Of a stretch of 64,000 bases of DNA, positions 1-64,000 are shown one piece after another. How positions within the stretch are numbered: the first letter of the stretch is position 1; the number at the start of each line of letters is the position of its first letter. Made by a program: the position numbers and the translations under genes. The notes under the pieces were generated by a model. The model was not told where the DNA came from. It saw nothing but the letters and a program-made list of their open reading frames with translations, and made no database searches. Origin of the DNA: a virus; the IMG/VR virus record IMGVR_UViG_3300012642_000011, positions 288,001-352,000 of that record. One strand, written 5' to 3'.

Positions 1-94
1 AGTGATCTTCGGCGGTTAAGGATCTGGCAGTGATGAGTGCTTGTGGGCGTAGATTGTCTACGCCCACAAGCACGTTCTGGACAGAAGCACACAG

Positions 95-108
95 GGGACA
101 CAGAATGT
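95..108 (+). repeat. motif A instance (GGGGACACAGAAT family)
   Basis: aggggacacagaatg. This is the first of about 40 intergenic, same-strand copies. Others lie near 978, 1957, 2292, 3308, 5535, 5925, 8770, 9880, 10720, 11235, 12020, 12600, 13090, 14680, 15170, 15905, 16400, 16860, 18120, 18995, 20025, 23025, 24260, 25195, 25750, 26575, 27375, 28190, 29095, 29940, 31600, 32685, 33405, 33810, 36160 and 38275. Confidence 0.6.
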
Positions 109-207
109 GTTTCATTTTAAATCCGGCATGATTGATTTTCTCGTATTGACGATCATTGCTCAATGGTGTACTGTAGAAGACAAAGGCAACTTCCAACCGA
201 GGAGAGC

Positions 208-924
208 ATGATGACCAAGGACATGTCGCAGATCACCATCGATCTCATGACGGCTACCCCTTCCGAGTTCGACACCGCTTACAGCAAGGCCATTGAGGAA
301 GCCTTGCGTGTGGGTCAGCGTGCTGAGAGTGACCGTGAGAGCATCTGTAGGAGTTTCTACCCGTCGTATCAGTACCCTGACATGACGGATGCGGAGAAGA
401 TGGATGCTGCTCGTGTCTCAGAGGATTATTTCATCAAGCGGTTCTACGATAGCTTCGTTGATCACAAGTCGCAGTATTATGCCCTTCAGGACGCTCTGAA
501 GCGGTACGAGAAGGCGTTTGATGATCGTGGTGGGTGGTCACGATTCTTCATTGTTCGTGCTTCCAACGGGCACATTCATTCCTCCATGGGGTGCTCTACT
601 TGCAACAAGAATGGTAAGCCTACTAACTTTGGCTGGCTGCCTGATCTGTCTGGTCTGAATGAGAAGGATGCTGTGGATGCTCATGGGGCCATCCTGTGTA
701 CTGTGTGCTTCCCTTCCGCGCCTGTGGAGTGGACGAACCACTATGAGGAGCAGGAGAAGAAGAAGGCTGCTGAGAAGTGCTCTGGGTCGGGCAAGAGTTA
801 CGATCCCTCGCTTCCAAACCGAACTGGCTACTACTCGGGCAACTGGGCTACCTGCCCTGAGTGCAGCAAGAAGGTCACCCTGACTTCCACCATGAAGTTG
901 CGTTCTCACAAGCCTGAGAAGTGA
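208..924 (+). CDS. hypothetical protein with paired CxxC zinc-ribbon motifs
   Basis: ORF 163..924. An RBS GGAGAG sits 3-8 nt before the ATG at 208/211. Pairs CSTC...CTVC and CPEC suggest a Zn ribbon. Motif A lies about 100 bp upstream. Confidence 0.5.
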   Translation: MMTKDMSQITIDLMTATPSEFDTAYSKAIEEALRVGQRAESDRESICRSFYPSYQYPDMTDAEKMDAARVSEDYFIKRFYDSFVDHKSQYYALQDALKRYEKAFDDRGGWSRFFIVRASNGHIHSSMGCSTCNKNGKPTNFGWLPDLSGLNEKDAVDAHGAILCTVCFPSAPVEWTNHYEEQEKKKAAEKCSGSGKSYDPSLPNRTGYYSGNWATCPECSKKVTLTSTMKLRSHKPEK

Positions 925-1074
925 CCTGAGTCCATTCCATATAGTGATCATGTGGCATCACTATATGGAATGGACTGTAAGGGGACACAGGATCGACATG
1001 ATGGCCTAGTCAGAGATCATGTGTTTCGGTTGCTATCATACGTGTGATGGAACGCGCAATACTTAGGAGCACTC

Positions 1075-1398
1075 ATGAGCAACCAGATTCGATTCAGCAA
1101 GGGCGAGGGAACACGCATTCTCGCGGAAATTGACATTGACCTGCAGCAACATGACGTGATCATGGACGTAGAGGATGCTGTAGAATGCGTGTCTGATAGA
1201 TCTGACATAGGGTACTCGCTGATGGATGGGTATCTCGCTGTGGGGGACGTGACATGCTCCGATGTGGTCTTTGCCCACCATGAGTTCAGAGAATCTTTAG
1301 TGCAAGCCGTAGAGGACGTGTACGAGGAACGTATACTGCAGATTCAAGCCATACTGGATGAGTTGATGAACAATCCGCCAGAGCATCACCACGGCTGA
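1075..1398 (+). CDS. hypothetical acidic protein
   Basis: 107-aa ORF with RBS AGGAG upstream and motif A about 95 bp upstream. Confidence 0.45.
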   Translation: MSNQIRFSKGEGTRILAEIDIDLQQHDVIMDVEDAVECVSDRSDIGYSLMDGYLAVGDVTCSDVVFAHHEFRESLVQAVEDVYEERILQIQAILDELMNNPPEHHHG

Positions 1399-1530
1399 GA
1401 AATCTGTTGTAGAGTGGAGGGCATGGAAGACGCTCAGCGTCTTGAGAACTCGAATCTTCCGTGAGAGTTGACAATCTGCTTGCTTTGTGAAATGATGCTG
1501 AGAGGATTCATATAACCGAGGAGAATATTT

Positions 1531-1887
1531 ATGTTTGGCAATCTTTCCTTCTATCAGAACGCTGATGATCTGTCTACAGTGTTCTTCTATGTCGAGCGTG
1601 ATGGCGAGGAGTACGAAACTGAGGTCACCCTTACTGACGCTATCGAGTACGCTGTGCATAAGCCTACCCTGTACTTCCATCCGTACAGTAGGGGTATGAA
1701 TAGCCGTCCTGGTAGTGCTTACATCTTTGATGTTGAGTATGAAATGCCTGATGGTTTTGACACCATCGCTGTGCCGTCCAGTCAATACGCAAATACGCTT
1801 CCTGAATTCGTGGATCGTGCGCGTCGAGAGTACATTGATCATTTGCGTGGTGTGGCTGATCATCTGGAAAAGATTCGTGTGATCTGA
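1531..1887 (+). CDS. hypothetical protein
   Basis: 118-aa ORF with RBS GAGGAGAA upstream, followed by a 10-bp-stem terminator hairpin. Confidence 0.5.
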   Translation: MFGNLSFYQNADDLSTVFFYVERDGEEYETEVTLTDAIEYAVHKPTLYFHPYSRGMNSRPGSAYIFDVEYEMPDGFDTIAVPSSQYANTLPEFVDRARREYIDHLRGVADHLEKIRVI

Positions 1888-2077
1888 TGTTGAGACAGAC
1901 GTTCTGATAGTCCCGTATAGTGAGAAATCAAGTTCTACTATACGGGATTTTCCATGTTGCCCGAAGGGACACAGTTTTTAATAAATCCTTCCTGTGAATC
2001 GCCTGTTGAGTTGCCAGAGTGGTCGCCAGAGCATCCCTGATGGGGTACAATAGAGGTATCCGGCAAGGGGAGGGAAT

Positions 2078-2255
2078 CATGAAGACCATGGTACGAGAGC
2101 ACGAGGTGAGGGTGACCTTCGTTGGTCGCAACACGGCGTTCCACTCTGGGATCATGCTGGAATCTGTGGCCGTGGAGTTCGCAGAGAGCGAGCGCATGAA
2201 TCCCGAGACCACGGAGATCATCATTGAGTGTGACCCGTACTGCTGGTGCCAGTGA
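2078..2255 (+). CDS. small hypothetical protein
   Basis: Inner ATG of ORF 2019..2255, preceded by GGGGAGGG. Confidence 0.3.
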
Positions 2256-2333
2256 GTTTACAGTATTCTCACAGTTATCGTACATGAATGCAGGGGACAC
2301 AGAAATAATCTTCAACGAATATTGCTTGTCGTG

Positions 2334-2362
2334 TTGACAAGCCGTTTCTCATCTGATAATAT
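2334..2362 (+). promoter_or_regulatory. sigma70-type promoter TTGACA-N17-TAATAT
   Basis: A perfect -35 and a near-perfect -10 lie about 45 bp upstream of the CDS at 2404 and about 40 bp downstream of motif A. Confidence 0.55.
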
Positions 2363-2403
2363 TCATCGTAGATAAGAATTCAACGACGCAGACGAGGTAC
2401 ACA

Positions 2404-3222
2404 ATGTCGAAGACGTTCAAGACTGATCCCACAGACGTGCAGATTCGCCGCCAGATGAAGGTTGATCCGTACCGTTCCACGGAGAAGAACGGGGTTCACT
2501 CCCGTAGGGTGTACAAGAACAAGCACTACTTCCAGTACGACGTGATCTTCCGCGCCAACGAGGTGTCGCAGATGGAGGCGTTCTTGTCCATGCTGGACAA
2601 CAACAAGGACACCACCAAGATTCAGCACTCCACCCGTAGTCGTAGCCTCATCACGTACACGGTCAAGGGCATGAACGGTTACCTTCAGACCGGCTCCGCC
2701 TACACCTACGGCTCTTACGGATCGGTCTACGGTCGCAAGATCCGCGTGAGGACTAAGTTCGATCACATGAAGGGGTACAGCCAGAGCGATTTCGATGACA
2801 TCGTGGCCCGTGTCGCTGTTCACAAGAACAACAACTCCAAGACTCGCGGCGCGACCTACGACGTGTTCAACGTGATCACCGTGAACGAGGAAGTCACCTT
2901 GAACAACCCCAAGGACGACGAGAAGTACGAGTACGCGATGGGCCACGAGTTCGACAAGATGTTCCCTCGCTACCGTGACGCTTGGGAGTCCAACGAGATG
3001 GCAGCAAAGAGGCGATCCCTCAGGTCCTACCGTGAGGACGACCTTGACATGGGGGATCACCAGAGCGACCCTGCTATGGCGAAGTACGAGGACAATCTTA
3101 CCATGTTGGATTACAACTACCAGATTCCCTTGTTGCTGGACGACTACGACTTTGACGAGGCGTTGTGCCCGCAGACCGCAGACGGGCACTCCACTCTGGT
3201 TTACACCACGGAGTCCCAGTGA
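2404..3222 (+). CDS. hypothetical protein (272 aa)
   Basis: Long ORF with a strong consensus promoter about 45 bp upstream (TTGACA-17-TAATAT at about 2334-2362), followed by a hairpin plus T-tract terminator at about 3236-3285. Confidence 0.55.
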   Translation: MSKTFKTDPTDVQIRRQMKVDPYRSTEKNGVHSRRVYKNKHYFQYDVIFRANEVSQMEAFLSMLDNNKDTTKIQHSTRSRSLITYTVKGMNGYLQTGSAYTYGSYGSVYGRKIRVRTKFDHMKGYSQSDFDDIVARVAVHKNNNSKTRGATYDVFNVITVNEEVTLNNPKDDEKYEYAMGHEFDKMFPRYRDAWESNEMAAKRRSLRSYREDDLDMGDHQSDPAMAKYEDNLTMLDYNYQIPLLLDDYDFDEALCPQTADGHSTLVYTTESQ

Positions 3223-3327
3223 TCAGATGAAAGAAGGGGTACGGGAATTAAGTTTCCCGTGCCCCTTCTTTGTTTTTAATTTCAATGGAAGATGACAATG
3301 ATTAGGGGACACAGATAACTGTGTCAC

Positions 3328-3648
3328 TCAATCCTTGCTCACCTGTGTAGCACGATCCGCCTGCGCCATAAGAGATGCAACACGAAGCGGTGTCTCCCTA
3401 GCGTGAAAGTCATCCCAGATTTCTTGGAGGACGCTGTTGCTCGTGGGACGCTCTGCCGCTACGAACTCTTCTAGCCGGTTTTCCTTCACAGGGGCGATCT
3501 CGCGTGCTGCCTCGGCGATCTGATCTGCGTCTCCCACGTAGTCAAGAGCAATTAATTCTTCCGTCTCTTTGACAAGACGTGCTTTTGATTCAGGCATCTG
3601 CCCTCCACCTGTGTTCAAGGCATCTGATCCTGTGCTTGCTTTGTCCAT
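3328..3648 (-). CDS. hypothetical protein
   Basis: 106-aa ORF in a minus-strand gene array. Confidence 0.45.
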   Translation of the reverse strand: MDKASTGSDALNTGGGQMPESKARLVKETEELIALDYVGDADQIAEAAREIAPVKENRLEEFVAAERPTSNSVLQEIWDDFHARETPLRVASLMAQADRATQVSKD

Positions 3649-3726
3649 GTGTACTCCTTGATTGATGTCTTTTTACCATTGTAACAAATGGGATTATAGG
3701 TCGTTTCAATCATGAAGACAGAGCGC

Positions 3727-3760
3727 ACTAAAAAGCGGGGAGGGGGATTGTTCTCCCCTC
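3727..3760 (-). terminator. intrinsic terminator
   Basis: GCGGGGAGGGGG-attgttc-TCCCCTCCCCGC is followed by a T-tract on the minus strand. Confidence 0.55.
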
Positions 3761-3770
3761 CCCGCTCATG

Positions 3771-4037
3771 TCACGGGTAGCGTTCGCCGTGAGCCTTCTT
3801 CCAGCCCTCTGGCTCCGTGTCATCAGAGCCATCCCAGAGCATTGCTGCGTGCAGTGCAACGCCGCCCTTGTCGTAGCACCAGTAGCGGTCATAGGTGCTG
3901 GGGAGGGACTTGGGTGTGGTCACCACGCGGTCATTGTAGAGCATGCTGAGCACGTCGATGTAGTGCGTGGGCGTCTCCTTGATGCGCCAGCCGCCGTCGA
4001 TCTTCTGGAACTGGTCGGGGTGAGGGAACTGTGTCAT
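3771..4037 (-). CDS. hypothetical protein
   Basis: 88-aa ORF. A terminator hairpin at 3727-3760 lies just past its 3' end. Confidence 0.45.
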   Translation of the reverse strand: MTQFPHPDQFQKIDGGWRIKETPTHYIDVLSMLYNDRVVTTPKSLPSTYDRYWCYDKGGVALHAAMLWDGSDDTEPEGWKKAHGERYP

Positions 4038-4183
4038 GGTCTCTCCTTGCGTAGAGGTGCGTTTCTGTTCTCAGTGTAGCCAATGCGCGTGTAGATTACA
4101 AGACGGGAAATGAGTACCTCTGGGGGACACGATTTCGACATATTTAAAACACGCTGTACGTCTTGTTTATAGGCAATAAAAAT

Positions 4184-4218
4184 CCGGCCCTGTGGTATGG
4201 TCCACAGGGCCGGATCGT
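4184..4218 (-). terminator. intrinsic terminator after the RNA ligase gene
   Basis: atccggccctgtgg-tatggt-ccacagggccggat is followed by ttttatt on the minus strand. Confidence 0.55.
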
Positions 4219-4224
4219 TACTGA

Positions 4225-5229
4225 TCACTCACCATGCTTGGCAAGGAACTTGTTGTTGATGGCCTTGAAGTTGGCACGGTCGCCGGTCTCAGCGAACTCC
4301 TTGCCCTCACGGTTCCACCACACCACGCCCTCAGCCTGCACCTTGGGGTTGATCGTGGAGGTCATGCCGTTCACCTGCTCCACGGCCTGCTCTACAGTCT
4401 CAGGGAGAACAAGGTCGAGGTGCGGGACGGAATGCTTCTCCACGAAGGCGTCGAATGCCTCATCGGCAACAGGGGAAGACGCGGAGAACACCAGAAGACG
4501 GTTACCCTGAATCTTCAGCTTGTTGCCCTGAATTCCCTCGCCCACAATCTCGCCCTGAATGATAGCACCCTCGGGCATGATCTCTGCAAGACCAAGACGC
4601 TCCGCCATCTTCGCCTGCATAGACTCCGTGGGGTGAAGCGTCCAGTTGCGCCCTGCCACCACGATCTCGCCCTCACGCTTGAGGAACGTGGAGGACGTAC
4701 CATCCACCTTCTCCGTAGCAAACCACTCGTTGCGGTCAAGGGAGGCAAGGAACTCATCGGAGAGGTTCTGCACGCGCTCAGAATCGGTCTTACGAACACC
4801 ATGAGGGAACGGGTCCACCATCTGACCACCCATGGGAATCGGAGGCTCGAACTTGAACACGCCCAGACGCTCCGCCACAGCATCCACTTCGGACTGTGTG
4901 GAGTCAGCGTTCAGACCGAATCCCAGCGGGAGGATAAGACCCTGAGAGAACACGCCGCGCAGCTTCATGGTGCGGAGGACATGCCCACGAACGGTCTGCC
5001 CGTTGGGGGACGTGGCATCCTTGGAGGACTTCGCAGACAGGAAGGAGAACTCCGGCACGTCAGCGGGAAGGAAGGCGTCGATCTCGAAATAGAGAACAGG
5101 CTGACCAGCCTTGAACTCACCCTTCTTCACGACAGACTTCCAGCCGCCGATGGTGGCGACCTCGATAGCGTCAGCGTTCTCGATGGGATCGATTCCATCG
5201 ATCTTCTTGATGCTCATCATCTTGCGCAT
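4225..5229 (-). CDS. ATP-dependent RNA ligase (KxDG nucleotidyltransferase; DraRnl or Rnl2-like with an N-terminal extension)
   Basis: Motif I EKVDGTS carries the lysine of the KxDG adenylylation motif. Downstream EGVVWW and FKAI resemble motifs IV and V. A terminator hairpin sits at about 4184-4218. Confidence 0.65.
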   Translation of the reverse strand: MRKMMSIKKIDGIDPIENADAIEVATIGGWKSVVKKGEFKAGQPVLYFEIDAFLPADVPEFSFLSAKSSKDATSPNGQTVRGHVLRTMKLRGVFSQGLILPLGFGLNADSTQSEVDAVAERLGVFKFEPPIPMGGQMVDPFPHGVRKTDSERVQNLSDEFLASLDRNEWFATEKVDGTSSTFLKREGEIVVAGRNWTLHPTESMQAKMAERLGLAEIMPEGAIIQGEIVGEGIQGNKLKIQGNRLLVFSASSPVADEAFDAFVEKHSVPHLDLVLPETVEQAVEQVNGMTSTINPKVQAEGVVWWNREGKEFAETGDRANFKAINNKFLAKHGE

Positions 5230-5346
5230 ATTCCACTCTCCTTGTGGTTGTTGTGCTCTTTCTCAAATAATCGTACTACACATGAGTGCCCCCTGTCAAC
5301 ATGGGATCACGTTAACAGGGGGACGCTCCACTTTGATCAATCATGG

Positions 5347-5504
5347 TCAGGGAGTGTTAAGCATCTGCTCCGTGTGGGTGTACTGCTCCTTGAGCATGGC
5401 GGTAATCTCCTCATCCGTCATAGAACTGAATCATCCGTCATAGAACTGAAGGCGGTATTCAGAGCAGATTCCAGAGCAGCGTTTTCAGCAGTGGTCAGTT
5501 TCAT
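5347..5504 (-). pseudogene. small paralog of the 5590..5751 gene, disrupted by an exact 20-bp tandem duplication that shifts the frame
   Basis: The minus-strand reading MKLTTAENAALESALNTAFSSMTD runs into the duplicated tcatccgtcatagaactgaa (5411-5430 and 5431-5450) and stops early. With one copy removed the ORF continues ...EEITAMLKEQYTHTEQMLNTP, parallel to the neighbour ...AEITSMLKEQNADVKKMLNDP. Confidence 0.45.
5411..5450. repeat. exact 20-bp tandem duplication
   Basis: tcatccgtcatagaactgaa occurs twice back to back. Confidence 0.7.
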
Positions 5505-5589
5505 TGTATTCTCCTTTGTATCAACAGTGTAGGGACACAGTTTATTAACGTGTGGTGTAGCCGTTGTTGACTATCACCATGTGATCATG

Positions 5590-5751
5590 TCAATCCTGAG
5601 CGTACACCTGTGATGCATAATCAGGATCGTTGAGCATCTTCTTTACGTCAGCGTTCTGCTCCTTGAGCATGCTGGTGATTTCAGCATCCGTCATGGCGCT
5701 GAAAGCCTCTTTGACGGCAGACTTCAGTGCATTGTATTCGTTCGGTGTCAT
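5590..5751 (-). CDS. small hypothetical protein (54 aa), paralog of the disrupted ORF at 5347..5504
   Basis: Internal ATG of ORF 5590..5799 with RBS AAGGAGA immediately upstream. Confidence 0.45.
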   Translation of the reverse strand: MTPNEYNALKSAVKEAFSAMTDAEITSMLKEQNADVKKMLNDPDYASQVYAQD

Positions 5752-5937
5752 TGTTTTTCTCCTTGTGCGTAAAGGCATTCTATGGGGTGAGCATATCACA
5801 GGGAATACTCATATGTCAATGAGAAAGGGGCTGTGGTAGCAATAACCACCACAGCCCCAAACGAGATCACGTTAACTGTACAGCATGTACGCAACGCGGT
5901 CAACAACAGAACCATGGGGGACACAGGTAGTCTGAGA

Positions 5938-6423
5938 TCACCACCACATGTGCGGATAGACCTCTGCCCATATGCGCCACATCAGATGAGCGGCATCATC
6001 ACGCTCGCGCTCCTTGAGCACTTCCTTGTCATACATGTGGTCTCGATTGGACTCCCACTCTTCAAGATCCTTCTCGTCCACATCAGGTTCAGGTGTGAGG
6101 TAGAAAGCGCCCAGCGAGATCATGCGGTCTACGGCTTCCTTTACGGTGTACGTCACACCATCAACCTCGACCTTGTAGACCTCCATATCAATCACAGAGG
6201 AAGCCTTCTCTCTGTACATGCAGAGGCGTTCGTACAGGATCTCCGCCATGGTGTATTCCATGTTCCATGTCTGGGAAGCGTTGAATCCGTAGATAGCCTC
6301 TTCCTTCTTGAATTGACGCTTGTGCCTCTTGTTGATCTCTGCCTTTTCTTTGATCCTGCTCTTGACCTGCTTCTTATCCATCAGGTCGTAGATGTACTTG
6401 CGGCCCATGCGCTTCTTTACCAT
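5938..6423 (-). CDS. hypothetical basic protein
   Basis: 161-aa ORF. Confidence 0.45.
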   Translation of the reverse strand: MVKKRMGRKYIYDLMDKKQVKSRIKEKAEINKRHKRQFKKEEAIYGFNASQTWNMEYTMAEILYERLCMYREKASSVIDMEVYKVEVDGVTYTVKEAVDRMISLGAFYLTPEPDVDEKDLEEWESNRDHMYDKEVLKERERDDAAHLMWRIWAEVYPHMWW

Positions 6424-6573
6424 GAATGGTCTCCCTTACGCCCTATAAGACTTACTTCTAGTGTAATCTATGATAGCAGAAAAATCAACGTTCAGATATA
6501 GGGGACACATAATTCGGCAGCATAAGGAAAGGGGAGGGATCGTGTTATTGATCCCTCCCCTTCTGAAATCAGA

Positions 6574-7416
6574 TCACCACGCGGGAGCACCCACGGGGAG
6601 GTTGGTGATGCCACACGTGCTCACAGCATCCGACAGAGCGGCCCGCTCAGCGTTGGTCACAGCGAGATCGTACTTGGACTTCACAGCGATCTGATGGGCG
6701 GCGATCAGGCAGCTACCGGAAGCGGAAGGAGCCTGCCACTCATCGAAAGAGTCATCGGACTTATCCTGATTCACCTTGGACGCCGTGGGAGCAAGGTTCA
6801 GAGGATCGTTGGCGATCTGGTAGCGCATGTCAGGGGAAGCCCATGCGTGAGCGCCGGAGTCCCACGCGTTGGAGAGAGCAACAATGTGGTCGATCTGAAT
6901 GCTCTTGGACACCTCATCTGCCGTGGTGGCAGAGATAGTCTTTCCCGTGTAGGGGTCAACCATCGTGCCGGAGAGCACACGGCACTTCGCGTTCACCTCA
7001 GCATCCGGCATGGCGGCGATCAGGGTCTCATCACGGGTATCACAGCCGTCCTTGTCGAAATCCATCCACGATCCGAACAGAGCCTCACGCTCGCCAGAGT
7101 AACCAGCGGCCTTGGCACCGTCGTAAGTGTCCAGAGCGTTCAGGGCCTCCATGGCATCCATCCCCGTGTAGGAGGAACCATCGAAGGAGGCATCAGAAGA
7201 GGACTCTCCACCAACCGCCTCAGACAGAGCATCCTTGCCCTTGTCCAGCATGGAGTCGATCTTCGCCTTGCCCTCGTCAAGCAGGGCGTCCGTGGCAGAG
7301 GAAGCAGCCTCAGTGGCCGTGCTCTCCACGGTGCTCTGAATGGTCTGGCAACCAGTGGCCGTCATGGCGGCGAGGGTGAGGGTGATGCCAGCGGTGATCT
7401 TCTTGAGCGTCTTCAT
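6574..7416 (-). CDS. putative lipoprotein or secreted protein with a C-terminal DUF1524 (HNH-like, GmrSD C-terminal family) nuclease domain
   Basis: Signal peptide MKTLKKITAGITLTLAAMTATGC. The C-terminal block DGCDTRDE...IDHIVALSNAWDSGA...NDPLNL...VNQDKSD matches the secreted DUF1524 family. RBS AGGAGA precedes the start. Confidence 0.55.
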   Translation of the reverse strand: MKTLKKITAGITLTLAAMTATGCQTIQSTVESTATEAASSATDALLDEGKAKIDSMLDKGKDALSEAVGGESSSDASFDGSSYTGMDAMEALNALDTYDGAKAAGYSGEREALFGSWMDFDKDGCDTRDETLIAAMPDAEVNAKCRVLSGTMVDPYTGKTISATTADEVSKSIQIDHIVALSNAWDSGAHAWASPDMRYQIANDPLNLAPTASKVNQDKSDDSFDEWQAPSASGSCLIAAHQIAVKSKYDLAVTNAERAALSDAVSTCGITNLPVGAPAW

Positions 7417-7632
7417 GGTCTCTCCTGAGTTGGGGAAGTGCTTCTTGTTGACCCCAGTATAGGCACATGGAGGCTTGGATTGCAAATCAACAGGACGCTC
7501 CATACTTCATGATGTCGTGGTGCTCTGCGTTTTCAGGGAGAAAAGAGCGACACCAGACGCGAGGGGACACTGTTTGATCGAAAACGCACAACAGGGGAGG
7601 AACAGGTTTCCCCGTCCCTCCCCTGCCGATCA

Positions 7633-8226
7633 TCAGTTGGACAAATCATCCAGCAGAGAAAGCGTCCTCATGAGTTCACCCACGCTCATTTCCAGACGGA
7701 AACGACGCGCCGTGCCATCAGAGTACGCCACCACACCAGTCACTCCTTCATGGCGGCTATTCTCCACGAAAGTCCCCTCGAACTCGCTCCACGTGTCATC
7801 CTTGACGTTCAGGACAGCCACCGCGCTACCGCGCTTGTTCCTAGTGAAGTCGTAGTCCTTCCAACCGTATTCAGAAACCAGCACATCTTCTGCCGTACCC
7901 TTCTTCGCCAGAACCTCTGCAAGAAGAGCCTTGAAACGGTCAGCGGAATGCAGTTCGTTGTCAGGACGCTCCGCCACCGCATCGACGGACACGTAGTGCT
8001 TCCAGAACTCATGCACAGCACGCTTGCCCATGTGGCCGGGATCGTAGTGCTCTTCCTCATAGAGATCTGCCACTTCCACGGCAGTCAGAGAAGAGTCAGC
8101 GTTCTTCATGACCTCATAGACGTTATCCGCCAAGTCATCGGTGAGGTAACATCCATACCCGTACAACAGGTTTTCTTCTTCCTCACACATGCTCATCAGG
8201 CGATCCTTGAATTCCTGCTTGTCCAT
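7633..8226 (-). CDS. hypothetical protein
   Basis: 197-aa ORF, with a terminator hairpin at about 7590-7630. Confidence 0.45.
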   Translation of the reverse strand: MDKQEFKDRLMSMCEEEENLLYGYGCYLTDDLADNVYEVMKNADSSLTAVEVADLYEEEHYDPGHMGKRAVHEFWKHYVSVDAVAERPDNELHSADRFKALLAEVLAKKGTAEDVLVSEYGWKDYDFTRNKRGSAVAVLNVKDDTWSEFEGTFVENSRHEGVTGVVAYSDGTARRFRLEMSVGELMRTLSLLDDLSN

Positions 8227-8337
8227 GATGGTTCCTACTTTCGTTTAAAAGGGGATCTTGATTTCAGAAGTAATGCTACAGCCTGATGCAGCGTATGTCA
8301 ACTCGTGGTGTCATCTCTAAGGGGACGCTCCATATGA

Positions 8338-8724
8338 TCACAGCACAGCAAACGCTCCCTGTACCTCGACCAGCATCATGGGGGCAAGATCAACCTGTTC
8401 AGTTGCGCGTGCCACGTCCTCATGCATGTGTGCAGGGATGGTGTCATGCTCTCCCATGCGATCAGCCATGAGAGCGTAACCTGCCCGCATGAAGTCCTGT
8501 GCGCCGTTCTGAGAGACGGTCAGCGCAAGCATGTCGATCTGTGCCGGATGATCCTCTACGACGCTCTGAAAGGCGTTGGTGGCCGTCTGGAAGTTGCTCA
8601 CGTCAACGTCATGGAGAACATCTGCGTCCTCGCTCATTGCGTAACCCATCAGGCTCATGAGGGCACCCATGCTCATCTCATCCACGATCTGCTCGGCGTT
8701 CATGGTCTTCTCTGCGAAAGTCAT
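8338..8724 (-). CDS. hypothetical protein
   Basis: 128-aa ORF. Confidence 0.4.
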   Translation of the reverse strand: MTFAEKTMNAEQIVDEMSMGALMSLMGYAMSEDADVLHDVDVSNFQTATNAFQSVVEDHPAQIDMLALTVSQNGAQDFMRAGYALMADRMGEHDTIPAHMHEDVARATEQVDLAPMMLVEVQGAFAVL

Positions 8725-8861
8725 GGTGGAAGGATACCCTAGTGTCTGTCTGTTGTCAACATGTTACGGTCATGGGGACACAGGAATGGTTGTGCTGAAA
8801 GATCAAATCGAGGAGGGAGAGCGTCGATACTCTCCCTCCCCGATTCTTGACTTACACCTTG

Positions 8862-9401
8862 TCAGAAACTGTCTGTGATGCGATCTACGATCTTCTTGCA
8901 GGCAAGATCAAGCTGACGCTGCATGTTCTCGGAAAACGTTCCCACAGACTCGTCCTCATAGTCGTAATCGGGATTCACCAGAGCAATGTACTCATTGATC
9001 TCGTCATCAGTGATTCCGTTCACGATCCACTCACAGACCTCAGGAGAAAAATCCTCATCATTCATTTTCTCAGACGCGAACTTCCTGAAAAGCGAAGGGG
9101 TGATCGACTGAGCGAGGGTAGTCGGCTCACGAATAGCATCAGTCATAGCGTTCAGAGCACCACTGAAGTGAACAGCCATGATGTCGTCCACATACTCAAG
9201 GTACTCGGCGTCATCGCGGTAGGAAGAGAGGAACATGTGTACGCCCACGTTCTCGTCAAATCCCATGCTCTGTGTTGCACGGATGCGCTTCTTGGCGGAG
9301 GTCACCACAGCATGATCACGATCGTCATCGTACTTCTGGCTGTACTCGTCGAGAGCGTCGATCAATCGGTCGTACTTGTTCTTCGTCATCATGTTCTCCA
9401 T
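8862..9401 (-). CDS. hypothetical protein
   Basis: 179-aa ORF, with a terminator hairpin at about 8805-8850. Confidence 0.45.
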   Translation of the reverse strand: MENMMTKNKYDRLIDALDEYSQKYDDDRDHAVVTSAKKRIRATQSMGFDENVGVHMFLSSYRDDAEYLEYVDDIMAVHFSGALNAMTDAIREPTTLAQSITPSLFRKFASEKMNDEDFSPEVCEWIVNGITDDEINEYIALVNPDYDYEDESVGTFSENMQRQLDLACKKIVDRITDSF

Positions 9402-9465
9402 TTCAATTCTGTGCAGTGGGAATCAATCTATTGCCAGAGTAGCCCATATGCGTTCTGATTGCAAG

Positions 9466-9747
9466 TCACTTCTGGATCAGGTGTCCGAAACGATTGTTCG
9501 CTTCAGCCAAAGCACGTTCGATCAGGTCAAGATCGTAGAACTCGCTCGCGTCCTCCCCGTTGACGATGCGATCCACATGAGAACGGAAAGCGGCATAGCC
9601 CTCATCGATGGGAGCACCCTTCATCATGTGGCGATCCACAAGGTCAGCCAAGTACTCAGCAGTGGAATTGGCGATCATGGAAGCATGATCATGTGCCTCC
9701 ACCTGAAGACCATACAGCCACTGGAAGTAATCGTAGGGGCGTGACAT
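9466..9747 (-). CDS. hypothetical protein
   Basis: 93-aa ORF. Confidence 0.4.
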   Translation of the reverse strand: MSRPYDYFQWLYGLQVEAHDHASMIANSTAEYLADLVDRHMMKGAPIDEGYAAFRSHVDRIVNGEDASEFYDLDLIERALAEANNRFGHLIQK

Positions 9748-9950
9748 CGTGAGATCCTGTCTGTTGGAAAGATGGTTGCAAAGAAAGTCAGTATCGAAGT
9801 AGTCCTGATGTGATCATAGCAGATGAGCAGCATGGATCACAACACCCTTCTTTCGTAATCTTTCTCTGCCCGAAGGGACACAATTTTATTCCTCATTGCG
9901 ACTATTTTGATATCATAGAATATGACCATTAATACAGAGGGGAATAGAAG

Positions 9951-10139
9951 ATGTCAGGTCTTTCAATGTTGAGCGCTATCATGCATATCATTGCCATTGT
10001 TGTCTTCGTGCTCTCTACCTTCAGTGTGATTCCTATGAACACAGGCAACCTTATTGGGATGTGTTTCTTCCTCGCAGGTGTTACTTTCTTTGTGATGAGT
10101 AGAGAGAAAAAGAACACAGGTCAGGTGTTGTCTGATTGA
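9951..10139 (+). CDS. small membrane protein (2 TM)
   Basis: Hydrophobic 62-aa ORF with RBS GAGGGGAA upstream. A bidirectional terminator hairpin lies at about 10153-10190. Confidence 0.4.
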   Translation: MSGLSMLSAIMHIIAIVVFVLSTFSVIPMNTGNLIGMCFFLAGVTFFVMSREKKNTGQVLSD

Positions 10140-10187
10140 CCACGAAAAACAAAGGGCCGCTGATTGATTTCAGCGGCCCTTTGTGCA

Positions 10188-10628
10188 TCACTTCAATCGC
10201 ACTACAGCATCATTGATGGGCATTTCCGTCTTACTGAAGTGAGCGTATTCCTTTACTCCATGGTCCGCGCCATAAACGCCCATCATTTTATACATGCCGG
10301 GACGCTCAAGAATGCTGATTGCCATGATTTCCCACATGAGATCAATCTCTGCATCATGTGCATTGTCTGCCTGCAAGAACAACACGTTCTCGTTACGAGT
10401 GACCATGCTCCACTCGGAATGCTCTGTGTGGGACGCTCCATCAATGTAGACAAGACCAGAAGAGTCCATAGTGACCACAGGGCCAGAAGGAATCATCATG
10501 TCAGAAGGGTCAAGGATGGCTTCACGCTCGCCGTTCTCATACACCACGAACAACTGGTTGTAGTGCAGGTTCTCCAAGTCCTCCACCATAGAAGGTACAT
10601 GCTTCAAACGTTCGTCTACAGCGATCAC
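10188..10628 (-). CDS. hypothetical protein
   Basis: 146-aa ORF. Confidence 0.45.
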   Translation of the reverse strand: MIAVDERLKHVPSMVEDLENLHYNQLFVVYENGEREAILDPSDMMIPSGPVVTMDSSGLVYIDGASHTEHSEWSMVTRNENVLFLQADNAHDAEIDLMWEIMAISILERPGMYKMMGVYGADHGVKEYAHFSKTEMPINDAVVRLK

Positions 10629-10804
10629 TGGTCACTCCTTTCTGCATCTGTGCTCATTACTCATCCCATCCTCTCACATGGTGGAGGAAACGTCAAGCAC
10701 GGAACGAAGAATTAAAAGGGGACACAGAAGACTGACGACAAAGAGTACGATCACGTACCCTTTGCCTACGAAAGCATCATGCTACCATGTGCCGATAGGG
10801 ATCA

Positions 10805-11128
10805 TCAGCGGTTGTTGAGATAAGCACCCATCTGGGCCATCGTGGGCAGAGCCTTGCTCATGATCGTATTGCGAACGTGCTCGGGAGCGTCATCGACAGT
10901 CATCCCGAACTGCTTCAGGACACCATCGAGGATCTCATCCTGCAGCGACTGAGATGGCATCTGCATGCACACCTCATTCACGTTCATGCTCATCTCAAGA
11001 GTACGATAAGCAACCTTAGGGTCGCCTCCGAACTGGGGGAGCGACCAGCGCTCAGCCTGATTGCGCATCAGTGCCTCAGACGTGGCAGCAATGATGGCGT
11101 TGAACTCATCCATCGTGACCTTCTTCAT
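10805..11128 (-). CDS. hypothetical protein
   Basis: 107-aa ORF. Confidence 0.4.
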   Translation of the reverse strand: MKKVTMDEFNAIIAATSEALMRNQAERWSLPQFGGDPKVAYRTLEMSMNVNEVCMQMPSQSLQDEILDGVLKQFGMTVDDAPEHVRNTIMSKALPTMAQMGAYLNNR

Positions 11129-11425
11129 GATGACTCTCCTTCATGGAGTTTATTGGCTGTGGGCTTCTCCCGTTGCCGTTTCATATTGAATGCTACTGGA
11201 CGATCAAGTGTATGTCAACCAGAGTTTTTGTTGAGTACAGGGGACACAATAATTATCACTCCGTGCTTGTTCGACACGCCCGAGCGCGTTGCTTACAAGA
11301 TCCGCTTGATATCAACGGTTTTGGAAGCGACACGCCGATGGTGTTGACATACTTTCCAACGTCTGCAATGATAGTCATATCAAGTCAGCAACCGGCTACT
11401 TGAGAAACTTCTGAAAGGAAGCACC

Positions 11426-11953
11426 ATGACTGAGACCACGAACACCATTGAGTCCACGTTCACCCTGACCAACGCCTGCCAATGCGCGTACTGCACGGAT
11501 TGCGAGCAGGGTATGGTCGTTGAGTACGGTGAGCCGTGCGTGGAGTGTGAGTCCAAGGATCACATGAACTACGACATCGAGTGCTACGGGTCGTGCGTGG
11601 ATAACATGGACTTCCTCAAGGACGACATCAAGGCGTGGCAGCGCATGCATCGCAACAAGTACGTGCTGGCGACGTGCAATGATACGCACCCGTTTCTCGG
11701 TCACCCTCGCACGGGGTACAAGGTCATGAAGATGAACTCCGATTTCTCGGACATGATCGCGCCGCACACTACGGATTGGTCGCAGCATTGGACCGTGGAG
11801 ATCAAGCGTGGCGGGACGCTCAAGTGTGTTCAGTCTCACCACGATCACCCGACCGGACAGTTCATCACGTTCGAGCCGCTGAAGCCCCACGAGCGCAAGA
11901 TGCTGGATGAGCAGGGTTACATCGAGCGCGACGACATGGAAATCTTCCTCTGA
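11426..11953 (+). CDS. hypothetical Cys-rich (zinc-binding) protein
   Basis: The N-terminus carries multiple CxxC pairs. RBS GAAAGGAAG precedes the start, and a perfect 20-bp-stem terminator lies at about 11955-12003. Confidence 0.5.
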   Translation: MTETTNTIESTFTLTNACQCAYCTDCEQGMVVEYGEPCVECESKDHMNYDIECYGSCVDNMDFLKDDIKAWQRMHRNKYVLATCNDTHPFLGHPRTGYKVMKMNSDFSDMIAPHTTDWSQHWTVEIKRGGTLKCVQSHHDHPTGQFITFEPLKPHERKMLDEQGYIERDDMEIFL

Positions 11954-11954
11954 C

Positions 11955-12003
11955 AGACAAAGAATAGCGTCCGCACAGAATGTGAGTGTTCTGTGCGGAC
12001 GCT
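11955..12003 (+). terminator. stem-loop terminator (20-bp perfect stem)
   Basis: agaatagcgtccgcacagaa-tgtgagtg-ttctgtgcggacgctattct lies immediately after the CDS at 11426..11953. Confidence 0.5.
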
Positions 12004-12164
12004 ATTCTATTGTTGGTAAGGGGACACAGAATGTGATATACAGCCACTCATACTTCCGAAGAAATAACCCCTAGACCAACTTGACTTCCCAATTCGCTCA
12101 TGCAATGATGGTGCTAATAGGTCAGGGCAACGGGCGCTGACCACTACTATACAAGGAGAGCATC

Positions 12165-12557
12165 ATGATCACTCTCACCGCTGATAACGACTACCGCTTC
12201 CATGACGGACTCATCACTTCTGACAACGTTCCCGGCCCTGTTGCCGTTGCCCTCCATGATGACACCCGCGTTGACTGCGGAGGCATCTCCTACGCCGGTC
12301 TTGGAGACTGCGTTTCCGATGATCGCCATGCTGACGCTGGTCACATCGGCCCGAACGCTCATCACCTGATCCGTAACCTGAACGCCGTACCGGCTCTTCG
12401 TCCCACTGGCCGTCGCTACTACCTGATCCAGTATCGCTACAATGGGAACCTGTACGTTCTGCGTTGCCATGATCGTGCGCACTGCCGCTACGCGCTCTCC
12501 CACCTCGGTCACCTGTATGACAATGGCGTGCTTGACGACATTCTGATCATTAACTGA
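12165..12557 (+). CDS. hypothetical protein
   Basis: 130-aa ORF with RBS AAGGAGAG, followed by a terminator hairpin at about 12557-12598. Confidence 0.45.
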   Translation: MITLTADNDYRFHDGLITSDNVPGPVAVALHDDTRVDCGGISYAGLGDCVSDDRHADAGHIGPNAHHLIRNLNAVPALRPTGRRYYLIQYRYNGNLYVLRCHDRAHCRYALSHLGHLYDNGVLDDILIIN

Positions 12558-12630
12558 CTGAATGGAGGGGAAGGGATTTTATTCCCCTCCATTCACTCGT
12601 GTTAACAAGGGGACACAAGATTCGTGTTAA

Positions 12631-13029
12631 TCAGAACAACGTAGGATGCTCGTAGAACTCGTGGACGATCACAGGAACCTTCTTGCTCAATGCAATCTTC
12701 ATGCAGTTGCGAGTACCATAGGAGTCGCCATAAGGGAAGGCAACGCACAAGTCAACGCCGGTATCAACCATCTTGGCATTCCTGATGTAGCCTGCTGACT
12801 TGCCATACTCATCCCACTGTGCAGGATGAGCCTCAACAACCCAACCACGCTCGACAGCCCACTGCGCACCTATCGCATCTGCGCCACGCGCGTTGCCATG
12901 CACGAACACGTTCTCCTTGTCCTCGCCGTGCTGTAACACCCACTTGTCGTAAGCGTCATCAAGCGCTTCATATACCTCTGCAGCATGGTCATCCGTGAGA
13001 TTACGGCTTCCTGTGATCAGCATTCTCAT
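12631..13029 (-). CDS. SLOG-superfamily (DprA, LOG or DUF2493-like Rossmann) protein
   Basis: Signature ITGSR...VHGNARGADAIGAQWA...G. The start was adjusted to an internal ATG preceded by AGGAGG. Confidence 0.5.
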   Translation of the reverse strand: MRMLITGSRNLTDDHAAEVYEALDDAYDKWVLQHGEDKENVFVHGNARGADAIGAQWAVERGWVVEAHPAQWDEYGKSAGYIRNAKMVDTGVDLCVAFPYGDSYGTRNCMKIALSKKVPVIVHEFYEHPTLF

Positions 13030-13141
13030 AATGATTCCTCCTTGTTGTTCTCTGAGAATCATTCTATCAAGATAGAGAAACACGAGCAGAAGGGACACAA
13101 GAAGAAGCCCCAACAGGGGAACACCCTGTCAGGACTCGACC

Positions 13142-13537
13142 TCACATGCGGGACTTGATCATCTCAATGATCCCGTGTCGCTCAGCGTGAGCAATAGCGT
13201 CATCCATGGCATCATTCCACTCATGATCCAAACCAAACGAGTCAAGATCGTGGTCACGCTCACTATAGTTGAAATCCCCATGAGCACCGTTGTACTCGCT
13301 CAGAAGGTGGCGTCCTGTACTGTCGTACATGTAGGTGTCATCGTGGGCCGCGTAGTGACGCTCACTCCATCCGAACTCTCCCCAATCCTCCTCATACGAC
13401 TCGCCGTAGACGATGAGAGACAGGTGGGGGTACGTCTTGATCAATGCAGCAGCGTAAAAATCACACTCACCTTGCTGCCACCGCTCCCATTCGTCAATGA
13501 TGTAGCCTTGCTTATTCAAATCAGAAAGAGTTTTCAT
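13142..13537 (-). CDS. hypothetical acidic protein
   Basis: ORF 13142..13585, with an internal start at MKTLSDL. Confidence 0.4.
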   Translation of the reverse strand: MKTLSDLNKQGYIIDEWERWQQGECDFYAAALIKTYPHLSLIVYGESYEEDWGEFGWSERHYAAHDDTYMYDSTGRHLLSEYNGAHGDFNYSERDHDLDSFGLDHEWNDAMDDAIAHAERHGIIEMIKSRM

Positions 13538-13761
13538 GTCGCCTTCGATTGTTCGGTGATGTGTACTTGGTGAACAGCCTACCATGTGTACTCCTCGCTA
13601 TCAAACAGATTGAAAGGTGATCGTGATGGTGGCAGGAGGTGAGAATGTGCCTAAAGGGGGACGTGACACACTTGCTTGGCAAATAATCTTCTGTTGGTTT
13701 GACACCTGTGGTCTTATCGTGTAAAGTCATCTCTGTCATCACCAAGCAATGAGAAGGAGGA

Positions 13762-14595
13762 ATGATGATGCAGGCTGAGATCTTCAAGACCGTGGAGACC
13801 ACGAAGAAGGTTGCTATCTCTGGCGATTGGCACGGTGATACCACGTGGGCGCTGGATATGATCAGGGCTGTCCATGATCGTGGCATCAAGGTCATCCTCC
13901 ACGTTGGTGACTTCGGGATCTGGCCGGGCAAGTCGGGTGCATCGTATCTGCGCAAGGTGAACAATGCTCTTGCTGATCGTGGTATGATCCTTCTGCTGAC
14001 TGCTGGCAACCATGAGGACTACACTCAGATCGGCAAGGCTGAGCAGGTGGAGGGCATGCCCGATGGGTTCAAGGCGCGTGCTCATGCTCCCCATGTGATC
14101 ATCCTTGATCGTCCGACTCGTTGGATGATGGGGGGACGCTCTTTCATCTCCGTGGGCGGTGCGAACAGCATTGACTTTCAGGGTGGCACCTTAGGCAAGG
14201 ATTACTGGCTGGACGAGCAGATCACGGATGAGCAGGTGGATCTTGCCCGTGAGGGTGGTCACGCTGAAATCATGATCTCTCATGATACTGCTACAGGCGT
14301 CATGGACGGCATCGTGGATTCTGCCTCCGAGTGGACGGAAGAGGGCTTTAAGTACGCTCAGAAGTCCTCTGACCAGTTGAAGCGCATCACGGACGATGTT
14401 CGCCCCGTGGTGAACTTCTTCGGGCACTACCACAGGTTCATTAACCGCACTGTGACGCTGCGCGTTCCGTTCATGGGCGATTACGCTATGCGTGCTGTGT
14501 GCTTGGACATGCAGAGGCGTGCTGGCAACACTGTCATCTTCGACATTGAGGCCATGCGCATTGATGAGGTCTCCATCTGGGGGCTGCGAGTGTGA
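13762..14595 (+). CDS. calcineurin-like metallophosphoesterase (Ser/Thr phosphatase or phosphodiesterase family)
   Basis: Classical motifs GDWHGD, GDFG, GNHE and GHYH are present. RBS GGAGGA precedes the start, and a terminator hairpin lies at about 14600-14640. Confidence 0.7.
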   Translation: MMMQAEIFKTVETTKKVAISGDWHGDTTWALDMIRAVHDRGIKVILHVGDFGIWPGKSGASYLRKVNNALADRGMILLLTAGNHEDYTQIGKAEQVEGMPDGFKARAHAPHVIILDRPTRWMMGGRSFISVGGANSIDFQGGTLGKDYWLDEQITDEQVDLAREGGHAEIMISHDTATGVMDGIVDSASEWTEEGFKYAQKSSDQLKRITDDVRPVVNFFGHYHRFINRTVTLRVPFMGDYAMRAVCLDMQRRAGNTVIFDIEAMRIDEVSIWGLRV

Positions 14596-14760
14596 TGCTG
14601 TGGGGTGTGGTTGGTTACTGCTGATCACACCCCACAGTGTTACTTTAATCTTGAAGTTGTTGTTCTGCATTGTGACTGTAGGGACACAGAATACTCTTCC
14701 CCCAGAAAGCAAGAAGGGAGAGAGGGTAATTCCTCTCTCCCGTATGTGTTCTTGCTGTAG

Positions 14761-15006
14761 TCAGGAGACCACAGTGAAGGTAGCGACATGAGGGCCGAAC
14801 GTCTCGGTGACCTCCTTCATGCCCATCACCTCGATCTTGGTGCGCACATCTTCCATGCCGTTAGCAGTCAGCAGGGGCAGCGCCTCAGACATGGGGCCGG
14901 TGCTACGCTCGATCTCGTGGCCGTTGGAGTCACGAACCACAACCAGCAGGGTATCCTCCTTGATGGTGAGTCCGTCCTTGGTGGCCTTGATCTTGGTGTC
15001 CATCAT
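14761..15006 (-). CDS. hypothetical protein
   Basis: 81-aa ORF. The promoter containing motif B lies about 70 bp upstream. Confidence 0.4.
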   Translation of the reverse strand: MMDTKIKATKDGLTIKEDTLLVVVRDSNGHEIERSTGPMSEALPLLTANGMEDVRTKIEVMGMKEVTETFGPHVATFTVVS

Positions 15007-15065
15007 GGTCTCTCTCCTTGAGAGTCAGTAGGAATCGCTCTGTGTTGCTCTTCCTGTTGATGACT

Positions 15066-15100
15066 CAACTCTAACATGCAGGGACGCTCCATGTCAACAC
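15066..15100 (-). promoter_or_regulatory. leftward sigma70-type promoter whose -35/-10 spacer is the reverse complement of motif B
   Basis: The minus-strand reading is TTGACA-TGGAGCGTCCCTGCATG-TTAGAGT, about 60 bp upstream of the start at 15006. Leftward promoters near 15830, 17830, 21120, 21705, 22420, 23420, 30525, 32250, 33345 and 33775 share this architecture. Confidence 0.5.
15078..15098 (+). repeat. motif B instance (GGGACGCTCCATGTCAAC family)
   Basis: gggacgctccatgtcaac. There are about 25 intergenic, same-strand copies. Others lie near 5318, 8325, 17825, 18740, 19415, 21115, 21700, 22415, 23415, 27830, 28715, 30520, 31225, 31310, 31395, 32240, 33345, 33765, 34360, 34780 and 37005, with a degenerate copy at 15825. 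Confidence 0.6.
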
Positions 15101-15242
15101 GGAAGAATAATTTCTTAGTCCATAGGTACGATGAGCATGCTGTTATGTGATGGTACATAGATCATGGATGAGGGGACACAGTATTGATCGCATAGAAATA
15201 GCGAGAGGGAATGGTGATAATCCATCCCCTCTCGCTATTGAA

Positions 15243-15755
15243 TCAGTTCATGTGGTAGGTGGACTTGTAGCCGTCCTCGTTGTTCTTTCCACCCTCGATC
15301 AGATCCTTGACCTTGACCTGCTCCCAATGAACTTCACCATCAACCCAACCGAACAGGATGTGCTCAGGGTCTCGCTGATCAATGATCACGGAGAGCCCAT
15401 CGGAAGTGTGATAGCCCTCGATCAGAGCCATGTAACCACCGGCCTTCTCTGCCTGAAAAGCCGTGTATCGGGACCGGAGATCGTCCGTCTTTGGCACACC
15501 ACGGGTAACGTAGAGTCCATATCCCATATGATCATTGTCATCACCCGCGTAGTTCTTTGCCTCCATATCCAACGAACTGATGTGGTCGTAGGAGGTAGTG
15601 ACCTTCTTGAAGATACGGGAGAGAGCCTTCTCAGGTGCCTTGTGGTCCTTGAGGGCGAGGGACAGGTTCTGATCGATCATGGTAGACCACTGGACAGACA
15701 CCATGTTCAGAGTGCCCTGCAGATCGATATGTGCGAAAGTAGCGCGCATTCCCAT
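15243..15755 (-). CDS. hypothetical protein
   Basis: 170-aa ORF. Confidence 0.45.
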   Translation of the reverse strand: MGMRATFAHIDLQGTLNMVSVQWSTMIDQNLSLALKDHKAPEKALSRIFKKVTTSYDHISSLDMEAKNYAGDDNDHMGYGLYVTRGVPKTDDLRSRYTAFQAEKAGGYMALIEGYHTSDGLSVIIDQRDPEHILFGWVDGEVHWEQVKVKDLIEGGKNNEDGYKSTYHMN

Positions 15756-15958
15756 GTGATTGTCTCCTAATCAAGAGTGATGGTCTTAGGCTGTTCCTTC
15801 GACCTTGTGAGAACAATCTATCATGCAGGGAAGATCCATGTCAACACGTTAGCCAGAAACATCTATAAAGCGTTTCTGCTACTTTGAATCGTTCTCGTTA
15901 CATAGGGGACACAAAATATTCATAAGCAACTTACGGGTTCAGTAAGCGCATCAGAGGA

Positions 15959-16348
15959 TCAGGATTCTACCTCGAAATTGCTCACATAGGCATCAGGGTA
16001 GACGTTCTTGACGGCGTTGTTGGCCCACTGCACCCATTCATCAAGTCCGAGAACAAGAGGGAACGGTGCAGCGGGATCGTACTGGCGAGCAGTGTAGTCC
16101 ACTACGTGAGAGCAGTCGCTGTTGGCATAATGCACAGTGCCGTTGCTGAAATCGACGCGGACCATCGGGACTTCCGTGAACATGTAGAGTTCGCTTGACA
16201 CAGCATGGCAGTTGTTGTAGGCAACATCAGGATCAGAGCATGCATGAATCTGGATGAAGTCATCACTCACATGTGGACTGTGGTTGTACACTTCAACGTC
16301 AACGTACTCATTGAGCACATCAGTGATGCAGTCTGATCCCTTTGCCAT
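15959..16348 (-). CDS. hypothetical protein
   Basis: 129-aa ORF. Confidence 0.4.
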   Translation of the reverse strand: MAKGSDCITDVLNEYVDVEVYNHSPHVSDDFIQIHACSDPDVAYNNCHAVSSELYMFTEVPMVRVDFSNGTVHYANSDCSHVVDYTARQYDPAAPFPLVLGLDEWVQWANNAVKNVYPDAYVSNFEVES

Positions 16349-16477
16349 GTGCTCATCCTACAGGAAGATGATCTTGATGTCCAGAGTGAGAATCACGGGC
16401 AAGGGGACACGAAGCATGAGGGAACAGGAAGGGAGAGCACAACGCCCTGTGACCTCCCTTGCTCCCCTGCTAGTAGG

Positions 16478-16750
16478 TCACTGATCGTCTTCGGCAACCT
16501 CGATGTTGAAATCTCCACGGATAGCCATGTTCACCAGATCAGTGAAGAGGAAAACGGTGTTGCTCCCAGCAGCACGAACTTCCTCCACAGTCGCGTACTC
16601 ATGCGTCACCAGAGCAACATCTGCCTCGGTGAACTTGTCATCACCGTACTCGGGGTTCTTGGCCTCAACCTGTGCGTTGACGTGCTCCACGATGGGCGCA
16701 AGGTCAACAACGTCACCAGCGACCAGTTCAGCAATCGTCTTGATGGTCAT
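16478..16750 (-). CDS. hypothetical protein (90 aa)
   Basis: Internal start MTIKTIAEL with RBS GAGGAGA. The longer track ORF looks like an upstream extension. Confidence 0.4.
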   Translation of the reverse strand: MTIKTIAELVAGDVVDLAPIVEHVNAQVEAKNPEYGDDKFTEADVALVTHEYATVEEVRAAGSNTVFLFTDLVNMAIRGDFNIEVAEDDQ

Positions 16751-16925
16751 AATGGTCTCCTCAGTATGAGTTCTTGAGTTGAACGGGTTTGTATCTTTCA
16801 GGTTCCAGACTACACTATGGGTGTCCTTTGTGCAAGTAGGTCTGTCTGCGTATAGTGTAGGGGACACAAGATAACTAAACCGCAGAGAGGGAGAGTACAG
16901 CATCTTGTACTCTCCCTCTCTCGTA

Positions 16926-17762
16926 TCAACTTGCTTCCAGCCATCCGATCTCTCGAAGAGCCTCGTTATCATTGTTCTGACGGAGGAGGAAGTTGCTGGC
17001 GATGGGCTTGACCTGAATGTTGTTCACCTGCTCCCACTCCATCAGGGCGTTCCATGCAGTGCAGACCTCACGGCGATTGGTCTTCTTGCTGGCGAAGTTC
17101 ATGTTCATGAAGGGGGACGTGACAGGGGCGAGAGTGTTGAACAGAGTGCGTCCAGATGAATGCCGAGCAATCGCCCACAACTCAAATCCATCAGGCTCAA
17201 AGCCGTTGTTGGAGACCTCCTTGATGAAATTACGCTGACCAATCACGCTGAACGTCTTCTTTGCCATCGACTTCCGCCCCTCCCACGTCGGGTAATCAGG
17301 AATGGGCGTAGGCATGAGCGTGAGGGAATCGGACTCAATGTAAGCATGGATCAGACGACGGCATGCTGCATTGGGCGGATAGCCCTTGACCTTGTTTCGA
17401 GGGGCGCGATCAAAGATCAGTGCGTTCTCCCACGCATCAAGCGTGTTGACCTGCAGAATGAACAGGTTGTCATCCTCACCGTTCACAATGCGGACATCAT
17501 CAGGAAGCATAGCAGAGTACTTCTCCACAGCCTTGACGACAGTCTTACGAGCGTTGGACTTGCGCTTGTTCTCCTTCGCGCGATCAATGATTCGCTGCGT
17601 GCTCTTCTTGCTCTGGTACACGTCCTTGTGCTTCTTGCTGGTGATCTGACGCTTCGTAGACGGCATCAGATCTTTCACAAAAGCAAAACAGCAGTAAGCG
17701 AGAGGAATGATAAGAGGGATGAGTACCGCTACGATCACGATGGTGAGGAATGACGGTTCCAT
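16926..17762 (-). CDS. N-terminally membrane-anchored hypothetical protein
   Basis: An N-terminal TM helix is followed by a basic region across a 278-aa ORF. A promoter containing motif B lies upstream. Confidence 0.45.
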   Translation of the reverse strand: MEPSFLTIVIVAVLIPLIIPLAYCCFAFVKDLMPSTKRQITSKKHKDVYQSKKSTQRIIDRAKENKRKSNARKTVVKAVEKYSAMLPDDVRIVNGEDDNLFILQVNTLDAWENALIFDRAPRNKVKGYPPNAACRRLIHAYIESDSLTLMPTPIPDYPTWEGRKSMAKKTFSVIGQRNFIKEVSNNGFEPDGFELWAIARHSSGRTLFNTLAPVTSPFMNMNFASKKTNRREVCTAWNALMEWEQVNNIQVKPIASNFLLRQNNDNEALREIGWLEAS

Positions 17763-17946
17763 GATGTTCTCCTAAGAGTTATTGCCTTGGTCTGTTCTAT
17801 AGACCTGATACCTCTACTCTACCACAAGGGACGCTCCAGTATCAAGCGATACCCCCTGTTGCTGATCTCTGATCTTCATGCTATAGTAGACGAGTAGCCT
17901 TCAGTTGGTGGCTATGAACATCACACGAAAAAGGGAGTAGTGACCA

Positions 17947-18080
17947 TGGATCGCATCGATTTTCTCATCGCAGCAGGTTTGGATCAGATGGAGCGTGACC
18001 AGATCAAGCGAGATGCTGTGAACTTCATGAACGCCACGGGGATTGGCTTGGGAGCGTCGGAAGACTCAGACGACAAGTGA
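17947..18080 (+). CDS. small hypothetical protein (44 aa)
   Basis: ATG preceded by AAAGGGAG. Confidence 0.3.
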
Positions 18081-18197
18081 GCAGGGTGGGCAGGTGCTTT
18101 ATGCACCTGTTCATCACTTGAGGGGACACAAGTTACTATCCATAAAAAGTAGGGAGAGCATGATGATCATGCTCTCCCTACTTCGTTCTCAGGAAGG

Positions 18198-18635
18198 TCA
18201 CGGGAGCACGATTCCCACGCCCTTGAACCCCACCTGATCCTTGATCTCATCAATGGCACCAATGACATCGAGAGCAAACTGGACATACAGATCAGACTCA
18301 TGATTCATGTACGTACCACGCCCCAAGAGGGTGACGAAGACGTAATCGGAATCACCGATCACGTACTCGGTGCTGTGAGAACTACCAGTACCGTAAGTAT
18401 CCACAAGTGCATACAGAATGGCATCCACAGTCTTATGCACAATGGAAGGGAAGTGAGCGTCGAAGTCAATGGGATTGTAATCACCACCGATGTTCTCCAT
18501 GCGATCCTTGATGAAGGACTCATCGAAAACAGCCTTCACAGTGTCCTTGTGCTTGATCAGGATCGAGGTGAAGTCGATCTTCTCGGTCTCGTAGAACCCG
18601 ATGGCCTTGCTGGTGTCAATAGTGTATCCGTACAT
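18198..18635 (-). CDS. hypothetical protein
   Basis: 145-aa ORF. Confidence 0.45.
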   Translation of the reverse strand: MYGYTIDTSKAIGFYETEKIDFTSILIKHKDTVKAVFDESFIKDRMENIGGDYNPIDFDAHFPSIVHKTVDAILYALVDTYGTGSSHSTEYVIGDSDYVFVTLLGRGTYMNHESDLYVQFALDVIGAIDEIKDQVGFKGVGIVLP

Positions 18636-18779
18636 GTTTTCTCCTTGAGAAATGTGCCTGATGGATTTTTGCTTCTACGAACACACTACAGGAGACAAGT
18701 GATCATGTCAACCTGTCTCCTGTAGTGCGTTACAGATCAGGGACGCTCCACCAACGTTTACAGGTGTTTTAATTCTGTG

Positions 18780-19000
18780 GATAACCCTGTGGATAAAATT
18801 GTGGATACTCAAGTACCCCCGAAGTGTCCATAAGTAAACCCTGTGGATACGCTTGTACGCAAGCGTTTTATCGAGCAGTTATCCACAGGTAGTGATCAGC
18901 ATGTGAGCAATAGTTATCCACAGCCTGTTGAGAACTGAAGAACACCTCGCAAACTCCTTGCATATCGCTGTGGATAACATACTTGTGGCGAGGATCGGGG
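18780..19000. promoter_or_regulatory. DnaA-box cluster (oriC-like or DnaA-titrating element)
   Basis: In about 215 bp of non-coding DNA, TGTGGATAA occurs three times and TTATCCACA twice as perfect matches to the 9-mer consensus. Three to four copies with one mismatch (TGTGGATAC twice, TGTCCATAA) occur in both orientations. A 10-bp-stem hairpin with an AT-rich loop follows at about 19030-19075. Confidence 0.6.
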
Positions 19001-19079
19001 ACACAAAATGATGTCATGCAAAAGTCGAGGGCAAGCACTCATATAAAAATCAATGGTGCTTGCCCTCGAACTCTCTTGA

Positions 19080-19253
19080 TCAGCGCGTCTCGATCAGCAG
19101 TGGGACGCTCCACTCCTGCTTGACATGGACAGGGGCGGGATCAGATGCTTCCACGTCTTCCATTCGCCCCCGAAGGATGCGCTGCGAATCTGCGCTCAGG
19201 GCCATCTTGTTGGGGTCGATCTTGACCAGACGGACGTTCTTGATGTTCTCCAT
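19080..19253 (-). CDS. small hypothetical protein
   Basis: Internal ATG with RBS GAGGAGA. Confidence 0.35.
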   Translation of the reverse strand: MENIKNVRLVKIDPNKMALSADSQRILRGRMEDVEASDPAPVHVKQEWSVPLLIETR

Positions 19254-19509
19254 GATGGAATCACTTCTCCTCATTGTTCACTGTTAGCAACGTGTTCATG
19301 TTACAGACCTTGCGTATCGTCGTCAACTTGGTGTAGAGAAGATGACCGGCAAGCATGCTCAACACGGATTGTCTCACACCTATCATAGATGACGATCTAC
19401 CGTTTGCATCATGGGACGCTCCATGTGTGTGAATCGGATTGACAACGCAGTGACCATGCTCTACTGTTTCTCATGTCGGCAAAAATCCTCAATCGAAGAA
19501 GGAACCATC

Positions 19510-19974
19510 ATGATCGATTACATCAACAAGACTCGCCCGCGTCTCACGCTTTCCGAGGAGACAACCAAGATCATCTCTCGTTGCATGGGTTTCGAGTACA
19601 ATGATGACTCTATGACCCCTGCCGCCGAACTGATGGATTACTACGAGGAGATGGATGGTGTTCACGTTCTGAACCACTACCGTCATACGCATACGGAGAG
19701 CATCAATTTCCGTCACATCGTGATCGATGGTGATATGGATGAGGCCACGTGGAATAGTATTGCTTACGGCAGCCTCTTCCGACTGTTCGCCAGTGGCATG
19801 GTGAAGTTCTCCGATGATCCTCGTGGCGGTGGTGTCATCCTGAAGGAATTTGACAAGACGATTTACTCGGTCCGTCTGACTGGTCACATCGCGGTTGACT
19901 TGGCGATTGCTAAGAACCCTGAGATGAGTTACGTGATCGCTGGTGCATTCGAGGCTGGCATGATGAGCGCCTGA
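19510..19974 (+). CDS. hypothetical protein
   Basis: Internal ATG with RBS GAAGGAA. A sigma70-like promoter TTGACA-17-TACTGT lies upstream, and a terminator hairpin at about 19985-20015. Confidence 0.45.
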   Translation: MIDYINKTRPRLTLSEETTKIISRCMGFEYNDDSMTPAAELMDYYEEMDGVHVLNHYRHTHTESINFRHIVIDGDMDEATWNSIAYGSLFRLFASGMVKFSDDPRGGGVILKEFDKTIYSVRLTGHIAVDLAIAKNPEMSYVIAGAFEAGMMSA

Positions 19975-20135
19975 TAGCAGAGGGGGATGTTTGATTACGT
20001 CCCCCTCTGTCTTGCTGTTCTAAGGGGACACAGATTTAAATAACACTCTGCGAGCATGATCCAAGTTGACGTGTGTACTGATTGTGTGATACTCTTGATA
20101 CAGCACTACTGACAGACAGAGAAGGGAGAGGATGC

Positions 20136-20720
20136 ATGAAGCCGTTATTGTACATGGACATTGATGGCGTCCTCAACCCCTTGCGTTCTCGATCCAAAGG
20201 ACGCCCTGAAGGGTGGAACGCAGCGTATATGGACAATTCTGGCGATGAACCCATTGTCTTCCCATCAAAGAGGTTCTACAGGTACAAGAATCATGGGCAC
20301 ATCATCGTCTGGTACCCTGTGGACGCGCGTGAGTGGTTCGACGCTCTCAAGGATGTCTACGATGTCTGCTGGGCAAGCAAGTGGGGACGCTCCGCAAGCA
20401 CTGTCTACGCTGGACTTTTCGGTATGGAAGGCGAGATCCCGTTCCTCGACATTCCTAACATTCCAGAGGCGCAATGCCCCCTCTCGCGTTACACTGGCCG
20501 TCATGCCAAGGATTGCGACTGCCTGCACTCCAAGACGCTATTGCTGACCGATCACGCCGATGGTCGTCCGTTCGTGTGGGTGGATGATGAGGCGACCAAG
20601 AGGGACGTGACATGGTTGACCCAGAACGATCCACGTGGCCGTGCTTACATCGTGGACGGGTATCACGGATTGCGCCGTGGTGATGTCAACTCGTTGGTGG
20701 GCATGGCACAGGATCTCTAA
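20136..20720 (+). CDS. HAD-superfamily phosphatase (DxDGV motif)
   Basis: MDIDGVLN is motif I of HAD hydrolases. RBS GGGAGAGGA precedes the start, and a promoter TTGACG-N17-TACTCT lies upstream. Confidence 0.55.
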   Translation: MKPLLYMDIDGVLNPLRSRSKGRPEGWNAAYMDNSGDEPIVFPSKRFYRYKNHGHIIVWYPVDAREWFDALKDVYDVCWASKWGRSASTVYAGLFGMEGEIPFLDIPNIPEAQCPLSRYTGRHAKDCDCLHSKTLLLTDHADGRPFVWVDDEATKRDVTWLTQNDPRGRAYIVDGYHGLRRGDVNSLVGMAQDL

Positions 20721-20777
20721 AACAAGAACGGCGGCTACTCTGATTGATTACAGAGTAGCCGCCGTTCTTATGATTCA

Positions 20778-21050
20778 TCAGACGATGGCCTGCTGGTTCA
20801 AGGTGTCCGTGTTGATCAGCCCGCTCTCCACGGACGCCTTGAACGCCTCTGAGAGCGGGAAGACCCCGTTCTGGGCCATCCTCAGGCCGGAGACGTAATC
20901 GCTGATCTCGTTGGAGTGACGGACGATCACGGTCGGGGAGGTGATGTTCTTCTCGCAGAAGTACATGTCGGACTGGACGCCGTTCACGGCCACGTTGCCG
21001 ACGAAGATGCAGTTGTGGCAGTCGTGCTGGAAGCGGGGGTGGATGCTCAT
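20778..21050 (-). CDS. hypothetical protein
   Basis: 90-aa ORF with a bidirectional terminator at about 20735-20770. Confidence 0.4.
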   Translation of the reverse strand: MSIHPRFQHDCHNCIFVGNVAVNGVQSDMYFCEKNITSPTVIVRHSNEISDYVSGLRMAQNGVFPLSEAFKASVESGLINTDTLNQQAIV

Positions 21051-21195
21051 GTTCTCTCCTTGAGAGTGGTGGTCTTGGGCGGTTCCCTTGACCTGATGCT
21101 CTTACTCTACCACGGGGGACGCTCTACGCGCAAGTGAAAGATTGTGGCCCGCTGATCTCTGAGTCAGCGGGCCACAATCTTTCGTGCTCTTGGGA

Positions 21196-21642
21196 TCAAT
21201 CTGAGTAATACCAAGAGATATCTTCTTCGATCTCGATACGGTAAGCGCCCTCAGAAATGATCAGATTAAGGCCGTGTTCCTTGAGAAAACTCTTCGGAAT
21301 GCCAATCACCTCTTCGAGCGCATCAAGCGCAATGTCAGTGAGGAGATCAGTGATGTGAATCACAACTGCCTTGTGAAGACGGTTACGATTGGTCACCTTG
21401 GTTACGCTGTCATCGTACTGGTAACCAACGCTATCTGAGACAGACTCCACGTAATCCTTGAACTTGTCTTTGTTGGATTTAAGAGCCATCTGAGTGAAGT
21501 GGTACTGGAAAGTTTTACCATTATCGATGCGATCCCAGATATCGTGAGGGTCATCGAACAGATCAGGGAACTGTTCATTCACCTTCTTCTCAAAGATGCC
21601 GTAGGCAGCATCGGACTCATTCTGGTTAATGATGATCTTCAT
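21196..21642 (-). CDS. hypothetical protein
   Basis: 148-aa ORF with a terminator hairpin at about 21140-21185. Confidence 0.45.
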   Translation of the reverse strand: MKIIINQNESDAAYGIFEKKVNEQFPDLFDDPHDIWDRIDNGKTFQYHFTQMALKSNKDKFKDYVESVSDSVGYQYDDSVTKVTNRNRLHKAVVIHITDLLTDIALDALEEVIGIPKSFLKEHGLNLIISEGAYRIEIEEDISWYYSD

Positions 21643-21863
21643 GATGTTTCTCCCTGAAAGTAAGTGATTCGCTTGAACCTTTACATGACCTTACTACAGT
21701 GGACGCTCCATTGTCAACTCGATTCTCCATATGGATGATGAATCCGTTGTCGTACCCCCTGTACCGTATGTCCCAGTTCTCATTCTTAAGCAAGGGACAC
21801 GGATTATCGTGCAAGCAGATGGGGGACTGACAGGCGCTACCCATCAATCCCCCGTCTTTTCCA

Positions 21864-22361
21864 TTAATCGCGGCAATTACAACCGCAGTAGTGGATGTCA
21901 CGCTCAGCAGTACGCGCCGCGTACTCGATGTCATCGATGTAACTCGGAGCATTCACAAAATCGTTTCCAGAGAACGCGCTTGCCGGAACATCATCACGAC
22001 CCATCGCCTCGAAGAAGGACTCAACAACCATCGTGTCAATCGTCTCATGCATGTGATGCATGTACGCCTTTTTCAGACGGATCGTGCGGCTACGCTTGGA
22101 CTCGCCCGCCTCCTCGATGAAGCCGATCATCTTGGCGCTGGACTCCATCATCTCCTTGAAAGCAGCCTTGTTGGTATCCATGGTGGACATGATGATGTTC
22201 AAGATGTTATTGCGCAAGTCGCAGTCGCAAAAGTACACCATGAAGGACACGCTATCCCTGATCTCATCGAGGTTCCACAGCGCGCCACGCAGGGACTCCA
22301 TCTTCTTCTCGAAGATGTCCATTGCCTTCTTGGTCTCATCGGTGGTAACGAGGATCTTCAT
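21864..22361 (-). CDS. hypothetical protein
   Basis: 165-aa ORF. Confidence 0.45.
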   Translation of the reverse strand: MKILVTTDETKKAMDIFEKKMESLRGALWNLDEIRDSVSFMVYFCDCDLRNNILNIIMSTMDTNKAAFKEMMESSAKMIGFIEEAGESKRSRTIRLKKAYMHHMHETIDTMVVESFFEAMGRDDVPASAFSGNDFVNAPSYIDDIEYAARTAERDIHYCGCNCRD

Positions 22362-22447
22362 GGTCTCTCCTTGGGAGTTATGCTCTCAATTGCTCTGATG
22401 CTCCGATTCTACCATGGGGGACGCTCCATGTGCAAACCATTCCTTCA

Positions 22448-22762
22448 TCACTTTTTGAAGCTCACACTGGTTCCACGTCGGGGGAAGACCACGTAGAAGC
22501 CGTCATGGACAGTATTCTGCCCATTCTCGATCACCTTGATCCTCTCCCCATCAAGCGTCTGAATGTAGATGGTGTTCCCCTCATCTTCGATCACAACCGA
22601 TGCATCCACCATGCCATCCCCTGCCTTGATCTCTACAGGCTCACCGTGATAACGCTTCAGGAAGTCCTGTAGAGATCTTTCGCTTTCGTCCACTTCTGTT
22701 CTCACAGGATTCAACTTCAGAAATCGGGTAGATGGATCGGATGTAATAGTGATTTTTCCCAT
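22448..22762 (-). CDS. hypothetical protein
   Basis: 104-aa ORF. Confidence 0.4.
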   Translation of the reverse strand: MGKITITSDPSTRFLKLNPVRTEVDESERSLQDFLKRYHGEPVEIKAGDGMVDASVVIEDEGNTIYIQTLDGERIKVIENGQNTVHDGFYVVFPRRGTSVSFKK

Positions 22763-22798
22763 GAGTTCTTTCTCTTAATCGGTAGTGAACATGAATGA

Positions 22799-22943
22799 TT
22801 TATCGCACGTCGTAATCTTCGTCGTCGTCTACGGGTATGATCACGTCATCCCCATAAGCACGCTCTTCTTCCTCGTACTGCAGGTAGAATGGATCATCCA
22901 CAATGTGCTCGTTAACGTCAAAGTTCTCAGAATTGATTGCCAT
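22799..22943 (-). CDS. small acidic hypothetical protein (about 47 aa)
   Basis: A short ORF, MAINSENFDVNEHIV..., not in the track and read by hand. Confidence 0.25.
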
Positions 22944-23102
22944 TTCTTACTCCTTGCCTTGGAAGATGGAATAGTTACACGGCTATTATGCCATATGAGG
23001 CCACAATATTCAACAATAGTATTGGGGACACAAAAATACACTACAGAAAAAGTATAGCAGGGAGACAGGATCACCCGTCTCCCCGCTATGCGATCCCTTA
23101 GA

Positions 23103-23357
23103 TCACCAGCCCAGTTCCTCACGCGCGGCGGAGGAAAGGTACTCGTCACCGCCCATTCCCTCCTCAGCGATGTACACCGCGCCCTCAGCCAGCGCCATGT
23201 CACCAATGGCGTGCTGAATGGGGTAGGAAGGCTGCACAGCAAGGCGAACAGGGGCCTCATACGCCGCGTCCTCGCCGTGCTCTTCCTCGATCTGATCCTT
23301 CAGGGACTGCAGAGTTTCGATCATCTCACCAAGGGTCATTGCCATGTTCTTCTCCAT
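23103..23357 (-). CDS. hypothetical protein
   Basis: 84-aa ORF. Confidence 0.4.
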   Translation of the reverse strand: MEKNMAMTLGEMIETLQSLKDQIEEEHGEDAAYEAPVRLAVQPSYPIQHAIGDMALAEGAVYIAEEGMGGDEYLSSAAREELGW

Positions 23358-23437
23358 TCAAAGTGATGGGGTCAAGTTCTTCTCAACCCCTGTTGATGGT
23401 CCTACTCTACCACGGGGGACGCTCCATCTACAAGAGA

Positions 23438-24160
23438 TCAGTTCGACTTTCTATTATTCTCCTTAGCCTCCATGATCTCATTGAAGACCACAGCCACCCA
23501 CACAGCATCCATAGCATCCACCTCATCTGCATTCTGGCGAGTGATCACGACCTCGTTGCCTGCAAAGTACCCGTAGTTACGGTCAACGTCCCACTCAACG
23601 TCCCCGTTACCATCCTTGAGACTGATCTTGCCAGCATCAAAAAGGGCGATCTGCTGCTCAGCCTTGCCCACGCTTTCCCCGTCCTTGATGACCTTCAAAG
23701 TCATGAGGAACGGGTTGAACTCCTGATCAATGAATCCGTTCTTGTTCCCCTCGTGATCAAACGTGCTCAACGAACGGGTGACGAATGGGATGGACTCTTC
23801 CTCAGCACCCATCACGTTGCCGTCCAGATCACGCATCACGTAAGTATCAGTGATCATTCTGAAGTACTCACCCTTGATGTGTGCAACCTCCACACCGTCA
23901 ACGGTGATATCCCACTGGTCATAGAACGTGAACGGACGCTTGTGAGCCACGATTCGATCAGCGTCTTCCAAGACCTGAATGGACTTCAGCGCCTGAGTAG
24001 AATCGCCCATTTCATTTTCCTGAGTGGAGACGGAAGAGAAGGAGGGCAGGGGTGCTCCGGTCACCAGAGCGCCACCGACACCCACGGTGGAGACAGCGAG
24101 GACGCTTGCGATTCCGAGCGCAGCCGTCTTCTTGGGCGTCATCATCTTGAACATGTTCAT
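23438..24160 (-). CDS. secreted hypothetical protein (signal peptide)
   Basis: The N-terminal MNMFKMMTPKKTAALGIASVLAVSTVGVGGALVTGAP looks like a signal peptide. Confidence 0.5.
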   Translation of the reverse strand: MNMFKMMTPKKTAALGIASVLAVSTVGVGGALVTGAPLPSFSSVSTQENEMGDSTQALKSIQVLEDADRIVAHKRPFTFYDQWDITVDGVEVAHIKGEYFRMITDTYVMRDLDGNVMGAEEESIPFVTRSLSTFDHEGNKNGFIDQEFNPFLMTLKVIKDGESVGKAEQQIALFDAGKISLKDGNGDVEWDVDRNYGYFAGNEVVITRQNADEVDAMDAVWVAVVFNEIMEAKENNRKSN

Positions 24161-24300
24161 GAACTTCCTTCAGTGGAATGGTCTTCTTTGGCTCCATAGT
24201 AAGCATACATCTCTTGTGTTGTCAACGATCACTCATGCTTGACATGCGAACCACAGAAAGGGGACACAGAAATAATCTGATCATCCTCTTGCTATCCGTG

Positions 24301-24329
24301 TTGACCTCTCGTGAAAGATCGTGTAGAGT
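24301..24329 (+). promoter_or_regulatory. sigma70-type promoter TTGACC-N17-TAGAGT
   Basis: About 40 bp upstream of the CDS at 24371 and downstream of motif A at about 24262. Confidence 0.5.
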
Positions 24330-24370
24330 CGTTCTTGTCAGCAAGACAGAATCACATCTCAAGGAGAATC

Positions 24371-25138
24371 ATGAGCATTTACGAGTGGGAGAGCGGGAAG
24401 ATCGTGCTTCCGACCAAGGACGTTGCGCCCCTGAAGAAGATTCTTCGGGATCAGGTGAACACGTTCCATTCGGATGTTCGCGCCAAGGCTGTGGAGATGC
24501 ACAAGTCTGCAAAGACCACTTCCACTAAGAAGTATGGCGAATTCTTCGGTTTCGACAAGCACTACTATGACGACTCCAAGAACACGATGGTAGAGAACGT
24601 CGCCCGTGACATTCTGAAGGGCATGTGGGAGAACGCGAACGCTGGGCGAGGGACGCTCCATGTTCCCACTGTGGCTGACGTTTCGCGTCATGCTCCCAAG
24701 ATGACGACCAAGGACAATCATTTCCGTGTTCTTGACAATCAGGGTTTTGATGCGGCTCTGATTCACTTCAATGGCCGCATTGTGGAGTGGGCTGTGGAGG
24801 AGAACAACCATGCTGTCGATCATGCGTACAGCGCTCCTCTTGCGCGGTCGCTCTTCAAGTACCTGCATCAGATCGAGTGGACGCGCGGCACTGGTGGTCA
24901 TGGTGTGGGCAACAACGAGATGAATACGGATAGCGATTACGTGGGCGGCGGGGCTAACTACGTTGCCTTCAGTTACGGCCCGCTTGGTGTCGAGGTGCTT
25001 GCACAGGGCGCGCAGATGAGCAAGAAGAAGTACCTCAGCACTCATCTGGACATTGACGAGAAGAAGCACGCTGACAACTCAGGCTACGAGCGCAGTCTGC
25101 CCCTTAACACTCGTCGTCCCTACAACTTCATCTGGTAA
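24371..25138 (+). CDS. hypothetical protein
   Basis: Internal ATG with RBS AAGGAGA. A promoter TTGACC-17-TAGAGT lies at about 24301-24329, and a terminator hairpin at about 25145-25185. Confidence 0.5.
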   Translation: MSIYEWESGKIVLPTKDVAPLKKILRDQVNTFHSDVRAKAVEMHKSAKTTSTKKYGEFFGFDKHYYDDSKNTMVENVARDILKGMWENANAGRGTLHVPTVADVSRHAPKMTTKDNHFRVLDNQGFDAALIHFNGRIVEWAVEENNHAVDHAYSAPLARSLFKYLHQIEWTRGTGGHGVGNNEMNTDSDYVGGGANYVAFSYGPLGVEVLAQGAQMSKKKYLSTHLDIDEKKHADNSGYERSLPLNTRRPYNFIW

Positions 25139-25211
25139 TGTCGCAGTAAGAAGGGAGGGGGAGGAAATAATCCTCCCCCTCCCTTCTGGTATTGCTTAGG
25201 GACACAGAATG

Positions 25212-25688
25212 TCATATAGGTTTGAGAACACCTGTTACCATTGCCATGAGGGAGAAATCCGCATCCTCTTGGTCCTGCTTCATTAAATCTTGCACTGCAA
25301 GGTCGTATTTCTCAATGGCGGCTGAAGTGAGCATGTGATCAATGAAGACGCACTGAGCGTCAAATATCTCATCTCTGTCCGTGAAGAATGCTTTACTCTC
25401 CAAGGCATGCCTCATCAGGTTTTCATCAACCATGTCCAAGTGATTGTGATGTGCAAGGTCAGCCACAAGGTCTGGACGCTCTGTGAGCAGACGGTAGGTT
25501 GCTGGGGGTAGAGTGATCGCGTGAGCAGCTACGTCCGCCCCTAGTCTCTCCACTACGTGATTCAGGTCAGACGGGATTCTGAAAGCAAGTGTGGTCAAGT
25601 CGATGACGTACTTAGGGTCTTCCTGCATAACGAGATGAACTCGCCTGTGAAAATGCTGAGAGTGAGAAGAAGTATATGATTGACTCAC
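25212..25688 (-). CDS. hypothetical protein (probable GTG start)
   Basis: A GTG start is preceded by AAGGGAGG inside track ORF 25212..25712. Confidence 0.4.
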   Translation of the reverse strand: MSQSYTSSHSQHFHRRVHLVMQEDPKYVIDLTTLAFRIPSDLNHVVERLGADVAAHAITLPPATYRLLTERPDLVADLAHHNHLDMVDENLMRHALESKAFFTDRDEIFDAQCVFIDHMLTSAAIEKYDLAVQDLMKQDQEDADFSLMAMVTGVLKPI

Positions 25689-25818
25689 TGCGCCTCCCTT
25701 CCGTGCTAACATGTCGGCAGGTTAAATATCCGCAGAGCATGAAAAGGGACACAGTATGAGTGCATTCTTAGTACTGCAGATGGGAGTGCCTCCTCCATAG
25801 AGACACTCCCATCAATGA

Positions 25819-25959
25819 TCAACGACGGCGGCGGCGACGCTTCTGGTAAACAGAGGTGGTGCGGCGATCCTTGAAGAATGAGATGACTGCGAAAAACAGC
25901 GCCAGCGTCAAGACTGCAGCAACTGCCAGCATAACGAAAAGCATCTGTCCAAGCATAAT
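25819..25959 (-). CDS. small membrane protein with a poly-Arg C-terminus
   Basis: The internal start MLGQMLFVMLAVAAV... is a TM helix and the protein ends RRRRRR. Confidence 0.35.
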   Translation of the reverse strand: MMLGQMLFVMLAVAAVLTLALFFAVISFFKDRRTTSVYQKRRRRRR

Positions 25960-26093
25960 ATTTCCTTTTGTATTCGGGATGGGTTCTGAAGATAAAAAGT
26001 TGTAGGGGGTGAGCGATGACACACCACTCACCCCCATTGCTTCACACGCGAGATGCTCTCAGCCTACAGCATCTGGGTGCAGTGGTCAATCCA

Positions 26094-26261
26094 TCATCGG
26101 ATCACGATATCGAACTTCTTCCCATACTCGGTCATGATCTCAGAGCTCTCATACTCAATGAGATCATCCAAGGTCTCGCCGTCAAGGTCGTTGGACTCGA
26201 TGACCAGACACTCATTAAGATCGACAATGGTACCAGTGCCGGGGTGAACGATGAGCTTCAT
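26094..26261 (-). CDS. small hypothetical protein
   Basis: Internal start MKLIVHPG with RBS AAGGAG. Confidence 0.35.
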   Translation of the reverse strand: MKLIVHPGTGTIVDLNECLVIESNDLDGETLDDLIEYESSEIMTEYGKKFDIVIR

Positions 26262-26710
26262 GTTGTACTCCTTCTGCTGATTGTTGAAAGTGTTCTGTGC
26301 TCTCGTGTTCAAGTGTACTCTACGTTGTCCTTCTTGTCAAAGCGAGATCTGGGAGATCTTCTCCTGAAGCGAAGCAACCATGGCAAGCGTCCGCTCCGCA
26401 GAATCCTCCATGTCAGTGATGACCTGATCAACAACAGCGGTCATGATGCTCCTTCTTGACGGATTGATCTTGTTGACACCATCATCTCACATGATCAGCA
26501 GCATGTCAACAGTGAAGATTTATTTCACGACACAAGCAGGTCATGAGGCCAATGCGTGCTGTAGGCACTCATTGGGGACACAAGATTTGAAAGAGGAGAT
26601 TCAACCTCAACCTCAACGATGATGCGGGGTACTGTTGTACGATCTGCACATCTGATACTTCAGGGGCCGTGACATTTGAAATCCGTCCCCCTTTCTGCTA
26701 TTCTGACCAC

Positions 26711-27325
26711 ATGAAGAAGACGATCATGCTCGTAGACATTGATGGCACGCTTGCCATCAACAATACGGCAGAGAGCAAGCCTCTCAACGGATTCAATAGC
26801 GAATGGGCAGAGATGACCATTTCCCGACTGGATCACCCTGAGATGTTCACAGGCGCAGTAGAGCAGTTGGCAAGCATCAATCGCGTCCTTGCCGACGATG
26901 CCAAGATCGAGGTGGCTGTGGACCTGACCATGCTCTCTGCCTTCTCGCAGATCGCTTCCCGCCCCCATGTGGAGTGTAAGTGGCTGACCATGTGGGAAGA
27001 CAAGGCTGTGGACTTGTTCGCTCCGTTCACGGGACTTGGTGAGGAATGGGACGTGCTGAAGAAGGGGGACGCTCCAAGAGATTGGAAACTGAGCGTTCTG
27101 GATCAGGTGGCTGGTAAGAACCCCGATACTCAGATCATCTTCCTTGACGATGACGTAGCCGTGCTCCCCTCTCATTTCGCCGCTTTGGAGGAGATCGTGG
27201 AGTCCCGTGAGAACGTGTTCGTGGTGGTTCCTACTCCTCACGTGGGCTTGACGGCTGTAGAGGTAGGATGGATTGGTTCTGTCGTGGACAATCCGAATAT
27301 GGTGAATGCACTGCTGTGTGAATGA
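26711..27325 (+). CDS. HAD-superfamily hydrolase (second copy)
   Basis: VDIDGTLA is motif I and FLDDD is motif IV-like. A -10 element TATTCT sits only about 9 nt before the ATG, which suggests a leaderless transcript. Confidence 0.5.
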   Translation: MKKTIMLVDIDGTLAINNTAESKPLNGFNSEWAEMTISRLDHPEMFTGAVEQLASINRVLADDAKIEVAVDLTMLSAFSQIASRPHVECKWLTMWEDKAVDLFAPFTGLGEEWDVLKKGDAPRDWKLSVLDQVAGKNPDTQIIFLDDDVAVLPSHFAALEEIVESRENVFVVVPTPHVGLTAVEVGWIGSVVDNPNMVNALLCE

Positions 27326-27445
27326 TGCTGGTGAGGTGGGACCAGATCTAAAAGGTCATACCTATCGTGAATGAGGGACACAAGTTTTCATGTAAACAGA
27401 AAGCGGGAGTGAGCGTTGTTCTCACTCCCGCTTTCTAAACCACTG

Positions 27446-27757
27446 TCAGGATGCCTTCAGGGCCTTTGCCTCAGCATGAGCGACGTTGATGCCTGCCACG
27501 TAACCGTTGATGGCGGCGTTCAGGATGGTATCCACCTGCTCGTAGTTGCTTTCAGTACGAGGCGTGGGGCACTCCACGAAGAACTCACCACGCCATTCGA
27601 GGTAGACGTTGTAGCCAGAGCCGTTCTCCACGGACTCTGCCCAGCCTTCGACATCGGAAGCGAAGGCTCCTGAGTAGATGCCGAGGTTATCCGTGTTCTT
27701 GCCGTTGTTTCGGGCTTCCTCGTTCGCGTAGTAATCCGTGGCAATCGCGTAGCGCAT
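27446..27757 (-). CDS. hypothetical protein
   Basis: Internal start MRYAIATDYY with RBS GGGAGAG. Confidence 0.4.
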   Translation of the reverse strand: MRYAIATDYYANEEARNNGKNTDNLGIYSGAFASDVEGWAESVENGSGYNVYLEWRGEFFVECPTPRTESNYEQVDTILNAAINGYVAGINVAHAEAKALKAS

Positions 27758-27845
27758 TTTTCTCTCCCTTGAAAGATGTGGTGTTGCTTTCAGTAGTAAG
27801 CATACCTCATGCAAGGGTGCTTTGCAAGCAGAGGGGACGCTCCAT

Positions 27846-28106
27846 TCACTTCAGGAAGACGATGACCTCTTCCTTCTTCGTGATTGCCTTGTCTGGTTCG
27901 AGGGTCACGAGGCTTTCAGATGCCTTCTTCACCATCTTGAATGCAAGGGCAATCCCTCCGAGTACCATGATGACCAAGGAGATCAGCAGCCCTGCCTGAA
28001 GAGAGTCAGGCCAGCAAATCGCGTTCACGGCACAAGTGAGGAAGAGGGCTACAGTGGTGATGATGTATGCTTCAGGGGCGTAGCGGAGCATGGAGGTGCC
28101 TTTCAA
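27846..28106 (-). CDS. small membrane protein (2 TM)
   Basis: Hydrophobic 86-aa ORF. Confidence 0.4.
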   Translation of the reverse strand: MKGTSMLRYAPEAYIITTVALFLTCAVNAICWPDSLQAGLLISLVIMVLGGIALAFKMVKKASESLVTLEPDKAITKKEEVIVFLK

Positions 28107-28280
28107 TGAGGAGTCTCTTCTATCGTTATCAGTCTATGCTACCATAACGGCCAAGCATCTTTGCGAGAACGCGGCATGGGGAATAGGGGGACACAGGATT
28201 GATCAGTGTTTCATGTCTGGGATGCTGAAGGGGGCAGGAGAGGTGTTCTACTCTCCTGCCCCTTCGCCGCAGACGACTAC

Positions 28281-28637
28281 TCAGAGTTCGGTGGAAAGAG
28301 CGCGGGCTACTCCCTTGCTGATATCCTCCATGAGATCACCATGGCGAGTGTACAGATCGTCCCAGATACGATCGTTCAGCGCACCGAAAGAACTCTGAAG
28401 AGATGTGAGATGATTGATCTGGGCACCACTCATATCGTTCAAGATATAATGAGCAGCCCTACAATCCTCATCATCAGGGTAGACCTGATCGATGGCATCG
28501 TGGACATCATCAGCACTCAGAGGCGTGAAACCCTCTTCAGAGCCGATCTTATATGCAGAAATCAGGGCCGATTCGGCATCGGGGTTCTCCCTGATCAGCG
28601 CGTCAAGGCCAGGGTGTCCAGTGGGCTTACTCGTCAT
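28281..28637 (-). CDS. hypothetical protein
   Basis: Internal start MTSKPTG with RBS AGGAGAG. The upstream part of the track ORF is probably not coding. Confidence 0.4.
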   Translation of the reverse strand: MTSKPTGHPGLDALIRENPDAESALISAYKIGSEEGFTPLSADDVHDAIDQVYPDDEDCRAAHYILNDMSGAQINHLTSLQSSFGALNDRIWDDLYTRHGDLMEDISKGVARALSTEL

Positions 28638-28817
28638 TTTCTCTCCTGTGGGAATCGGATCTTTACTAACAGGATCTACTATACACCAGATCACTGCACT
28701 TAACAACCTATAGGGACGCTCCGCATGAAGACGAATCACTATCGTCATGATGGTTGACAATATGGAGCCTATGTGAGATATTGAAAGTGTCCTGACAACG
28801 AAAGCAAAGGGAAGACC

Positions 28818-29024
28818 ATGAAGATCAACGATGCCTCTGTCGAGGAGTTCCGTAACAAGTTCTGGCATGCCAACCACATCAATCCTCGCTCGTGGGAGGT
28901 GCTGACTGAGGATGACCATGATCTGTGGCGTGATCGCTACCAGAAGTTCATCAACGGGGAGTCCTTCACGATGCCCAACGGATTCAAGACGAAGGGGATC
29001 ACCCTCACCAGCGTGAGCAACTGA
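28818..29024 (+). CDS. small hypothetical protein
   Basis: 68-aa ORF with a terminator hairpin at about 29040-29080. Confidence 0.4.
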   Translation: MKINDASVEEFRNKFWHANHINPRSWEVLTEDDHDLWRDRYQKFINGESFTMPNGFKTKGITLTSVSN

Positions 29025-29170
29025 CCACACCTGAACTCACAAGCGGGATACGATGGAGTGTTTCATCGTATCCCGCTTTCTTTCCTACTCATAGGGGACA
29101 CAATATTCAGAACTAAAGCAAAAAGGAGAGGGAGACCATGATGCTATGGTCTCCCTCTCGCGTTTAGCGA

Positions 29171-29872
29171 TCACACAGCGGTCAGAAGGGACTGCACAAC
29201 GTCAGCGTTCGTGATCACGGGGGCAGGGGTGACAGGGAAGGGCTTCACCTTAGTCTTGGTGTGTGCCGACTGGTAGGCGAGGATCACCTGATTACGCAGC
29301 CGCCCAGTGTCAGCCACGGTGTACCCGTTGTCCTTGGCCCATGCGCGAATCTTGGCGGCGTTACGGTTCTTCCCCTTCTTGCTGGGCGACTTGATGAAGC
29401 GATCATCCTTGAAACCGTAAGCCTGAGCGTAGGCGATCAAGAGATCATTGGACAGGCGACCACGATCAGCGGTGGTGTAACCGTTCTCCTTGCCCCATTC
29501 ACGAATCAGAACGGAGTCAGGGACATGCTTGGTCTTGGTGGTCTTGACCTTCTCTTCCTTGGTGTTCAGGACATGGATGCGACCACCAGTGATGCTCTCG
29601 TCAACGGGGCAACCGTGAGCGACGTAGGACTCGACCACGGAGCGGTGCAGACGGCCACGGGTGCCGGTCTGGATACCCTGAGACTTGGCCCATGCCCGCA
29701 CCTGAACGGCGTTGTACGCGACGCCCTCCTTGTCTGCATACGTGGTGATCTGGGAGATCAGGTTGTGGAACTTGGCATCCACCTTCTCATCGGAAATGGA
29801 GTAGGTGGTGTTGTTGATGGTGATGTTCACGATGATCCTTTGTTCGTGTGCTCTGTTGTGTACTGATCCCAT
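29171..29872 (-). CDS. protein with three tandem Lsr2-type C-terminal DNA-binding domains
   Basis: Three repeats carry the RGR motif: VRAWAKSQGIQTGTRGRLHRSVVESYVA, IREWGKENGYTTADRGRLSNDLLIAYAQA and IRAWAKDNGYTVADTGRLRNQVILAYQSA. An alternative GTG start lies at about 29829. Confidence 0.6.
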   Translation of the reverse strand: MGSVHNRAHEQRIIVNITINNTTYSISDEKVDAKFHNLISQITTYADKEGVAYNAVQVRAWAKSQGIQTGTRGRLHRSVVESYVAHGCPVDESITGGRIHVLNTKEEKVKTTKTKHVPDSVLIREWGKENGYTTADRGRLSNDLLIAYAQAYGFKDDRFIKSPSKKGKNRNAAKIRAWAKDNGYTVADTGRLRNQVILAYQSAHTKTKVKPFPVTPAPVITNADVVQSLLTAV

Positions 29873-29995
29873 CCTATAACACCGGAGAAGTCAATGCAAC
29901 ATGTGATTCCATTGGTGCGTCATCTGTCGTCATATTTAATGGGGACACAGAATGAGAGCATGCGAGCACTTGGTGAGAGTGCTTGCTCATGGTGG

Positions 29996-30157
29996 TTACG
30001 TGTTGGCAACTACCATCATGCGCCCCACAAGGAATGCCCCGATGATAGCGGAGACAATAAGCATCATGGGGTTGAAGGCATTCAGATAGAAAAATGCGGC
30101 CACACCGATGGCGTTCAAGGTGACGAAGAGAATGTAAAGGAGGGAAATAAATCGCAT
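29996..30157 (-). CDS. small membrane protein
   Basis: Hydrophobic ORF. The start is uncertain because the TTG at 30226 lies inside a terminator hairpin. Confidence 0.3.
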   Translation of the reverse strand: MRFISLLYILFVTLNAIGVAAFFYLNAFNPMMLIVSAIIGAFLVGRMMVVANT

Positions 30158-30248
30158 GATGATCTTTCTTACAAGCAATGGAAGTGTACTTCCACAGTAT
30201 AGCACAAAACTCCCCTCCGTGTACAAACGGAGGGGAGTTTTTAGCGGG

Positions 30249-30476
30249 TCAGTGATCTGCGATCTGCATTACCACGGCCCAATGGTCGCCAGCATCCTGT
30301 GCTGACCACGACTGGACGTACTGGTTGAGCTTTCGCTTGGGGAGGTTGGGGATCTGGTTGTTGGTGAACATGTCAGTGGCAATCTTTGCTGCCTCATGCT
30401 TGTTCGCCACGTCCATGGGCGAACCGTTCTTTCGAATGGTCTTGCCCACGTTGTGCTTGATGATGATGTTCGTCAT
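30249..30476 (-). CDS. hypothetical protein
   Basis: 75-aa ORF with RBS AAGGAGGA. Confidence 0.4.
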   Translation of the reverse strand: MTNIIIKHNVGKTIRKNGSPMDVANKHEAAKIATDMFTNNQIPNLPKRKLNQYVQSWSAQDAGDHWAVVMQIADH

Positions 30477-30622
30477 GATGTCCTCCTTTGACTTCTATAT
30501 TATACCATGTGGACGCTCCATACACAAGTGCCGACTCCACATGTATAATCTTGCAATGGTGTACATATAACGAGAAAGAGTGATCCCCCTACACCATTCA
30601 GGCGAGGGGGATCACTCAGGAC

Positions 30623-30970
30623 TCACTTGTTGTGAGCGGCGCGGTAACGCTTCACGGTGTCACGGGACAGACGGCCACGCTTGCCCTTCTCGATCAGGCC
30701 CTTCTCCTCAGCCCACGCGCGGATCTCGGCGGCGGAGTCGGAGACCACAACGGTATCCTTATCGGTGAACTGGTACTTCTTGCGGATCTTGTTCTTCAGG
30801 ATCTTCTCGGCGTTCTCAGCCACGAACTTGGGGTCCTGGACCTTGGTGGCGGACTTGGCGTTCAGCGGGACGATGTAGATACCCTTGTTCGGGATCAGCA
30901 CCTCCACGGGCTTGGCACCCATCTGCTTGGTGATCGCGTCCTGCAGGAACTTCTTCTGGGTCTTGGTCAT
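30623..30970 (-). CDS. Lsr2-like DNA-binding protein (single C-terminal domain)
   Basis: The C-terminus reads IRAWAEEKGLIEKGKRGRLSRDTVKRYRAAH. Internal start MTKTQKK with RBS GAAAGGAAG. A terminator hairpin lies at about 30583-30618. Confidence 0.55.
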   Translation of the reverse strand: MTKTQKKFLQDAITKQMGAKPVEVLIPNKGIYIVPLNAKSATKVQDPKFVAENAEKILKNKIRKKYQFTDKDTVVVSDSAAEIRAWAEEKGLIEKGKRGRLSRDTVKRYRAAHNK

Positions 30971-31683
30971 GATGCTTCCTTTCAAAGTGATCATTGTGAT
31001 CAGGATGTGTGTTCTTCTGTCTTGCTGGTATCCATGTTGCCACATTATTTCTTCCGTGTCAACTATGGATCTGCATTTTTCTCAAGGTTCCTTCTGCTTC
31101 TCTGTCGGCTTCCGTTGCCTTGATGAGTACATCATGGCACACCTTTAATCCCCGTGTCAACACTTTTGCCAAAATTTTCTCAAAAATCCTCTGACATGGG
31201 TGTTTACAAGAGAATCAGGGGGCTGAACAAAGGGACGCTCCACGAACTCACACCTGCTGCCTGTTGTAATAATTCTTATATAAGCCTTATATAAGCAAAA
31301 AGAAAGCATACAGGGACGCTCCACATACATAGCCTACAGGTCTGCAATCCTTCCTCTGCGACAAGAGAAGAGCGTTCAGAACACCTCTGCATGGGGACGC
31401 TCCACACATGCGGGATGAGGAGGTCACATCAGTGTGCTTGCTGGACACGCTGTACGCCGTTCTGAGGGCATGAAGGAGTGGCAAGCCATCAATGTTCGTA
31501 CCAGACCTAGAAACGCCCCACAGGGGCACACAGCCTCTCGTGGAAGGGCGTACAGCCGCCTAAGGTGACTTGTGAATCACTCCACGGTCATGGTTTCCCT
31601 GTAGGGACACAGAATGACGAAACATAGACAAAGCACCCTGTGTTCTCCCCGTCAAGAGAGCACAGGGTGCTTCAATGTGTCTA

Positions 31684-32187
31684 TCAGAAATCAGCCTGAT
31701 TCAGAACAGCCTTGACGTTGGCCCGATCCTTCTCAAAAGTGAGAGTACGATCAGCGTTATCGATCAGGGACTGGATCACGTCCTGCTTGGTTTCGTACCC
31801 GTCCTCGATCTCATCCTCGTCCACGTCGTCAAAGAACGTCCACGCATAACCGTTCTTGGTGCTCAGGATAGCATAGCGGCCCATGCCGTCGAAATCGTGC
31901 TCCCACAGAAGAGTGCCCTCAATCTGCTCCCACTTGTGCTTGCGCAGAGTATCCATGACAGGCGTGTAGAGCGCGGTGAAGGCATCCCCGTCAATGACCT
32001 CATCACCGATCTTCTGGGCCAGGTCATTCAGAGCATCCTCGTAGGAGACATGCACATCGTCGCTGAAGTGCTCCTGATCGTCCTCGAACACATCTCGATA
32101 CCCCGTCTTGTACTCCCCGTTGGAGATCTTGGCGACGTAGTAGGTCAGGGCCTTGTTCCCCGTGGAGAACTCGTTGATGATCTTCAT
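31684..32187 (-). CDS. hypothetical acidic protein
   Basis: 167-aa ORF with a terminator hairpin at about 31638-31678. Confidence 0.45.
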   Translation of the reverse strand: MKIINEFSTGNKALTYYVAKISNGEYKTGYRDVFEDDQEHFSDDVHVSYEDALNDLAQKIGDEVIDGDAFTALYTPVMDTLRKHKWEQIEGTLLWEHDFDGMGRYAILSTKNGYAWTFFDDVDEDEIEDGYETKQDVIQSLIDNADRTLTFEKDRANVKAVLNQADF

Positions 32188-32293
32188 GATCTTCCTTTTC
32201 TGTGAAGGCGGTGTTTAACTCTTGCTCTCATCATAAGCACAGGGACGCTCCAATGTCAACCACGGATCATCACGTCTTCTCTGCTCCCTGTTG

Positions 32294-32605
32294 TCAACCA
32301 CGGATCACAGGTGCAGGCGGGTGACCACTACCGCCGCCCTTACAATAGGACTCATGCCAAATGGGCAATGAGCAGTCATCTGCATGCAATCCGAACGTCT
32401 CTCCCCATGGTCTCATTCTATACGAAATGCCGAAACACAGATGGCACTGTGAAAGATCCTCATTGGGGCCTTCTGGTCCACGGTGTAACCCACGGGGACA
32501 CGGAATCTCACCGCGCCTGATCTTTTCCTGCAACTCCTGATACTCCTGCAACGCTCCGTTAGCGATGCGCTCACGTGCTGCTTTCCTGAATGCATTCTCG
32601 CTCAT
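32294..32605 (-). CDS. hypothetical protein
   Basis: 103-aa ORF. Confidence 0.4.
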   Translation of the reverse strand: MSENAFRKAARERIANGALQEYQELQEKIRRGEIPCPRGLHRGPEGPNEDLSQCHLCFGISYRMRPWGETFGLHADDCSLPIWHESYCKGGGSGHPPAPVIRG

Positions 32606-32750
32606 GGCATTCTCCTTCGATAGTAGTGCTTTATTTTACCAAGATAGATGCTATGTTGACCATTTGTTACAGCAGGGGGCAAGGGGACACAGAGTGATCT
32701 ACTAAGGATAGGCGGTAACACCCAATGTGTTACCGCCTATCTGTTGTGTT

Positions 32751-33287
32751 TCAGAGGGAGTCGTCAGCCACAGCCGAGAGGACGTAATTCTTGGACTCGG
32801 GATCAAGAAGCGTGCTCATCACGCCGAGGGTCTTCTTGGTCTTCTCGTACACCTCGCCCACGGTCACGTTGGTGTCCAGACCATTCACGTCCACGGCCAC
32901 TGCGAACGGGTTATCACTGCGCCAAACCTCCTCTTCGGTCGTGTGGCGATACACCTCCATGCCGGACAGTTCGGACAGGACAGCAACAGCCTTCTAGCCA
33001 ATCTCATCCTTGACAGTGATCTGGTTCTCATCACCGTCAAGGATCTCGATGACAGCATCCTTCACGCCGTCTGTCTCCAGACGCTCCACGTGACCCCCGT
33101 AGTCGAGGCACTCAACCCAGATCAGGGTAACCGACACGGCTCCCTCGTACTCGGAGTGAGAGAGAGCCAACTGCATGGGCGAAGTGATCCCCTGAAGGAA
33201 GAAAATGGGGAGGTTGTTGTCCTGTGTGCTCATCCACTCGGGGAGTTCAAGCATCGGGGTGTTCAGATCAAACAGATTGGTCATCAT
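32751..33287 (-). pseudogene. single reading frame split by one in-frame TAG (ORFs 32994..33287 and 32751..32960)
   Basis: The minus-strand translation ...KDEIG-TAG-KAVAVLSELSGMEVYRHTTEEE... runs straight through the stop. There is no RBS before the downstream ATG. Confidence 0.4.
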
Positions 33288-33479
33288 GTCCTTCTTTCAA
33301 AGTAATCGGTCTTGCTCTGTCATGGATGAATCTACCACAGGGGACGCTCCATGCGCAACCTGATACTCACATTATTTTTTTGCAGATAGTTCTCAACAAG
33401 ACAGAGGGGACACAGATAACACTACGGGGTGAGCATGGCATCTACCCGAACACCATGCTCACCCCGTGAAATCAGCAGT

Positions 33480-33710
33480 TCACTTGGCAAAATCCTCTGT
33501 CGCGTCAAGCGAAATGTCATCCGTGACAGGAACCTCTCCATCGATCTCCTCCCACGGGCAAGGACGTGGACGACGCACGATCCGCCACGCGCCCTCACGT
33601 GCGCCATCCTCTTCGAACTCACGCATGATTGCACTGACGGCATTGAGACCCATTCCCTCATACAAAATCTCGCCCGTTCGCGTTCGCTTGATCGCGTACT
33701 CATACGACAT
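33480..33710 (-). CDS. hypothetical protein
   Basis: 76-aa ORF with RBS AAGGAGAA. Confidence 0.45.
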   Translation of the reverse strand: MSYEYAIKRTRTGEILYEGMGLNAVSAIMREFEEDGAREGAWRIVRRPRPCPWEEIDGEVPVTDDISLDATEDFAK

Positions 33711-33827
33711 GATGATTCTCCTTCAAACACTGATTTCATTGTCTCTTGTCAGGATACACAGAAGGACGCTCCATTGTCAAGAATACATCAGGTCACGTTT
33801 TCCAGACATGGGGACACAGTGTTGCCA

Positions 33828-34271
33828 TCAAGCACCCAAGCCTACACCTGATTCTTTGGACAACTGTGTGATGAACCTCGTGATCTTCTTTGTTTCCAAG
33901 ATAGCAAGGCTCTGATCATTCACCACACCAAAAGTCTCCCCCACATCGTTGTAGTCCATGCTGTGCCAGACGCCCAAGGGGACGCTCGAAGAAGCAAACT
34001 CCTTGCCGACAACAAGAGAACCATCTCTTTCTGAAACCTTGTAGAGACCAAAAGGAGCGTGCAAATGATCCTCAGGGGAATCGTAGAACTCGAAGACGAA
34101 CTTGCGTGGCTTGCGGGAGAGTTTATCCAGTTCAGCCATGATGGCCTCAGCAACGCTCAGCAAGGAAAGCGTCCTCTGTACTCGATTGTACGCGTTGATT
34201 ACATCTGCATGAGAATTCTGAATTCCTAAACGCAGTTTTCTCACACCTGATGCAGTCACTTTTGTCGCCAT
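33828..34271 (-). CDS. hypothetical protein
   Basis: 147-aa ORF. Confidence 0.45.
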   Translation of the reverse strand: MATKVTASGVRKLRLGIQNSHADVINAYNRVQRTLSLLSVAEAIMAELDKLSRKPRKFVFEFYDSPEDHLHAPFGLYKVSERDGSLVVGKEFASSSVPLGVWHSMDYNDVGETFGVVNDQSLAILETKKITRFITQLSKESGVGLGA

Positions 34272-34453
34272 GATCTCTCTTCTCTCAGTCAGCAGATTGC
34301 TATATTCATCTTTGCAGATTGTATCAAAACATCCCCACGTCTAAGATTTAAAGATCATAAGAGGACGCTCCATTATTGAAGGTGTTGCACTCTATGCAGG
34401 TTCATGATACTGTGGAAGCAAGTTGATAACTCACACACCACAAGGAGACCGTC

Positions 34454-34768
34454 ATGAAGAAGATGACCGCAGAGCAGATGCAGGACTACCGAGAGAACTT
34501 CGGTGATGTCCCCAATAGCAGAATGGCATACGCCAATGAGTACGAGCGAGGGAAGTTCCTCAAGAAGCATGGGTTCAACGCTGATGCCAACGACGACATC
34601 TTCTCTGATACCAAGTACGTGTACTGTGTCTCTCACATTCGTCCTCACACTGTGGGCTGGTGTACTGTAGGCGCAGCTAACCAGTACCCTCTTGTTGCAC
34701 AGGATGATGTGTCTGCGCTTCAGGAAACGCGCAATCTCAACTTCCCCATCATGGGCGATAAGGACTGA
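34454..34768 (+). CDS. hypothetical protein, first copy of a tandem paralog pair
   Basis: MKKMTAEQMQDYRENFG...TKYVYCVSHIRPHTVGWCTV is paralogous to the next gene. RBS AAGGAGA. Confidence 0.5.
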   Translation: MKKMTAEQMQDYRENFGDVPNSRMAYANEYERGKFLKKHGFNADANDDIFSDTKYVYCVSHIRPHTVGWCTVGAANQYPLVAQDDVSALQETRNLNFPIMGDKD

Positions 34769-34863
34769 GCACCCTTCACAGGACGCTCCATACTCTTGCA
34801 CGCTGAGCGCTCATGTGATAGGCTAGAAGCACCACTTGAGAAGTAAACCACAAGGAGACCATC

Positions 34864-35199
34864 ATGGATCAGATGACCGTAGAGCAGATGCAGGACTACC
34901 GAGATAACTTCGGTCCTGTCTCCCTCAGCAGCAACGAGGGTGAACACCATCGCTTTAAGTACTTCAAGTCGCGCGATATGGACGTGTCCGCACCTGATAC
35001 GATCTTCCCTGACACCAAGTACGTGTACTGTGTCTCTCACATGAATCCTCACACCGTGGGTTGGTGTACTGTGCGTGTTGCCAATAAGTACCCCCTGCTC
35101 TCCACTGATCGTGAGAAGGCTATCGAGGAATGCCGCGACCTTGACTTCCCGCTGTTCGAGGACGTGGAGAAGATGCGTCGTCTGGCCCAGAAGCCCTGA
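34864..35199 (+). CDS. hypothetical protein, second copy of a tandem paralog pair
   Basis: MDQMTVEQMQDYRDNFG...TKYVYCVSHMNPHTVGWCTV. It has its own promoter TTGCAC-17-TAGGCT and RBS. Confidence 0.5.
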   Translation: MDQMTVEQMQDYRDNFGPVSLSSNEGEHHRFKYFKSRDMDVSAPDTIFPDTKYVYCVSHMNPHTVGWCTVRVANKYPLLSTDREKAIEECRDLDFPLFEDVEKMRRLAQKP

Positions 35200-35354
35200 T
35201 AATCAAGCCTGTGATGGCTACACAGCAAGGTCATATCATCCACCGATTCGATGGATTTTAAAAACTGATCACAGTGAGAGTTGCAATGCTTGCAGATGTG
35301 TAGTACACTTTAAATCGTAAGCACGAACCACTCATTGAAATCAAGGAGAATGCC

Positions 35355-35657
35355 ATGAAGATGAACACGAACACCAAGACCGTCAAGCAGACCACGCTCA
35401 TTTTCGAGATTGAGAGCGAGGATGACGTTGCGACCTTCAACGATGAGATCGAGAAGGCGCTTGAGCAGGCGTGGGATGATGATGCAGAGCAGAGCATCTA
35501 TGATGACGAGGTTATTGCGCCTAAGATCGAGCTTAGCCCCAACTGGAACGGAAACGCCGTCATTGGCTACAAGGGGGGCGTTATCGCCACCTTCGATCAC
35601 CTTCCCGTGACCATCGAGGTTCCGGCTCACAACACGTCGGCAACCAACGTCATGTGA
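35355..35657 (+). CDS. hypothetical protein, first copy of a second tandem paralog pair
   Basis: ...HTTLIFEIESEDD...PVTIEVPAHNTSATNVM, followed by a terminator at about 35662-35705. Confidence 0.5.
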   Translation: MKMNTNTKTVKQTTLIFEIESEDDVATFNDEIEKALEQAWDDDAEQSIYDDEVIAPKIELSPNWNGNAVIGYKGGVIATFDHLPVTIEVPAHNTSATNVM

Positions 35658-35661
35658 CCTG

Positions 35662-35705
35662 AAGAAGAGCAGGGGAGAGACCACGAGGCATCATTCGTGG
35701 TCTCT
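35662..35705 (+). terminator. intrinsic terminator
   Basis: aggggagagaccacga...cgtggtctctcccct followed by ttttttg. A paralogous copy follows the next gene at about 36083-36122. Confidence 0.6.
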
Positions 35706-35757
35706 CCCCTTTTTTGCTATAATAATCGTAAATCACACGTACAAGAAGGGAGATAAA

Positions 35758-36069
35758 ATGGAGATCACAGCAAGCAATGAGAACGTCAAGCACACTACTC
35801 TCACCTTCGTCCTCAACAGCGAGGAAGAGGTTGTCGTCTTCAACGATGTCGTGGAAGAGCATTTGATCGAGGCATGGGAAAACGGAGCGTTCAAGAGCGA
35901 AAACGAGGACGAGAGGCACGTTCCTCAGATCGAGAAGGAAGAGACAGATGATCTCAATGAATACAGTCTCCTGTACCACATTGACGTGCTGGACACCTTC
36001 ACTGGCGAGGACTTCCCGGTGACCATTCAGATTCCGGCTCACAACACGTCAGCAGTCAGCATCCTGTGA
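35758..36069 (+). CDS. hypothetical protein, second copy of a second tandem paralog pair
   Basis: ...HTTLTFVLNSEEE...PVTIQIPAHNTSAVSIL, followed by a near-identical terminator at about 36083-36122. Confidence 0.5.
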   Translation: MEITASNENVKHTTLTFVLNSEEEVVVFNDVVEEHLIEAWENGAFKSENEDERHVPQIEKEETDDLNEYSLLYHIDVLDTFTGEDFPVTIQIPAHNTSAVSIL

Positions 36070-36236
36070 CTTGAACAAGAAAAGGGGAGACCACGAGGTT
36101 AGCGTGCGTGGTCCCCCTTTCTATTTGCCTAGATCACGCAGAAAACGCACGAATAAATGAGGGGACACAAATCTTGTATCCTTTACCTTTTGATAGAATT
36201 ACATTATAGACGTTCCACTTTCTCAAAGGAGTATTC

Positions 36237-37001
36237 ATGGCGACAAAGACTGTCACCCTCTCAAGCAACCCCCTCAGGCATCCAAAAATGCCCAGCATGA
36301 TCCTTGGACCTGTAGCCTCCCGAGGTGGTCAGGCATGCTACGCGCCTGTAGCGTTCCTGCTCAAAGATGGGACGCTCTACACGTCTCTCAAGACAGGTAA
36401 AATCGATGAATGGAGTGATACTGAATGCTCATCATTCCGCTTCCTCAAGTACACTTACACCGATGATTTCACCCGCGAGGGGGATCAGTGGTACATGAAC
36501 GGCGAGCCGCTCTACGACGAAGAGGAATACCCTGTCATCCCCCATAGGGAGGGGCAGACCATTGCAGAGGTCACAGCCTTCATAGACACGCCTCTGACGG
36601 CAGATGAGGACGCTCCTACCACCAGCGCTATTGAAGCCATCTCTACGCCTACAGGAAGCGACGAAGGAGAGCAAGAGGTTGCTCAAGCGTCTCTGGACAC
36701 TACCGATTCCATGAACACAGGAGAGCACTATTTCAAGAACCTTGTGCGTTTACCAGATGGGGCTTGGTTTGGACTGTCCGAAACGTCAGGACGCTTGATG
36801 TGGGTCAGTGATGAGCAGTTGAAATCATTCTCCATTAATAGGGCTGCTAACGATGTCGTCTCCTATGTTAAAGATGGCGGCAAGTGGATACAAAGAGGCA
36901 AAGGCCCCATTGGAAAGCCATTCCCATGGGTTACCGCGCTCATTGTCCTCATGGTGGTAGCAGCGGCAGCATTCGGTTATTGGTGGTTCGTCATGAAGTG
37001 A
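36237..37001 (+). CDS. C-terminally membrane-anchored hypothetical protein
   Basis: The C-terminal TM reads WVTALIVLMVVAAAAFGYWWFV. RBS AAAGGAG. Confidence 0.5.
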   Translation: MATKTVTLSSNPLRHPKMPSMILGPVASRGGQACYAPVAFLLKDGTLYTSLKTGKIDEWSDTECSSFRFLKYTYTDDFTREGDQWYMNGEPLYDEEEYPVIPHREGQTIAEVTAFIDTPLTADEDAPTTSAIEAISTPTGSDEGEQEVAQASLDTTDSMNTGEHYFKNLVRLPDGAWFGLSETSGRLMWVSDEQLKSFSINRAANDVVSYVKDGGKWIQRGKGPIGKPFPWVTALIVLMVVAAAAFGYWWFVMK

Positions 37002-37082
37002 TAGGGACGCTCCATATCTTAATACCATCATCATCTCATATGCAATTGTTAGAGAAAACAGCATCATAGCGAGGTGGTGCAA

Positions 37083-38276
37083 ATGGGAATAGTGATCACA
37101 AAGACGGCCTACGGGAAGTCAAAAACGGATGGCACATGGGAGAGATGCCGCGCAAAGCCTGAGAACAGGGGTAAGGGGCGATGTCCGCACGGAGAGCATC
37201 AAGACCTCACCAAAGACGAGGAGCAAATCATCCATGTGCTCAACGATGAGATACTCATCAAGAAGTACGGCAGTACAGCAAGGTTGTCCAAGAAGGGGGA
37301 CGCTCCTTCCTCAACAGGCAAGAGGACGCAGCAATCAGGGCAAGCATCGTCCAAGCCTAGAAGGAAGCGCAGAGGACAAGGCAGCAGGAGAAACAAGATC
37401 GCCAAGGTGGGAAATAACTCCTTTGCTACCCATGAAGGGGGACGCTCCCTTACAAGAAAAGAATTCGATACATCAAGCCAGAAGGTGGCAGAATCTTTCC
37501 CCCAAGAGGATTGGAAAGCCATCAATAGTTTTTATTCAAAGTTCTCTGAAGTATCTGAAAAGGATGAAGCGAAGAAGAACTTTGATTCTGCGGTGAAGTC
37601 CGTTAAGGAATACATGAAGAGTGATGACCCTGATGCTGTGAAGATGAGGGAATTCTTTGGTGATGATGTGAACGTGGATGACGTGGCAGAGATACTGGTC
37701 TACCAAGTCAACGCTATGCGTTCTCCTATCACGTGGGAAACCAAGAGGCCGGGCACTATCAAGCGTTCTATAGCCACCACGGTGAACAACGACATGAACA
37801 AGGAGAGATACGTTGCCAGCGTCATGTTCTTTGGTGGAAGGTGCTGCTACTGCAATCAGCCCATGTCCAAACGAGAAGGTGACTCCAAGGCTACAGGCGA
37901 GCACATTACACCCGTGAACCCTTCTGGTAACGGAGTGATGGGAGGGACACGCTATGGCAACATGGCTCTTGCTTGTTCAGGGTGCAACAACGAGAGAGGC
38001 AACAAGGAGTTGAATGAGTGGATCAGCGAGACCTCAAGGCTTTCAGAGGAGAATAAGAAGGCTTCTATGGATCGTATTGACCAGTTCAGGAAGTTTGCTC
38101 TCTACAAGGAGTACACGCCGGAGCAGTCGAATGCCATCAGGGCGGCTATCAAGGAGACAGAGAAGTTCATGTATGAGAGAAGGAATCCTAATGGTTCGTA
38201 TGTGGACAATGGGATCAAGGAGATCAGGGATCACTTGAAGATCACGATTCATGATCTGAATGAGATGCTGAGGTGA
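37083..38276 (+). CDS. HNH endonuclease with a long basic N-terminal region
   Basis: CCYCNQ...GEHITPVNP...NMALACSGCNNERGNK is an HNH or His-Me finger. The ATG at 37083 is preceded by GAGGTGG. Its TGA stop overlaps the last copy of motif A. Confidence 0.6.
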   Translation: MGIVITKTAYGKSKTDGTWERCRAKPENRGKGRCPHGEHQDLTKDEEQIIHVLNDEILIKKYGSTARLSKKGDAPSSTGKRTQQSGQASSKPRRKRRGQGSRRNKIAKVGNNSFATHEGGRSLTRKEFDTSSQKVAESFPQEDWKAINSFYSKFSEVSEKDEAKKNFDSAVKSVKEYMKSDDPDAVKMREFFGDDVNVDDVAEILVYQVNAMRSPITWETKRPGTIKRSIATTVNNDMNKERYVASVMFFGGRCCYCNQPMSKREGDSKATGEHITPVNPSGNGVMGGTRYGNMALACSGCNNERGNKELNEWISETSRLSEENKKASMDRIDQFRKFALYKEYTPEQSNAIRAAIKETEKFMYERRNPNGSYVDNGIKEIRDHLKITIHDLNEMLR

Positions 38277-38409
38277 GGGGACACAGTTCTTAGTCGCCTA
38301 GAAGCAAGAAACCCTGTAAGCATTGCTTACAGGGTTTCTGTATTGATTAACTCGTGGTGGTGCTCACAAGGCTTAAAGAGATGGATGCTGGCGAGGATTT
38401 AGCACCCAC

Positions 38410-38489
38410 GTACCCCTAACGGGATTCGAACCCGTATGCCGAAGCGAGAGATTTTAAGTCTCCTGTGTATACCAATTCCACCATAGGGG
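38410..38489 (-). tRNA. tRNA-Leu (anticodon UAA) with an unusually short variable arm
   Basis: Minus-strand reading GCCCCTA-TGGTGGAATTGGTATACAC-AGGAGACTTAAAATCTCT-CGCTTCGGCATA-CGGGTTCGAATCCCGT-TAGGGGT-A. The D-arm is Leu-like (GGAATTGGTA). The anticodon loop CUUAAAA gives UAA. No CCA is encoded. Confidence 0.55.
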
Positions 38490-38757
38490 CAAAAGTGGGA
38501 TGTTGATCCTGCCTTGTACTTCGGCAGAACCAACAGCCCTTGCGGGTTGAGGGTAATGACTCCCCGTACCGCGATGAGCAAGATGGCCCATCAGCAACCT
38601 CCCGACCTTTCTCGGTAGTCCGCACTGTACATTGCTTTGAAAGAGCATGCACGGTCAGTGCCAACCGCCTCCCTGACGTGTGAGGAAACGCCTGCAAGGT
38701 CATTACTCCTTACAGGACATTGGTGAATCGTCATTATCGATTCCAACCAATGCTTTG

Positions 38758-38830
38758 TACTCCCAACGGGATTCGAACCCGTGTCGTCGCCGTGAAAGGG
38801 CGATGTCCTAGGCCACTAGACGATGGGAGC
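38758..38830 (-). tRNA. tRNA-Glu (anticodon UUC)
   Basis: Minus-strand GCTCCCATCGTCTAGTGGCCTAGGACATCGCCCTTTCACGGCGACGACACGGGTTCGAATCCCGTTGGGAGTA closely resembles bacterial tRNA-Glu. Confidence 0.7.
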
Positions 38831-39056
38831 GTGGCCCCTGACTGCACTATGAACCCCATGTGTTCTCACGGAATCCACCATGCATTCAGGAATACTATCA
38901 GGCAAGTCCCTACCTACCACATCGTCCTGATGACCTTTTTCAAGTCATAGCGGACAGGGAACTCTTTACCAAGTTGATGTTCGGCCCAAAATTCTTTTCA
39001 TTATTCTGTTGTTCTGATTCTAGTGTATCACACTCGGATCAGTTATGCAAGTCCAT

Positions 39057-39112
39057 TATAGTGTTGGTTGCCAGACGGCGGAACCCTTTGCCATCTGGCA
39101 ACCAACACTATA
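39057..39112. repeat. perfect 19-bp inverted repeat (hairpin) with an 18-nt loop
   Basis: tatagtgttggttgccaga - cggcggaaccctttgcca - tctggcaaccaacactata. Confidence 0.6.
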
Positions 39113-39178
39113 CCAGAAGGTTTGACTACCAGAGGGCAGTGCTTTGCTCAAAGCCCGTCTGGTGTCCTACCCTCCCAA

Positions 39179-39231
39179 GGTTTGATTACCATGCTGTACC
39201 CTGAGAATAATACCGCATGGTAATCAAAACT
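39179..39231. repeat. perfect 15-bp inverted repeat (hairpin) with a 20-nt loop, preceded by a direct repeat aaggtttgaYtacc
   Basis: gtttgattaccatgc - tgtaccctgagaataatacc - gcatggtaatcaaac. A direct repeat lies at about 39116-39130 and 39176-39190. Confidence 0.55.
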
Positions 39232-39232
39232 C

Positions 39233-39305
39233 GCTCCCCCACCTGGATTCGAACCAGGAACCTACGCATTAACAGTGCGGCGCTCTGCCGTTGAGCTATA
39301 GGGGA
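39233..39305 (-). tRNA. tRNA-Asn (anticodon GUU)
   Basis: Minus-strand TCCCCTATAGCTCAACGGCAGAGCGCCGCACTGTTAATGCGTAGGTTCCTGGTTCGAATCCAGGTGGGGGAG. The anticodon loop CUGUUAA is as in bacterial tRNA-Asn. Confidence 0.7.
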
Positions 39306-39309
39306 ATGT

Positions 39310-39460
39310 CTGGCTTATACAGTCATTTAACTCACTTGCCCCCGAGTGAGCACCAGAAAATCTCTGTTCAGTTACCAATCTCCAACTTCTTATATGAACT
39401 ACGGCGATGCTAAAGACAACGCCGTTTCTGGCTTCACAGGAATATGCTTAATCAGACCTT
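39310..39460 (-). ncRNA. putative TnpB guide (omega or right-end RNA) region
   Basis: By analogy with characterised TnpB systems, the guide RNA is transcribed from the 3' end of tnpB into the right end. This region holds two hairpins. No direct sequence evidence of expression exists. Confidence 0.25.
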
Positions 39461-40753
39461 ATACAGATCATTCTTAAGTCTAACAATCCCTCCACCAGCA
39501 CAACCCTCCGTTCCAGAGGTGACCAAACTCAAGTACCTTTCACCAAGAATAACCATATTCCTCGCAGCATGAGAATCACGATCCTCACTAAAACCACAAG
39601 AAGAACACAAGAAAACACTCATATTAACATCATGCTTCGTCAAGACACCACAAGGAGAACACCACGCAGTAGTAGCCACCCACTTAGGCAGCATTACCGC
39701 ATTCTCATGATTTTTCAAGCGCGCTTTAACACGACCAAGCACACCATGATGGATCTTCTTAGAACCACGTGCTTTCGAATTCTTGTTCTTCCACGATACT
39801 AACATTTCATCTTGGAAGAACACTACACTATCCTTAGTTAACCTGCTTACTAATTGATTAGCAAACTCATTCTTCAAATGATCAGTATTCTGATACTCTC
39901 TCTTGATCTTAGCCAAAGTCTTGCGATAACTGTTGGAGTTCTTTACCTGACGAGACAGTTTTCTCTGCAATCTCGCCATCCTCTCCTGTTTGCCAGTAAT
40001 AATCGCGTTAACAACCTCACCATTATCAAGAGTTAAAGCATTCTTTACACCCATGTCCACACCGATTTTATTCGTAGGTGCAACCTTAACTGCTCGTGGC
40101 TGATAAGTGGTCACTACTAAATGATAACCATCAGCACGATACACTAATTTAGCATTCGCAAACTCAAGACTATCAGCACACAATTGCTCATAACCGCGAA
40201 CACGTAATCTGCCGGGAATGTTCTGAACACGGATTTTAGTCATCATCCCTTTTGAATTAGGAATCAGATCATAAGTCACGCCATATTGTTTGAGATTGAT
40301 AGAATCGACATTGCGAACAAACTTTAGTTTTCCAATCTTGCGACCATTCTTCTTCAATGCAGATAATGATTTGCGATCATTGCTCAATTGAGTTATCACG
40401 CTTTGCTGCATTTGGCTTCCAAGATGTTTGATTGCTCTTTTCTCAGTATCTCCGTTGGGGACTTTTACCTCAACTTCACCTTTGAGTTCTTTGATGTAGT
40501 CAAGATCAAAACGTTCTGCTGCAAGGGCAGCATTGCGAATCCATTTAGCCTCATGGAAAATACTTTTAATAGCCTCTTTTTGCTGTTTATTCATGGAAGA
40601 TTGTACGATTTTTAGGTCATACACTTTGACAATCATGGTTTTTCTGCGTTCACGAGTTGCTTTTCCTGCTTCTTTGATTCTCTTGTTTTTGGCAAGTCTG
40701 GCTTCTTCTGTGAGGGTTTTTGGTGCGCTTGTGCGTTGTGCCATGATTGTCAC
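39452..40753 (-). CDS. tnpB: TnpB (OrfB), RuvC-like RNA-guided endonuclease of the IS200/IS605 family
   Basis: A 433-aa protein. RuvC-I reads IGVDMGVKN. The C-terminal zinc finger is CSPCG...CSSCG, followed by an RuvC-III-like DRDSHAARNM. Confidence 0.8.
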   Translation of the reverse strand: MTIMAQRTSAPKTLTEEARLAKNKRIKEAGKATRERRKTMIVKVYDLKIVQSSMNKQQKEAIKSIFHEAKWIRNAALAAERFDLDYIKELKGEVEVKVPNGDTEKRAIKHLGSQMQQSVITQLSNDRKSLSALKKNGRKIGKLKFVRNVDSINLKQYGVTYDLIPNSKGMMTKIRVQNIPGRLRVRGYEQLCADSLEFANAKLVYRADGYHLVVTTYQPRAVKVAPTNKIGVDMGVKNALTLDNGEVVNAIITGKQERMARLQRKLSRQVKNSNSYRKTLAKIKREYQNTDHLKNEFANQLVSRLTKDSVVFFQDEMLVSWKNKNSKARGSKKIHHGVLGRVKARLKNHENAVMLPKWVATTAWCSPCGVLTKHDVNMSVFLCSSCGFSEDRDSHAARNMVILGERYLSLVTSGTEGCAGGGIVRLKNDLYKV

Positions 40754-40805
40754 CTCCTTGATATAATAGGCTATCTTATCTTATTATATCAAAAGGTTGG
40801 TTGTG

Positions 40806-41198
40806 ATGGGTGCTGTTCAGAATTTGCGTTATCATTTTGTTTTTGCTACGAAGTTTCGTAGGGGGTGTTTTAGTGGTATTGAGGGTGATGTGGTGAGGGC
40901 GATTGAGTATGCTGTGTCGAAGTCTTCATGCAAGTTAGAGCGTGTTGCTGTTGAAGATGGGGATCATGTTCATTTGGTAGTGAGGATGTCTGGGACTTAT
41001 TCTGTTTCTGGTTTAGTGAACCGTTTGAAGTCTTTGAGTTCTCATCATTTGTGGGAGATGCAGGGGGATCATTTGAGAAGATTTTATTGGGGTGGTCGTC
41101 ATTATTTGTGGAGTGGTGGTTATTATGCTGCTACTATTGGCGATGTGAGTGCTGATCATGTTGATAAGTACCTGAAAAAGCAAGGCCACTGGAAATAA
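40806..41198 (+). CDS. tnpA: TnpA, HuH Y1 transposase (IS200-like)
   Basis: LRYHFVFATKFRR (HuH and the YH..V motif) and GDHVHLVV (HxH) are present, with the C-terminal Y in GGYYAATIGDVS. It is divergent from tnpB. The track ORF starts at a TTG at 40797. Confidence 0.8.
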   Translation: MGAVQNLRYHFVFATKFRRGCFSGIEGDVVRAIEYAVSKSSCKLERVAVEDGDHVHLVVRMSGTYSVSGLVNRLKSLSSHHLWEMQGDHLRRFYWGGRHYLWSGGYYAATIGDVSADHVDKYLKKQGHWK

Positions 41199-41305
41199 TA
41201 CACTTGCGCTTACATCAGCGAGGCTGAAGACCTCGCCGCTTTACGCGCTTTCGTGTAACGGTATCAATGAAAACATCAAGCGTTTTTGGAATTAACGATC
41301 TCATA

Positions 41306-42085
41306 TTAAGAGATCTCTTCGAGATGGATCAATGGTCTTGAATATCCCTCTACCTTGTGATCCATATCAACACTGATAACCCTGAACTTTGTTCCTCTGG
41401 CAAGGGTAACCTCTTCCTCATAAGATCCATCCTCATTCCACTTCGCTGATTGAGTAGTATCAATCTTCATCAGAACACCAGAGATATAATCAGGAGCATT
41501 CATACCAGAGAACTCATGAGATATGTCTTCAGATGTAGAAGTAGACACGAACTCATTGAAGACAACCTCGTTACCAGCCTCCCCGATATGCTTCTTCACC
41601 CATTCTACAGGATTCATGTCAGTCTTGCGAGGAAGATCGGAATTTGCTGTCTTCACCCCACGAAAAAGAGTATGATTTGATTTTCTACGAGGGCACCTCG
41701 CCAACGCTTTATCCATGTTATCAATCACTTTTCTTTGATCATCAGATAAACTGCCCACATCATCACGTCTCAAAGCATCATTGATCTCACCATGCTCAAA
41801 GGAACCATACGATTCCCAAGCATCCCTCTCATCATCAGAAAGAGAATTTCTCCATGTTGATACAAGAGAAGAATGATTTGTAGAAGACAAGGACGACACA
41901 GAAGAGAATGATCTCTCCAAAACTTCCTCAGAAAAAGAATGTGCCTCCTTCATGTTCTCAAAATGCTGTACTGAACCCAAGGGGCATTCAATCTTATCTG
42001 CCCTGCATCTGTTCATCTCGCCAGTTTTGCTGCTCACGTGATACTTGACCATTATCCCTCCCCATGTTTTCAGATGAACACACAT
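41306..42085 (-). CDS. mono-ADP-ribosyltransferase of the R-S-E class (C3, Alt or Mod-like toxin fold)
   Basis: Arg motif HTLFRGV, STS motif VSTSTS and ExE motif EEEVTLARG appear in the canonical order and spacing. Confidence 0.55.
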   Translation of the reverse strand: MCVHLKTWGGIMVKYHVSSKTGEMNRCRADKIECPLGSVQHFENMKEAHSFSEEVLERSFSSVSSLSSTNHSSLVSTWRNSLSDDERDAWESYGSFEHGEINDALRRDDVGSLSDDQRKVIDNMDKALARCPRRKSNHTLFRGVKTANSDLPRKTDMNPVEWVKKHIGEAGNEVVFNEFVSTSTSEDISHEFSGMNAPDYISGVLMKIDTTQSAKWNEDGSYEEEVTLARGTKFRVISVDMDHKVEGYSRPLIHLEEIS

Positions 42086-42195
42086 GATGATTCTCTAATC
42101 TCACACACGATCTAAACTATTGATGCCAATCAACCCCGATCCAGCATGGACTAGGAAATCATTTCTGCAAAAGAAGCGAAGTTGTGTATACGCAA

Positions 42196-42232
42196 AAGAG
42201 GGTGAGAATTAGATTCTCACCCTCTTTCACCT
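42196..42232 (-). terminator. intrinsic terminator after nrdE
   Basis: aaagagggtgagaat-tag-attctcaccctcttt, with a T-tract on the minus strand. Confidence 0.5.
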
Positions 42233-42278
42233 TATTATTCAATTGTCATCAAGTTTACATCTATCTATTTAAAATAGA

Positions 42279-45200
42279 TCAGACCTGACATGACTCACAG
42301 TAAGAGTTTGCATCCTCAACCTCTGTTCCTGCAAGTGTGGAAGGACGTACACGGACGTAGTAAATCGTCTTGATACCCTTCCTCCATGCATAAATGTATG
42401 CCTTATTGAGATCTCTGGTTGTGGCCTCATCAGTCACAAAGAGAGTCAAAGAAGCACCCTGATCAATGTGAGGTGTAGCAGCAGCATACACATCAATGAT
42501 GGCTTCAGTTCCTACCTTGTATGCATCAGCGTAGTAAGGCAGAGTTTCCTCACTCAAGTATGGCTGTGGGTAGAAGACTCTACCAATCTTTCCTTCCTTC
42601 CTTGCCTCAATGTTCTGAGCAACAGGATGGATAGAAGAAGTAGAATAAGAAATGTAACTGATGCTTCCTGTTGGCGCAACAGCGATCAGGTACGCATTAT
42701 ATAGACCATCTCTCATCACATCTTCCTTCAACTGCTTCCAGTCTTCAGCAGTAGGCACATGCATACTTGTCTTCTTCAGAAGTTCTTTGACCTTCTCAGT
42801 CTTGACTTCTGAGTACTGACCGTTTGTGTACATGTCGAAGAACTCACCTGTAGCATACTTTGACTTCTCAAACTCGAAGAATGTCTTTCCCTTCTCCTTT
42901 GCCATCTTGTTGGATGCCTTCATAGCGTAGTAACGTACTGACATGAAGTACAAGTTGGTGAAGTCTACTGCTTCCTCAGATGCGTAATAGATGTGCTCAC
43001 GTGCAAAGAATCCGTGAAGGTTCATTGCACCCAGACCAATAGCATGACTCAACTGGTTTCCACGCTCAATGGATGGAGCAGATGAGATGTTGGACAGTTC
43101 TGACACTACTGTGAGCGCACGTACTGCTGTTTCCACTGACTGACCAAAATCAGGTGAATCAAACATGTTGGCAACATTGAGAGAGGCGAGGTTACAGGAG
43201 ATGTCTCTTCCAACGTGGTCATAGTTTCCATCTTCATTAAATGTTGACGGAGTTGAGACCTGAAGAATTTCAGAACAGTTTCCTGTGACAATGCCATTGA
43301 AGATAATGGAGTGACCATCTTCTACAGTGACATCATATACATCCTCTACACCGTCAGGAACAATGTCTCTGACAACAGCCTTGTAGCGGTGTGTGCTGTA
43401 TGGTGTTCTGTTCTTATCCCATACCAATGACTTTTCCTGCCATGCTTTCTGCTGCCTGTCTGTCCAGTTCAGAAGTTCATAGAGAGCAACGACTTCAGCC
43501 TGTGCAGATGCCTTCAGATTCCACACTTCTGCTACATCATACTCCTTCTCTCCGCCCTTGCTATCAGGAAGGGTATCCTTACCTGCCTTGCGGGAGAGGT
43601 ACAGCCTAGTGAACACGTTCATGTTCAATAGCATCCTCTGAACTTCAAGGAGAAGTTCCCTATTTGTGGAAGTCAGTTCAATGGTTGCAGACTTTGATGT
43701 TCCTGTAATGCAACCATCTGCCTGATAGAGACCCGAAAGGTAGCCAACCTGTGTTGACCTGTCTCCTCTGAGTACGAAGTCAGGGACAATCTCCTTATTA
43801 TCCTTAGTGAAATCATTGTTTTTAAGGATTTCCGCAAGGATTGTAGAAGAAAGCGTCCATTTATTGTACTTCTCGCTTTCAGTGAAAGTAGGAATACGTG
43901 TGGACTCATCAACGAGACCAATGGCATCATCACTGTAGAAGATGTTCTCCACGATCTTATTGATCTTGCTGATCTCTGACTTATTCTTTGGCTTGATTGT
44001 CAGTCTTGCAGATGGTGAGTACTTAGAGTCCTTGTCCTCTACAAGAGAACCCTCACCTGCAATGAATCCTGCAATGAATGCAAGATCAGGCTTGTGAACG
44101 TGTCCGTATGCACCCTCTGATGGTTGAATGAGAACTTTGTCACCTGGCTTGACCTCACCCAAGGGGATCTTCACAAGGATAGGATCATCATTCTCGTCCT
44201 TACGCTCCACGTAGATCTTATGGTACTCTGTTGCTCTTAACTCATACCCCTCAATAGTGGACATTTTGAACACAGGAGTATTCTCTGCTGTCTTGAACAT
44301 CTTGGTTGATGTAACACTGGCTACTCCGTCTGCATCAAGATCCATAGTACGTGCTCTCTCATCAACGATGACGTTGAAGGAATTTTGTGATTCAAAGAGG
44401 TCTCCTGCACGGACGTTTCCTGAATCTGTAAGCAACTGTGTCTCTGCTGTGACGCAGAGGTTGGAATGTGTAACCTTTCCATCCAACTGTGACTGCGCGT
44501 TTACGTTGTCCTCAAACATGAGGTAGGGGTATCCTGACTCAAACTGTAGCTCAGCAATGGTCTGGAAGAGTGAACGTGCTTTAATCTTTTGCTTACGGAT
44601 CTTGGGGTTATCTACCATATCGTAGTACTCTTCCGTGATATCGATGTCACTGAAAGGCTTACCGTAGAATTTCTCAACATCATAAGGTGAGAACAGATAC
44701 ATGTCATCATTGCGCTTAGCAAGTTCAAAAGTGATGTCAGGAATGACAATACCAATGGAAAGTGTCTTAATCCTGATCTTCTCATCTGCGTTCTCACGCT
44801 TAGTGTCAAGGAATCTCATGATGTCAGGGTGGTGTGCGTTCAAGTACACTGCACCTGCTCCCTGACGTGCTCCCAACTGGTTAGCATAGGAGAATGAATC
44901 CTCAAGAAGTTTCATGACAGGAATGATTCCAGAGGACTGTCCCTCAATGTTCTTAATAGGAGCACCCTGCTCACGAACGTTGGTGAGGTTCAAAGCAACA
45001 CCGCCACCACGCTTAGACAACTGCAAAGCGTTGGTAATGTTTCTTGCAATGGATTCAAGGTTGTCTTCTGTTCTCAAGAGGAAGCAGTTGTGAGCAATGT
45101 ACCCTCTTGCTACATAGGTATGATTGTTCTCTACTTCAAGATTGTAAACAGTAGTAGTTTTTTCTTCGAATGAAGATGCCTTTACTTTATACATTACGTA

Positions 45201-46859
45201 TCCATCAATGATCCTTGCAAATCTAAACTGATCAGAGGCAAGTACACCATCAAATCTATCTGCATTTTTATCAATGTATTTAATGAAGTCAACATTGTTT
45301 TCGCTGATAGCAGGAATCTTCAAGGTGGATGTAGGTGACCCTGAAGCACTGAAGAAGGTTCTCTCATACGGAAGAAGTCCAATCCTCAAAGCAGCAGTTC
45401 TTAATTGAGAAATAATCTCAGGGTTGGACAAAGAGACTTCTGCGCTTCTGTCAAGGACTGTTCCATCCCCTCTGAAGCATCCTACAAGCATACCTTTGAG
45501 GAATTCATCAGAAGCATCAAGTAGAAGAGTGTTCAACCTCTTCTTATTAAATCCAGTTCCGATAAGGGAAACAAAGAATTCTCCCATAATTTGAGACCAA
45601 GCAGCCACATTCGTTGAGCCATCTACGTTTTCTCTCACAGTAGGCGTAAAGCCGAAGATTCTTTCAATCAGATTGACGGTATCCTTGATAAAGATATCTT
45701 CTTTTGATCCGAAAGTGAATCGAATTCCCTTATTTACCCCATTCGTGTAATGAGCATATCCCTCAGAAATGTAGTATCCTACAAGTCGTCCGAAATCTTC
45801 GTTCACAGAGATGGTGTTTTTCAAAGAATATGAGTTCTTTAAAACATTAGACCCCTTCTTTTTATTGTTTTTCTTGTCGATTGATCCAATGTAAACAAGA
45901 TCGTTTTCTACATCAACATCAAGAGTCCTACCCCATGTAGATGGCGTTTTAACGTAATCTGAAATCTTCAGTTCTGAAACAGATTCGGAACTTCTTCTTG
46001 GAACAGACAGAGCAATGAAATCACCAGGAAGAACTTCTCCCGCTGCAATCCACTTTACATTCTCAGTACTTCCATCACCATCAATTAAGGTGTCTTGAGA
46101 TGAGTTTTTTCTGTAAACAAGGACAGGGTGCTCTTTAGTAGAAGAGAACTTTTCTTTTTGTCCAATAACAGTAAGAGAAACTATTCCGTCACTTTCCTCA
46201 CGAGACATAACTCCTGTTACCTTTTGCACGCTGCCATCGTGTGTGTAAACTGAATCCCCCTCAACAATGTTGGAGATTGTAATTTCACCATGGGGTGTAG
46301 AAATTGGTGTATCGCCTTCGAAACACGACACCATCTCACCACGCTGCTTCTTTCCTGCATTCAAGAAGGTTGGAGTGGCAGGCTGGAAACGTCCGCCCAT
46401 CATCTCATCAAGCAAGTGCTCTGCAGCATCCTCGTCACCATCAGCAAGGTAAAGAGCAACAACGACAACCCTATCCTCATAGCGTTCAAGATATCTCTTG
46501 CCGTCGAATGTCTTCAGAGTATAGGATGTGTAGTACTTGAATGCTCCCATGAAGGATGGGAAACGGAACTTGTAAGCGTATGCCTTCTTGTAAAGTGACT
46601 TCACGAAATCGAAGTCATACTTGTCGAAGAGTTCCTTCTCGTAGTAGTCATTCTTGAAGAGGTAATCCAGTTTCTCTTCAAGATCGTGGAAGAACACTGT
46701 GTTCTCATTGACATGGTGGAGGAAGAATGCTCTGGCTGCCTCTTTGTCCTTATGCAACTGAAGTTTTCCATCTTCACCCATCAGTTTCACCTGGGCGTTC
46801 AACTCATGGTAATCCACGTTCTCTTCTTTGTCGTGGGTTGTTCCATTGAATTCAGACAT
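42279..46859 (-). CDS. nrdE: class Ib ribonucleotide reductase large subunit NrdE, interrupted by two inteins (1526-aa precursor, about 720-aa extein)
   Basis: The extein carries RNR blocks (TPTFLNAG...RGEMVS|CFLL, ...HSNL|CSEILQV and a C-terminal YCESCQV). The N-terminus is NrdE-like, without an ATP cone. Confidence 0.85.
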   Translation of the reverse strand: MSEFNGTTHDKEENVDYHELNAQVKLMGEDGKLQLHKDKEAARAFFLHHVNENTVFFHDLEEKLDYLFKNDYYEKELFDKYDFDFVKSLYKKAYAYKFRFPSFMGAFKYYTSYTLKTFDGKRYLERYEDRVVVVALYLADGDEDAAEHLLDEMMGGRFQPATPTFLNAGKKQRGEMVSCFEGDTPISTPHGEITISNIVEGDSVYTHDGSVQKVTGVMSREESDGIVSLTVIGQKEKFSSTKEHPVLVYRKNSSQDTLIDGDGSTENVKWIAAGEVLPGDFIALSVPRRSSESVSELKISDYVKTPSTWGRTLDVDVENDLVYIGSIDKKNNKKKGSNVLKNSYSLKNTISVNEDFGRLVGYYISEGYAHYTNGVNKGIRFTFGSKEDIFIKDTVNLIERIFGFTPTVRENVDGSTNVAAWSQIMGEFFVSLIGTGFNKKRLNTLLLDASDEFLKGMLVGCFRGDGTVLDRSAEVSLSNPEIISQLRTAALRIGLLPYERTFFSASGSPTSTLKIPAISENNVDFIKYIDKNADRFDGVLASDQFRFARIIDGYVMYKVKASSFEEKTTTVYNLEVENNHTYVARGYIAHNCFLLRTEDNLESIARNITNALQLSKRGGGVALNLTNVREQGAPIKNIEGQSSGIIPVMKLLEDSFSYANQLGARQGAGAVYLNAHHPDIMRFLDTKRENADEKIRIKTLSIGIVIPDITFELAKRNDDMYLFSPYDVEKFYGKPFSDIDITEEYYDMVDNPKIRKQKIKARSLFQTIAELQFESGYPYLMFEDNVNAQSQLDGKVTHSNLCVTAETQLLTDSGNVRAGDLFESQNSFNVIVDERARTMDLDADGVASVTSTKMFKTAENTPVFKMSTIEGYELRATEYHKIYVERKDENDDPILVKIPLGEVKPGDKVLIQPSEGAYGHVHKPDLAFIAGFIAGEGSLVEDKDSKYSPSARLTIKPKNKSEISKINKIVENIFYSDDAIGLVDESTRIPTFTESEKYNKWTLSSTILAEILKNNDFTKDNKEIVPDFVLRGDRSTQVGYLSGLYQADGCITGTSKSATIELTSTNRELLLEVQRMLLNMNVFTRLYLSRKAGKDTLPDSKGGEKEYDVAEVWNLKASAQAEVVALYELLNWTDRQQKAWQEKSLVWDKNRTPYSTHRYKAVVRDIVPDGVEDVYDVTVEDGHSIIFNGIVTGNCSEILQVSTPSTFNEDGNYDHVGRDISCNLASLNVANMFDSPDFGQSVETAVRALTVVSELSNISSAPSIERGNQLSHAIGLGAMNLHGFFAREHIYYASEEAVDFTNLYFMSVRYYAMKASNKMAKEKGKTFFEFEKSKYATGEFFDMYTNGQYSEVKTEKVKELLKKTSMHVPTAEDWKQLKEDVMRDGLYNAYLIAVAPTGSISYISYSTSSIHPVAQNIEARKEGKIGRVFYPQPYLSEETLPYYADAYKVGTEAIIDVYAAATPHIDQGASLTLFVTDEATTRDLNKAYIYAWRKGIKTIYYVRVRPSTLAGTEVEDANSYCESCQV
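43278..44456 (-). mobile_element. intein 2 in NrdE (about 393 aa, LAGLIDADG type)
   Basis: Inserted between THSNL and CSEILQ. It starts CVTAETQLL and ends IVTGN, with the unusual penultimate Gly. The blocks are LAFIAGFIAGEGSL and VGYLSGLYQADGC. Confidence 0.55.
45087..46325 (-). mobile_element. intein 1 in NrdE (about 413 aa, LAGLIDADG homing-endonuclease type)
   Basis: Inserted between RGEMVS and CFLL. It starts CFEGDTPIS and ends YIAHN. The LAGLIDADG-like blocks are GRLVGYYISEGYA and LKGMLVGCFRGDG. Confidence 0.6.
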
Positions 46860-47169
46860 ACTTGTCCTCCTTGTGTCGTGTTTTAAAGTCTATGGGCATT
46901 GGTAATCAATGCTTGGGGTAAAAAATGACCCACGAAAACAGCACTTACGTAGGTCACACATGAGCATCATCGACATGATGCCGTACTTTTTCTTTTTATT
47001 TTGTTGTCGGAGTATATTCTAACAAGAGTAGTTTAAAAATATTCCTCTCATAACTTCCTATATCACCATTACCTGTTAAGCAACCATTGATTTCATGCTG
47101 TTCTTCCATCATGGATAATTTCGATGTGAGATAATACACATGAATTTTCTCTCAACGAACAATTAAAAT

Positions 47170-48903
47170 TCAGGGTCTGTCTTGATGAAAAGGAAACGTA
47201 AAACGTATCTTACCACAATCATAAACTCTCTGAATCCCATTGATATGAGCCAACTGTGATTCAGTTAAAGATTCATCATAAAAAAGCGAAGGATCATTCT
47301 TAAACCTCTTCTTCCTGAAACCGAACTTATGCTTCCTCTCATTCCTGAAGATGTAGTAATAATCAGGAGGCAATATCTTATCCTGAATCCATCCTGTTTT
47401 CTCATACAAACCACCATCAGAAAAAGATAAATCAGCAAACGTCGTTAGCATAGAATTCGGATGCTCTTTCATGAATGCTTTGACTATTTTAGAATGACCA
47501 CCAATGACATGTTCAGACGTAGAATACCTCTCCAATATGTAACCATTCTTTGCCTTCTTGAAGGATGCAATTGCTACAAGAACGCCTGATCCCTTGTCTT
47601 TCAGACCCCAATGTTCAGAAGCACTCACTGATCCTTGAATGTGATTACTCTCATGGAATGCTGATGCTTCCCACCTGTCCACTATGCTGACATTCGTATT
47701 CCTTGCATAAATTCTTCTCTGATTATTAATTCCCATCACATGCTGAACATGCTTCTTGACAATCTCTTTCTTATTATTCCAATCATCCTCCCACACAGTT
47801 AACAATCTGATCCCTTGATCATGGCATGCCCAATATTTTTCAGAGTGCTTTTTCTTCCCCGAGAATTTTTCCTGATGCCAATAAATACCATTAAATTCAA
47901 TGGCTACATTGATCTCTGGAAGATAGATGTCAAGTTCCTTTCCGTTGAGAACTTTCCTATCATTAGTGATGATTCTGCCATCATAGACATCCATAATGAA
48001 TTCAATGAATTCCTTCTCCCGCTTAGATGTCCCTGCTTCATCACATTTACGACACCCTTCCTTGCCAGCAAAGTGAGCATCAAAGGACTGATAGAATGTG
48101 CCATGATCATCTATTGTGCAGATGATAGGAGAAGATGTTTTAACATTGAAGGAACTCAAGTCAACCTTGGAGTAATCATACCTGCCAGATCCATGAGATT
48201 GTATCTTGTTGTCAAACTTGGCAGTATCATATGGGGCATATTTATTACATTTTCTACAGCCGTTGTTTCCTCTTAAGTGAGAGTTGGCTTCAATCCTATA
48301 GGATTCACGGTGCTCATTACAGATGACAGTGATTTTCTCATGAAGGTTCTTGAATTGCATCACTTTGGAGTAATCAAATCGATCTCCATGTTTCTCTTTT
48401 GCTCTTGTGACATATTCTTGTACAGAGATCACACTTTGCCCATTGCATTCAGAGCAACCGTTCATTCCTCGTAAATGATTTTGAGCATTCTGGGTGAACT
48501 CGCCATGTTCTCTGCAAAGAACAGTGATCTGGTCAGCCATTTTGGTAAATCTCGTCTGGGAGTAATCAAATTTATCCCCATGGATTTCTTTTGCCTTTTG
48601 AATATACTCTTCAGGAGACATTCTTCTTGTTGCCATAGCGCATTCTTTGCACCCTGTACCACCTTTGCTTCCCAAATGTGTGTTAGGGTAAGTAGAGAAT
48701 TCACCATGATCAGGACAGATGATGATCACTTTTTCTTTGAGTTTAGTGTACTGCGTTGGAGAGTAGTCAAACCTGTCCCCATGAATACTTTTTGCTCTTT
48801 GAATGAAGTCCTCTGTATTCCTGATTCTCATTCTATAATGTCTCCTTGAGCAAAAGTAAGATCCTGTGAACATGAGTTGACCATGTTCACAGGATCTTAC
48901 CAA
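47170..48903 (-). CDS. freestanding homing-endonuclease-like protein with N-terminal tandem zinc-ribbon repeats and a C-terminal Vsr or DUF559-like PD-(D/E)XK nuclease domain
   Basis: At least four repeats of about 60 aa have the form IHGDRFDYS...C.EHGEF...HL.G..GC..C. The C-terminus ELDIYLPEINVAIEFNGIYWH resembles Vsr or DUF559. The gene sits between nrdF and nrdE. Confidence 0.5.
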   Translation of the reverse strand: MVRSCEHGQLMFTGSYFCSRRHYRMRIRNTEDFIQRAKSIHGDRFDYSPTQYTKLKEKVIIICPDHGEFSTYPNTHLGSKGGTGCKECAMATRRMSPEEYIQKAKEIHGDKFDYSQTRFTKMADQITVLCREHGEFTQNAQNHLRGMNGCSECNGQSVISVQEYVTRAKEKHGDRFDYSKVMQFKNLHEKITVICNEHRESYRIEANSHLRGNNGCRKCNKYAPYDTAKFDNKIQSHGSGRYDYSKVDLSSFNVKTSSPIICTIDDHGTFYQSFDAHFAGKEGCRKCDEAGTSKREKEFIEFIMDVYDGRIITNDRKVLNGKELDIYLPEINVAIEFNGIYWHQEKFSGKKKHSEKYWACHDQGIRLLTVWEDDWNNKKEIVKKHVQHVMGINNQRRIYARNTNVSIVDRWEASAFHESNHIQGSVSASEHWGLKDKGSGVLVAIASFKKAKNGYILERYSTSEHVIGGHSKIVKAFMKEHPNSMLTTFADLSFSDGGLYEKTGWIQDKILPPDYYYIFRNERKHKFGFRKKRFKNDPSLFYDESLTESQLAHINGIQRVYDCGKIRFTFPFHQDRP

Positions 48904-48913
48904 TTTCTATCAA

Positions 48914-49888
<975 letters not shown>

Positions 49889-50029
49889 CTATCTCCTGTT
49901 ATGCTCAATTTAAAATAAACTCGTATGTTTGCATACATGATTACAATACATACCCTCTCTACTCTCAACGGATTGAAGTATGTATATTATTTCTTTTTCG
50001 TATCTCTAAGAAACAGTTTTATTATCTTA

Positions 50030-50398
50030 TCAAACTGATAGTTTTTTCCTTGTCCTATATGCTGCCACGTACTTCACGATATCGATTGCTGATTCGCTCA
50101 TTGTGATGTTGTCAGGATATCGTCTATTGTTGGAGTGAATGAAAACAAAGTCTTCTTTGTCAAATCCTGATTTTCCATTCTTTAAACAGATCTTTCCTTT
50201 AATGTGTGTATTCCCGTTTGCTTCAATATGAATGCACAAGTATACTGATGTCATCATTGCTAACATTGTTTCTTCTTTGCTTACAGGGATGATCTTGAGG
50301 CATCCTTCTGGTTCTTCAATGTTTTCTGGGTAACAGCATTCGCATAACGTGTCCCCGCACCTTGTATCGGTAGGCATTGATATATCTCTCTTTCTCAA
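50030..50398 (-). CDS. hypothetical Cys-rich protein
   Basis: 122-aa ORF upstream of nrdF on the same strand. It does not look like NrdI or NrdH. Confidence 0.4.
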   Translation of the reverse strand: MRKRDISMPTDTRCGDTLCECCYPENIEEPEGCLKIIPVSKEETMLAMMTSVYLCIHIEANGNTHIKGKICLKNGKSGFDKEDFVFIHSNNRRYPDNITMSESAIDIVKYVAAYRTRKKLSV

Positions 50399-50787
50399 AA
50401 AGCAACGAGTTTCTTGATCTCTTCGTTGACTTTGGTCGCTTCTTTGTGGGTGAACCTACATTCACTTGGATCATAGTAAGTGAAATTATTATCTTCATCT
50501 GCTACAGTTTCATTACTAAAGCCTGTATAAATCCTATATTCAATCGTGTTGTTTGCTCTGTCTAAGATTTCTGTATGTACTTCATGTGCGTTAGTAATAG
50601 AACTCTTGGTCACCCATGATGATTCAACTTCTTGGGTTTCAGCCAAGTCGAATAATTGCTTCGGGTCAATAGAGGACAGATCATGTCCTCTGCTGGCATT
50701 GATTAGGTGTTCAAAAGTTTCGGTTGTCTCTGCCACAGATGTTGGAAGGATATTGCCGAATGCGTTGATGAGGGATGTTCTTTTCAC
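50395..50787 (-). CDS. hypothetical protein
   Basis: 130-aa ORF that overlaps the next ORF by 4 nt, which suggests an operon. Confidence 0.4.
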   Translation of the reverse strand: MKRTSLINAFGNILPTSVAETTETFEHLINASRGHDLSSIDPKQLFDLAETQEVESSWVTKSSITNAHEVHTEILDRANNTIEYRIYTGFSNETVADEDNNFTYYDPSECRFTHKEATKVNEEIKKLVAF

Positions 50788-51215
50788 GAGGATTCTCCTT
50801 GTTTTCTTTCTTTCGGATGTAGAAAAGCACCACAGGAGATATTTTCTTCTTATCTCTGTGATGCTTTTCTATTTTGTTTTTTGTATTTAATTTTGTTCTT
50901 GTTTTGGCCCATGTTCCCCATGTATTGCTATGCGTGGCTACAATTGTCTTACCAATTTTTTCCAAGCATGGCAATGAGCATGGCATGATGCCAGAATCAA
51001 GGCTTCTAGAAGAGAGCGTCGTCAATGAGAGCAATGTGCTGTTCACTCTTATAAGCATTGCAGACATGACACCCACCTCTTTTCATACACTCATATCGTT
51101 GATGTAATACTTCGTTATTGTATCACGGTAGGATGGGGTTGTCAAATACTATGGTGTTGAGGTTTTCGCCCGATAGGAACAGTTAAAATAGGCATTTGGT
51201 AAAATAGGGAAAATC

Positions 51216-52238
51216 ATGATCATCAGAAAGTCCATAGCCATGGAAACATTGTCAAACTATGTACCATTATTAGCAATTTTAACAGGCAGTTCATTAATAT
51301 GGTTAACATGCATCATACTTCTTGTTATTTGGCTTTTAATGATTTTGAATTTGGTCCTCAAAGGAAAAGTAGCATCTGCTATGCTTTACTTAGTATTATC
51401 CTCGTTTTTAATTTTACCTATTTTCTTTTTTGTACGAAACCTTGAAGATAAACAATCTGCTAACCCTGCTGGGGGCGTCATTGAAACAGACACACAAGAA
51501 CCAGCCACGGCAGTAGAGACAACACCGCCACCAGCAGAATCTATACCTGATCCTGTAGATTGGTCATTCCTTCCATGGTTTGTTGGCATTGCTATTGTAT
51601 TGATTGCAGTTGTTGCTGCCTTCTTTGTGATGGCTCATTATCTTCCTAAGATGATGTCTGCAAGAGACCAGAGGAAACAGATGGAGATCAATCAGAGAAA
51701 TCATAGAAATGATCTCATCGACAGGAGGAATAGAGCAATTGCTTCTATTGAGTCTACCGTCACAGAAAGAGGACGAATTGAACTTGACCCAGTATGGACT
51801 TTTGATTACCCCGAGTTTACTAACATGTCTTCTCCTGTGATCATTGAACTCTCTAGAAAACAAAAGATTGCTGTTTCTAAAGCCGATTTCATCAAAAATG
51901 TCCCAGATGATTCTTTGACTACAGATGACATCAAGGAAGTAGAACATGCTTCCAGCGAGTTCGCTGCACAGTTGGAGACGGCTAAAGAGTACGCGGAGCA
52001 AGTCAAGTGGGGAGTTCTCTCTAGGGAAGAGAAGAAACTTTTGAAAACAGCAAAGCAATTGTTGAACATGGTGTCAGATGAGTCAGCATCTGAAAATGAA
52101 AGGCACGGAGCACTGAAATCATTGGCTAATGTAGTTGACAAGTTGAGGAATGACTATGGGCGTATGTCCTTTAACGTGACAAAGTTCTATACAGCCATTG
52201 AATCCACATCTAAAATGAAGATGTTGACTGCAGTATGA
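51216..52238 (+). CDS. membrane protein (N-terminal TM helices, C-terminal coiled-coil-like region)
   Basis: Four hydrophobic segments lie in the first 150 aa. An AT-rich divergent promoter region sits upstream. Confidence 0.5.
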   Translation: MIIRKSIAMETLSNYVPLLAILTGSSLIWLTCIILLVIWLLMILNLVLKGKVASAMLYLVLSSFLILPIFFFVRNLEDKQSANPAGGVIETDTQEPATAVETTPPPAESIPDPVDWSFLPWFVGIAIVLIAVVAAFFVMAHYLPKMMSARDQRKQMEINQRNHRNDLIDRRNRAIASIESTVTERGRIELDPVWTFDYPEFTNMSSPVIIELSRKQKIAVSKADFIKNVPDDSLTTDDIKEVEHASSEFAAQLETAKEYAEQVKWGVLSREEKKLLKTAKQLLNMVSDESASENERHGALKSLANVVDKLRNDYGRMSFNVTKFYTAIESTSKMKMLTAV

Positions 52239-52345
52239 TGCTGAATTGACAATTGATTGAAACAGAGAAGGTGGGATAGAAATCAAATCTATCCCACCTT
52301 CTTCGTGTTATCTATGAAGTTGTAGTTTTGAACATAGGACAATGA

Positions 52346-52909
52346 TCACTGGTTGTATTCAGTGATGAAGATATCAACTTCACCAGATTTTGAGGTGTAT
52401 CCTCTGATGATATCCTTGTCATCTTTGTACATTGTTCCTGTTGATCCTTGTCCATGTGAGTCAATGTAGTATTCTTTGACCTTGACATCATGGATAGTCT
52501 TCTCTCCAATGTACTCTACGTCAACGTCATCTTTCTTGATGAAGTCTTCTACGCTGTCAAGCGTGGCAAGGGCGAAATCATAATCTCCCTCTTCTTTAGT
52601 CTCATAACTATTGGGGAAGACCAGTTGCTCACCGCTGAGAGCAACCCTACTGCCATCAGATGTAAGATGAACTTGTTCTTTATCCAATGCTGTCTTGACA
52701 AATACTTCCTTGGGAGAGTTCTTAATGTAGGATGCCTCTGTGAACTTATCATGCATGCTCTTAAAGCCTACAGTTCCGCTTGTGGTAGAAGCGTCATTGT
52801 TGTCTATCTCATTCATCAGAGCGTAGGCAGAGGTAGTAGATGCTGCAACGACCATTGCAATACTTGCTCCAAAGACCAATGGCTTGGTGTATTTCTTCAT
52901 GTGTTTCAA
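52346..52909 (-). CDS. secreted hypothetical protein
   Basis: Signal peptide MKHMKKYTKPLVFGASIAMVVAASTTSAYA. Confidence 0.5.
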   Translation of the reverse strand: MKHMKKYTKPLVFGASIAMVVAASTTSAYALMNEIDNNDASTTSGTVGFKSMHDKFTEASYIKNSPKEVFVKTALDKEQVHLTSDGSRVALSGEQLVFPNSYETKEEGDYDFALATLDSVEDFIKKDDVDVEYIGEKTIHDVKVKEYYIDSHGQGSTGTMYKDDKDIIRGYTSKSGEVDIFITEYNQ

Positions 52910-53028
52910 CCTTGTCCAATCATGTTGATGTCTATGTTCACCTCTTATGATAGCAAACGATCATATTTTGGTATGAAACAATAAAGCACACAGGTTTTTA
53001 GTTGACCTGTGTGCTTTATTGTTTTTAA

Positions 53029-53646
53029 TTATCGTTTCTTGTTTTTCCTTCTTGTTCCTCTGTCAGAAAGAGAACTTCTCATTTCATATGTTTTTCTCTT
53101 GTTCTCAATGTCTCGTGGGTCAGGTATTCCATACTTCCTCAAATCCGCTTCTTTGCTTGTCATTCTGATGAATGCTAGGAGGGAAAGGAAGAGGGATGCA
53201 TATAGTGCAGATCTCGCCGTGTAGGCTGCGTCAAACTCGCCACCATAGATCAAGACGATAAGGAACACAGCAGCCACGATTGCAATACGTACACGCCATG
53301 CATAGGACAATCTGAACCTAAAGGGAATCCATTGTGGGTCTCTTGCTTTCATGACATTGCTTAAGAAGATGCTGACATTATAAAACAGACTGAAGAAGAG
53401 AAGAGAACCGGGAATGAGCATGAGGGATCTCAATACCATGAACAATTGCGTAAAGGGAGTAAAGATATCAATGAGTGCAGCGATGACAATGAAGACGACT
53501 AAAGAGATTCCTGTTACGGTGAAGAACTGCTTGAAATTCGTGTTGTACTGTTTTCTTAGCATGACAAGATAAGATATGAAAGGTTTATCTTTGTCAAGCC
53601 AAGCAAACTTGTTTCTCTTTGTTGTTTGTTCTGCTGCTGTGCTCAC
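53029..53646 (-). CDS. membrane protein (multi-TM)
   Basis: Hydrophobic 205-aa ORF that overlaps the upstream helicase gene by 4 nt. Confidence 0.5.
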   Translation of the reverse strand: MSTAAEQTTKRNKFAWLDKDKPFISYLVMLRKQYNTNFKQFFTVTGISLVVFIVIAALIDIFTPFTQLFMVLRSLMLIPGSLLFFSLFYNVSIFLSNVMKARDPQWIPFRFRLSYAWRVRIAIVAAVFLIVLIYGGEFDAAYTARSALYASLFLSLLAFIRMTSKEADLRKYGIPDPRDIENKRKTYEMRSSLSDRGTRRKNKKR

Positions 53647-56411
53647 AGTAGTCTCCCCTTTGAAATGAATAGTTGAGATGCATCTTTAAGTGCTTGTTCT
53701 CTGTTCTCTGAATTCAATATCCTCTTTGCAGATTCCACTGTTTCATCAATCAAGTGTTTATGTGTCAGAAGGTCAGCAAAGAGCATTTCGCTGTTTCCTG
53801 ATTGCTCTGTTCCGAAGACAGTTCCTGTTCCACGGTTTTCCATGTCTGCCTGAGCAACATCGAATCCATCTGCGTGATCCACAATGTTCTGTAGTCTCTT
53901 TTGGCTATTCTTAGTGTTTCCAATGGAGACGAGATAGCATTTGGATGGCTTTTGGTTTCTTCCTACACGACCTCTAATTTGGTGCAATGAGGCTGATCCC
54001 AATCTGTCTGCAGAGAGTACAATGACCCTAGTGGCATCAGGGATGTCTACACCAACTTCAACAACAGTGGATGCGACAAGGACATCATATTCCTTGTTGC
54101 GGAACTTGGTCATTGCTTCCATTTGATCATCTGGTTTCATTTTTCCATGGACGTATCCTACATTAATAGAGGACAGCACTCCATTGTTAATGGATTCATA
54201 TGCTTTTTCCACTGATGCTGCATCGATCTTATCTGATTCCTTCACCATTGGGGCAATGATGAAGGTCTGGTTCCCTGTTTTTGCTTCATCTATGATGTCC
54301 TGCCACATGGGGTGATCCTTCTCATTGATAATTTGAGTAGGAGATTCTTGTATCCATTCAGTGACAATGGGGATTCTGCCAGGTGGCTTCTCATCAAGAA
54401 TAATCATATCTACATCGCCAAAGAAACTCTGAGCAATAGAGCGTGGAATAGGCGTTGCTGTCTGCTGGATGAGATCTGGAACACGCTCATCTTCTCTGCT
54501 GGAAAGAAGTCTGCTTCGATCTTCTGCGGAGAATTTCTGTTGTTCGTCAATCACAATCAATCCGAGATTATTGTATTTCATTTTTGTTTTGACGAGTGAC
54601 AGTGTTCCTACCACAATGTCGATCTCTCCATCCGCCACCTTCTTGTAAATAGCATTCTTCTCTTTTACTTTCATGCTTCCTGTGATCAGAGCAATGCTAA
54701 CATCGTCTCCAAGGGGCGCAACAGCCCTCTCAAGACCTGCATACAACTGTCGGGCAAGAACATCTGTTGGGCCAACAATAGCAGACTGGTAGCCCGATTC
54801 TGCTGCTCTCAGGCATGACAGGAAAGCAATGATAGACTTTCCTGAACCTACGTCAGCGTTGACGAGGGTTGATGATGGTTCACTTCCTGCTAGAGAATGA
54901 TTAATTTTCTCTAGTGCTTGAGACTGAGCATTGGTCAACGTAAATGGAAGAGACTCAATTGCTTTCTGTTGTAATGCTGAATCGGATTCTTCCATCTTGA
55001 TTCCTTGATGAGAAACCTGATTCCTTCTTGATTCTTGAAGGACGAGTTGCATATAGACCATCTCATAGAAGGCAAGTGTGTCCATGCATGCTTCATGGTG
55101 CTCTGGGGAAGATGGGAAGTGCAGTTCATTGAACGCTTCTCCTGTAGGCATCTTATTATCTGGTTCAAAGTATTCAGGCATGGAGATATCAGCACCGCTT
55201 CTTGCTATCAACTCTCTGATAGCAGAAAGAATCAGTTTGGTAGTGATTCCCTTGGAGGGTTGCTGTTTGTACACAGGGACAACAGGAAGAAGTTCAGCAT
55301 CTTCCATGTGATCAATGGAGATTCCACTGATTTGGGGCTTTAAATTGAAGTAACCGAATTTTCCTGTAACAATGACTTCATCACCCGTCTTGAAACGTGT
55401 AAGCAACCATCTTTGATTGAAGAAACTGACTCGGAGGTTGTTACCACCTTCAGTTTTGATCATGAAATAGATTCCTGATGCTCTTGTTCTTGGGTTGCCG
55501 AATTCTCCTGAGGAATCAATCTTTCCAACGATTGTCGCTGTTTCTCCTTCTTCAAGGTCTTTTAAGTCCTGTGATTCATTCTTGAAAATATACTTTCGTG
55601 GAATAGTCATAATAAGGTCATGCAGGGTGGCATATCCTGATTCCCTCATCTTCTCAGCGAGAGTTTTCTCTGATTTCCTCAACTGGTCATTGCTTTGTTT
55701 GTTTGCTCTGATGACATTGAGTTCTTCAATGTCAACGAACCTCAATGAATCCAGTGTGCCATCAAATCCTTCAATTGGGTCATTGACTAGTCCGTACACG
55801 TCATCATCTACACGGAATGGGGGAAACCTTTCATCCATGTTCTCACAAAGAGATTGGAAATCAAGAAGTTTTCCTATTTGAAGGGAATAAATGCCTGTTC
55901 TTCTGTAGTAGGCACTAAGTTTTCTCAACACATCAGTATACACCCATACTTGTGGAGCAGAGATTTCAATAGTGGTCTTATCATCACTAATTCTCACATG
56001 CGGATCAACAGCGTTGTCAGCAAGTGTAGCCAATGCTTTCACGTCTTCTTTGGAGGACAATCCACCATGAATAGACTTGATAATATGGCGAAGAATAAAT
56101 GCATTGACAGATGACCTGTTAGCTTCCCAGATGTTTTTGGAAGTTTTGGAGAAACCCTCTAGTTTATTAAGATCTTCATCTGTAGAAAGATCTTCAATGG
56201 AATAGAATTTGATCTTGTTGTTGTCAACATGAATGATGACTCTTTTATAAGTTTTAGTGTATGCCCATTCTGGCTTATTGTCTTCACTAAATAGATTAAA
56301 CTTCTCTTCTTCTAAAGTCTCATTATCTTCTGAAAGTTCATCAACGCCCTCAGGAGGGAGAAGAGGTACAATCTCCTCTCCCTCCCACAAGTCAACTTCA
56401 ACTATTCTCAT
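53643..56411 (-). CDS. RecG-like SF2 DNA helicase with an N-terminal extension
   Basis: The OB wedge reads LRVSFFNQRWLLTRFKTGDEVIVTGK. Motif I is DVGSGKS, motif II is VIDEQQKF, motif III is TATPIPRS, and motifs V and VI read LVASTVVEVGVDIPDA...HQIRGRVGRN. Confidence 0.75.
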   Translation of the reverse strand: MRIVEVDLWEGEEIVPLLPPEGVDELSEDNETLEEEKFNLFSEDNKPEWAYTKTYKRVIIHVDNNKIKFYSIEDLSTDEDLNKLEGFSKTSKNIWEANRSSVNAFILRHIIKSIHGGLSSKEDVKALATLADNAVDPHVRISDDKTTIEISAPQVWVYTDVLRKLSAYYRRTGIYSLQIGKLLDFQSLCENMDERFPPFRVDDDVYGLVNDPIEGFDGTLDSLRFVDIEELNVIRANKQSNDQLRKSEKTLAEKMRESGYATLHDLIMTIPRKYIFKNESQDLKDLEEGETATIVGKIDSSGEFGNPRTRASGIYFMIKTEGGNNLRVSFFNQRWLLTRFKTGDEVIVTGKFGYFNLKPQISGISIDHMEDAELLPVVPVYKQQPSKGITTKLILSAIRELIARSGADISMPEYFEPDNKMPTGEAFNELHFPSSPEHHEACMDTLAFYEMVYMQLVLQESRRNQVSHQGIKMEESDSALQQKAIESLPFTLTNAQSQALEKINHSLAGSEPSSTLVNADVGSGKSIIAFLSCLRAAESGYQSAIVGPTDVLARQLYAGLERAVAPLGDDVSIALITGSMKVKEKNAIYKKVADGEIDIVVGTLSLVKTKMKYNNLGLIVIDEQQKFSAEDRSRLLSSREDERVPDLIQQTATPIPRSIAQSFFGDVDMIILDEKPPGRIPIVTEWIQESPTQIINEKDHPMWQDIIDEAKTGNQTFIIAPMVKESDKIDAASVEKAYESINNGVLSSINVGYVHGKMKPDDQMEAMTKFRNKEYDVLVASTVVEVGVDIPDATRVIVLSADRLGSASLHQIRGRVGRNQKPSKCYLVSIGNTKNSQKRLQNIVDHADGFDVAQADMENRGTGTVFGTEQSGNSEMLFADLLTHKHLIDETVESAKRILNSENREQALKDASQLFISKGRLL

Positions 56412-56475
56412 CTTCTACTCTCCATTCGAATCTATTTCAGAGAGGAAGATCGTTGTTACTACTTAGTTGACTGCT

Positions 56476-57792
56476 TCACTTCTGGATACGATCTAAAGAA
56501 TCCTGATCCAACTCTCCGATTGCATAAACTATTCGTCTTGCATACTTTATTTTATCAAAAGGGTCTCCAAGATCAATGTTGGAATACTCTTCAACTTTAG
56601 CGCCAAGGAGCATGAGATTATCATTATCGTAATCGAGTACAGTGAATGCTCTATCCAGTGGGTCTTCAATATTGATGACTGATCGAAGAAGATTCAATCC
56701 TTCATCTTCTTCAGTGATCTTTCCTGTCATCATGTGGTAGACGATGTTTGCATAATTCAATTCGCCTTCTACCTGCTCATGAATCCTCTTCTTCTCATCG
56801 TCTGACATCTTAGAATATTCATTGTAGGTAGCAAAAACATTCTCAACGTCACTAAGAGTAATCTCATATGTTGAATGCTCTTCAGGTGGTGTCACCATCT
56901 GAACAGGTGTGCTATTTGCAACAGGTGTGCTATCTGAAACGTGATGATCACTAACAGAAGACTGATGATCTTCCGTTGTCTCATCTGTAGATGAAACAGT
57001 ATCTTCTTGTGCATCTGTGACTACAGATGTCACATCATCGTTGACATGCTCAACATTTTGTGTTTTATTATCTGTGTTTGCAACAGTTGACTCTTCAGCA
57101 TTGTTTTCATTGAGAGCAATGTTATCGTATCCGAAGGAGTAAGTGATCTCTTCAACCCTGGGTTCAAAGACACTTGAATCAAAGGGCTTTTCAGTATCGC
57201 TTTCATTGGTATTAGTAGAGGGTTCCTCTTCATTGTAGTATGAAGAATAATCCTCTGTTGGTGAGACTGTTTCTGTTTCTCCTTCTTTAGTGTCTTCATA
57301 CTCAATGGTGGTAGAAGATTCCTGAGTGTTATCTTCTGGTGCAGAAGTATATTCAGACGCAACTGGTGAAGAATAATCATCCTGTGTTTCATTCTCAGAA
57401 TAATCCGTGCTGAACATCTCTTCTTGACTCTGGTTAACCATGTCGTTTTGTGGCTCAGGTTCTGCTTTCTTACTGTTTCCGAAAATGCTGATCTTCTTCA
57501 CGTCTTCCTCGTTGTTTGTCTGAGAATAAGATGGAGTTGTAGGTGATTCATCTTCTTCATCGTTGAAGAAGTCATTACCTTCGTCTTCATCATCTGTTAA
57601 GCCACTGCTCCCAAAATAATCAGCACTGCTTGAGAAAGCAGGCTCTCTCGTGAAAATACTTGGGTCGTAGGGGATATCGCCTTCATCAGATTCCTCTGAC
57701 ATGGCTTCAGTAATGAAGTCGTACTCTGACTCTTTGCCCGTATTGAAATCGGACTCTTCTGAATGATAAGATGAACTCATATTTACTCTCAC
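56476..57792 (-). CDS. highly acidic, low-complexity protein (438 aa)
   Basis: The sequence is D, E, S and T-rich throughout and overlaps the upstream gene by 4 nt. Confidence 0.5.
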   Translation of the reverse strand: MRVNMSSSYHSEESDFNTGKESEYDFITEAMSEESDEGDIPYDPSIFTREPAFSSSADYFGSSGLTDDEDEGNDFFNDEEDESPTTPSYSQTNNEEDVKKISIFGNSKKAEPEPQNDMVNQSQEEMFSTDYSENETQDDYSSPVASEYTSAPEDNTQESSTTIEYEDTKEGETETVSPTEDYSSYYNEEEPSTNTNESDTEKPFDSSVFEPRVEEITYSFGYDNIALNENNAEESTVANTDNKTQNVEHVNDDVTSVVTDAQEDTVSSTDETTEDHQSSVSDHHVSDSTPVANSTPVQMVTPPEEHSTYEITLSDVENVFATYNEYSKMSDDEKKRIHEQVEGELNYANIVYHMMTGKITEEDEGLNLLRSVINIEDPLDRAFTVLDYDNDNLMLLGAKVEEYSNIDLGDPFDKIKYARRIVYAIGELDQDSLDRIQK

Positions 57793-59873
57793 TTTGTTTG
57801 AATTGATTCAGTAATTACAATATCCTTATTTTCGTTTACAGAGATGACAATTCCGTGCGAAGAATTATTATCTCTTGTCTCAAGGTATTCAGCAAGAGCA
57901 TGGGAGATGACTTTAGATGTCTCTCGCTTGATTTCTCTTGCGCCATACTTATTGATCTGAGATTTCTCAATGATGATGTCAAGAATGCTGTGATCAAAGT
58001 CCTCAATGTGAACATCAGAATTCCTTTTCATTCTTTCTGACAGAGTATTGATTTCCTTCTGAGCAATAAGGTAACCCGTTTTTTCATCAAGATTATTGAA
58101 GATGATCATTCCGTCAAGTCTGTTGAGGAACTCAGGTTTGAAGTTTTTCTCCATCTCTTTTCTGAAAGCATCCTTGGATTCTTTTTCAGCATTGTCCATG
58201 AAGTTTGACGGCTGGAACCCGGAGATCTTCTTAGCATTCGCAGAAGACTCAACTCCTGTATTGGTTGTGAGGACAATAATAGACTTGGAAAAGTCAACAA
58301 CGTCACCAGAGGATGATGTTGCCTTTCCCTCATCAAGAACGCTCATGAACGCCATCCAAATGTCCTCGTGCGCCTTTTCTACCTCATCAAGAAGGATCAC
58401 TGTACGCGGATTGTCCTTGACAAACTTTGTCAAAATGCCGCCACCGTTCTCATCGAAGCCAGCATAGCCAGGAGGAGCACCGAAGAGTGATGATACCTTG
58501 TGCTTTTCAGTGTATTCAGACATGTTGATGAAAAGGAAACTCATCTTCTCGTCAGCAATGTTCTCAGCAATCTGCTTTGCCGCTTCTGTCTTTCCTGTTC
58601 CTGTAGGTCCAGCGAAGAGGAATGATCTCAAAGGCTTCTGGTCATCAGTGAGGCCATTGGTAGCAATCTTAAGGCTATCGACAATCTGTTTGAGTGCTTC
58701 ATCCTGACCTATAATCTTGTCTGAAAGAATTTTGTACAAGTCAGATGACTTCTTGTAAGAGATGGGGTTCAACTTAACAATGTCACTGACAATCTTTCCA
58801 TCAGCAAAGTGATCTGCTACTTTGACAAGTGAAGGCTTTCCTTCATCGTCGTAAAGATCTTCATTCTGTGCAAGAACATAGTTACCCGCAATTTTCTGTG
58901 TAATGATGATCCAGATGGAAGGCGAGAGCACTGAGAAACCATCATGATATGCAGCACTCTTTCCGACCTTTTCCTCTACAGCATTGATAGCAATCCTGAT
59001 GTCTTCCTTAGTGAAGTCAATCTTGAACTTTTCATTGATGTACTTATTGGTATTGTGGTACAAATAGTCCTCAATGAAGTTCTTCTCAAGCGGGATATCT
59101 GCATCGCTTACTTCCCAATTGTCATCTTCGCTAACGCCCTCATTCAAGAACTCTACAAGGTGTTCTTTCTCACCATAGATGATGATCTTCGCATCGCTCT
59201 TGAGCAATGAGACAGCCTGTGCAACAGTTGGGGAATCTGTCACTACGCAGATAGAGGAATCCTCAATGGCATGGTCATCTGTTACTTTCTCAAAGATGAA
59301 GTTAAAAAGATCGCTCGCATCGATGTCTACACTGTCTTCATCGACAGTGTTAATGTTGAAGTAATCCGAAGGGAACTCATCTTCATCATTCTCTTTGACA
59401 TCATTCTTTTTGAATCGAGAAATAAGTCCCTTAATATGCTTTGCAGCCTTGGAGTATGATTCTTCCTCGTGTGTGAGATTTTCCTCTCTCACATCATCGT
59501 CATCATTGGAATCCTCATCTGTGGATTCATCATTGTTTACAGAGGAAGCAAAGGCGCGAGAGAAAATCTGCAAGTTCTCATCGTCAATATGAACAAATCT
59601 CATATCTGAATCTTCATCGATCCTCGTGGAATAGCGAGAGAAGTCAGAAACGAACTGATGGGTAAGGAAACGGGAAGATAGTTTATCATCTGCAAGTACA
59701 CAGATTCTGCCGGATTCATAGAATCCGACAGCCATCTCGTCTATTTCTTCTTTATAATTTTTAGGAAGTTGCGAGATCTCCATAGGTGAAAATCCATTAT
59801 CTTTCATCGTGACATCCAGTGTTACTACGGAAGTGTTTTCTGTTGTTTCATTGGCGAAGTTTGTCACTCGCAA
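57789..59873 (-). CDS. AAA+ ATPase with a single ClpA/ClpB D2-type (AAA-2) module and an acidic N-terminal domain of about 390 aa
   Basis: IIGQDEALKQ...FLFAGPTGTGKTE (Walker A) ...VILLDEVEKAH (Walker B) ...FKPEFLNRLDGMIIF (sensor-2 region). This is near-canonical Clp D2. Confidence 0.75.
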   Translation of the reverse strand: MRVTNFANETTENTSVVTLDVTMKDNGFSPMEISQLPKNYKEEIDEMAVGFYESGRICVLADDKLSSRFLTHQFVSDFSRYSTRIDEDSDMRFVHIDDENLQIFSRAFASSVNNDESTDEDSNDDDDVREENLTHEEESYSKAAKHIKGLISRFKKNDVKENDEDEFPSDYFNINTVDEDSVDIDASDLFNFIFEKVTDDHAIEDSSICVVTDSPTVAQAVSLLKSDAKIIIYGEKEHLVEFLNEGVSEDDNWEVSDADIPLEKNFIEDYLYHNTNKYINEKFKIDFTKEDIRIAINAVEEKVGKSAAYHDGFSVLSPSIWIIITQKIAGNYVLAQNEDLYDDEGKPSLVKVADHFADGKIVSDIVKLNPISYKKSSDLYKILSDKIIGQDEALKQIVDSLKIATNGLTDDQKPLRSFLFAGPTGTGKTEAAKQIAENIADEKMSFLFINMSEYTEKHKVSSLFGAPPGYAGFDENGGGILTKFVKDNPRTVILLDEVEKAHEDIWMAFMSVLDEGKATSSSGDVVDFSKSIIVLTTNTGVESSANAKKISGFQPSNFMDNAEKESKDAFRKEMEKNFKPEFLNRLDGMIIFNNLDEKTGYLIAQKEINTLSERMKRNSDVHIEDFDHSILDIIIEKSQINKYGAREIKRETSKVISHALAEYLETRDNNSSHGIVISVNENKDIVITESIQTK

Positions 59874-59930
59874 CCTCTTTCTTCTGTCTTATGTGCTTAT
59901 GTTCAGCATTGTATCAAAAACAGTAGAAGA

Positions 59931-60872
59931 TCACTCACTCTCCCTGTACTTTCTCTCTTCAAGGAGAGTAGCAAGCCTGTTGACGTACTCCTGAAGGCTA
60001 GTGATCTGATCGTACATCTGGTCAAGTGAAGAGCCAGGAACAGCGTCAACAATCACTTCAGGATCAGGGAAGGTCTCGGAGGAGATAGCCATGTTGGAGA
60101 GGTTGCTCAGCACATACATTACTTCTGGTGAAACTCCACCTTCGCCCTTGATTTGAACATCAATGAACTCACCATCTGCAGATGAAGTGATGTTGTCAGG
60201 AGCGTCTGGTGTGAACCCTTCACTGTCCTTATTGGTTTCCTTTCCATCATGCTCTTCAAGGAAAGCATCTGCAGCCATTTCAAGGCCCTTACTGATGCCG
60301 TCAGCCTCCGCTTCAGCCAATGACTTCTCCTTGGCCTCAATAGCCTTCTTGTCTTCTTTCTGCTGCTCTTTCTTTTTCTTCATCATCTCTTCAAGGAAGT
60401 CTTCTGCCTCTTCTGCAGTCTTACCTTCTGTGGCTTCTCTCACCTCATCAGTGATGCGAGGAAGTTCCTTCTTGATAGCGATAGCCTGAGCTTGTGTCAA
60501 CTTTACCTTTGTTCCTTCAGGTGTTGCTTGCTCAAGTTCACGGATGACTCTTGACATGTCAAGAAGTCTATAACTGGTTTGTGGAGAGATTTCGAACTCT
60601 GTCTGCACATACTCTTTCCACGTATTGTAGCCAAGAATTCTGTATGCCTTGCCATCGTGTGCTCTAGCAAGAAGAATATAAAGAGCATCTGAAGTTGATC
60701 TGATTGCTGTAGTGAGGTCTTCTGCTTCCTCACGACTCATGGTTGCAGAACTTTCAATGATGTCATTGACATCTGAGATCATTGAATCATCTACTTCAAT
60801 TACTTCACCGGAAAAGTCCTCTTCTTGATCTTCAAGTTCAAGGTCTTCAATACTGTCGAGAATGTCATCCAT
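59931..60872 (-). CDS. acidic hypothetical protein (313 aa)
   Basis: The ORF is E and D-rich, with a KKKEQQKEDKK coiled segment. Confidence 0.5.
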   Translation of the reverse strand: MDDILDSIEDLELEDQEEDFSGEVIEVDDSMISDVNDIIESSATMSREEAEDLTTAIRSTSDALYILLARAHDGKAYRILGYNTWKEYVQTEFEISPQTSYRLLDMSRVIRELEQATPEGTKVKLTQAQAIAIKKELPRITDEVREATEGKTAEEAEDFLEEMMKKKKEQQKEDKKAIEAKEKSLAEAEADGISKGLEMAADAFLEEHDGKETNKDSEGFTPDAPDNITSSADGEFIDVQIKGEGGVSPEVMYVLSNLSNMAISSETFPDPEVIVDAVPGSSLDQMYDQITSLQEYVNRLATLLEERKYRESE

Positions 60873-60905
60873 GGGTTTTCTCCTTTGTCATAAAACTTTC
60901 CCCTA

Positions 60906-61571
60906 TCATAGCAAAACTGTTTTTAATACTATGATCAATGCAGGCCAGATAAAAATGGGCACCATGGGGAATGAAATTTTAGTAGTCAATATCTTTACCT
61001 CTTTATTCCTGATTTTAAAAATCAATGTATAACCAATGAGGAAAAAGAGGAATAAGTAGAGGTAGTAATTCAAACCTTGCACACCTGCAATGGGAACAAT
61101 GGAAGCACAGACAAGGATCATTGCTCTGGTATCAGACATTCCAATACCTTTGAAGAGGATTCCCAGTCCTACAATAATAAGAACAAGCAGGTAGAACATG
61201 AATGAGGACATCATATCGTTTGCCGCGTAATCCCATAAGGCGCAAGCAATCACAGAAACATAACCCATGATAAGTGTCCATCTGTATGCTCTTCTCACCT
61301 TGAAGTCAGTGACTGTTTGTACTGATGTGTACACAAGAGAAGAGGTTACAGCAGCAAGCAAAGCACTCAATGATGTAGAATTATTAATGTGATCTGCTAT
61401 AAAAAAGGACAAGCCAAAATTTGCAAGTAATGTGACACTAAGTGCAACAAGGTTGAGTTTCTTCCAATCAAATGGGTGCATTTTTTCACTCTTCATCCAT
61501 TTTTCTTGAGTCTTAAAACTGATGAAGAAAAGGAGAAGAGAAAAAATAACTGATAAACTAAGAAACAACAT
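60906..61571 (-). CDS. polytopic membrane protein, possibly an A24-family (prepilin or preflagellin-type) aspartic peptidase
   Basis: About 6 TM helices. Two candidate catalytic Asp blocks, TDFKVRRAY and GIGMSDTRAM, resemble the D..R and GxGD.K motifs. The match is weak. Confidence 0.35.
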   Translation of the reverse strand: MLFLSLSVIFSLLLFFISFKTQEKWMKSEKMHPFDWKKLNLVALSVTLLANFGLSFFIADHINNSTSLSALLAAVTSSLVYTSVQTVTDFKVRRAYRWTLIMGYVSVIACALWDYAANDMMSSFMFYLLVLIIVGLGILFKGIGMSDTRAMILVCASIVPIAGVQGLNYYLYLFLFFLIGYTLIFKIRNKEVKILTTKISFPMVPIFIWPALIIVLKTVLL

Positions 61572-61674
61572 GTGTCCGCCTTTAAATAACTATGGTATCG
61601 AATAAAAATATCAGATGTTTACAGCAAAATAGCACTGAGAAGAAAATCTCAGTGCTATTTTGATCAATGATCAA

Positions 61675-62838
61675 TCAGAGCGCGACAATACACACAGTGA
61701 AGATCTCTTCAATGTCATTTCCATCATTGTCTACACAGACAACCTGCATGACCTTTGATTGCTCCACCCACTTGATTTTCATGTTGGCGGTAGTGACAGG
61801 CAACATAGCCTTTCTCACAGCATCTCTGAGAACAGTGATCTCAATGTCTTCTTCAATCTCTGAATCAATGAGGTCAATATTAATGCTGTTATTGTCATCA
61901 ATGTCACTCATGCTCATCTTAGAATTCTTGATGACAACCTTTAGATTCTTGGTGTTAGAATCCAAAGAAAGGTTGGAAATAGCGTTCAATGCTTTCTCAA
62001 AATCCTTCTTGCTGAATGTAGCAGACTGATTCGTTTTTTCAGCAGCCGCCTTCATCTGTTCGGAAGGCTTCATCATAACTTCATCAGAGTTGGTTGAGAA
62101 AAGGACGATTCTACCGTCACCGAAGGAATAACCGAATCCCATATTGGTAGATGTAATCAATGCAACAGGAGACCCTACTGTCTTAGTGGAGTTGGCGATA
62201 GTAGCCTTGGAAGCAGGAAGAGCATATGTCAACTGCTGTTTTTTCTTTCCACCTGCTGTCTTTGCTGGCACGAAGGGAACTCTGACTTCACTGAATGCGA
62301 ACTTGTCTGTCGCAATAGCAATAACCTGTTCAGATCCTGTTTTCTCCATATCGAAAACAAACCCAACAGAGTTGACAAGTGTCAGCGTACTGGATGGATC
62401 GGAAATCTTGGACACTCTTGAAATGATTTCAAAGAACTCTGCTTCATCAACTTCACCAATAGTGATAATCTCTGGCTCTGATGGTGAGACTTGATCCAGA
62501 AGAGGAATATGGAACTTGTTTCCCCCTTGCGTTTTCACAAGAAGTTGGCTCTTCTGCTCTTCGATCTGCATTTCACCAGGAAAATCCTTGATGACTTTGG
62601 CAAGGTTCTTCACAAACTTGGCGTCCATGAGAATTTTTGTTTCCTCAAAATCACCATTGAAGTTGCTGATGTCAAGATTATCCTTTGCATATTGTGTACC
62701 ATCAAAGAAGTACACATGCGCTGAATCCTCTGAATCCAATGCCAAAATGACGGGATGTGTTTCCTTTAACGCTGCTCCCTGTGTAACCCAAGAAATTGCA
62801 TTGGAAAAATCTTCGGAATTTATTTTAAACTTCATCAA
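61675..62838 (-). CDS. dnaN: DnaN-like DNA polymerase III beta sliding clamp
   Basis: The N-terminus MKFKINSEDFSNAISWVTQGAALKETHPVILALDSED is diagnostic of beta clamps, and the length of 387 aa fits. Confidence 0.65.
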   Translation of the reverse strand: MMKFKINSEDFSNAISWVTQGAALKETHPVILALDSEDSAHVYFFDGTQYAKDNLDISNFNGDFEETKILMDAKFVKNLAKVIKDFPGEMQIEEQKSQLLVKTQGGNKFHIPLLDQVSPSEPEIITIGEVDEAEFFEIISRVSKISDPSSTLTLVNSVGFVFDMEKTGSEQVIAIATDKFAFSEVRVPFVPAKTAGGKKKQQLTYALPASKATIANSTKTVGSPVALITSTNMGFGYSFGDGRIVLFSTNSDEVMMKPSEQMKAAAEKTNQSATFSKKDFEKALNAISNLSLDSNTKNLKVVIKNSKMSMSDIDDNNSINIDLIDSEIEEDIEITVLRDAVRKAMLPVTTANMKIKWVEQSKVMQVVCVDNDGNDIEEIFTVCIVAL

Positions 62839-62931
62839 TGATACACTCCCTTTAAAATGGTCTAAACTTTACTTTATTATAGCGAAAGAGCAAGCCAATG
62901 AATGACTTGCTCTTTCGTTTTTTCAAAATTG

Positions 62932-64000
62932 TCAATTGACCATCTTGAGAACAATCTCCTTCTGCGTTCCCACAGCAAGTTTCTCCCCAGCAGGAATTGA
63001 CTGTTCACCGATCACACCGGATGGGAGACCATTCTGAGAAGCAATCTTCTCCTTGCTTACATTGGACTTGACGCCAGTTGACCTCAACGTATCCAATGCC
63101 TGCTCAGGAGACATACCCACTACGGAAGGAACTGTAAAGAAATCCTTTCGCTCAACAGGGACATTGACACGATCAGTGCTGGTGTTGTTGAAGTCAAGAG
63201 GAACAGGTGTAGTTCCCTTGAGTACATCCTTCATCACAGATGATCCAGCAATCACAGCAGTGCTTGTACCTGCACGGCCACCACGGAACCAGAAGTTTCC
63301 ATTCACACCACGAGTCATCTTATCCATGTCAGTGATGTTGATGAAGAGAGAATAATTCTTGGAAACCTGACCCCATGTGTAGTTGTAGTTCTGGTTAGTA
63401 CCAGACTTTCCTACAGCATCATAACCGGGAACGTTACCCATCAAACCGAAGGCATTGTCAACATGACCAGGTACAGTGTTTGCTCGCATAGCACGAAGAA
63501 CAGTGGACGCTGTTCTAGGACTCATAGCCGCACGGCAACTAGTGTCTTCAGGGTTATAACTCTCAGGAACAACGGGTGAAGTTCCATCAGAGTATTCATA
63601 ACTCTTCACTGATGTAGGAGGACAGTACACACCTTCATTAGCGAAGGCGGCATAGGCAGCAGCCATATCAATAGTAGAGTTTCCTGTAGCACCAAGGACA
63701 TAGGACATTGACCTGTTAGTGACGTTCTCAGGAGTATGCAGACCGAGTGAATCTGTCATTTTAAAGACAGGCTCAAGACCAACAAACTCTCCATTGGGAT
63801 AAGCAATCTTCTCAGCAAGGGCAGTGAACCATGTGTTTGATGAGTAAGCAGTAGCCTGCTCAAAGTTCAAATTCTGTGACTGAAGTTTGCTACAACCAAG
63901 GCTGTTACTGAATCCGCCACTAGGCTCATCGAAGTCACTGAAATAAAGAGGACATGGTGTGGAGAATTCCAACTGCTGTGGAGACATGCCATTTTCAAGA
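62932..64000 (-). CDS. class A penicillin-binding protein, C-terminal transpeptidase domain plus PASTA domain (N-terminus lies beyond the window)
   Basis: LGATGNSTIDMAAAYAAFANEGVY is a class A PBP block. The KTG motif appears as KSGT. The C-terminal FTVPSVVGMSPEQALDTLRSTGVKSNV is PASTA. The ORF is open at the window edge. Confidence 0.65.
   Translation of the reverse strand, partial: LENGMSPQQLEFSTPCPLYFSDFDEPSGGFSNSLGCSKLQSQNLNFEQATAYSSNTWFTALAEKIAYPNGEFVGLEPVFKMTDSLGLHTPENVTNRSMSYVLGATGNSTIDMAAAYAAFANEGVYCPPTSVKSYEYSDGTSPVVPESYNPEDTSCRAAMSPRTASTVLRAMRANTVPGHVDNAFGLMGNVPGYDAVGKSGTNQNYNYTWGQVSKNYSLFINITDMDKMTRGVNGNFWFRGGRAGTSTAVIAGSSVMKDVLKGTTPVPLDFNNTSTDRVNVPVERKDFFTVPSVVGMSPEQALDTLRSTGVKSNVSKEKIASQNGLPSGVIGEQSIPAGEKLAVGTQKEIVLKMVN

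Follow-up and report, generated by a model that had tools for sequence, protein, structure and literature searches.

Genes and elements around the boundary

The window, by which we mean the whole 64,000-nucleotide stretch of DNA that was analysed, runs from a high-GC left arm, past three tRNA genes and an insertion sequence of the IS200/IS605 family, into a low-GC right arm (Table 1).

Table 1. Features of the window, from left to right, with positions counted from its first nucleotide.
Feature	Position	Strand	Description
High-GC compartment	1–38289	both	51.6% GC, GC3 ~66%; ~59 mostly small ORFan genes
Perfect 15-bp hairpin	38307–38339		3' of the HNH gene, terminator-like; z = -7.0
tRNA-Leu	38410–38490	minus	anticodon taa; last gene of the phage tRNA array
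tRNA-Glu	38757–38830	minus	anticodon ttc
Near-perfect 23-bp hairpin	39057–39112		between tRNA-Glu and tRNA-Asn; z = -8.5
tRNA-Asn	39233–39305	minus	anticodon gtt
Exact repeat, 133 bp	39394–39526	minus	IS605 right end with the last 75 nt of tnpB; common to the full IS and the mini-IS
Full-length IS200/IS605-family element	39394–41254	minus	1861 bp, 41.6% GC; tnpA and tnpB divergent; subterminal hairpins at both ends
tnpB	39452–40744	minus	430 aa; OrfB_IS605 domain and Cas12f1-like zinc ribbon
tnpA	40797/40806–41198	plus	130 aa (from 40806); Y1 HUH transposase
TTAC target tetranucleotide	41255–41258	minus	abuts the IS left end
Low-GC compartment	41255–64000	nearly all genes minus	41.4% GC, GC3 ~42%
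ADP-ribosyltransferase (ART) gene	41306–42085	minus	in one assembly (L004) directly abuts the AAA-ATPase gene region, with no IS
NrdE, ribonucleotide reductase large subunit	42279–46859	minus	1526 aa, two inteins

The annotated genes of the left arm encode an RNA ligase, a metallophosphoesterase, two Lsr2-like proteins, a GmrSD_C-like protein and an HNH endonuclease. This arm also holds the two repeated motifs, A and B, which the initial annotation had described as confined to the upstream side, and this holds: GGGGACACA (28 copies) and GGGACGCTCC (23 copies) are strand-polar, with their ~50 copies combined on one DNA strand only, and every copy lies at or before position 38285. The idea, as put, that the motifs are promoters of plus-strand genes finds no support, since the minus strand carries about two thirds of the genes in the left arm.

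The long hairpins reported at the boundary are real, and the one between tRNA-Glu and tRNA-Asn is identical in the native tRNA array of other assemblies. Comparable long-stem hairpins are scattered between genes over both arms, so that neither of the two is specific to the boundary; with equivalents spread so widely, an interpretation of the hairpins as att or integration structures was rejected. The three tRNA genes, also reported earlier, were verified by both ARAGORN and Rfam, and in every other assembly they are the last three members of a 19-tRNA phage array of uniform GC.

The presence of an IS200/IS605 element was likewise corroborated by domain matches to both of its proteins. TnpA matches PF01797 (E = 2.8e-26) over 121 of the 121 profile positions, and its translation has an HVH motif and a C-terminal GGYYA tyrosine; TnpB matches PF01385 (5.9e-12), PF07282 (9.3e-08) and phrog_506 (8e-37). 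The left end forms a hairpin (GCGAGGTCTTCAGCCTCGC, z = -2.9) and the right end a weaker one (GGCGTTG...CATCGCC, z = -1.8), and the repeat search of the window reported no terminal inverted repeat. The TTAC tetranucleotide is found at the equivalent position in the full IS, in a shortened copy of it and, in L004, at the empty site, with no target-site duplication; a 10-nt indel adjoins the site in the comparison between empty and filled strains. The element is polymorphic in presence or absence (L004 empty; L003, L015 and others filled), and a second, deleted copy exists elsewhere. No Rfam match to an omega-RNA family was obtained at the gathering threshold.

In these properties the element resembles IS605 and IS608 of Helicobacter pylori and ISDra2 of Deinococcus radiodurans, which have the same Y1 HUH TnpA and zinc-ribbon TnpB. 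As in IS605, tnpA and tnpB are divergent, and as in the IS200/IS605 family at large, subterminal hairpins take the place of terminal inverted repeats, insertion is 3' of a fixed tetranucleotide without target duplication, and strains differ in carrying the element; the tetranucleotide here, TTAC, is the insertion target of IS608. Unlike these relatives, it is carried by a very large uncultured phage, and against the family models its TnpA and TnpB score only moderately (2.8e-26 and 5.9e-12), with mobility judged from sequence comparison. Its predicted TnpA and TnpB, subterminal hairpins, TTAC insertion and apparent mobility together place it in the IS200/IS605 family.

The deleted copy is a mini-IS605 of ~200 bp in the tRNA array, next to a TTAC and lacking a transposase. 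It consists of a right end of 133 bp, 100% identical to that of the full element, and a left end of about 56–70 bp (~56 bp at 96% identity). It is comparable to the non-autonomous IS200/IS605 derivatives (palindrome-associated, MITE-like), which are likewise reduced to their ends and devoid of transposase. In contrast to amplified MITE-like families, a single copy was seen, and by its appearance the mini-IS605 is the resident IS with a simple internal deletion.

To the right of the element, the low-GC arm encodes functions in replication and nucleotide metabolism: NrdE, an HNH homing endonuclease, NrdF, a RecG-like helicase, a ClpB-like ATPase and a partial penicillin-binding protein. In tblastn searches most matches of the RecG-like and ClpB-like proteins were to huge uncultured phages or to bacterial contamination and were taxonomically uninformative, and two proteins of 254 and 386 aa had no phage match.

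The compositional step and the two native contexts of the repeat

The initial annotation had placed an abrupt fall from 54% to 37% GC exactly at the tRNA cluster and the IS605 element. The fall itself is confirmed and lies far beyond chance, but it amounts to ~10 points rather than 17, from 51.6% on the left to about 41.4–41.5% on the right of the step in the 64,000-nt window. A single-change-point maximum-likelihood scan gained ~314 log-likelihood units over the no-change model, and the GC of 1-kb windows spans 0.472–0.574 on the left and 0.371–0.465 on the right, two ranges without overlap. The tRNAs and the IS605 are indeed present there, but the break comes 88 bp past tRNA-Asn, inside the IS605 end: the change-point interval, 39270–39530, coincides with the 133-bp repeat. 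The step is mostly synonymous, with left and right values of 66% and 42% for GC3, 55% and 48% for GC1, and 39% and 35% for GC2. The low-GC side is rich in AGA and AAA, as had been observed at the outset; AGA accounts for 0.46 of the Arg codons on the right and 0.12 on the left, and AAA for 0.40 and 0.10 of the Lys codons.

Both arms are found on one metagenome contig of 332,269 bp (k141_11150 of ERZ27289831), ~217 kb apart and 100% and 99.99% identical to the window: identity is 100% over 39394–64000, and there is one SNP over 26237–39526. Two ranges of this contig, 44743–65507 (L005) and 269081–290049 (L015), each contain the 133-bp repeat; both pieces are reversed with respect to the contig, and the repeat lies on the plus strand of the former piece and on the minus strand of the latter. 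Within the repeat the window leaves the tRNA-array context and takes up that of tnpB and ART, and other assemblies show where each of these contexts natively leads. Read from the tRNA side across position 39526, five independent assemblies (L005–L008 and L010) continue into the left end of the mini-IS, 16 more tRNAs and then DNA of 47–52% GC. Read from the tnpB side across position 39394, seven assemblies (L003/L025, L015/L024, L016, L017, L019, L020/L026 and L027) all enter the AAA-ATPase gene, at 38–40% GC, and never the tRNAs. GC is continuous across the full and the mini copy in these native contexts. The empty site in L004, where the ART gene is joined straight to the AAA region, implies that the adjacency of ART and AAA is older than the IS.

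Several contigs end at the repeat: L009 stops at 39526, L001 begins at 39400 and L002 stops at 39426. L009 and L001 come from one sample, and the overlap between them is exactly 127 nt, which reads as the signature of a fork in a k = 127 assembly graph. Among the matches listed, all 17 contigs with an exact TnpB have either a native context or a truncated one. The initial annotation had held that recurrence of the arrangement in independent isolates, together with continuous long-read coverage, would rule out a chimera; among the matches listed, the window's arrangement occurs in none of the informative public contigs, whose 12 junction crossings, from ~9 assemblies, are all native. Scans of viral and metagenome collections for the junction came back blank and carry no weight, since a control search with the IS right end, extended also to genomes, was blank too, the phage being missing there.

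Explanations for the adjacency

The reading that we favour traces the GC drop to two regions of one phage genome, far apart and unlike in composition, that adjoin here via the 133-base repeat. The source is one very large uncultured phage, with gene affinities to actinophages, whose genome has two long-standing compositional compartments of ~52% and ~41% GC. It carries two IS605-family copies, inverted to each other and ~217 kb apart, the full copy between the ADP-ribosyltransferase and AAA-ATPase genes in the low-GC compartment, and the mini copy (~200 bp) in the high-GC compartment, within the array of 19 tRNAs. The window walks into the repeat from the tRNA-array side and out of it on the tnpB side, and because it switches contexts within the repeat, DNA of 52% GC comes to lie directly against DNA of 41% GC. 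For a de Bruijn assembler that uses a k smaller than 133, this path and the native one are equally valid, and a mis-join is therefore to be expected wherever the repeat is left unresolved by paired or long reads. The junction lies inside a repeat with two loci on k141_11150, and the five left and seven right crossings are native. The step is a non-native adjacency through the IS605 repeat; we put the probability of an assembler mis-join at about 0.65, and we infer that the switch took place in silico rather than in the phage.

As in known cases of repeat-induced mis-assembly, or of repeat-mediated inversion at IS copies, the junction falls in an exact repeat below typical read or k-mer resolution, and other assemblies break at the 133-bp repeat or resolve it differently. 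Unlike the usual repeat mis-join, the flanks differ by 10 GC points and yet belong to one genome, which is why the join mimics a boundary of horizontal transfer.

A real inversion isomer is possible, though we regard it as rather unlikely: recombination between the inverted 133-bp right ends of IS605 would have flipped ~217 kb in the phage population of the window's sample, perhaps stimulated by TnpB-induced breaks, splitting the 19-tRNA array into 3 + 16 and setting the high-GC compartment beside the low-GC one. On the 332-kb contig one copy of the repeat is indeed inverted relative to the other, and the orientations of the window's arms are exactly the product that a homologous-recombination flip between them would give. 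Phages of such size encode active recombination functions, and this one encodes RecA and a RecG-like helicase, along with an intact TnpB. The fork that persists in one sample's assemblies could reflect a mixture of isomers. The window's sequence is moreover distinct: a nonsense SNP at 32996 is private to it and marks its sample as different, and that sample could hold a genuinely rearranged strain. Neither of the two possible products of the gene that this SNP truncates had a match in exact-protein look-ups. Against this, the window is otherwise essentially identical to the native-arrangement contigs, with 1 SNP in the ~38 kb compared, so that a fixed 217-kb inversion would need to be extremely recent; it would also cut three tRNAs off from the other 16. 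The arrangement recurs in no other assembly, with 12 of 12 informative crossings native, and a 133-bp exact repeat is precisely where short-read assemblers mis-join. The assembly chimera suggested in the initial annotation thus survives as a join at the repeat within one genome, made by an assembler or by a real inversion, and falls as a fusion of two organisms.

Such a fusion, or a junction of two replicons, in which a high-GC actinophage meets an unrelated low-GC phage or bacterium that shares only the IS605 with it, is highly improbable. The 10-point gap in GC and the 24-point gap in GC3, the restriction of the motifs to one side and the non-actinobacterial best phage matches of the RecG-like and ClpB-like proteins would all fit two sources, but both arms are on the single 332,269-bp contig, assembled at k = 141, and a 437,576-bp contig has marker proteins from both. 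The arms co-occur in at least eight samples, at similar coverage where it is given (9.3 versus 7.9 and 7.4; 13.35 versus 13.53). The NrdF of the low-GC arm is 69% identical to that of actinobacteriophages (Gordonia, Mycobacterium and Arthrobacter phages), actinophage affinities are seen on both sides, and the arms share the long-stem intergenic hairpins and certain quirks of codon usage, with GAT preferred over GAC, CCT favoured for Pro, and ATA, CTA and CGG avoided.

Least credible of all is the recent acquisition of a genomic island at a tRNA hot spot, as had first been proposed from the tRNA genes and the mobile element at the GC step: there is no integrase, with no tyrosine or serine recombinase among the ORFs flanking the tRNAs (HNH endonuclease, TnpB, TnpA and ADP-ribosyltransferase), a search of the window for att-like duplicates of tRNA 3' ends, a check suggested with that proposal, found a single repeat family (D19) made up of the three tRNAs themselves, the break is inside the IS end and not at a tRNA, the native 19-tRNA array has DNA of ~50% GC on both sides, and the low-GC side carries core replication functions rather than cargo.

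For genome scans, the locus is a caution that a 133-bp IS repeat can fake a textbook transfer boundary, complete with a GC step, tRNAs and a mobile element, and it indicates that the comparison of independent assemblies can resolve such boundaries without reads. Positions 39394–39526 should be treated as an unverified join in matters of genome size, gene order, annotation of the tRNA array and island calling.

Two compartments in one large phage genome

What remains of the biology outweighs the boundary in interest: an active-looking IS605 with its TnpB, a mini derivative of it, and a strongly bimodal composition in one phage. One large actinophage-like genome genuinely carries two compartments of codon usage, at GC3 values of 66% and 42%. 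The former extends over at least 57 kb, with small ORFan and Lsr2-like genes, and the latter over at least 37 kb, with core replication genes. The genome is at least 332 kb long, which is the length of the longest contig in which both arms are supported by sequence.

Searched by megablast against deposited phages, the region 30000–48000 gave tRNA-sized matches only, and in this sense the phage has no deposited relative. Its tRNA-Asn is 86–88% identical to that of ~190-kb Arthrobacter and Microbacterium phages such as Talia1610 and A3Wally, and its RNA ligase is 38–41% identical to that of phages of this type, in which the gene lies near tRNAs. Unlike these ~190-kb actinobacteriophages, the present genome reaches at least 332 kb, has no nucleotide similarity to a deposited phage and is bimodal in composition. 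To judge from the accession names, the samples from which the phage contigs derive appear to be human-skin metagenomes; a literature search on the sample accessions found nothing, although jumbo phages of the skin are mentioned in the literature.

The 19-tRNA array includes UNN anticodons for GAA, AAA, AGA, ACA, GUA, GCA, UCA and UUA, and the A-ending codons that they read are exactly those that are 2–4 times commoner in the low-GC compartment. We speculate, tentatively, that the compartments are a translational and temporal partition, in which the host-like, GC-rich genes would be expressed with host tRNAs and the AT-rich core with those of the phage, the latter perhaps being shielded by the Lsr2 homologues from Lsr2-type silencing by the host. 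Should the bimodality prove functional, it would be relevant to the exploitation of high-GC hosts by large phages that have a low-GC core.

The composition step and the element at the boundary

The base composition of the window changes abruptly at one place. In 1-kb windows the mean GC content is 51.7% (sd 2.4) over 1-38000 vs 41.5% (sd 2.5) over 41000-64000, with disjoint ranges. A likelihood scan for one change point locates the break at 39270-39530 (log-likelihood gain about 314), and neither arm contains a second change point of comparable size. The step described in the initial annotation thus exists, but the figures of 54% and 37% given for it overstate its size. It is mainly synonymous: GC3 is 66% in the left, high-GC arm and 42% in the right, low-GC arm, with gaps of 7 points at GC1 and 4 points at GC2.

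The other features proposed at the boundary are borne out, as ARAGORN and Rfam agree on the three tRNAs and profile matches identify both the TnpB and the Y1 TnpA of an IS200/IS605 element. The element, in which tnpA and tnpB are divergent, shows every testable defining feature of its family. Its left and right ends have hairpins set about 20 nt and about 10 nt inwards, respectively. There is no target duplication, and TTAC borders the left end in the full copy and in a mini copy and is also present at an empty site. A preference for TTAC is IS608-like. Beside this target, filled strains differ from the empty-site strain by a 10-nt indel, CATTGATACC (window 41259-41270 vs locus L004 1022-1030).

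Table. Positions of features in the window and, where stated, in a related locus
Feature	Position	Strand	Remarks
Intergenic hairpin	929-976		
Intergenic hairpin	11961-12008		
Intergenic hairpin	21136-21183		
Two Lsr2-like genes	29171-29872, 30623-31045	-	one with three matched Lsr2 stretches
Gene with nonsense SNP	32751-33284	-	SNP at 32996
Tandem paralogue pair	34437-35199		104 + 111 aa
Tandem paralogue pair	35355-36090		100 + 103 aa
tRNA-Leu (taa)	38410-38490	-	ARAGORN, Rfam
tRNA-Glu (ttc)	38757-38830	-	ARAGORN, Rfam
tRNA-Asn (gtt)	39233-39305	-	ARAGORN, Rfam
IS200/IS605-family element	39394-41254		intact, 1861 bp, 41.6% GC
TnpB	39452-40744	-	PF01385, PF07282
Y1 transposase (tnpA)	40806-41198	+	PF01797, 2.8e-26
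HNH/DUF723 gene	47170-48903		between nrdE and nrdF
Intergenic hairpin	52976-53024		
Native tRNA array	L005 12174-18319	one strand	continues window 38410-39305

The junction in independent assemblies

Exact-protein look-ups in JGI, ENA and Logan metagenome assemblies gave 37 loci (L001-L037) with 99.9-100% identity to the window, in three classes: tnpB-side crossings, tRNA-side crossings and contigs that stop at a repeat. On the tnpB side, contigs of seven assemblies (L003/L025, L015/L024, L016, L017, L019, L020/L026, L027) cross position 39394, and all of them part from the window exactly there, running on through an AAA-ATPase gene to a signal-peptidase-like gene and a PIF1-type helicase in DNA of 38-42% GC. 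On the tRNA side, contigs of five assemblies (L005, L006, L007, L008, L010) cross 39526, where all leave the window and pass into the left end of the IS (96% identity to window 41203-41258). The repeat and this left end together make up a transposase-less mini-IS605 of about 200 bp, after which the five assemblies have 16 more tRNA genes on the same strand and then DNA of 47-52% GC. The native array thereby numbers 19 tRNA genes, with the mini-IS605 between tRNA-Asn and tRNA-Leu(caa); one member called as His has the unusual anticodon ATG and is possibly miscalled.

The two native contexts have only window 39394-39526 in common, a stretch of 133 identical bases made up of the right end of the IS and the last 75 nt of tnpB, and the GC change point sits on it. 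Up to this repeat the window follows the tRNA-array context, and past it the context of tnpB and the ADP-ribosyltransferase gene. Both IS copies are flanked by compositionally uniform DNA in their native contexts, therefore the GC step is absent at either site. All 17 contigs with an exact TnpB belong to the native or truncated groups. Of the contigs that stop at the repeat, two come from JGI sample 3300012594: L009, with its end at 39526, and L001, with its start at 39400. Their overlap of exactly 127 nt has the appearance of two edges that leave a k = 127 de Bruijn fork. Another such contig, L002, stops at 39426. In L004, which is without the IS, the ADP-ribosyltransferase gene is joined directly to the AAA-gene region, and this empty site shows the adjacency of the two to be ancestral. 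Elsewhere, L034-L037, which are four contigs of different assemblies, share a start at exactly window 60936, 64 nt upstream of a 313-aa gene, and this suggests another repeat or strain-variable point at which assemblies break.

Origin of the junction

The boundary feature is either artefactual or the result of a private rearrangement via the IS repeat. L005 from the left arm and L015, L024 and L033 from the right are pieces of one 332,269-bp contig (ENA ERZ27289831 k141_11150), on which the left arm occupies 44743-65507 and the right arm 263619-301039; this contig is 100% identical to the window over 39394-64000 and differs by one SNP over 26237-39526. The copies of the repeat are on opposite strands of it, at about 52.3 kb and 269.6 kb, and the arrangement of the window is therefore the exact product of a walk through, or recombination between, them.

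The best-supported explanation, to which we assign a probability of about 0.65, is that the assembler took the wrong exit from the 133-bp repeat: a short-read assembly walk would have entered the repeat from the tRNA-array side and left it into the tnpB context. We favour such a mis-join because the repeat exceeds the usual k-mer length, because other assemblers broke at it, because it was resolved natively in several SPAdes-style assemblies and in one with k = 141, and because the window is otherwise almost identical to the native contigs. The name of k141_11150 implies that it was built with k = 141; if so, k is longer than the repeat and the junctions of this contig have direct k-mer support.

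The main rival, a genuine 217-kb inversion isomer in the sample of the window, is possible but rather unlikely. In its favour are the fitting geometry, the recombination genes and intact TnpB of the phage, and the fact that the window is a sequence of its own, marked by a private nonsense SNP at 32996 (A in the window vs G in five other assemblies). The premature stop splits a 177-aa gene into two ORFs and is the sole difference between the window and those assemblies over 13 kb.

An inter-genome chimera or a replicon junction is highly improbable: the arms are physically linked, and they share codon quirks and a hairpin style. A 437,576-bp contig also bears TnpB, the HNH protein, NrdE and a 254-aa left-arm protein, at least eight samples contain both arms, and the coverage of the two is alike where reported (9.3 vs 7.9 and 7.4 in ERZ1031066; 13.35 vs 13.53 in ERZ1030804). 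Least credible of all is a tRNA-targeted island, for which neither integrase nor att repeat was found in the window, the break being within the IS end and not at a tRNA, and the native 19-tRNA array lying in uniform-GC DNA. Linkage, co-coverage and the lack of integrase and att thus contradict two earlier suggestions, horizontal acquisition at a tRNA and a replicon junction, while the third, an assembly chimera, came closest to the truth.

Two compartments of one phage genome

The bimodal composition within this single phage genome is real, with a high-GC compartment of at least 57 kb (including L029) and a low-GC compartment of at least 37 kb. The right arm carries phage-type replication and nucleotide-metabolism genes, nearly all on the minus strand, encoding the ADP-ribosyltransferase, NrdE with two inteins, an HNH/DUF723 homing endonuclease, NrdF, a RecG-like helicase and a ClpB-like ATPase. 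DnaB, RecA and a penicillin-binding protein are encoded past the right end of the window and next to it (window 62932-64000 and L033 117-7941 taken together); the penicillin-binding protein is bifunctional, with transglycosylase, transpeptidase and PASTA domains in 829 aa. In the left arm both strands carry genes, about 59 in all and mostly small, of which few have recognisable functions (RNA ligase, metallophosphoesterase, two Lsr2-like proteins, a GmrSD_C-like protein and an HNH endonuclease). Lsr2 is an actinobacterial silencer of AT-rich DNA, and the Lsr2-like genes are notable given a phage core at 41% GC.

None of the deposited phages resembles the window at the nucleotide level. The RNA ligase of the left arm has its nearest matches (38-41% identity) in phages of Arthrobacter and Microbacterium with genomes of about 190 kb, the tRNA-Asn also matches Microbacterium phages, and the NrdF of the right arm shares 69% identity with its counterparts in Gordonia, Mycobacterium and Arthrobacter phages; judged by sequence affinities, there is no taxonomic split between the arms. 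One further Microbacterium phage record matches only in tRNA-Asn (87.5%) and RNA ligase (37.5%), as do the named relatives.

The native array includes UNN-anticodon tRNAs for GAA, AAA, AGA, ACA, GUA, GCA, UCA and UUA; relative to its synonymous codons, each of these codons is 2-4 times as frequent in the low-GC arm as in the high-GC arm. To our knowledge, the 24-point gap in GC3 is far above what comparisons of early and late genes have given. The genome may be partitioned functionally or temporally, which is reasonable as a hypothesis. Codon usage has been reported to differ between early and late phage genes (PMC5683454).

The HNH/DUF723 gene, which holds three internal direct repeats of about 53 nt each (family D8), is strain-variable, its product having 553, 684 or 491 aa across the window, L016 and L022. 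In L022 the homing-endonuclease gene is followed by a serine-recombinase gene and a TnpB-like gene, an IS607-type pair, which makes the nrdE-nrdF interval a hot spot for mobile elements. In the left arm, two tandem pairs of paralogous small genes are 76-86% identical in DNA, ribosome-binding sites included (families D7, D10, D11).

Two motifs are confined to the high-GC arm, namely GGGGACACA with 28 copies vs 0.5 expected and GGGACGCTCC with 23 copies vs 0.04 expected. Every copy is on the plus strand (window 94-38285), and as about 39 of the 59 predicted genes of this arm (two thirds) are on the minus strand, motif polarity is independent of gene orientation. Perfect intergenic hairpins with stems of 14-20 bp and loops of 3-12 nt are frequent in both compartments and look like a genome-wide terminator style, far longer than typical intrinsic terminators; many copies of the two motifs adjoin long hairpins of this kind.

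Follow-up and report, generated by a model that had tools for sequence, protein, structure and literature searches.

An apparently intact TTAC-targeting IS200/IS605-family element in a huge phage-like genome, and the probable origin of its adjacency to tRNA-Asn

Introduction

Elements of the IS200/IS605 family that carry TnpB are very common, and in IS605 the tnpA and tnpB genes are divergent, as they are in the element described here. Compared with IS608 and IS605 of Helicobacter pylori, this element has the same combination of a Y1 HUH TnpA with TnpB, with subterminal hairpins and no inverted terminal repeats. Like IS608, whose target is TTAC (PMC8612924), it inserts 3' of TTAC without target duplication. 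It differs from these elements in that the protein similarity is only distant (TnpA E 1e-5 against 2a6m/2vhg), in its right terminus (...GTAGTTCAT, unlike that of IS608) and in its host replicon, which is a huge phage. The H. pylori TnpB (HpyTnpB) was inactive in the assay of Meers et al. (PMC10055086).

In ISDra2 of Deinococcus radiodurans, the last ~16 nt of the reRNA that guides TnpB derive from flanking DNA (PMC8612924). The RuvC D-E-D residues and the zinc finger of ISDra2 TnpB align with those of the present protein, and a comparable RNA of ~150 nt, extending over the 3' end of tnpB and the right end and carrying a flank-derived guide, is predicted here from sequence only. The similarity is weak (E 8e-7), the transposon-adjacent motif (TAM) is TTAC here and TTGAT in ISDra2, and the gene order is different, with tnpB stopping 58 nt before the right end in our case.

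PATEs carrying guide RNAs have already been described (PMC10055086). As with ISGst and its PATEs in G. stearothermophilus, a full element here exists beside a protein-less mini element that retains both ends and the guide-RNA scaffold, and the same donor-joint targeting logic would apply (PMC10055086). Having ends and scaffold but no protein genes, the mini element must be served in trans. Unlike the ISGst case, there are only two copies, they reside on a phage, and the mini copy is co-oriented inside a tRNA array. That phages often carry TnpB is established (PMC12607003), and "non-restorative homing" of transposons between co-infecting phages or plasmids has been reviewed (PMC13565253).

Here we describe an element found in a 64,000-nt stretch of DNA, referred to as the window. 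Judged by its ends, genes and target motif, it is a complete, TTAC-targeting IS200/IS605-family insertion sequence in a ~332-kb phage-like genome, an ordinary but apparently intact mobile element with TnpA, TnpB and a predicted guide RNA. We give a probability of roughly 0.6 to the overall reading that the element is of this kind and that its adjacency to tRNA-Asn in the window results from a join inside a repeat.

Element boundaries and target site

The element and its immediate surroundings comprise the following features.

39394..41254, minus strand: apparently complete IS200/IS605-family element, 1,861 bp
41255..41258, minus strand: TTAC, target or transposon-adjacent motif, in the flank directly 5' of the left end
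41199..41254, minus strand: left end, with an imperfect subterminal hairpin inside
41216-41238: left-end hairpin, CGGCGAGG TCTTCAG CCTCGCTG
39401-39425: right-end hairpin, part of the predicted guide-RNA scaffold
39306..39393, minus strand: non-element spacer of 88 nt, from the right end to tRNA-Asn
39233..39305, minus strand: tRNA-Asn(gtt), from ARAGORN and Rfam

Read on the minus strand, the order is left end, tnpA (on the opposite strand), tnpB and right end, the last terminating in ...CGCCGTAGTTCAT at 39394. The original prediction had placed the right end within about 5 nt of tRNA-Asn and had proposed defining the ends by alignment to other copies; that alignment gives 39394-41254, which leaves the right end 88 nt from the tRNA gene. 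Three sources agree on these boundaries: the comparison of the full and mini copies; the terminus CGCCGTAGTTCAT, which is kept in relatives whose amino-acid identity is 81, 64 and 60%, with similarity ceasing at that base; and an empty site on contig L174. The window, which is 100% identical to contigs L001-L004 across 39394..41254, parts from them exactly at 39394.

The empty-site contig reads ...GATGTTTTGTTAC followed directly by TTCTGTCTTTGATAAG..., without duplication, so that at the site itself (GTTAC/TTCTGTC) TTAC is kept and no bases are repeated. In the window copy, the mini copy and L022, the left end is preceded on its 5' side by TTAC, with similarity starting just after this motif; the anticipated TTAC-like target motif is exactly TTAC, at 41258-41255. 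Insertion 3' of a specific tetra- or pentanucleotide without target-site duplication is characteristic of the family. Two differences separate the empty from the occupied allele, one SNP and an indel of 10 nt on the 5' side of TTAC. Shifting the boundaries to account for the 10-nt difference needs more changes and contradicts both the full/mini comparison and the comparison with relatives, and was rejected.

As in other family members, terminal inverted repeats are absent and imperfect hairpins are subterminal at both ends. Folded as DNA, the left-end hairpin gives z = -2.8 and the right-end hairpin z = -3.3, with 0 of 200 shuffles as good in either case. Both are kept with compensatory changes, the former in L024 and L016 and the latter in relatives. 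Hairpins had been noted at both ends and are present at both; a further one at 39331-39352, within the stretch first proposed as the right end, belongs to the 88-nt spacer and so lies outside the element, and its folding does not reach significance (z = -1.1).

Within the 64-kb window, neither the element nor its guide-RNA fold was found a second time. Megablast of 38300-42300 against GenBank phages returned only tRNA matches (86-88% identity) and no annotated relative there, and Rfam on the window region gave only three tRNAs, the remainder being sub-threshold chance matches.

Proteins and predicted guide RNA

The coding and regulatory features are listed below.

40806..41198, plus strand: tnpA, Y1 HUH transposase, 130 aa
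40758..40792: palindromic intergenic region, TTGATATAATA...TATTATATCAA, predicted back-to-back sigma-70-like promoters for tnpA and tnpB
39452..40744, minus strand: tnpB, RNA-guided nuclease by family, 430 aa
39394..39541, minus strand: predicted omega-RNA (reRNA) scaffold, made up of the final 90 nt of tnpB and the 58-nt right end
39374..39393, minus strand: putative guide-supplying flank, 16-20 nt, ATAAGAAGTTGGAGATTGGT in the window arrangement

TnpA matches Pfam Y1_Tnp (E 2.8e-26), and its exact protein is recorded in 45 blocks of the contig collection. As predicted, it retains the HUH motif and the single catalytic Tyr of the Y1 family: in an alignment with solved Y1 transposases (e.g. 2ec2, 2fyx), H54-V-H56 falls on the HUH motif and Y122 on the Tyr of "YIxxQ". 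Between the two genes, the promoter scan identified TTGATA-18-TATTAT on both strands, a consensus match only (10/12 positions), from which we infer promoter function for tnpA and tnpB.

The true start of tnpB is the ATG at 40744, preceded by AAGGAGGTG. TnpB matches OrfB_IS605 and Cas12f1-like_TNB in Pfam and has the split RuvC site (D230, E313, D390) and CxxC..CxxC zinc finger (C362/C365/C380/C383) typical of the family. Single-protein scans of viral and genome collections for relatives returned no matches, and relatives were recovered by alignment-based scans. D230, Q311-D312, the four zinc-finger cysteines and R389-D390 are invariant in an 18-member family alignment and E313 is nearly so, which bears out the prediction of an IS605-type element whose intact TnpB retains its RuvC Asp and zinc finger. 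In an alignment to PDB chains of the 8exa/8h1j type, D230 and D390 coincide with the RuvC Asp residues. TnpB does not have the C-terminal tail of ~20 aa present in most relatives, because of an earlier TGA stop, which is also found in P0002 (81% identity).

A guide-RNA covariance model built from four relatives matches the 3' end of tnpB at 35 loci. In the alignment of these 35 loci, which is fitted to the model, 92.3% of cells are paired versus 35-50% in slid controls, and compensatory changes occur in 26 of the 30 pairs, again as fitted to the model. Positioned by comparison with the ISDra2 reRNA, the guide would run from 39393 down to ~39374. A guide RNA had been expected at 39310-39460; its location at the right end is supported by the model, and its position is shifted to the scaffold and guide segments listed above. 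In other assemblies the full copy is followed at its right end by TTCTGTGTTTGATAAG instead of ATAAGAAGTTGGAGATTGGT, and neither expected TnpB target (TTAC plus guide) is present elsewhere in the window.

The mini element and the tRNA array

In other contigs, tRNA-Asn is preceded by a derivative of ~200 nt that contains neither tnpA nor tnpB. This was read directly in nine other contigs and extends to further contigs grouped with them. Two features are needed to describe it.

L006 13158-13356: mini element, TTAC followed by the left end (52 nt), an inner right-end segment and 133 nt identical to the full copy
39394..39526: shared repeat of 133 nt, identical in the full and mini elements, inside which the window halves are joined

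The mini element, composed of the 52-nt left end and ~147 nt of the right end, lies ~218 kb from the full copy and is inverted relative to it. It is a second, derived copy at another TTAC site and, like a PATE, keeps both ends and the same flanking target motif with no protein genes. On L006 13158-13305 the guide-RNA model reaches 156.9 bits, and the whole conserved fold is retained. The mini element shares the four variant bases seen in the full copies of L177/L178, which indicates that it derives from the lineage of the window element. The window copy was also considered as the full-length ancestor of the tRNA-site mini element and was rejected in view of its left-end flank, which is the ART/RNR locus. 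Of the mini copy, the window holds only the right end and flank.

L006 carries 19 tRNAs, 17 of them in one run, and tRNA-Asn is internal to this co-oriented array; the 88-nt spacer after the mini element is identical in L006-L011. It had been proposed that the element was inserted directly 5' of tRNA-Asn and displaced the native promoter of the tRNA. Neither holds: other contigs have the mini element there and the full copy ~218 kb away, and since it is this derivative, inside the tRNA array, that precedes tRNA-Asn elsewhere, no native promoter was displaced by the element. The accompanying suggestion of transcription through the element into the tRNA is plausible, because the minus-strand interval from tnpB to tRNA-Asn has neither a predicted sigma-70-like promoter nor a predicted terminator. 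The element does not behave as one that targets tRNA genes, in that its target is TTAC and 88 nt of spacer intervene. Among 60 related viral loci, three lie inside tRNA arrays, all in one subfamily and not independent, and enrichment of TnpB relatives beside tRNAs in viral contigs is not convincing.

That a full IS605-type element transposed immediately 5' of tRNA-Asn, with its right end at ~39310 and the promoter displaced, is hardly credible: tnpB and tRNA-Asn are indeed co-oriented and 147 nt apart in the window with no promoter-like or terminator-like site predicted between them, but the mapped right end, the internal position of tRNA-Asn in a long array behind the same spacer in other contigs, and the ART/RNR flank at the left end, which transposition would not bring along, all oppose it.

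The window junction

Every other assembly examined has the full element flanked by ADP-ribosyltransferase-like and AAA-ATPase genes. Many contigs carry exactly these TnpB and TnpA proteins, and the AAA-ATPase gene is downstream in every examined contig that passes the right end. The left half of the window is 100% identical to contigs with the mini element before tRNA-Asn (L006-L009, L011). The window's combination of the two is on no contig on record, and exact-pattern scans for either the right end or the tRNA-side flank found no match in viral or JGI metagenome collections, which evidently lack this phage.

The junction is most likely an assembly join, since the partner switches inside the shared 133-nt repeat, where GC steps; at 39394 it goes from 0.51 to 0.41 in the window, and it is continuous across each element in other contigs. 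The motif GGGACGCTCCAT (27 copies) ends left of the junction. JGI assembly 3300012594 has a contig that ends at window position 39526 and another that begins at 39400, leaving an overlap of 127 nt in the repeat, and joining the two reproduces the window arrangement. L006 and L001 are parts of one MEGAHIT k141 contig of 332,269 bp, with a k of 141 that exceeds the 133-nt repeat. On these sequence comparisons, a mis-join within the repeat, by assembly or contig overlap, is the probable explanation.

The alternative that survives best is that the junction is real and that recombination between the two inverted 133-nt right-end copies inverted ~218 kb in the source population. Its geometry is exact: the copies have opposite orientations on the 332-kb contig, and of the two junctions that an inversion would create, one is that of the window. 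Over the 133 nt the full and mini copies are perfectly identical, and they differ at 2 of 52 positions in the left end, a pattern compatible with ongoing exchange by recombination or gene conversion, although the difference between the two segments is not significant (Fisher p = 0.08). In two other large phage contigs (L126, L120) tnpB likewise has a co-oriented tRNA behind it, 200-330 nt beyond the end of the protein match. In L161, co-oriented tRNAs are located upstream of tnpB. A real inversion would place tnpB 147 nt upstream of tRNA-Asn, and the guide RNA of the full element would gain the mini flank as its guide. However, none of the examined contigs, from many samples, has this arrangement; assemblies with k = 141, which span the repeat, show the other one; in a k = 127 assembly the contigs are interrupted precisely within the repeat, where a naive join recreates the window; and composition and motif content switch abruptly at the junction. 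We therefore regard the inversion as possible but rather unlikely.

Strain comparison and likely activity

In strain L184 the flanks are 2.75% different and the element 0.2% (Fisher p = 5e-11), a contrast suggesting that the element recently spread horizontally to this same site. The contrast is weak in strains L177-L179, with 0.1-0.3% in the element and 0.3-0.8% in the flanks. Ordinary recombination could yield the same pattern of flank and element divergence. The empty allele co-occurs in a sister sample. The full copy is found at a single locus only, which makes current transposition, as against retention or homing, just a possibility. What bears on single-strand excision and integration and on RNA-guided cleavage is indirect and comes from populations: the empty allele, the second, derived copy and the near-identity in diverged strains.

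The same observations bear on the possibility of an inactive relic that is fixed at one locus and is conserved only because the sampled phages share a recent common ancestor. The single locus of the full copy and the missing C-terminal tail of TnpB would agree with this. Against it, the catalytic residues, both hairpins, TTAC and the RNA fold are all intact, the empty allele co-exists in a sister sample, the flanks of L184 have diverged far more than its element, and the derived copy occupies another TTAC site; a relic is very improbable. The signs by which one was to be recognized (a single copy, degenerate ends and no right-end RNA) do not describe this element.

Discussion

By analogy with ISDra2 and IS608 (PMC8612924) and with the G. 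stearothermophilus elements and PATEs (PMC10055086), the favored reading of an intact element suggests the following mechanism. TnpA would excise and insert the top (minus) strand 3' of TTAC by means of the two subterminal hairpins. An RNA of ~150 nt from the 3' end of tnpB and the right end would carry 16-20 nt of flank as guide, and TnpB with this guide would cut TTAC-flanked empty sites, after which the element may be copied back or into a co-infecting relative.

The population pattern fits non-restorative homing (PMC13565253), as the same site holds a near-identical element with flanks up to 2.75% diverged and the empty allele is present. It differs in being a sequence signature only, with the weak contrast for L177-L179.

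A more speculative and doubtful proposal is that the mini element is a working part of the phage tRNA operon. Its omega-RNA would be produced by read-through of the co-oriented tRNA array, with the 3' side formed by RNase P cleavage at tRNA-Asn, which lies 88 nt further on, and subsequent trimming, and would be used in trans by TnpB 218 kb away; the pair of elements would drive homing between co-infecting phage strains, and the empty allele, which has C at guide position 7, would be spared by that mismatch. Were the window arrangement real and this proposal true, the guide RNA of the full element would likewise be fused to the tRNA-Asn precursor.

For users of this contig, the locus serves as a warning: the tRNA adjacency in the window is not to be taken at face value, and the 133-nt repeat probably explains it. 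The guide-RNA-only copy within the tRNA array hints at a connection, open to testing, between the processing of tRNAs and the maturation of the guide RNA. Together, the full copy, the guide-RNA-only copy, the empty allele and the diverged strains make the system unusually well delimited and may offer a tidy natural case for TnpB-driven homing in co-infecting huge phages.

Element boundaries

The exact TnpB protein of the IS200/IS605-type element is recorded on 17 metagenome contigs; window and contigs match at 100% identity between 46744 and 39394, beyond which their sequences part completely. Past 39394 these contigs run into an AAA-ATPase gene, whereas the window has 88 nt followed by tRNA-Asn. 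The 3' region is conserved in relatives with TnpB proteins 81, 64, and 60% identical, which share the same terminus, ...CGCCGTAGTTCAT, after which nothing aligns. On the left side, similarity among copies and relatives starts right after TTAC (41258-41255, minus strand), the target-adjacent motif (TAM). One contig, L174, represents an empty site, in which ...GATGTTTTGTTAC is followed directly by TTCTGTCTTTGATAAG... and leads straight into the AAA gene. The divergence point, the terminus of the relatives, the TTAC start, and the empty site together place the element at 39394-41254. The original prediction had set the right end at 39310, abutting tRNA-Asn; this is 84 nt too far out according to the contigs, the relatives, and the empty site alike, and the hairpin at 39331-39352, located inside the proposed right end, consequently lies outside the element.

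Features of the element and its surroundings (window coordinates)
39394-41254, minus: element, 1,861 bp, 3' of TTAC, without target duplication
41216-41238 and 39401-39425: true subterminal hairpins, each fold beating 200 of 200 shuffles
39452-40744, minus: tnpB ORF, 430 aa, Pfam OrfB_IS605 and Cas12f1-like_TNB
40806-41198, plus, divergent from tnpB: tnpA ORF, 130 aa, Pfam Y1_Tnp
39394-39541, minus: predicted guide-RNA scaffold (covariance model)
39233-39305, minus: tRNA-Asn(gtt)
Left of tRNA-Asn, minus: tRNA-Glu and tRNA-Leu(taa)
42279-46859: ribonucleotide reductase (RNR) large-subunit gene, 1,526 aa, intein and LAGLIDADG domains
47170-48903: HNH/DUF723 homing-endonuclease-like gene, 577 aa, between both RNR genes
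48914-49888: RNR small-subunit gene

TnpB and TnpA

The true start of tnpB is the ATG at 40744, preceded by AAGGAGGTG. In an alignment of 18 relatives (44-81% identity), no variation occurs at D230, Q311-D312, C362/C365/C380/C383, or R389-D390 and almost none at E313, and the RuvC aspartates of solved TnpB-like chains match D230 and D390 in HMMER alignments. Alignment of TnpA with solved Y1 transposases identifies H54-V-H56 as the HUH motif and Y122 ('DKYLKKQ') as the catalytic-Tyr motif. The motifs originally read in both proteins are thus borne out, with domains and catalytic residues kept. The TnpB stop lies about 20 aa before that of most relatives, whose ORFs reach TAG within the terminal GTAGTTCAT. 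Comparison with these relatives reveals that the nucleotides past the TnpB stop are still conserved, which argues that this region is constrained by a function at the DNA or RNA level rather than by coding.

The closest cellular relatives of TnpB are from Varibaculum, Pseudoclavibacter, and Actinomyces (42-45% identity), and dozens of relatives occur on large viral contigs. Other phage-like contigs from these samples (L016-L021, up to 91 kb long) encode a second TnpB (P0003, 64% identical), which has no adjacent tnpA; its loci have the right terminus CGCCGTAGTTCAT and RNA fold of the element, with a different, TTTATA-like motif 5' of the left end. Three viral-contig relatives of one subfamily (L120, L126, and L161) are located inside tRNA arrays, co-oriented with the tRNAs. 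All three are TnpB genes of the solo type ('MSEEKN...', with about 41% identity), located on IMG/VR contigs 192-248 kb long; just 50-55 nt separate the gene start from the 3' end of a tRNA in L120 and L161, and the L120 gene is split in two ORFs. More than one TnpB relative is present on several of these phage contigs (L120/L150, L132/L161, L121/L159/L163).

The tRNA-side junction

A protein encoded at 36237-37001, in the left half of the window, is recorded on contigs from many samples. These left-half contigs are 100% identical to the window over 38277-39526, the run-up to the junction, and at least 99.99% identical across 26237-39526, and beyond 39526 they continue abruptly with the element's left end in a diverged copy. 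Their tRNA-Asn, part of a co-oriented run of 17 tRNAs (19 at the locus in total), is preceded by a mini element of ~200 nt, in which TTAC and a left end of 52 nt are followed by a short inner segment and then by 133 nt identical to the right end of the full copy. The inner segment has the same four variant bases as the full copies on contigs L177/L178, which identifies the mini element as a deletion derivative of this element lineage. Both the left-half protein locus and the full element are carried by one 332,269-bp contig, ~218 kb apart and in opposite relative orientation.

The window therefore does not display a primary insertion directly 5' of tRNA-Asn, as had been proposed, since two loci meet in it within the 133 nt that they share (39394-39526): on one side, the sequence flanking the mini copy toward the tRNA; on the other, the full copy's body with its left flank. 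The tRNA juxtaposition is most likely a repeat-mediated join, and the arrangement equals one inversion junction between two inverted repeats as well as a wrong pair of graph edges joined in assembly. We favor an assembly mis-join, at a probability of about 0.65. The combination of tRNA flank and full-element body is found on no contig on record among those with the exact TnpB or TnpA or the left-half protein, and MEGAHIT k141 contigs, with k above the repeat length, have the other arrangement. A 127-nt overlap inside the repeat is seen in JGI assembly 3300012594 between contig 100002, which ends at 39526, and contig 100003, which starts at 39400; joining the two reproduces the window. GC is continuous in other contigs (~0.50 on either side of the mini copy; 0.42 and 0.40 flanking the full copy), whereas the window has a step at precisely 39394, from 0.51 to 0.41, and all 27 copies of GGGACGCTCCAT lie left of 37450. 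These same observations make a real inversion isomer, produced by recombination between the two inverted 133-nt copies, less likely, although recurrent exchange would fit the finding that the 133 nt are fully identical while the left end has 2/52 differences (a contrast that is not significant, p = 0.08). Any other origin of the junction is highly improbable.

We also noticed that several contigs break exactly at the divergence point of the occupied and empty alleles, with 55 nt of overlap, or at an edge of the 133-nt repeat. These breaks are at the end of L175 and the start of L004 (sample ERZ1030804), the ends of L168 and L010, and the start of L182. They fit assembly-graph branching, and the coexistence of occupied and empty populations in a single sample is possibly also behind them.

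Between tRNA-Glu and tRNA-Asn there is a perfect 23-bp inverted repeat with a 10-nt loop (39057-39112; DNA fold -26 kcal/mol, z = -6.9), with weak chance matches to miRNA families in Rfam. The motif (A/G)GGGGACACAG(A/G)AT recurs in the GC-rich half at 967, 3297, 10710, 28173, and 33398, and also at ~13600 of L006, upstream of the mini element in the tRNA-array gap.

Guide RNA

The consensus fold from four relatives has compensatory changes in 9 of 30 pairs, and the covariance model built from them matches the motif at the tnpB 3' end in 35 loci. In the 35-locus alignment, itself fitted to the model, 92.3% of cells are paired (35-50% with slid partners) and 26 of 30 pairs have compensatory changes. 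The whole conserved fold is kept in the mini element (156.9 bits); PATEs encoding guide RNAs used in trans have already been described (PMC10055086). By analogy with the guide-RNA organization of ISDra2 (PMC8612924), the 16-20 nt that follow the scaffold (39393 to about 39374) would serve as the guide. On the minus strand, the stretch from tnpB to tRNA-Asn has no predicted promoter-like or terminator-like site, so read-through from the element into the tRNA is plausible.

Genome surroundings

The right half of the window encodes the RNR large subunit with two inteins, a homing endonuclease, the RNR small subunit, a RecG-like helicase, a ClpB-like ATPase, and a clamp-like protein; selfish elements (inteins, homing endonuclease) are densely clustered around the insertion sequence. 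Lsr2-like genes occur in contigs matching the left half. The ~332-kb genome has two GC regimes, about 0.50-0.52 and about 0.40-0.42 (window 1-39394 and 39394-64000; L006 and L001), both on the same 332,269-bp contig, which could be due to mosaic origin or distinct gene modules. The 12-mer GGGACGCTCCAT (one mismatch allowed) occurs 27 times against 0.3 expected, at 5320-37450 in the GC-rich left half and always on the plus strand, with many copies intergenic and inside longer repeat families (D1, D2, D10, D12, D14, D15); a role as a promoter or regulatory motif specific to the phage is possible. At 34437-36090, short genes and their intergenic regions are duplicated in tandem, forming two pairs (repeat families D4, D6, and D7) with units of about 404-412 nt that are 79-86% identical.

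Possible activity and spread

The full copy is seen at one locus only among the contigs examined, as would suit a relic. Against this, every functional part is intact at the sequence level, a second, derived copy is located at another TTAC site, an empty allele is present in a sister sample, and contig L184 is far more diverged from the window in the flanks (2.75%, 104/3,781 positions) than in the element (0.2%, 3/1,367; Fisher p = 5e-11). The contrast is weaker in L177-L179 (element 0.1-0.3%, flanks 0.3-0.8%). If the element homed into one and the same site when related phages co-infect, a near-identical element in diverged flanks would result, and homing of this kind is listed as a possibility in a recent review (PMC13565253); ordinary recombination could also be the source.

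The empty allele (L174 1008-1040) and the occupied one (window 41255-41270, L001 7352-7360) have two differences in 1,387 nt: an indel of 10 nt (CATTGATACC) lies immediately 5' of TTAC, and position 7 of the would-be target has C in place of G in the empty allele, the remaining ~1.37 kb being identical. Both are within 15 nt of the insertion point (chance about 5e-4). It is tempting to speculate that a mismatch near the TAM shields the empty allele from TnpB, making it an escape allele; alternatively, the differences could be co-converted flanking markers. The element is well preserved and adds a new member to the IS200/IS605 family, carried by a huge phage; its TAM, its boundaries, and its predicted guide-RNA scaffold are now defined.

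Follow-up and report, generated by a model that had tools for sequence, protein, structure and literature searches.

The nine genes that lie on the minus strand between position 52346 and the end of the window (the window being the whole 64,000-nucleotide stretch analysed) encode a penicillin-binding protein (PBP), a DnaN-like sliding clamp, a membrane protein (TM221), an acidic protein of 313 aa (acid313), a Clp-type AAA+ ATPase, an acidic protein of 438 aa (acid438), a RecG-like helicase, a second membrane protein (TM205) and a secreted protein. This locus raises the questions of whether such genes belong together and, if so, what they do and in what kind of element. All nine open reading frames listed in the initial annotation were recovered on the same strand and at the same coordinates, and dnaA, recF and gyrB are, as it had remarked, absent from the 64-kb window.

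Organization of the locus and its transcription units

The junctions within the run measure from -4 to about 120 nt, and the stop codons of the AAA+ and RecG-like genes overlap the starts of acid438 and TM205, respectively, by 4 nt. Two of the intergenic regions, though, contain strong hairpins (neither assigned to a strand). A perfect 16-bp hairpin at 61625..61662, just past the DnaN stop codon, has a 3' arm terminating in UAUUUUG and could separate DnaN from TM221 as a terminator or attenuator, while a perfect 20-bp hairpin at 52976..53024, directly 3' of the TM205 stop, is likely an intrinsic terminator closing the core unit. The latter, together with a hairpin at 52266-52302, brackets the gene of the 187-aa protein with a signal peptide (52346..52909, minus strand; 184 aa counted from ATG), whose only homologue is in L005, the closest relative; this gene is a separate unit, outside the conserved core. 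Because of the strong hairpins after DnaN and TM205, one nine-gene transcript is unlikely, and the run is probably split into two or three transcription units, the sequence suggesting one that ends with PBP and DnaN, one from TM221 through acid313, AAA+, acid438 and RecG to TM205, and one for the secreted protein. The proposal of a single nine-gene operon is thus not supported, given the hairpins, the restriction of the secreted protein to the closest relative, and the absence of the AAA+ and 438-aa proteins from entire sub-clades.

Conservation of the gene block

Seventy metagenome loci were compared, downstream counts being made on the 43 with at least 5 kb beyond the acid313 homologue. A RecG-like gene lies directly downstream of the acid313 homologue in 39 of these 43, TM205 is found downstream in 38, always after the RecG-like gene, so that the order acid313-RecG-TM205 holds in 38-39 of the 43, with identities of 21-49% and GC contents of 37-60%. 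These three genes, in fixed order, are the invariant kernel. Ahead of it there is usually TM221 (found before the acid313 homologue in 25 of the 47 loci whose upstream sequence is long enough) and an element-encoded beta clamp, to which many lineages add a class A PBP. Clamp homologues occupy the equivalent position in L008, L009, L011, L015, L017 and L025, and PBPs in L008, L017, L025, L036-L045 and L047; in some sub-clades neither PBP nor DnaN was detected beside the kernel. AAA+ and acid438 form an insertion between acid313 and RecG in one sub-clade, which includes this window, and since they are dispensable in several sub-clades they are accessories and not part of the core. The complete eight-gene block (PBP, clamp, TM221, acidic-313, AAA+, acidic-438, RecG and TM205) was recovered from no fewer than 14 loci, with identities of 22-50%, GC contents of 37-60% and contigs of up to 674 kb; the same gene order is seen in L005/6, L008, L017 and L025 at 25-59% identity. 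Among related contigs the larger ones measure about 110-674 kb, and many fall between 250 and 440 kb. The block is, then, common to dozens of uncultured giant phage-like DNA elements in the same order, and this comparison of gene neighbourhoods across genomes, with order retained in very divergent relatives, bears out the view that the association is not a chance one.

A conserved order might still reflect shared early or middle expression only, with each product acting independently and no complex being formed. The splitting of the run by hairpins would agree with this, as would the absence of AAA+, acid438, PBP and DnaN, each from some sub-clades, and the rearranged loci L015/L016, in which AAA+ lies beside DnaN, far from acid313, and no RecG occurs within 10 kb. 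We consider this explanation improbable, in view of the kernel order retained over such ranges of identity and GC content, the 4-nt start/stop overlaps at AAA+/acid438 and RecG/TM205, and family-specific N-terminal peptides that track gene content.

The two acidic proteins

Acid313 (59931..60872, minus strand; pI 4.24, 24% D+E) begins with a conserved peptide, MxDILDxIEDL, followed by an acidic linker, a helix-turn-helix (HTH) region of the ParB/Noc/SopB type (about residues 47-150), a long helix and a 3-helix domain at the C-terminus. Its AF2 model (pLDDT 70.5) has as top Foldseek matches in the PDB only ParB-family DNA-binding domains, all of them weak (E 0.3-2), the nearest being those of Noc, P1 ParB, Myxococcus ParB, SopB, VirB and Spo0J. 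The model thus hints at an acidic DNA-binding protein with a ParB-type HTH fold. Acidic proteins of this locus had been regarded as possible DNA mimics; for acid313 the weak fold matches point instead to binding of DNA. Unlike ParB, acid313 has neither an N-terminal CTPase/Srx domain nor a ParA beside it; its N-terminal peptide and linker are acidic, its long helix is coiled, and its C-terminal domain is distinct. Over residues 28-127 it resembles a 'DNA binding protein' of a mycobacteriophage, as well as hypothetical proteins encoded close to the termini of linear Streptomyces plasmids. The family is a very small one, with only 24 clusters among 5.8 billion, every one of them metagenomic; no relatives were found in 185,579 GTDB species genomes, save for one weak match in a MAG, and tblastn against a phage collection returned no full-length homologue.

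Acid438 (56476..57792, minus strand; pI 4.05, 25% D+E) consists of an acidic, low-complexity stretch of about 300 aa and a C-terminal helical domain of ~110 aa with the motif DRAF.(I/V)L. Conservation is confined to this C-terminal part, and the C-terminal domains of two groups of positional analogues were aligned by hhalign with 94.8% probability (E 5e-8).

The RecG-like helicase and the Clp-type ATPase

The gene at 53643..56411 (minus strand) encodes a RecG-family branch-migration helicase with the Pfam domains RecG_wedge, DEAD and Helicase_C. Residues 252-894 match Thermotoga maritima RecG (1gm5) at 2e-105, sharing the wedge and the two RecA-like helicase domains, and the alignment to NCBIfam RecG models is nearly full length; the first ~250 aa lie outside the 1gm5 match, in agreement with the N-terminal extension described initially, which is conserved and opens with an (I/V/F)DLW motif. 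By its similarity to bacterial RecG, and by analogy with the functionally comparable UvsW of T4, the protein would be expected to carry out regression or branch migration of forks, D-loops and R-loops. It differs from bacterial RecG in falling below every NCBIfam RecG equivalog cut-off (542-588 bits against 659-718), in this ~250-aa extension, and in being encoded by a mobile element, with a ParB-HTH-like gene upstream and a 4-TM gene downstream.

The Clp/Hsp100-type AAA+ ATPase (57789..59873, minus strand) matches AAA_2 (4e-46) and ClpB_D2-small. Its ClpC-D2-like module (residues ~374-688) is intact, with all ATPase motifs present, and shares 37-41% identity with the D2 of those bacterial Clp ATPases that the search returned; the closest known systems are the Hsp100 unfoldases of the ClpC/ClpA/ClpE type. 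The ClpC-type xGF loop, situated where the ClpP-binding VGF/IGF loop sits in those proteins, is common to all homologues. In contrast to Clp unfoldases, the protein has no Clp_N domain, M-domain or UVR motif. Its N-terminal alpha/beta domain, which carries an acidic insertion of ~70 aa (about residues 113-180), is a degenerate nucleotide-binding domain: no similarity of its sequence to D1 could be detected (profile-profile comparison with ClpC D1 was not significant), yet a Walker A motif is kept in most homologues. In the window's lineage this motif has been lost and the acidic insertion gained. Among 1.84 billion proteins, the family of this domain is represented by only 6. The earlier description of a single-ring ATPase with a unique N-domain therefore holds for the window's copy, with its one intact ATPase module, but this state is derived and not ancestral, since the N-domains of homologues carry Walker A. 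Only one nucleotide-binding domain of the window's copy is predicted to be active, as is the case in the single-ring CLPB/Skd3. For both the Clp and the RecG proteins, tblastn against the phage collection gave cellular-type matches only.

The clamp, the PBP and the membrane proteins

The DnaN-like beta sliding clamp (61675..62838, minus strand) is very divergent. Residues 1-343 match phrog_947, 'DNA polymerase processivity factor' (1.6e-11), the Pfam DNA_pol3_beta N-domain is matched at 2e-4, under its cut-off, and nothing matched in NCBIfam; the closest PDB structures are mycobacterial clamps (5ah2 at 2e-6). The class A PBP is represented by the 3' part of its gene (62932..64000, minus strand), which continues past the window end. 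This fragment matches Pfam Transpeptidase (1.6e-14) and PASTA (7e-11), and the PBP scores 257 bits against an NCBIfam PBP_1a cut-off of 509. The full-length protein in L001 has 829 aa, with Transgly, Transpeptidase and one PASTA domain. As the motifs EDKRFYEHSG, SAYK, SSN and KSG are all intact, the PBP present in the block of many lineages is predicted to be catalytically intact.

A conserved membrane protein lies on either side of the core. These two and the PBP are the parts of the block that bear on the earlier idea of an envelope-coupled DNA-processing system, which may hold. TM221 (60906..61571, minus strand; pI 9.6) is polytopic, with 6 hydrophobic segments, and alignments of five homologues and positional analogues show T88, D89, R93, D147, P160, P202 and P205 to be invariant. 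It had been labelled A24-peptidase-like, a label that found no HMM or PDB support: Pfam gave no match at E<=10 and the PDB sequence search was also empty. TM205 (53029..53646, minus strand) is a basic protein with about 4 TM segments, in which D60, P64, R73, R110, R112, R120, R161, T163 and E166 are invariant in the alignment; searches of Pfam, PHROG and NCBIfam were all without a match.

Replication context and the defence alternative

In relatives, the neighbours of the block include DnaB, an IstB-like loader, RecA, MoxR, NrdE/F, PIF1, NucS and GyrA, as well as RadA, SbcC/D, a DnaE-like polymerase resembling the Pol III alpha subunit, and a clamp loader. This polymerase has its closest counterparts, at 39% identity, in phages of Streptomyces, Mycobacterium and Gordonia with a DnaE-like Pol III alpha; the best-matching Streptomyces phages have genomes of about 50 kb. 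Conservation of the block and the proximity of replication genes in relatives uphold the earlier suggestion of a mobile-element replication module.

The same suggestion had included anti-restriction. In a defence or anti-defence module the acidic proteins would mimic DNA against restriction enzymes, and the ATPase and helicase would serve as effectors in the manner of Dodola or of the candidate system PDC-M37. The acidic proteins do have pI values of 4.0-4.2, and PADLOC gave weak matches of AAA+ to PDC-M37B (1e-32) and DolB (6.5e-24) and of the helicase to the Cas3, DpdF and PbeA models. These matches are limited to the AAA_2 and SF2 cores, reflect generic AAA+ and SF2 helicase similarity only, and are far weaker than those to Clp and RecG. 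Neither acid313 nor acid438 had a PADLOC match, the acid313 fold is (by weak matches) an HTH, replication genes adjoin the block in every relative, and the acid313 marker is missing from cellular genomes but for the single MAG match; a role in defence is thus very unlikely.

A possible mechanism

If the block is a replication-recombination module, the clamp would serve the element's own Pol III-type replisome, and the RecG-like helicase would act on forks, D-loops or R-loops, whose remodelling would permit recombination-dependent replication or replication restart. Comparable remodelling of forks and loops is carried out by UvsW in T4 and by RecG and PriA in bacteria. Acid313, as a putatively sequence-specific protein, would target the helicase, and the (I/V/F)DLW peptide, which resembles the clamp-binding pentapeptide QL[SD]LF, could dock it on the clamp. 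The Clp-type ATPase, with its intact D2 motor and an xGF/IGF loop at the ClpP-docking position, might be a dedicated remodeller or degrader of this nucleoprotein complex. A candidate tag by which it would recognise acid313 is the N-terminal MxDILDxIEDL, because this peptide is found only in the ATPase-bearing clade; since the peptide marks one clade, this co-occurrence is confounded by phylogeny. TM221 and TM205 may tether the complex to the membrane. Clamp binding, ClpP docking and tag recognition are ideas drawn from short motifs only, and each may hold. There are precedents for such remodelling, as ClpA acts on P1 RepA, and ClpX on MuA and lambda O. By analogy, the Clp-type gene here adjoins that of acid313 in a replication region, and the conserved terminal peptide of acid313 is a potential tag; the unfoldase is host-supplied in the known cases, whereas here it is element-encoded.

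Nature of the element and its host

Several features point to Actinobacteria, namely a protein with three Lsr2 domains, NucS in a relative, mycobacterial clamps as best PDB matches, the likeness of the acid313 HTH to proteins of mycobacteriophages and Streptomyces plasmids, and the closeness of the DnaE-like polymerase to those of Streptomyces, Mycobacterium and Gordonia phages. Actinophages commonly carry Lsr2 and homing endonucleases. Actinobacteria are the most likely hosts, as cells that the elements either infect or inhabit.

Whether they are phages or plasmids is less straightforward. Neither the window nor some 90 kb surveyed on related contigs yielded a capsid, portal, terminase or tail-tube gene. 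The products encoded on those contigs include an AAA_10 ATPase (VirB4/HerA-like), TcpC, TraX and a ParA-like protein, all of which suit a plasmid. The block could then be the replication/segregation region of a giant, megaplasmid-like extrachromosomal element, comparable in Actinobacteria to the Inocles of oral Streptococcus. In that case acid313 would be a ParB-type protein binding the centromere or origin, and maintenance would be linked to the host envelope and to growth of the cell wall through the membrane proteins and the PBP. A 62.5-kb IMG/VR relative has ParA-like, sigma factor, GyrA, RadA and AAA_10 genes, with structural genes not found in about 60 kb of it; TcpC and TraX occur in other relatives. 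L008 has an S26 peptidase and PIF1 beside the block, and the 254,652-bp saliva contig BNJV01002094, which has the block, is absent from the VirSorter table of jumbo phages (PMC7782811). Inocles (245-395 kb) conserve a bifunctional PBP, an S26 signal peptidase, Pol III alpha, gyrase, a RecD-like helicase and RpoS (PMC12340149). They share with the present elements the size class, a human oral origin and having been missed by earlier surveys, and in both a class A bifunctional PBP, signal peptidase, Pol III, gyrase and helicase are conserved, a likeness at the level of description. However, Inocles have 24-32% GC and Streptococcus hosts (PMC12340149), against 37-60% GC and Actinobacteria markers here.

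Against a plasmid stand the many phage-like genes of the window's element, with its dozens of tiny ORFans, T4-like RNA ligase, Phage_gp86, tRNAs, inteins, HNH genes, homing endonucleases and an ADP-ribosyltransferase, and the Alt-like ADP-ribosyltransferase and endolysin or tail-lysin-like proteins of relatives. The relatives' polymerase belongs with the DnaE-like enzymes of actinophages, and IMG/VR classes relatives, including contigs of 319 kb and 361 kb, as viral. A megaplasmid is accordingly a possible but rather unlikely identity. We favour, with reasonable though not high confidence, the reading that this block is a conserved replication-recombination core of giant uncultured extrachromosomal elements, probably of Actinobacteria and most likely jumbo phages.

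Conservation of the gene block and its kernel

The block on the minus strand consists, in order, of genes for a PBP, a DnaN-like clamp, a membrane protein of 221 aa (TM221), an acidic protein of 313 aa (acid313), an AAA+ ATPase, a second acidic protein of 438 aa (acid438), a RecG-like helicase and a membrane protein of 205 aa (TM205), and it is followed by the gene for a secreted protein of 187 aa (52346-52909). All nine minus-strand ORFs were found where the initial annotation had placed them, and the gaps between the block genes range from a 4-nt overlap up to about 120 nt. That annotation would have treated the association as a chance juxtaposition if it occurred in no other genome; the gene order is in fact kept in divergent relatives (loci L005/6, L008, L017 and L025, from related contigs), with 25-59% protein identity. 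A scan of metagenomes with an acid313 alignment yielded 70 loci, many of them on contigs of 250-440 kb and one on a contig of 674 kb, and these loci were searched with family HMMs made for this analysis. Large contigs of the group include ERZ27289831 k141_11150 (332 kb), ERZ772924 NODE_1 (400 kb), Ga0206103_100008 (437 kb), Ga0308157_10000029 (674 kb), ERZ1674051 NODE_1 (304 kb) and IMGVR_UViG_3300045988_174371 and _179268. Where at least 5 kb is available downstream of acid313 (43 loci), a RecG-like gene follows in 39 loci and TM205 comes next in 38, with strand and order unchanged in both cases. The complete block, PBP-DnaN-TM221-acid313-AAA+-acid438-RecG-TM205, is present in 14 loci with a GC content of 0.37-0.60. 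Some sub-clades are without the AAA+ ATPase, acid438 or both, and others are without a detectable PBP or DnaN beside acid313, RecG and TM205.

In a distant branch formed by L015/L016 (ENA contigs of 386 kb and 420 kb), the block is rearranged to PBP, a 184-aa protein, DnaN, AAA+, an acid438-like protein, a gap and acid313; it is adjoined by MgsA/RarA, a TcpC-domain protein and a RecA/DnaB-like ATPase, and no RecG lies within 10 kb. On the overall pattern of conservation, acid313-RecG-TM205 is therefore the invariant kernel; the AAA+ ATPase and acid438 are accessories of one clade. The secreted protein, which has a signal peptide, is conserved in the closest relative only.

Perfect hairpins are located after DnaN (61625-61662), after TM205 (52976-53024) and, with a stem of 15 bp, after the secreted-protein gene (52266-52302). 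Because of these hairpins, the sequence suggests three transcription units: one ending in PBP-DnaN, one comprising TM221-acid313-AAA+-acid438-RecG-TM205, and one for the secreted protein; this split matches the pattern of conservation. The last hairpin lies between the secreted-protein gene and a plus-strand gene that converges on the block (51216-52238). This gene encodes a membrane protein of 340 aa, with some 4 TM segments and a coiled region at the C-terminus, for which no homologues were found beyond identical contigs. The palindrome TTGTCAATTGAC, between PBP and DnaN, was rejected as an operator candidate on the grounds that it is not enriched, and no iteron-like repeat family occurs in the region 49.8-64 kb.

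Proteins of the kernel

The RecG-like helicase matches RecG_wedge (1.3e-7), DEAD, Helicase_C and RecG_dom3_C in Pfam, and thus has the wedge, both SF2 helicase domains and the C-terminal region by which RecG is recognised. Its residues 252-894 align with T. maritima RecG (1gm5, 2e-105), preceded by about 250 extra N-terminal residues; this extension is conserved and, in the AAA+-bearing clade, has the peptide (I/V/F)DLW at its start. Since its scores lie under the NCBIfam equivalog cut-offs (541.9 against 659.4 for TIGR00643 and 588 against 718 for NF008168), the protein is best classed as a divergent member of the RecG family and no equivalog. When the RecG and AAA+ proteins were compared with phage records by tblastn, only cellular-type RecG and Clp proteins were returned, at about 30-40% identity, many of them on contaminant-like records.

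Acid313 (pI 4.24) has no sequence-profile match in Pfam or the PDB. Its AlphaFold2 model, built from 18 homologues, is all-helical with a pLDDT of 70.5, and the top PDB structures in Foldseek are ParB-family DNA-binding domains throughout (Noc, P1 ParB, SopB, VirB and Spo0J), all of them weak matches (E 0.3-2, TM 0.3-0.47 on target). An N-terminal ParB/Srx CTPase domain is absent from sequence and model alike, and no ParA adjoins acid313, a ParA-like gene being found about 25 kb off in one relative. The putative HTH of acid313 resembles Streptomyces plasmid and mycobacteriophage proteins. The family forms 24 clusters among 5.8 billion, all unnamed, and its N-terminus MxDILDxIEDL occurs solely where the two-domain AAA+ is present, a pattern that is confounded by phylogeny. 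The third member of the kernel, TM205, is basic, has nine invariant residues, mostly charged, and belongs to no known family.

Proteins that accompany the kernel

The AAA+ ATPase (692/694 aa) contains an AAA_2/ClpB_D2-small module according to Pfam, and its D2 is ClpC-like with all catalytic motifs (Walker A/B, pore loop, sensor and Arg residues) and the D2-small domain. It lacks the canonical D1 module and Clp_N domain expected of a Clp/Hsp100 protein: neither Clp_N nor AAA is matched in Pfam before residue ~376, hhalign shows no significant similarity between the N-domain and ClpC D1, and the NCBIfam ClpA model gives a score of 256, its cut-off being 993. Of the 14 distinct homologues, 12 have a Walker A motif in the N-domain, whose AF2 model has an alpha/beta pattern and then a helical lid; in the lineage of the window this Walker A has been lost and an acidic insertion of about 70 aa added. 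A word-indexed search with the N-domain gave no match, and an exhaustive search among 1.84 billion proteins found only 6 representatives of its family. The loop aligned with the ClpP-binding VGF of ClpC reads ISGF in the window and is a candidate docking loop; at this position all homologues have xGF (A/S/T/I-G-F), with the canonical IGF in four. In acid438 (pI 4.05), conservation is limited to a C-terminal domain of about 110 aa, and all positional analogues have a homologous domain (hhalign 94.8%).

TM221 is polytopic and has two invariant Asp residues, D89 in 'TD...R' and D147. It had been labelled A24-peptidase-like, and this identity was dropped for lack of profile support: five members have no Pfam match even at E<=10, a PDB profile search gave no match either, and of the D...(I/L)P(D/N) and GxGD contexts that hold the catalytic Asp pair of these prepilin/preflagellin peptidases, the GxGD motif is absent. 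The PBP in the window is the C-terminal part, with Transpeptidase and PASTA domains; full-length identical proteins on related contigs have 829 aa with Transgly, Transpeptidase and PASTA domains. Both domains of a class A PBP (PBP1a family) are thus present, with the catalytic motifs EDKRFYEHSG, SAYK, SSN and KSG intact, and the score is 257 against an NCBIfam subfamily cut-off of 509. The DnaN-like protein, to be compared with clamps of three domains and about 370-400 aa, is very divergent: it matches phrog_947 at 1.6e-11 over nearly its full length, scores 21.9 with the Pfam N-domain, under the cut-off of 24.4, and has no match in NCBIfam. Its best solved structures in a PDB phmmer search are mycobacterial clamps, M. 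smegmatis DnaN being aligned over residues 2-228 at 2e-6.

A replication region rather than a defence locus

In relatives, the genes near the block encode DnaB, an IstB-like loader, MoxR, RecA, PIF1, an S26 signal peptidase, NucS and NrdE/F, together with GyrA, RadA, a sigma factor, SbcC/D, MazG, and a DnaE-like polymerase with a clamp loader. The polymerase has its closest counterparts, DnaE-like Pol III alpha proteins at 39% identity, in phages of Streptomyces, Mycobacterium and Gordonia. Given these replication genes around it, the block belongs to a replication region that is autonomous and of the Pol III type. The initial annotation had also raised an anti-restriction role. PADLOC returned generic AAA+ and SF2 matches only, nothing for the five other proteins except one marginal match, and no specific match to any defence-system model set; a defence or anti-restriction reading should be dropped. 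The block is a mobile-element replication module, a known kind, with new parts and wiring; no description of the block, the AAA+ family or the acid313 family was found in the literature searched, and the block marks an apparently undescribed group of giant elements.

The element and its hosts

The GC content of the window falls from about 52% (1-39 kb) to about 41% (40-64 kb), with the step (38400-41200) exactly at three tRNA genes (Leu, Glu and Asn) and an IS200/IS605 pair (TnpA 40797-41198, TnpB 39452-40753). Short-read contigs break at this pair, and one of them (L031) runs on into a different gene for a 544-aa AAA protein. The identical RecG protein is found on 17 metagenomic contigs, the longest of 332 kb (k141_11150), on which both GC regimes are present and arranged otherwise than in the window; the idea that the window is part of that contig was dropped, as the two are not collinear. 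Given the contigs that end at the IS and this lack of collinearity, the site reflects an assembly join or else a rearrangement mediated by the IS.

In the low-GC part, beside the block, an ADP-ribosyltransferase exoenzyme-type gene (41306-42085, minus strand, 259 aa; ADPrib_exo_Tox, 8.5e-13) adjoins the IS, and relatives have an Alt-like ADP-ribosyltransferase and, in L021, an ADP-ribosylglycohydrolase. NrdE (42279-46859, minus strand, 1526 aa) is interrupted by inteins (Hint_2, Intein_splicing and LAGLIDADG_3), and a DUF723/HNH-type gene (47170-48903, 577 aa) lies between nrdF (48914-49888) and nrdE. RecG of L008 (1156 aa) and DnaB of L025 (818 aa) are also oversized, possibly through inteins. 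The high-GC part contains a T4-type RNA ligase (4225-5229, minus strand; PHA02142/RNA_ligase, as called in the database) and a GmrSD_C/HNH_4 nuclease (6574-7503, minus strand), around which lie dozens of ORFs of 50-150 aa without a family. A Phage_gp86 domain is listed with this part; on related contigs (L022) the gene for the protein with this domain is placed just upstream of the window. The 233-aa product of a minus-strand gene at 29171-29872 has three copies of the Lsr2 DNA-binding domain (5e-30); in Actinobacteria and actinophages, Lsr2 is a protein of xenogeneic silencing.

Compared by megablast with 50,697 phage records, the region had no match. Two scans of 185,579 GTDB species genomes for acid313 gave no match in one and a single weak MAG match in the other, and IMG/VR gave no match to the single acid313 sequence and returned relatives when the alignment was the query. 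The window is part of an uncultured extrachromosomal element and of no cellular chromosome; the chromosome of a tiny symbiont was ruled out, as cellular housekeeping genes are missing, the window is ORFan-rich and the marker protein is not in GTDB. Four lines of sequence evidence, namely Lsr2 and NucS, the mycobacterial matches of the clamp, the likeness of the acid313 HTH and the polymerase, point to Actinobacteria as hosts, with Actinomyces/Schaalia, Rothia or Corynebacterium as the predicted ones.

Phage or plasmid-like element

The element is probably a phage. IMG/VR lists relatives, among them two contigs with lengths of 319 and 361 kb; the window is ORFan-rich, with an RNA ligase, tRNAs and homing endonucleases; relatives encode endolysin or tail-lysin-like proteins besides the Alt-like enzyme; the polymerase is of the actinophage type; and oral jumbo phages >300 kb are on record (bioRxiv 10.1101/2020.07.06.186817), all of which argue for this assignment. 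A plasmid-like element that is no phage is less probable, and it too has evidence in its favour: no structural genes were found in about 90 kb looked at, relatives carry ParA-like, AAA_10, TcpC and TraX genes, the gene repertoire parallels that of Inocles, giant extrachromosomal elements of oral Streptococcus (PMC12340149), and BNJV01002094, a saliva contig of 254,652 bp, is absent from the VirSorter jumbo-phage table of PMC7782811. Capsid, portal and large terminase were all missing along the IMG/VR contigs walked, which cover a minority of any one genome.

Two IMG/VR contigs deserve separate mention. IMGVR_UViG_3300007368_000275 (62.5 kb; L009/L019/L020/L027/L028) was walked nearly entirely and has no recognisable virion gene; it encodes unknown proteins of 1275 and 994 aa, a 578-aa ParA-like protein, a sigma factor, SbcC, an AAA_10 ATPase, RadA, YdjM, GyrA and TnpB. 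In IMGVR_UViG_3300007335_000107 (109.5 kb; L011/L021/L103) the block stands at the contig start and the genes that trail it in relatives sit at the contig end, an arrangement that suggests a circularly permuted, possibly complete genome of ~110 kb, far smaller than the relatives of 250-670 kb.

Proposed mechanism and significance

The conserved kernel of the replication region joins a putative DNA-binding protein (ParB-HTH-like, by a weak fold match), a RecG-type helicase and a membrane protein, and it is accompanied by an element-encoded, DnaN-like clamp and, in the clade of the window, also by a Clp-type motor. By analogy with UvsW, RecG and PriA, the helicase would act on forks, D-loops or R-loops in restart or recombination-dependent replication, and acid313 would direct it to specific sites. 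Being similar to QL[SD]LF, a clamp-binding motif, the (I/V/F)DLW peptide may be read as a putative contact with the clamp. The Clp motor, perhaps together with ClpP of the host, could remodel or degrade the complex, much as ClpA does with RepA and ClpX with MuA or lambda O; the membrane proteins may anchor this complex.

Taken together, these observations can be read as an Actinobacteria-associated and undescribed clade of elements of about 250-670 kb, whose Pol III-type replisome is complete and whose membrane-flanked kernel (a ParB-HTH protein, RecG with its N-extension and the 4-TM protein TM205) is unique, and one branch of which has a private, ClpP-dockable, two-tier Clp unfoldase that remodels or degrades its own replication or segregation nucleoprotein complex; in this full form the reading is tentative and rather unlikely. 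If true, it would provide the first element-encoded Hsp100 dedicated to replication control, wired to the element's class A PBP. On the likelier reading as a replication region of a giant mobile element, if it holds, the block would be the signature of a large, overlooked group of such elements, some of them from the human mouth; viral catalogues capture the block only in part. A RecG-family helicase seems here to have a sequence-specific partner that targets it, with the sliding clamp perhaps acting likewise, and a Clp/Hsp100 motor of the element's own within a replication operon would extend the paradigm of host Clp proteins acting on plasmid and phage initiators. The presence of a cell-wall synthase and membrane proteins among replication genes is a theme recently reported for Inocles as well, and the three-gene kernel offers a practical marker to find and classify such elements.
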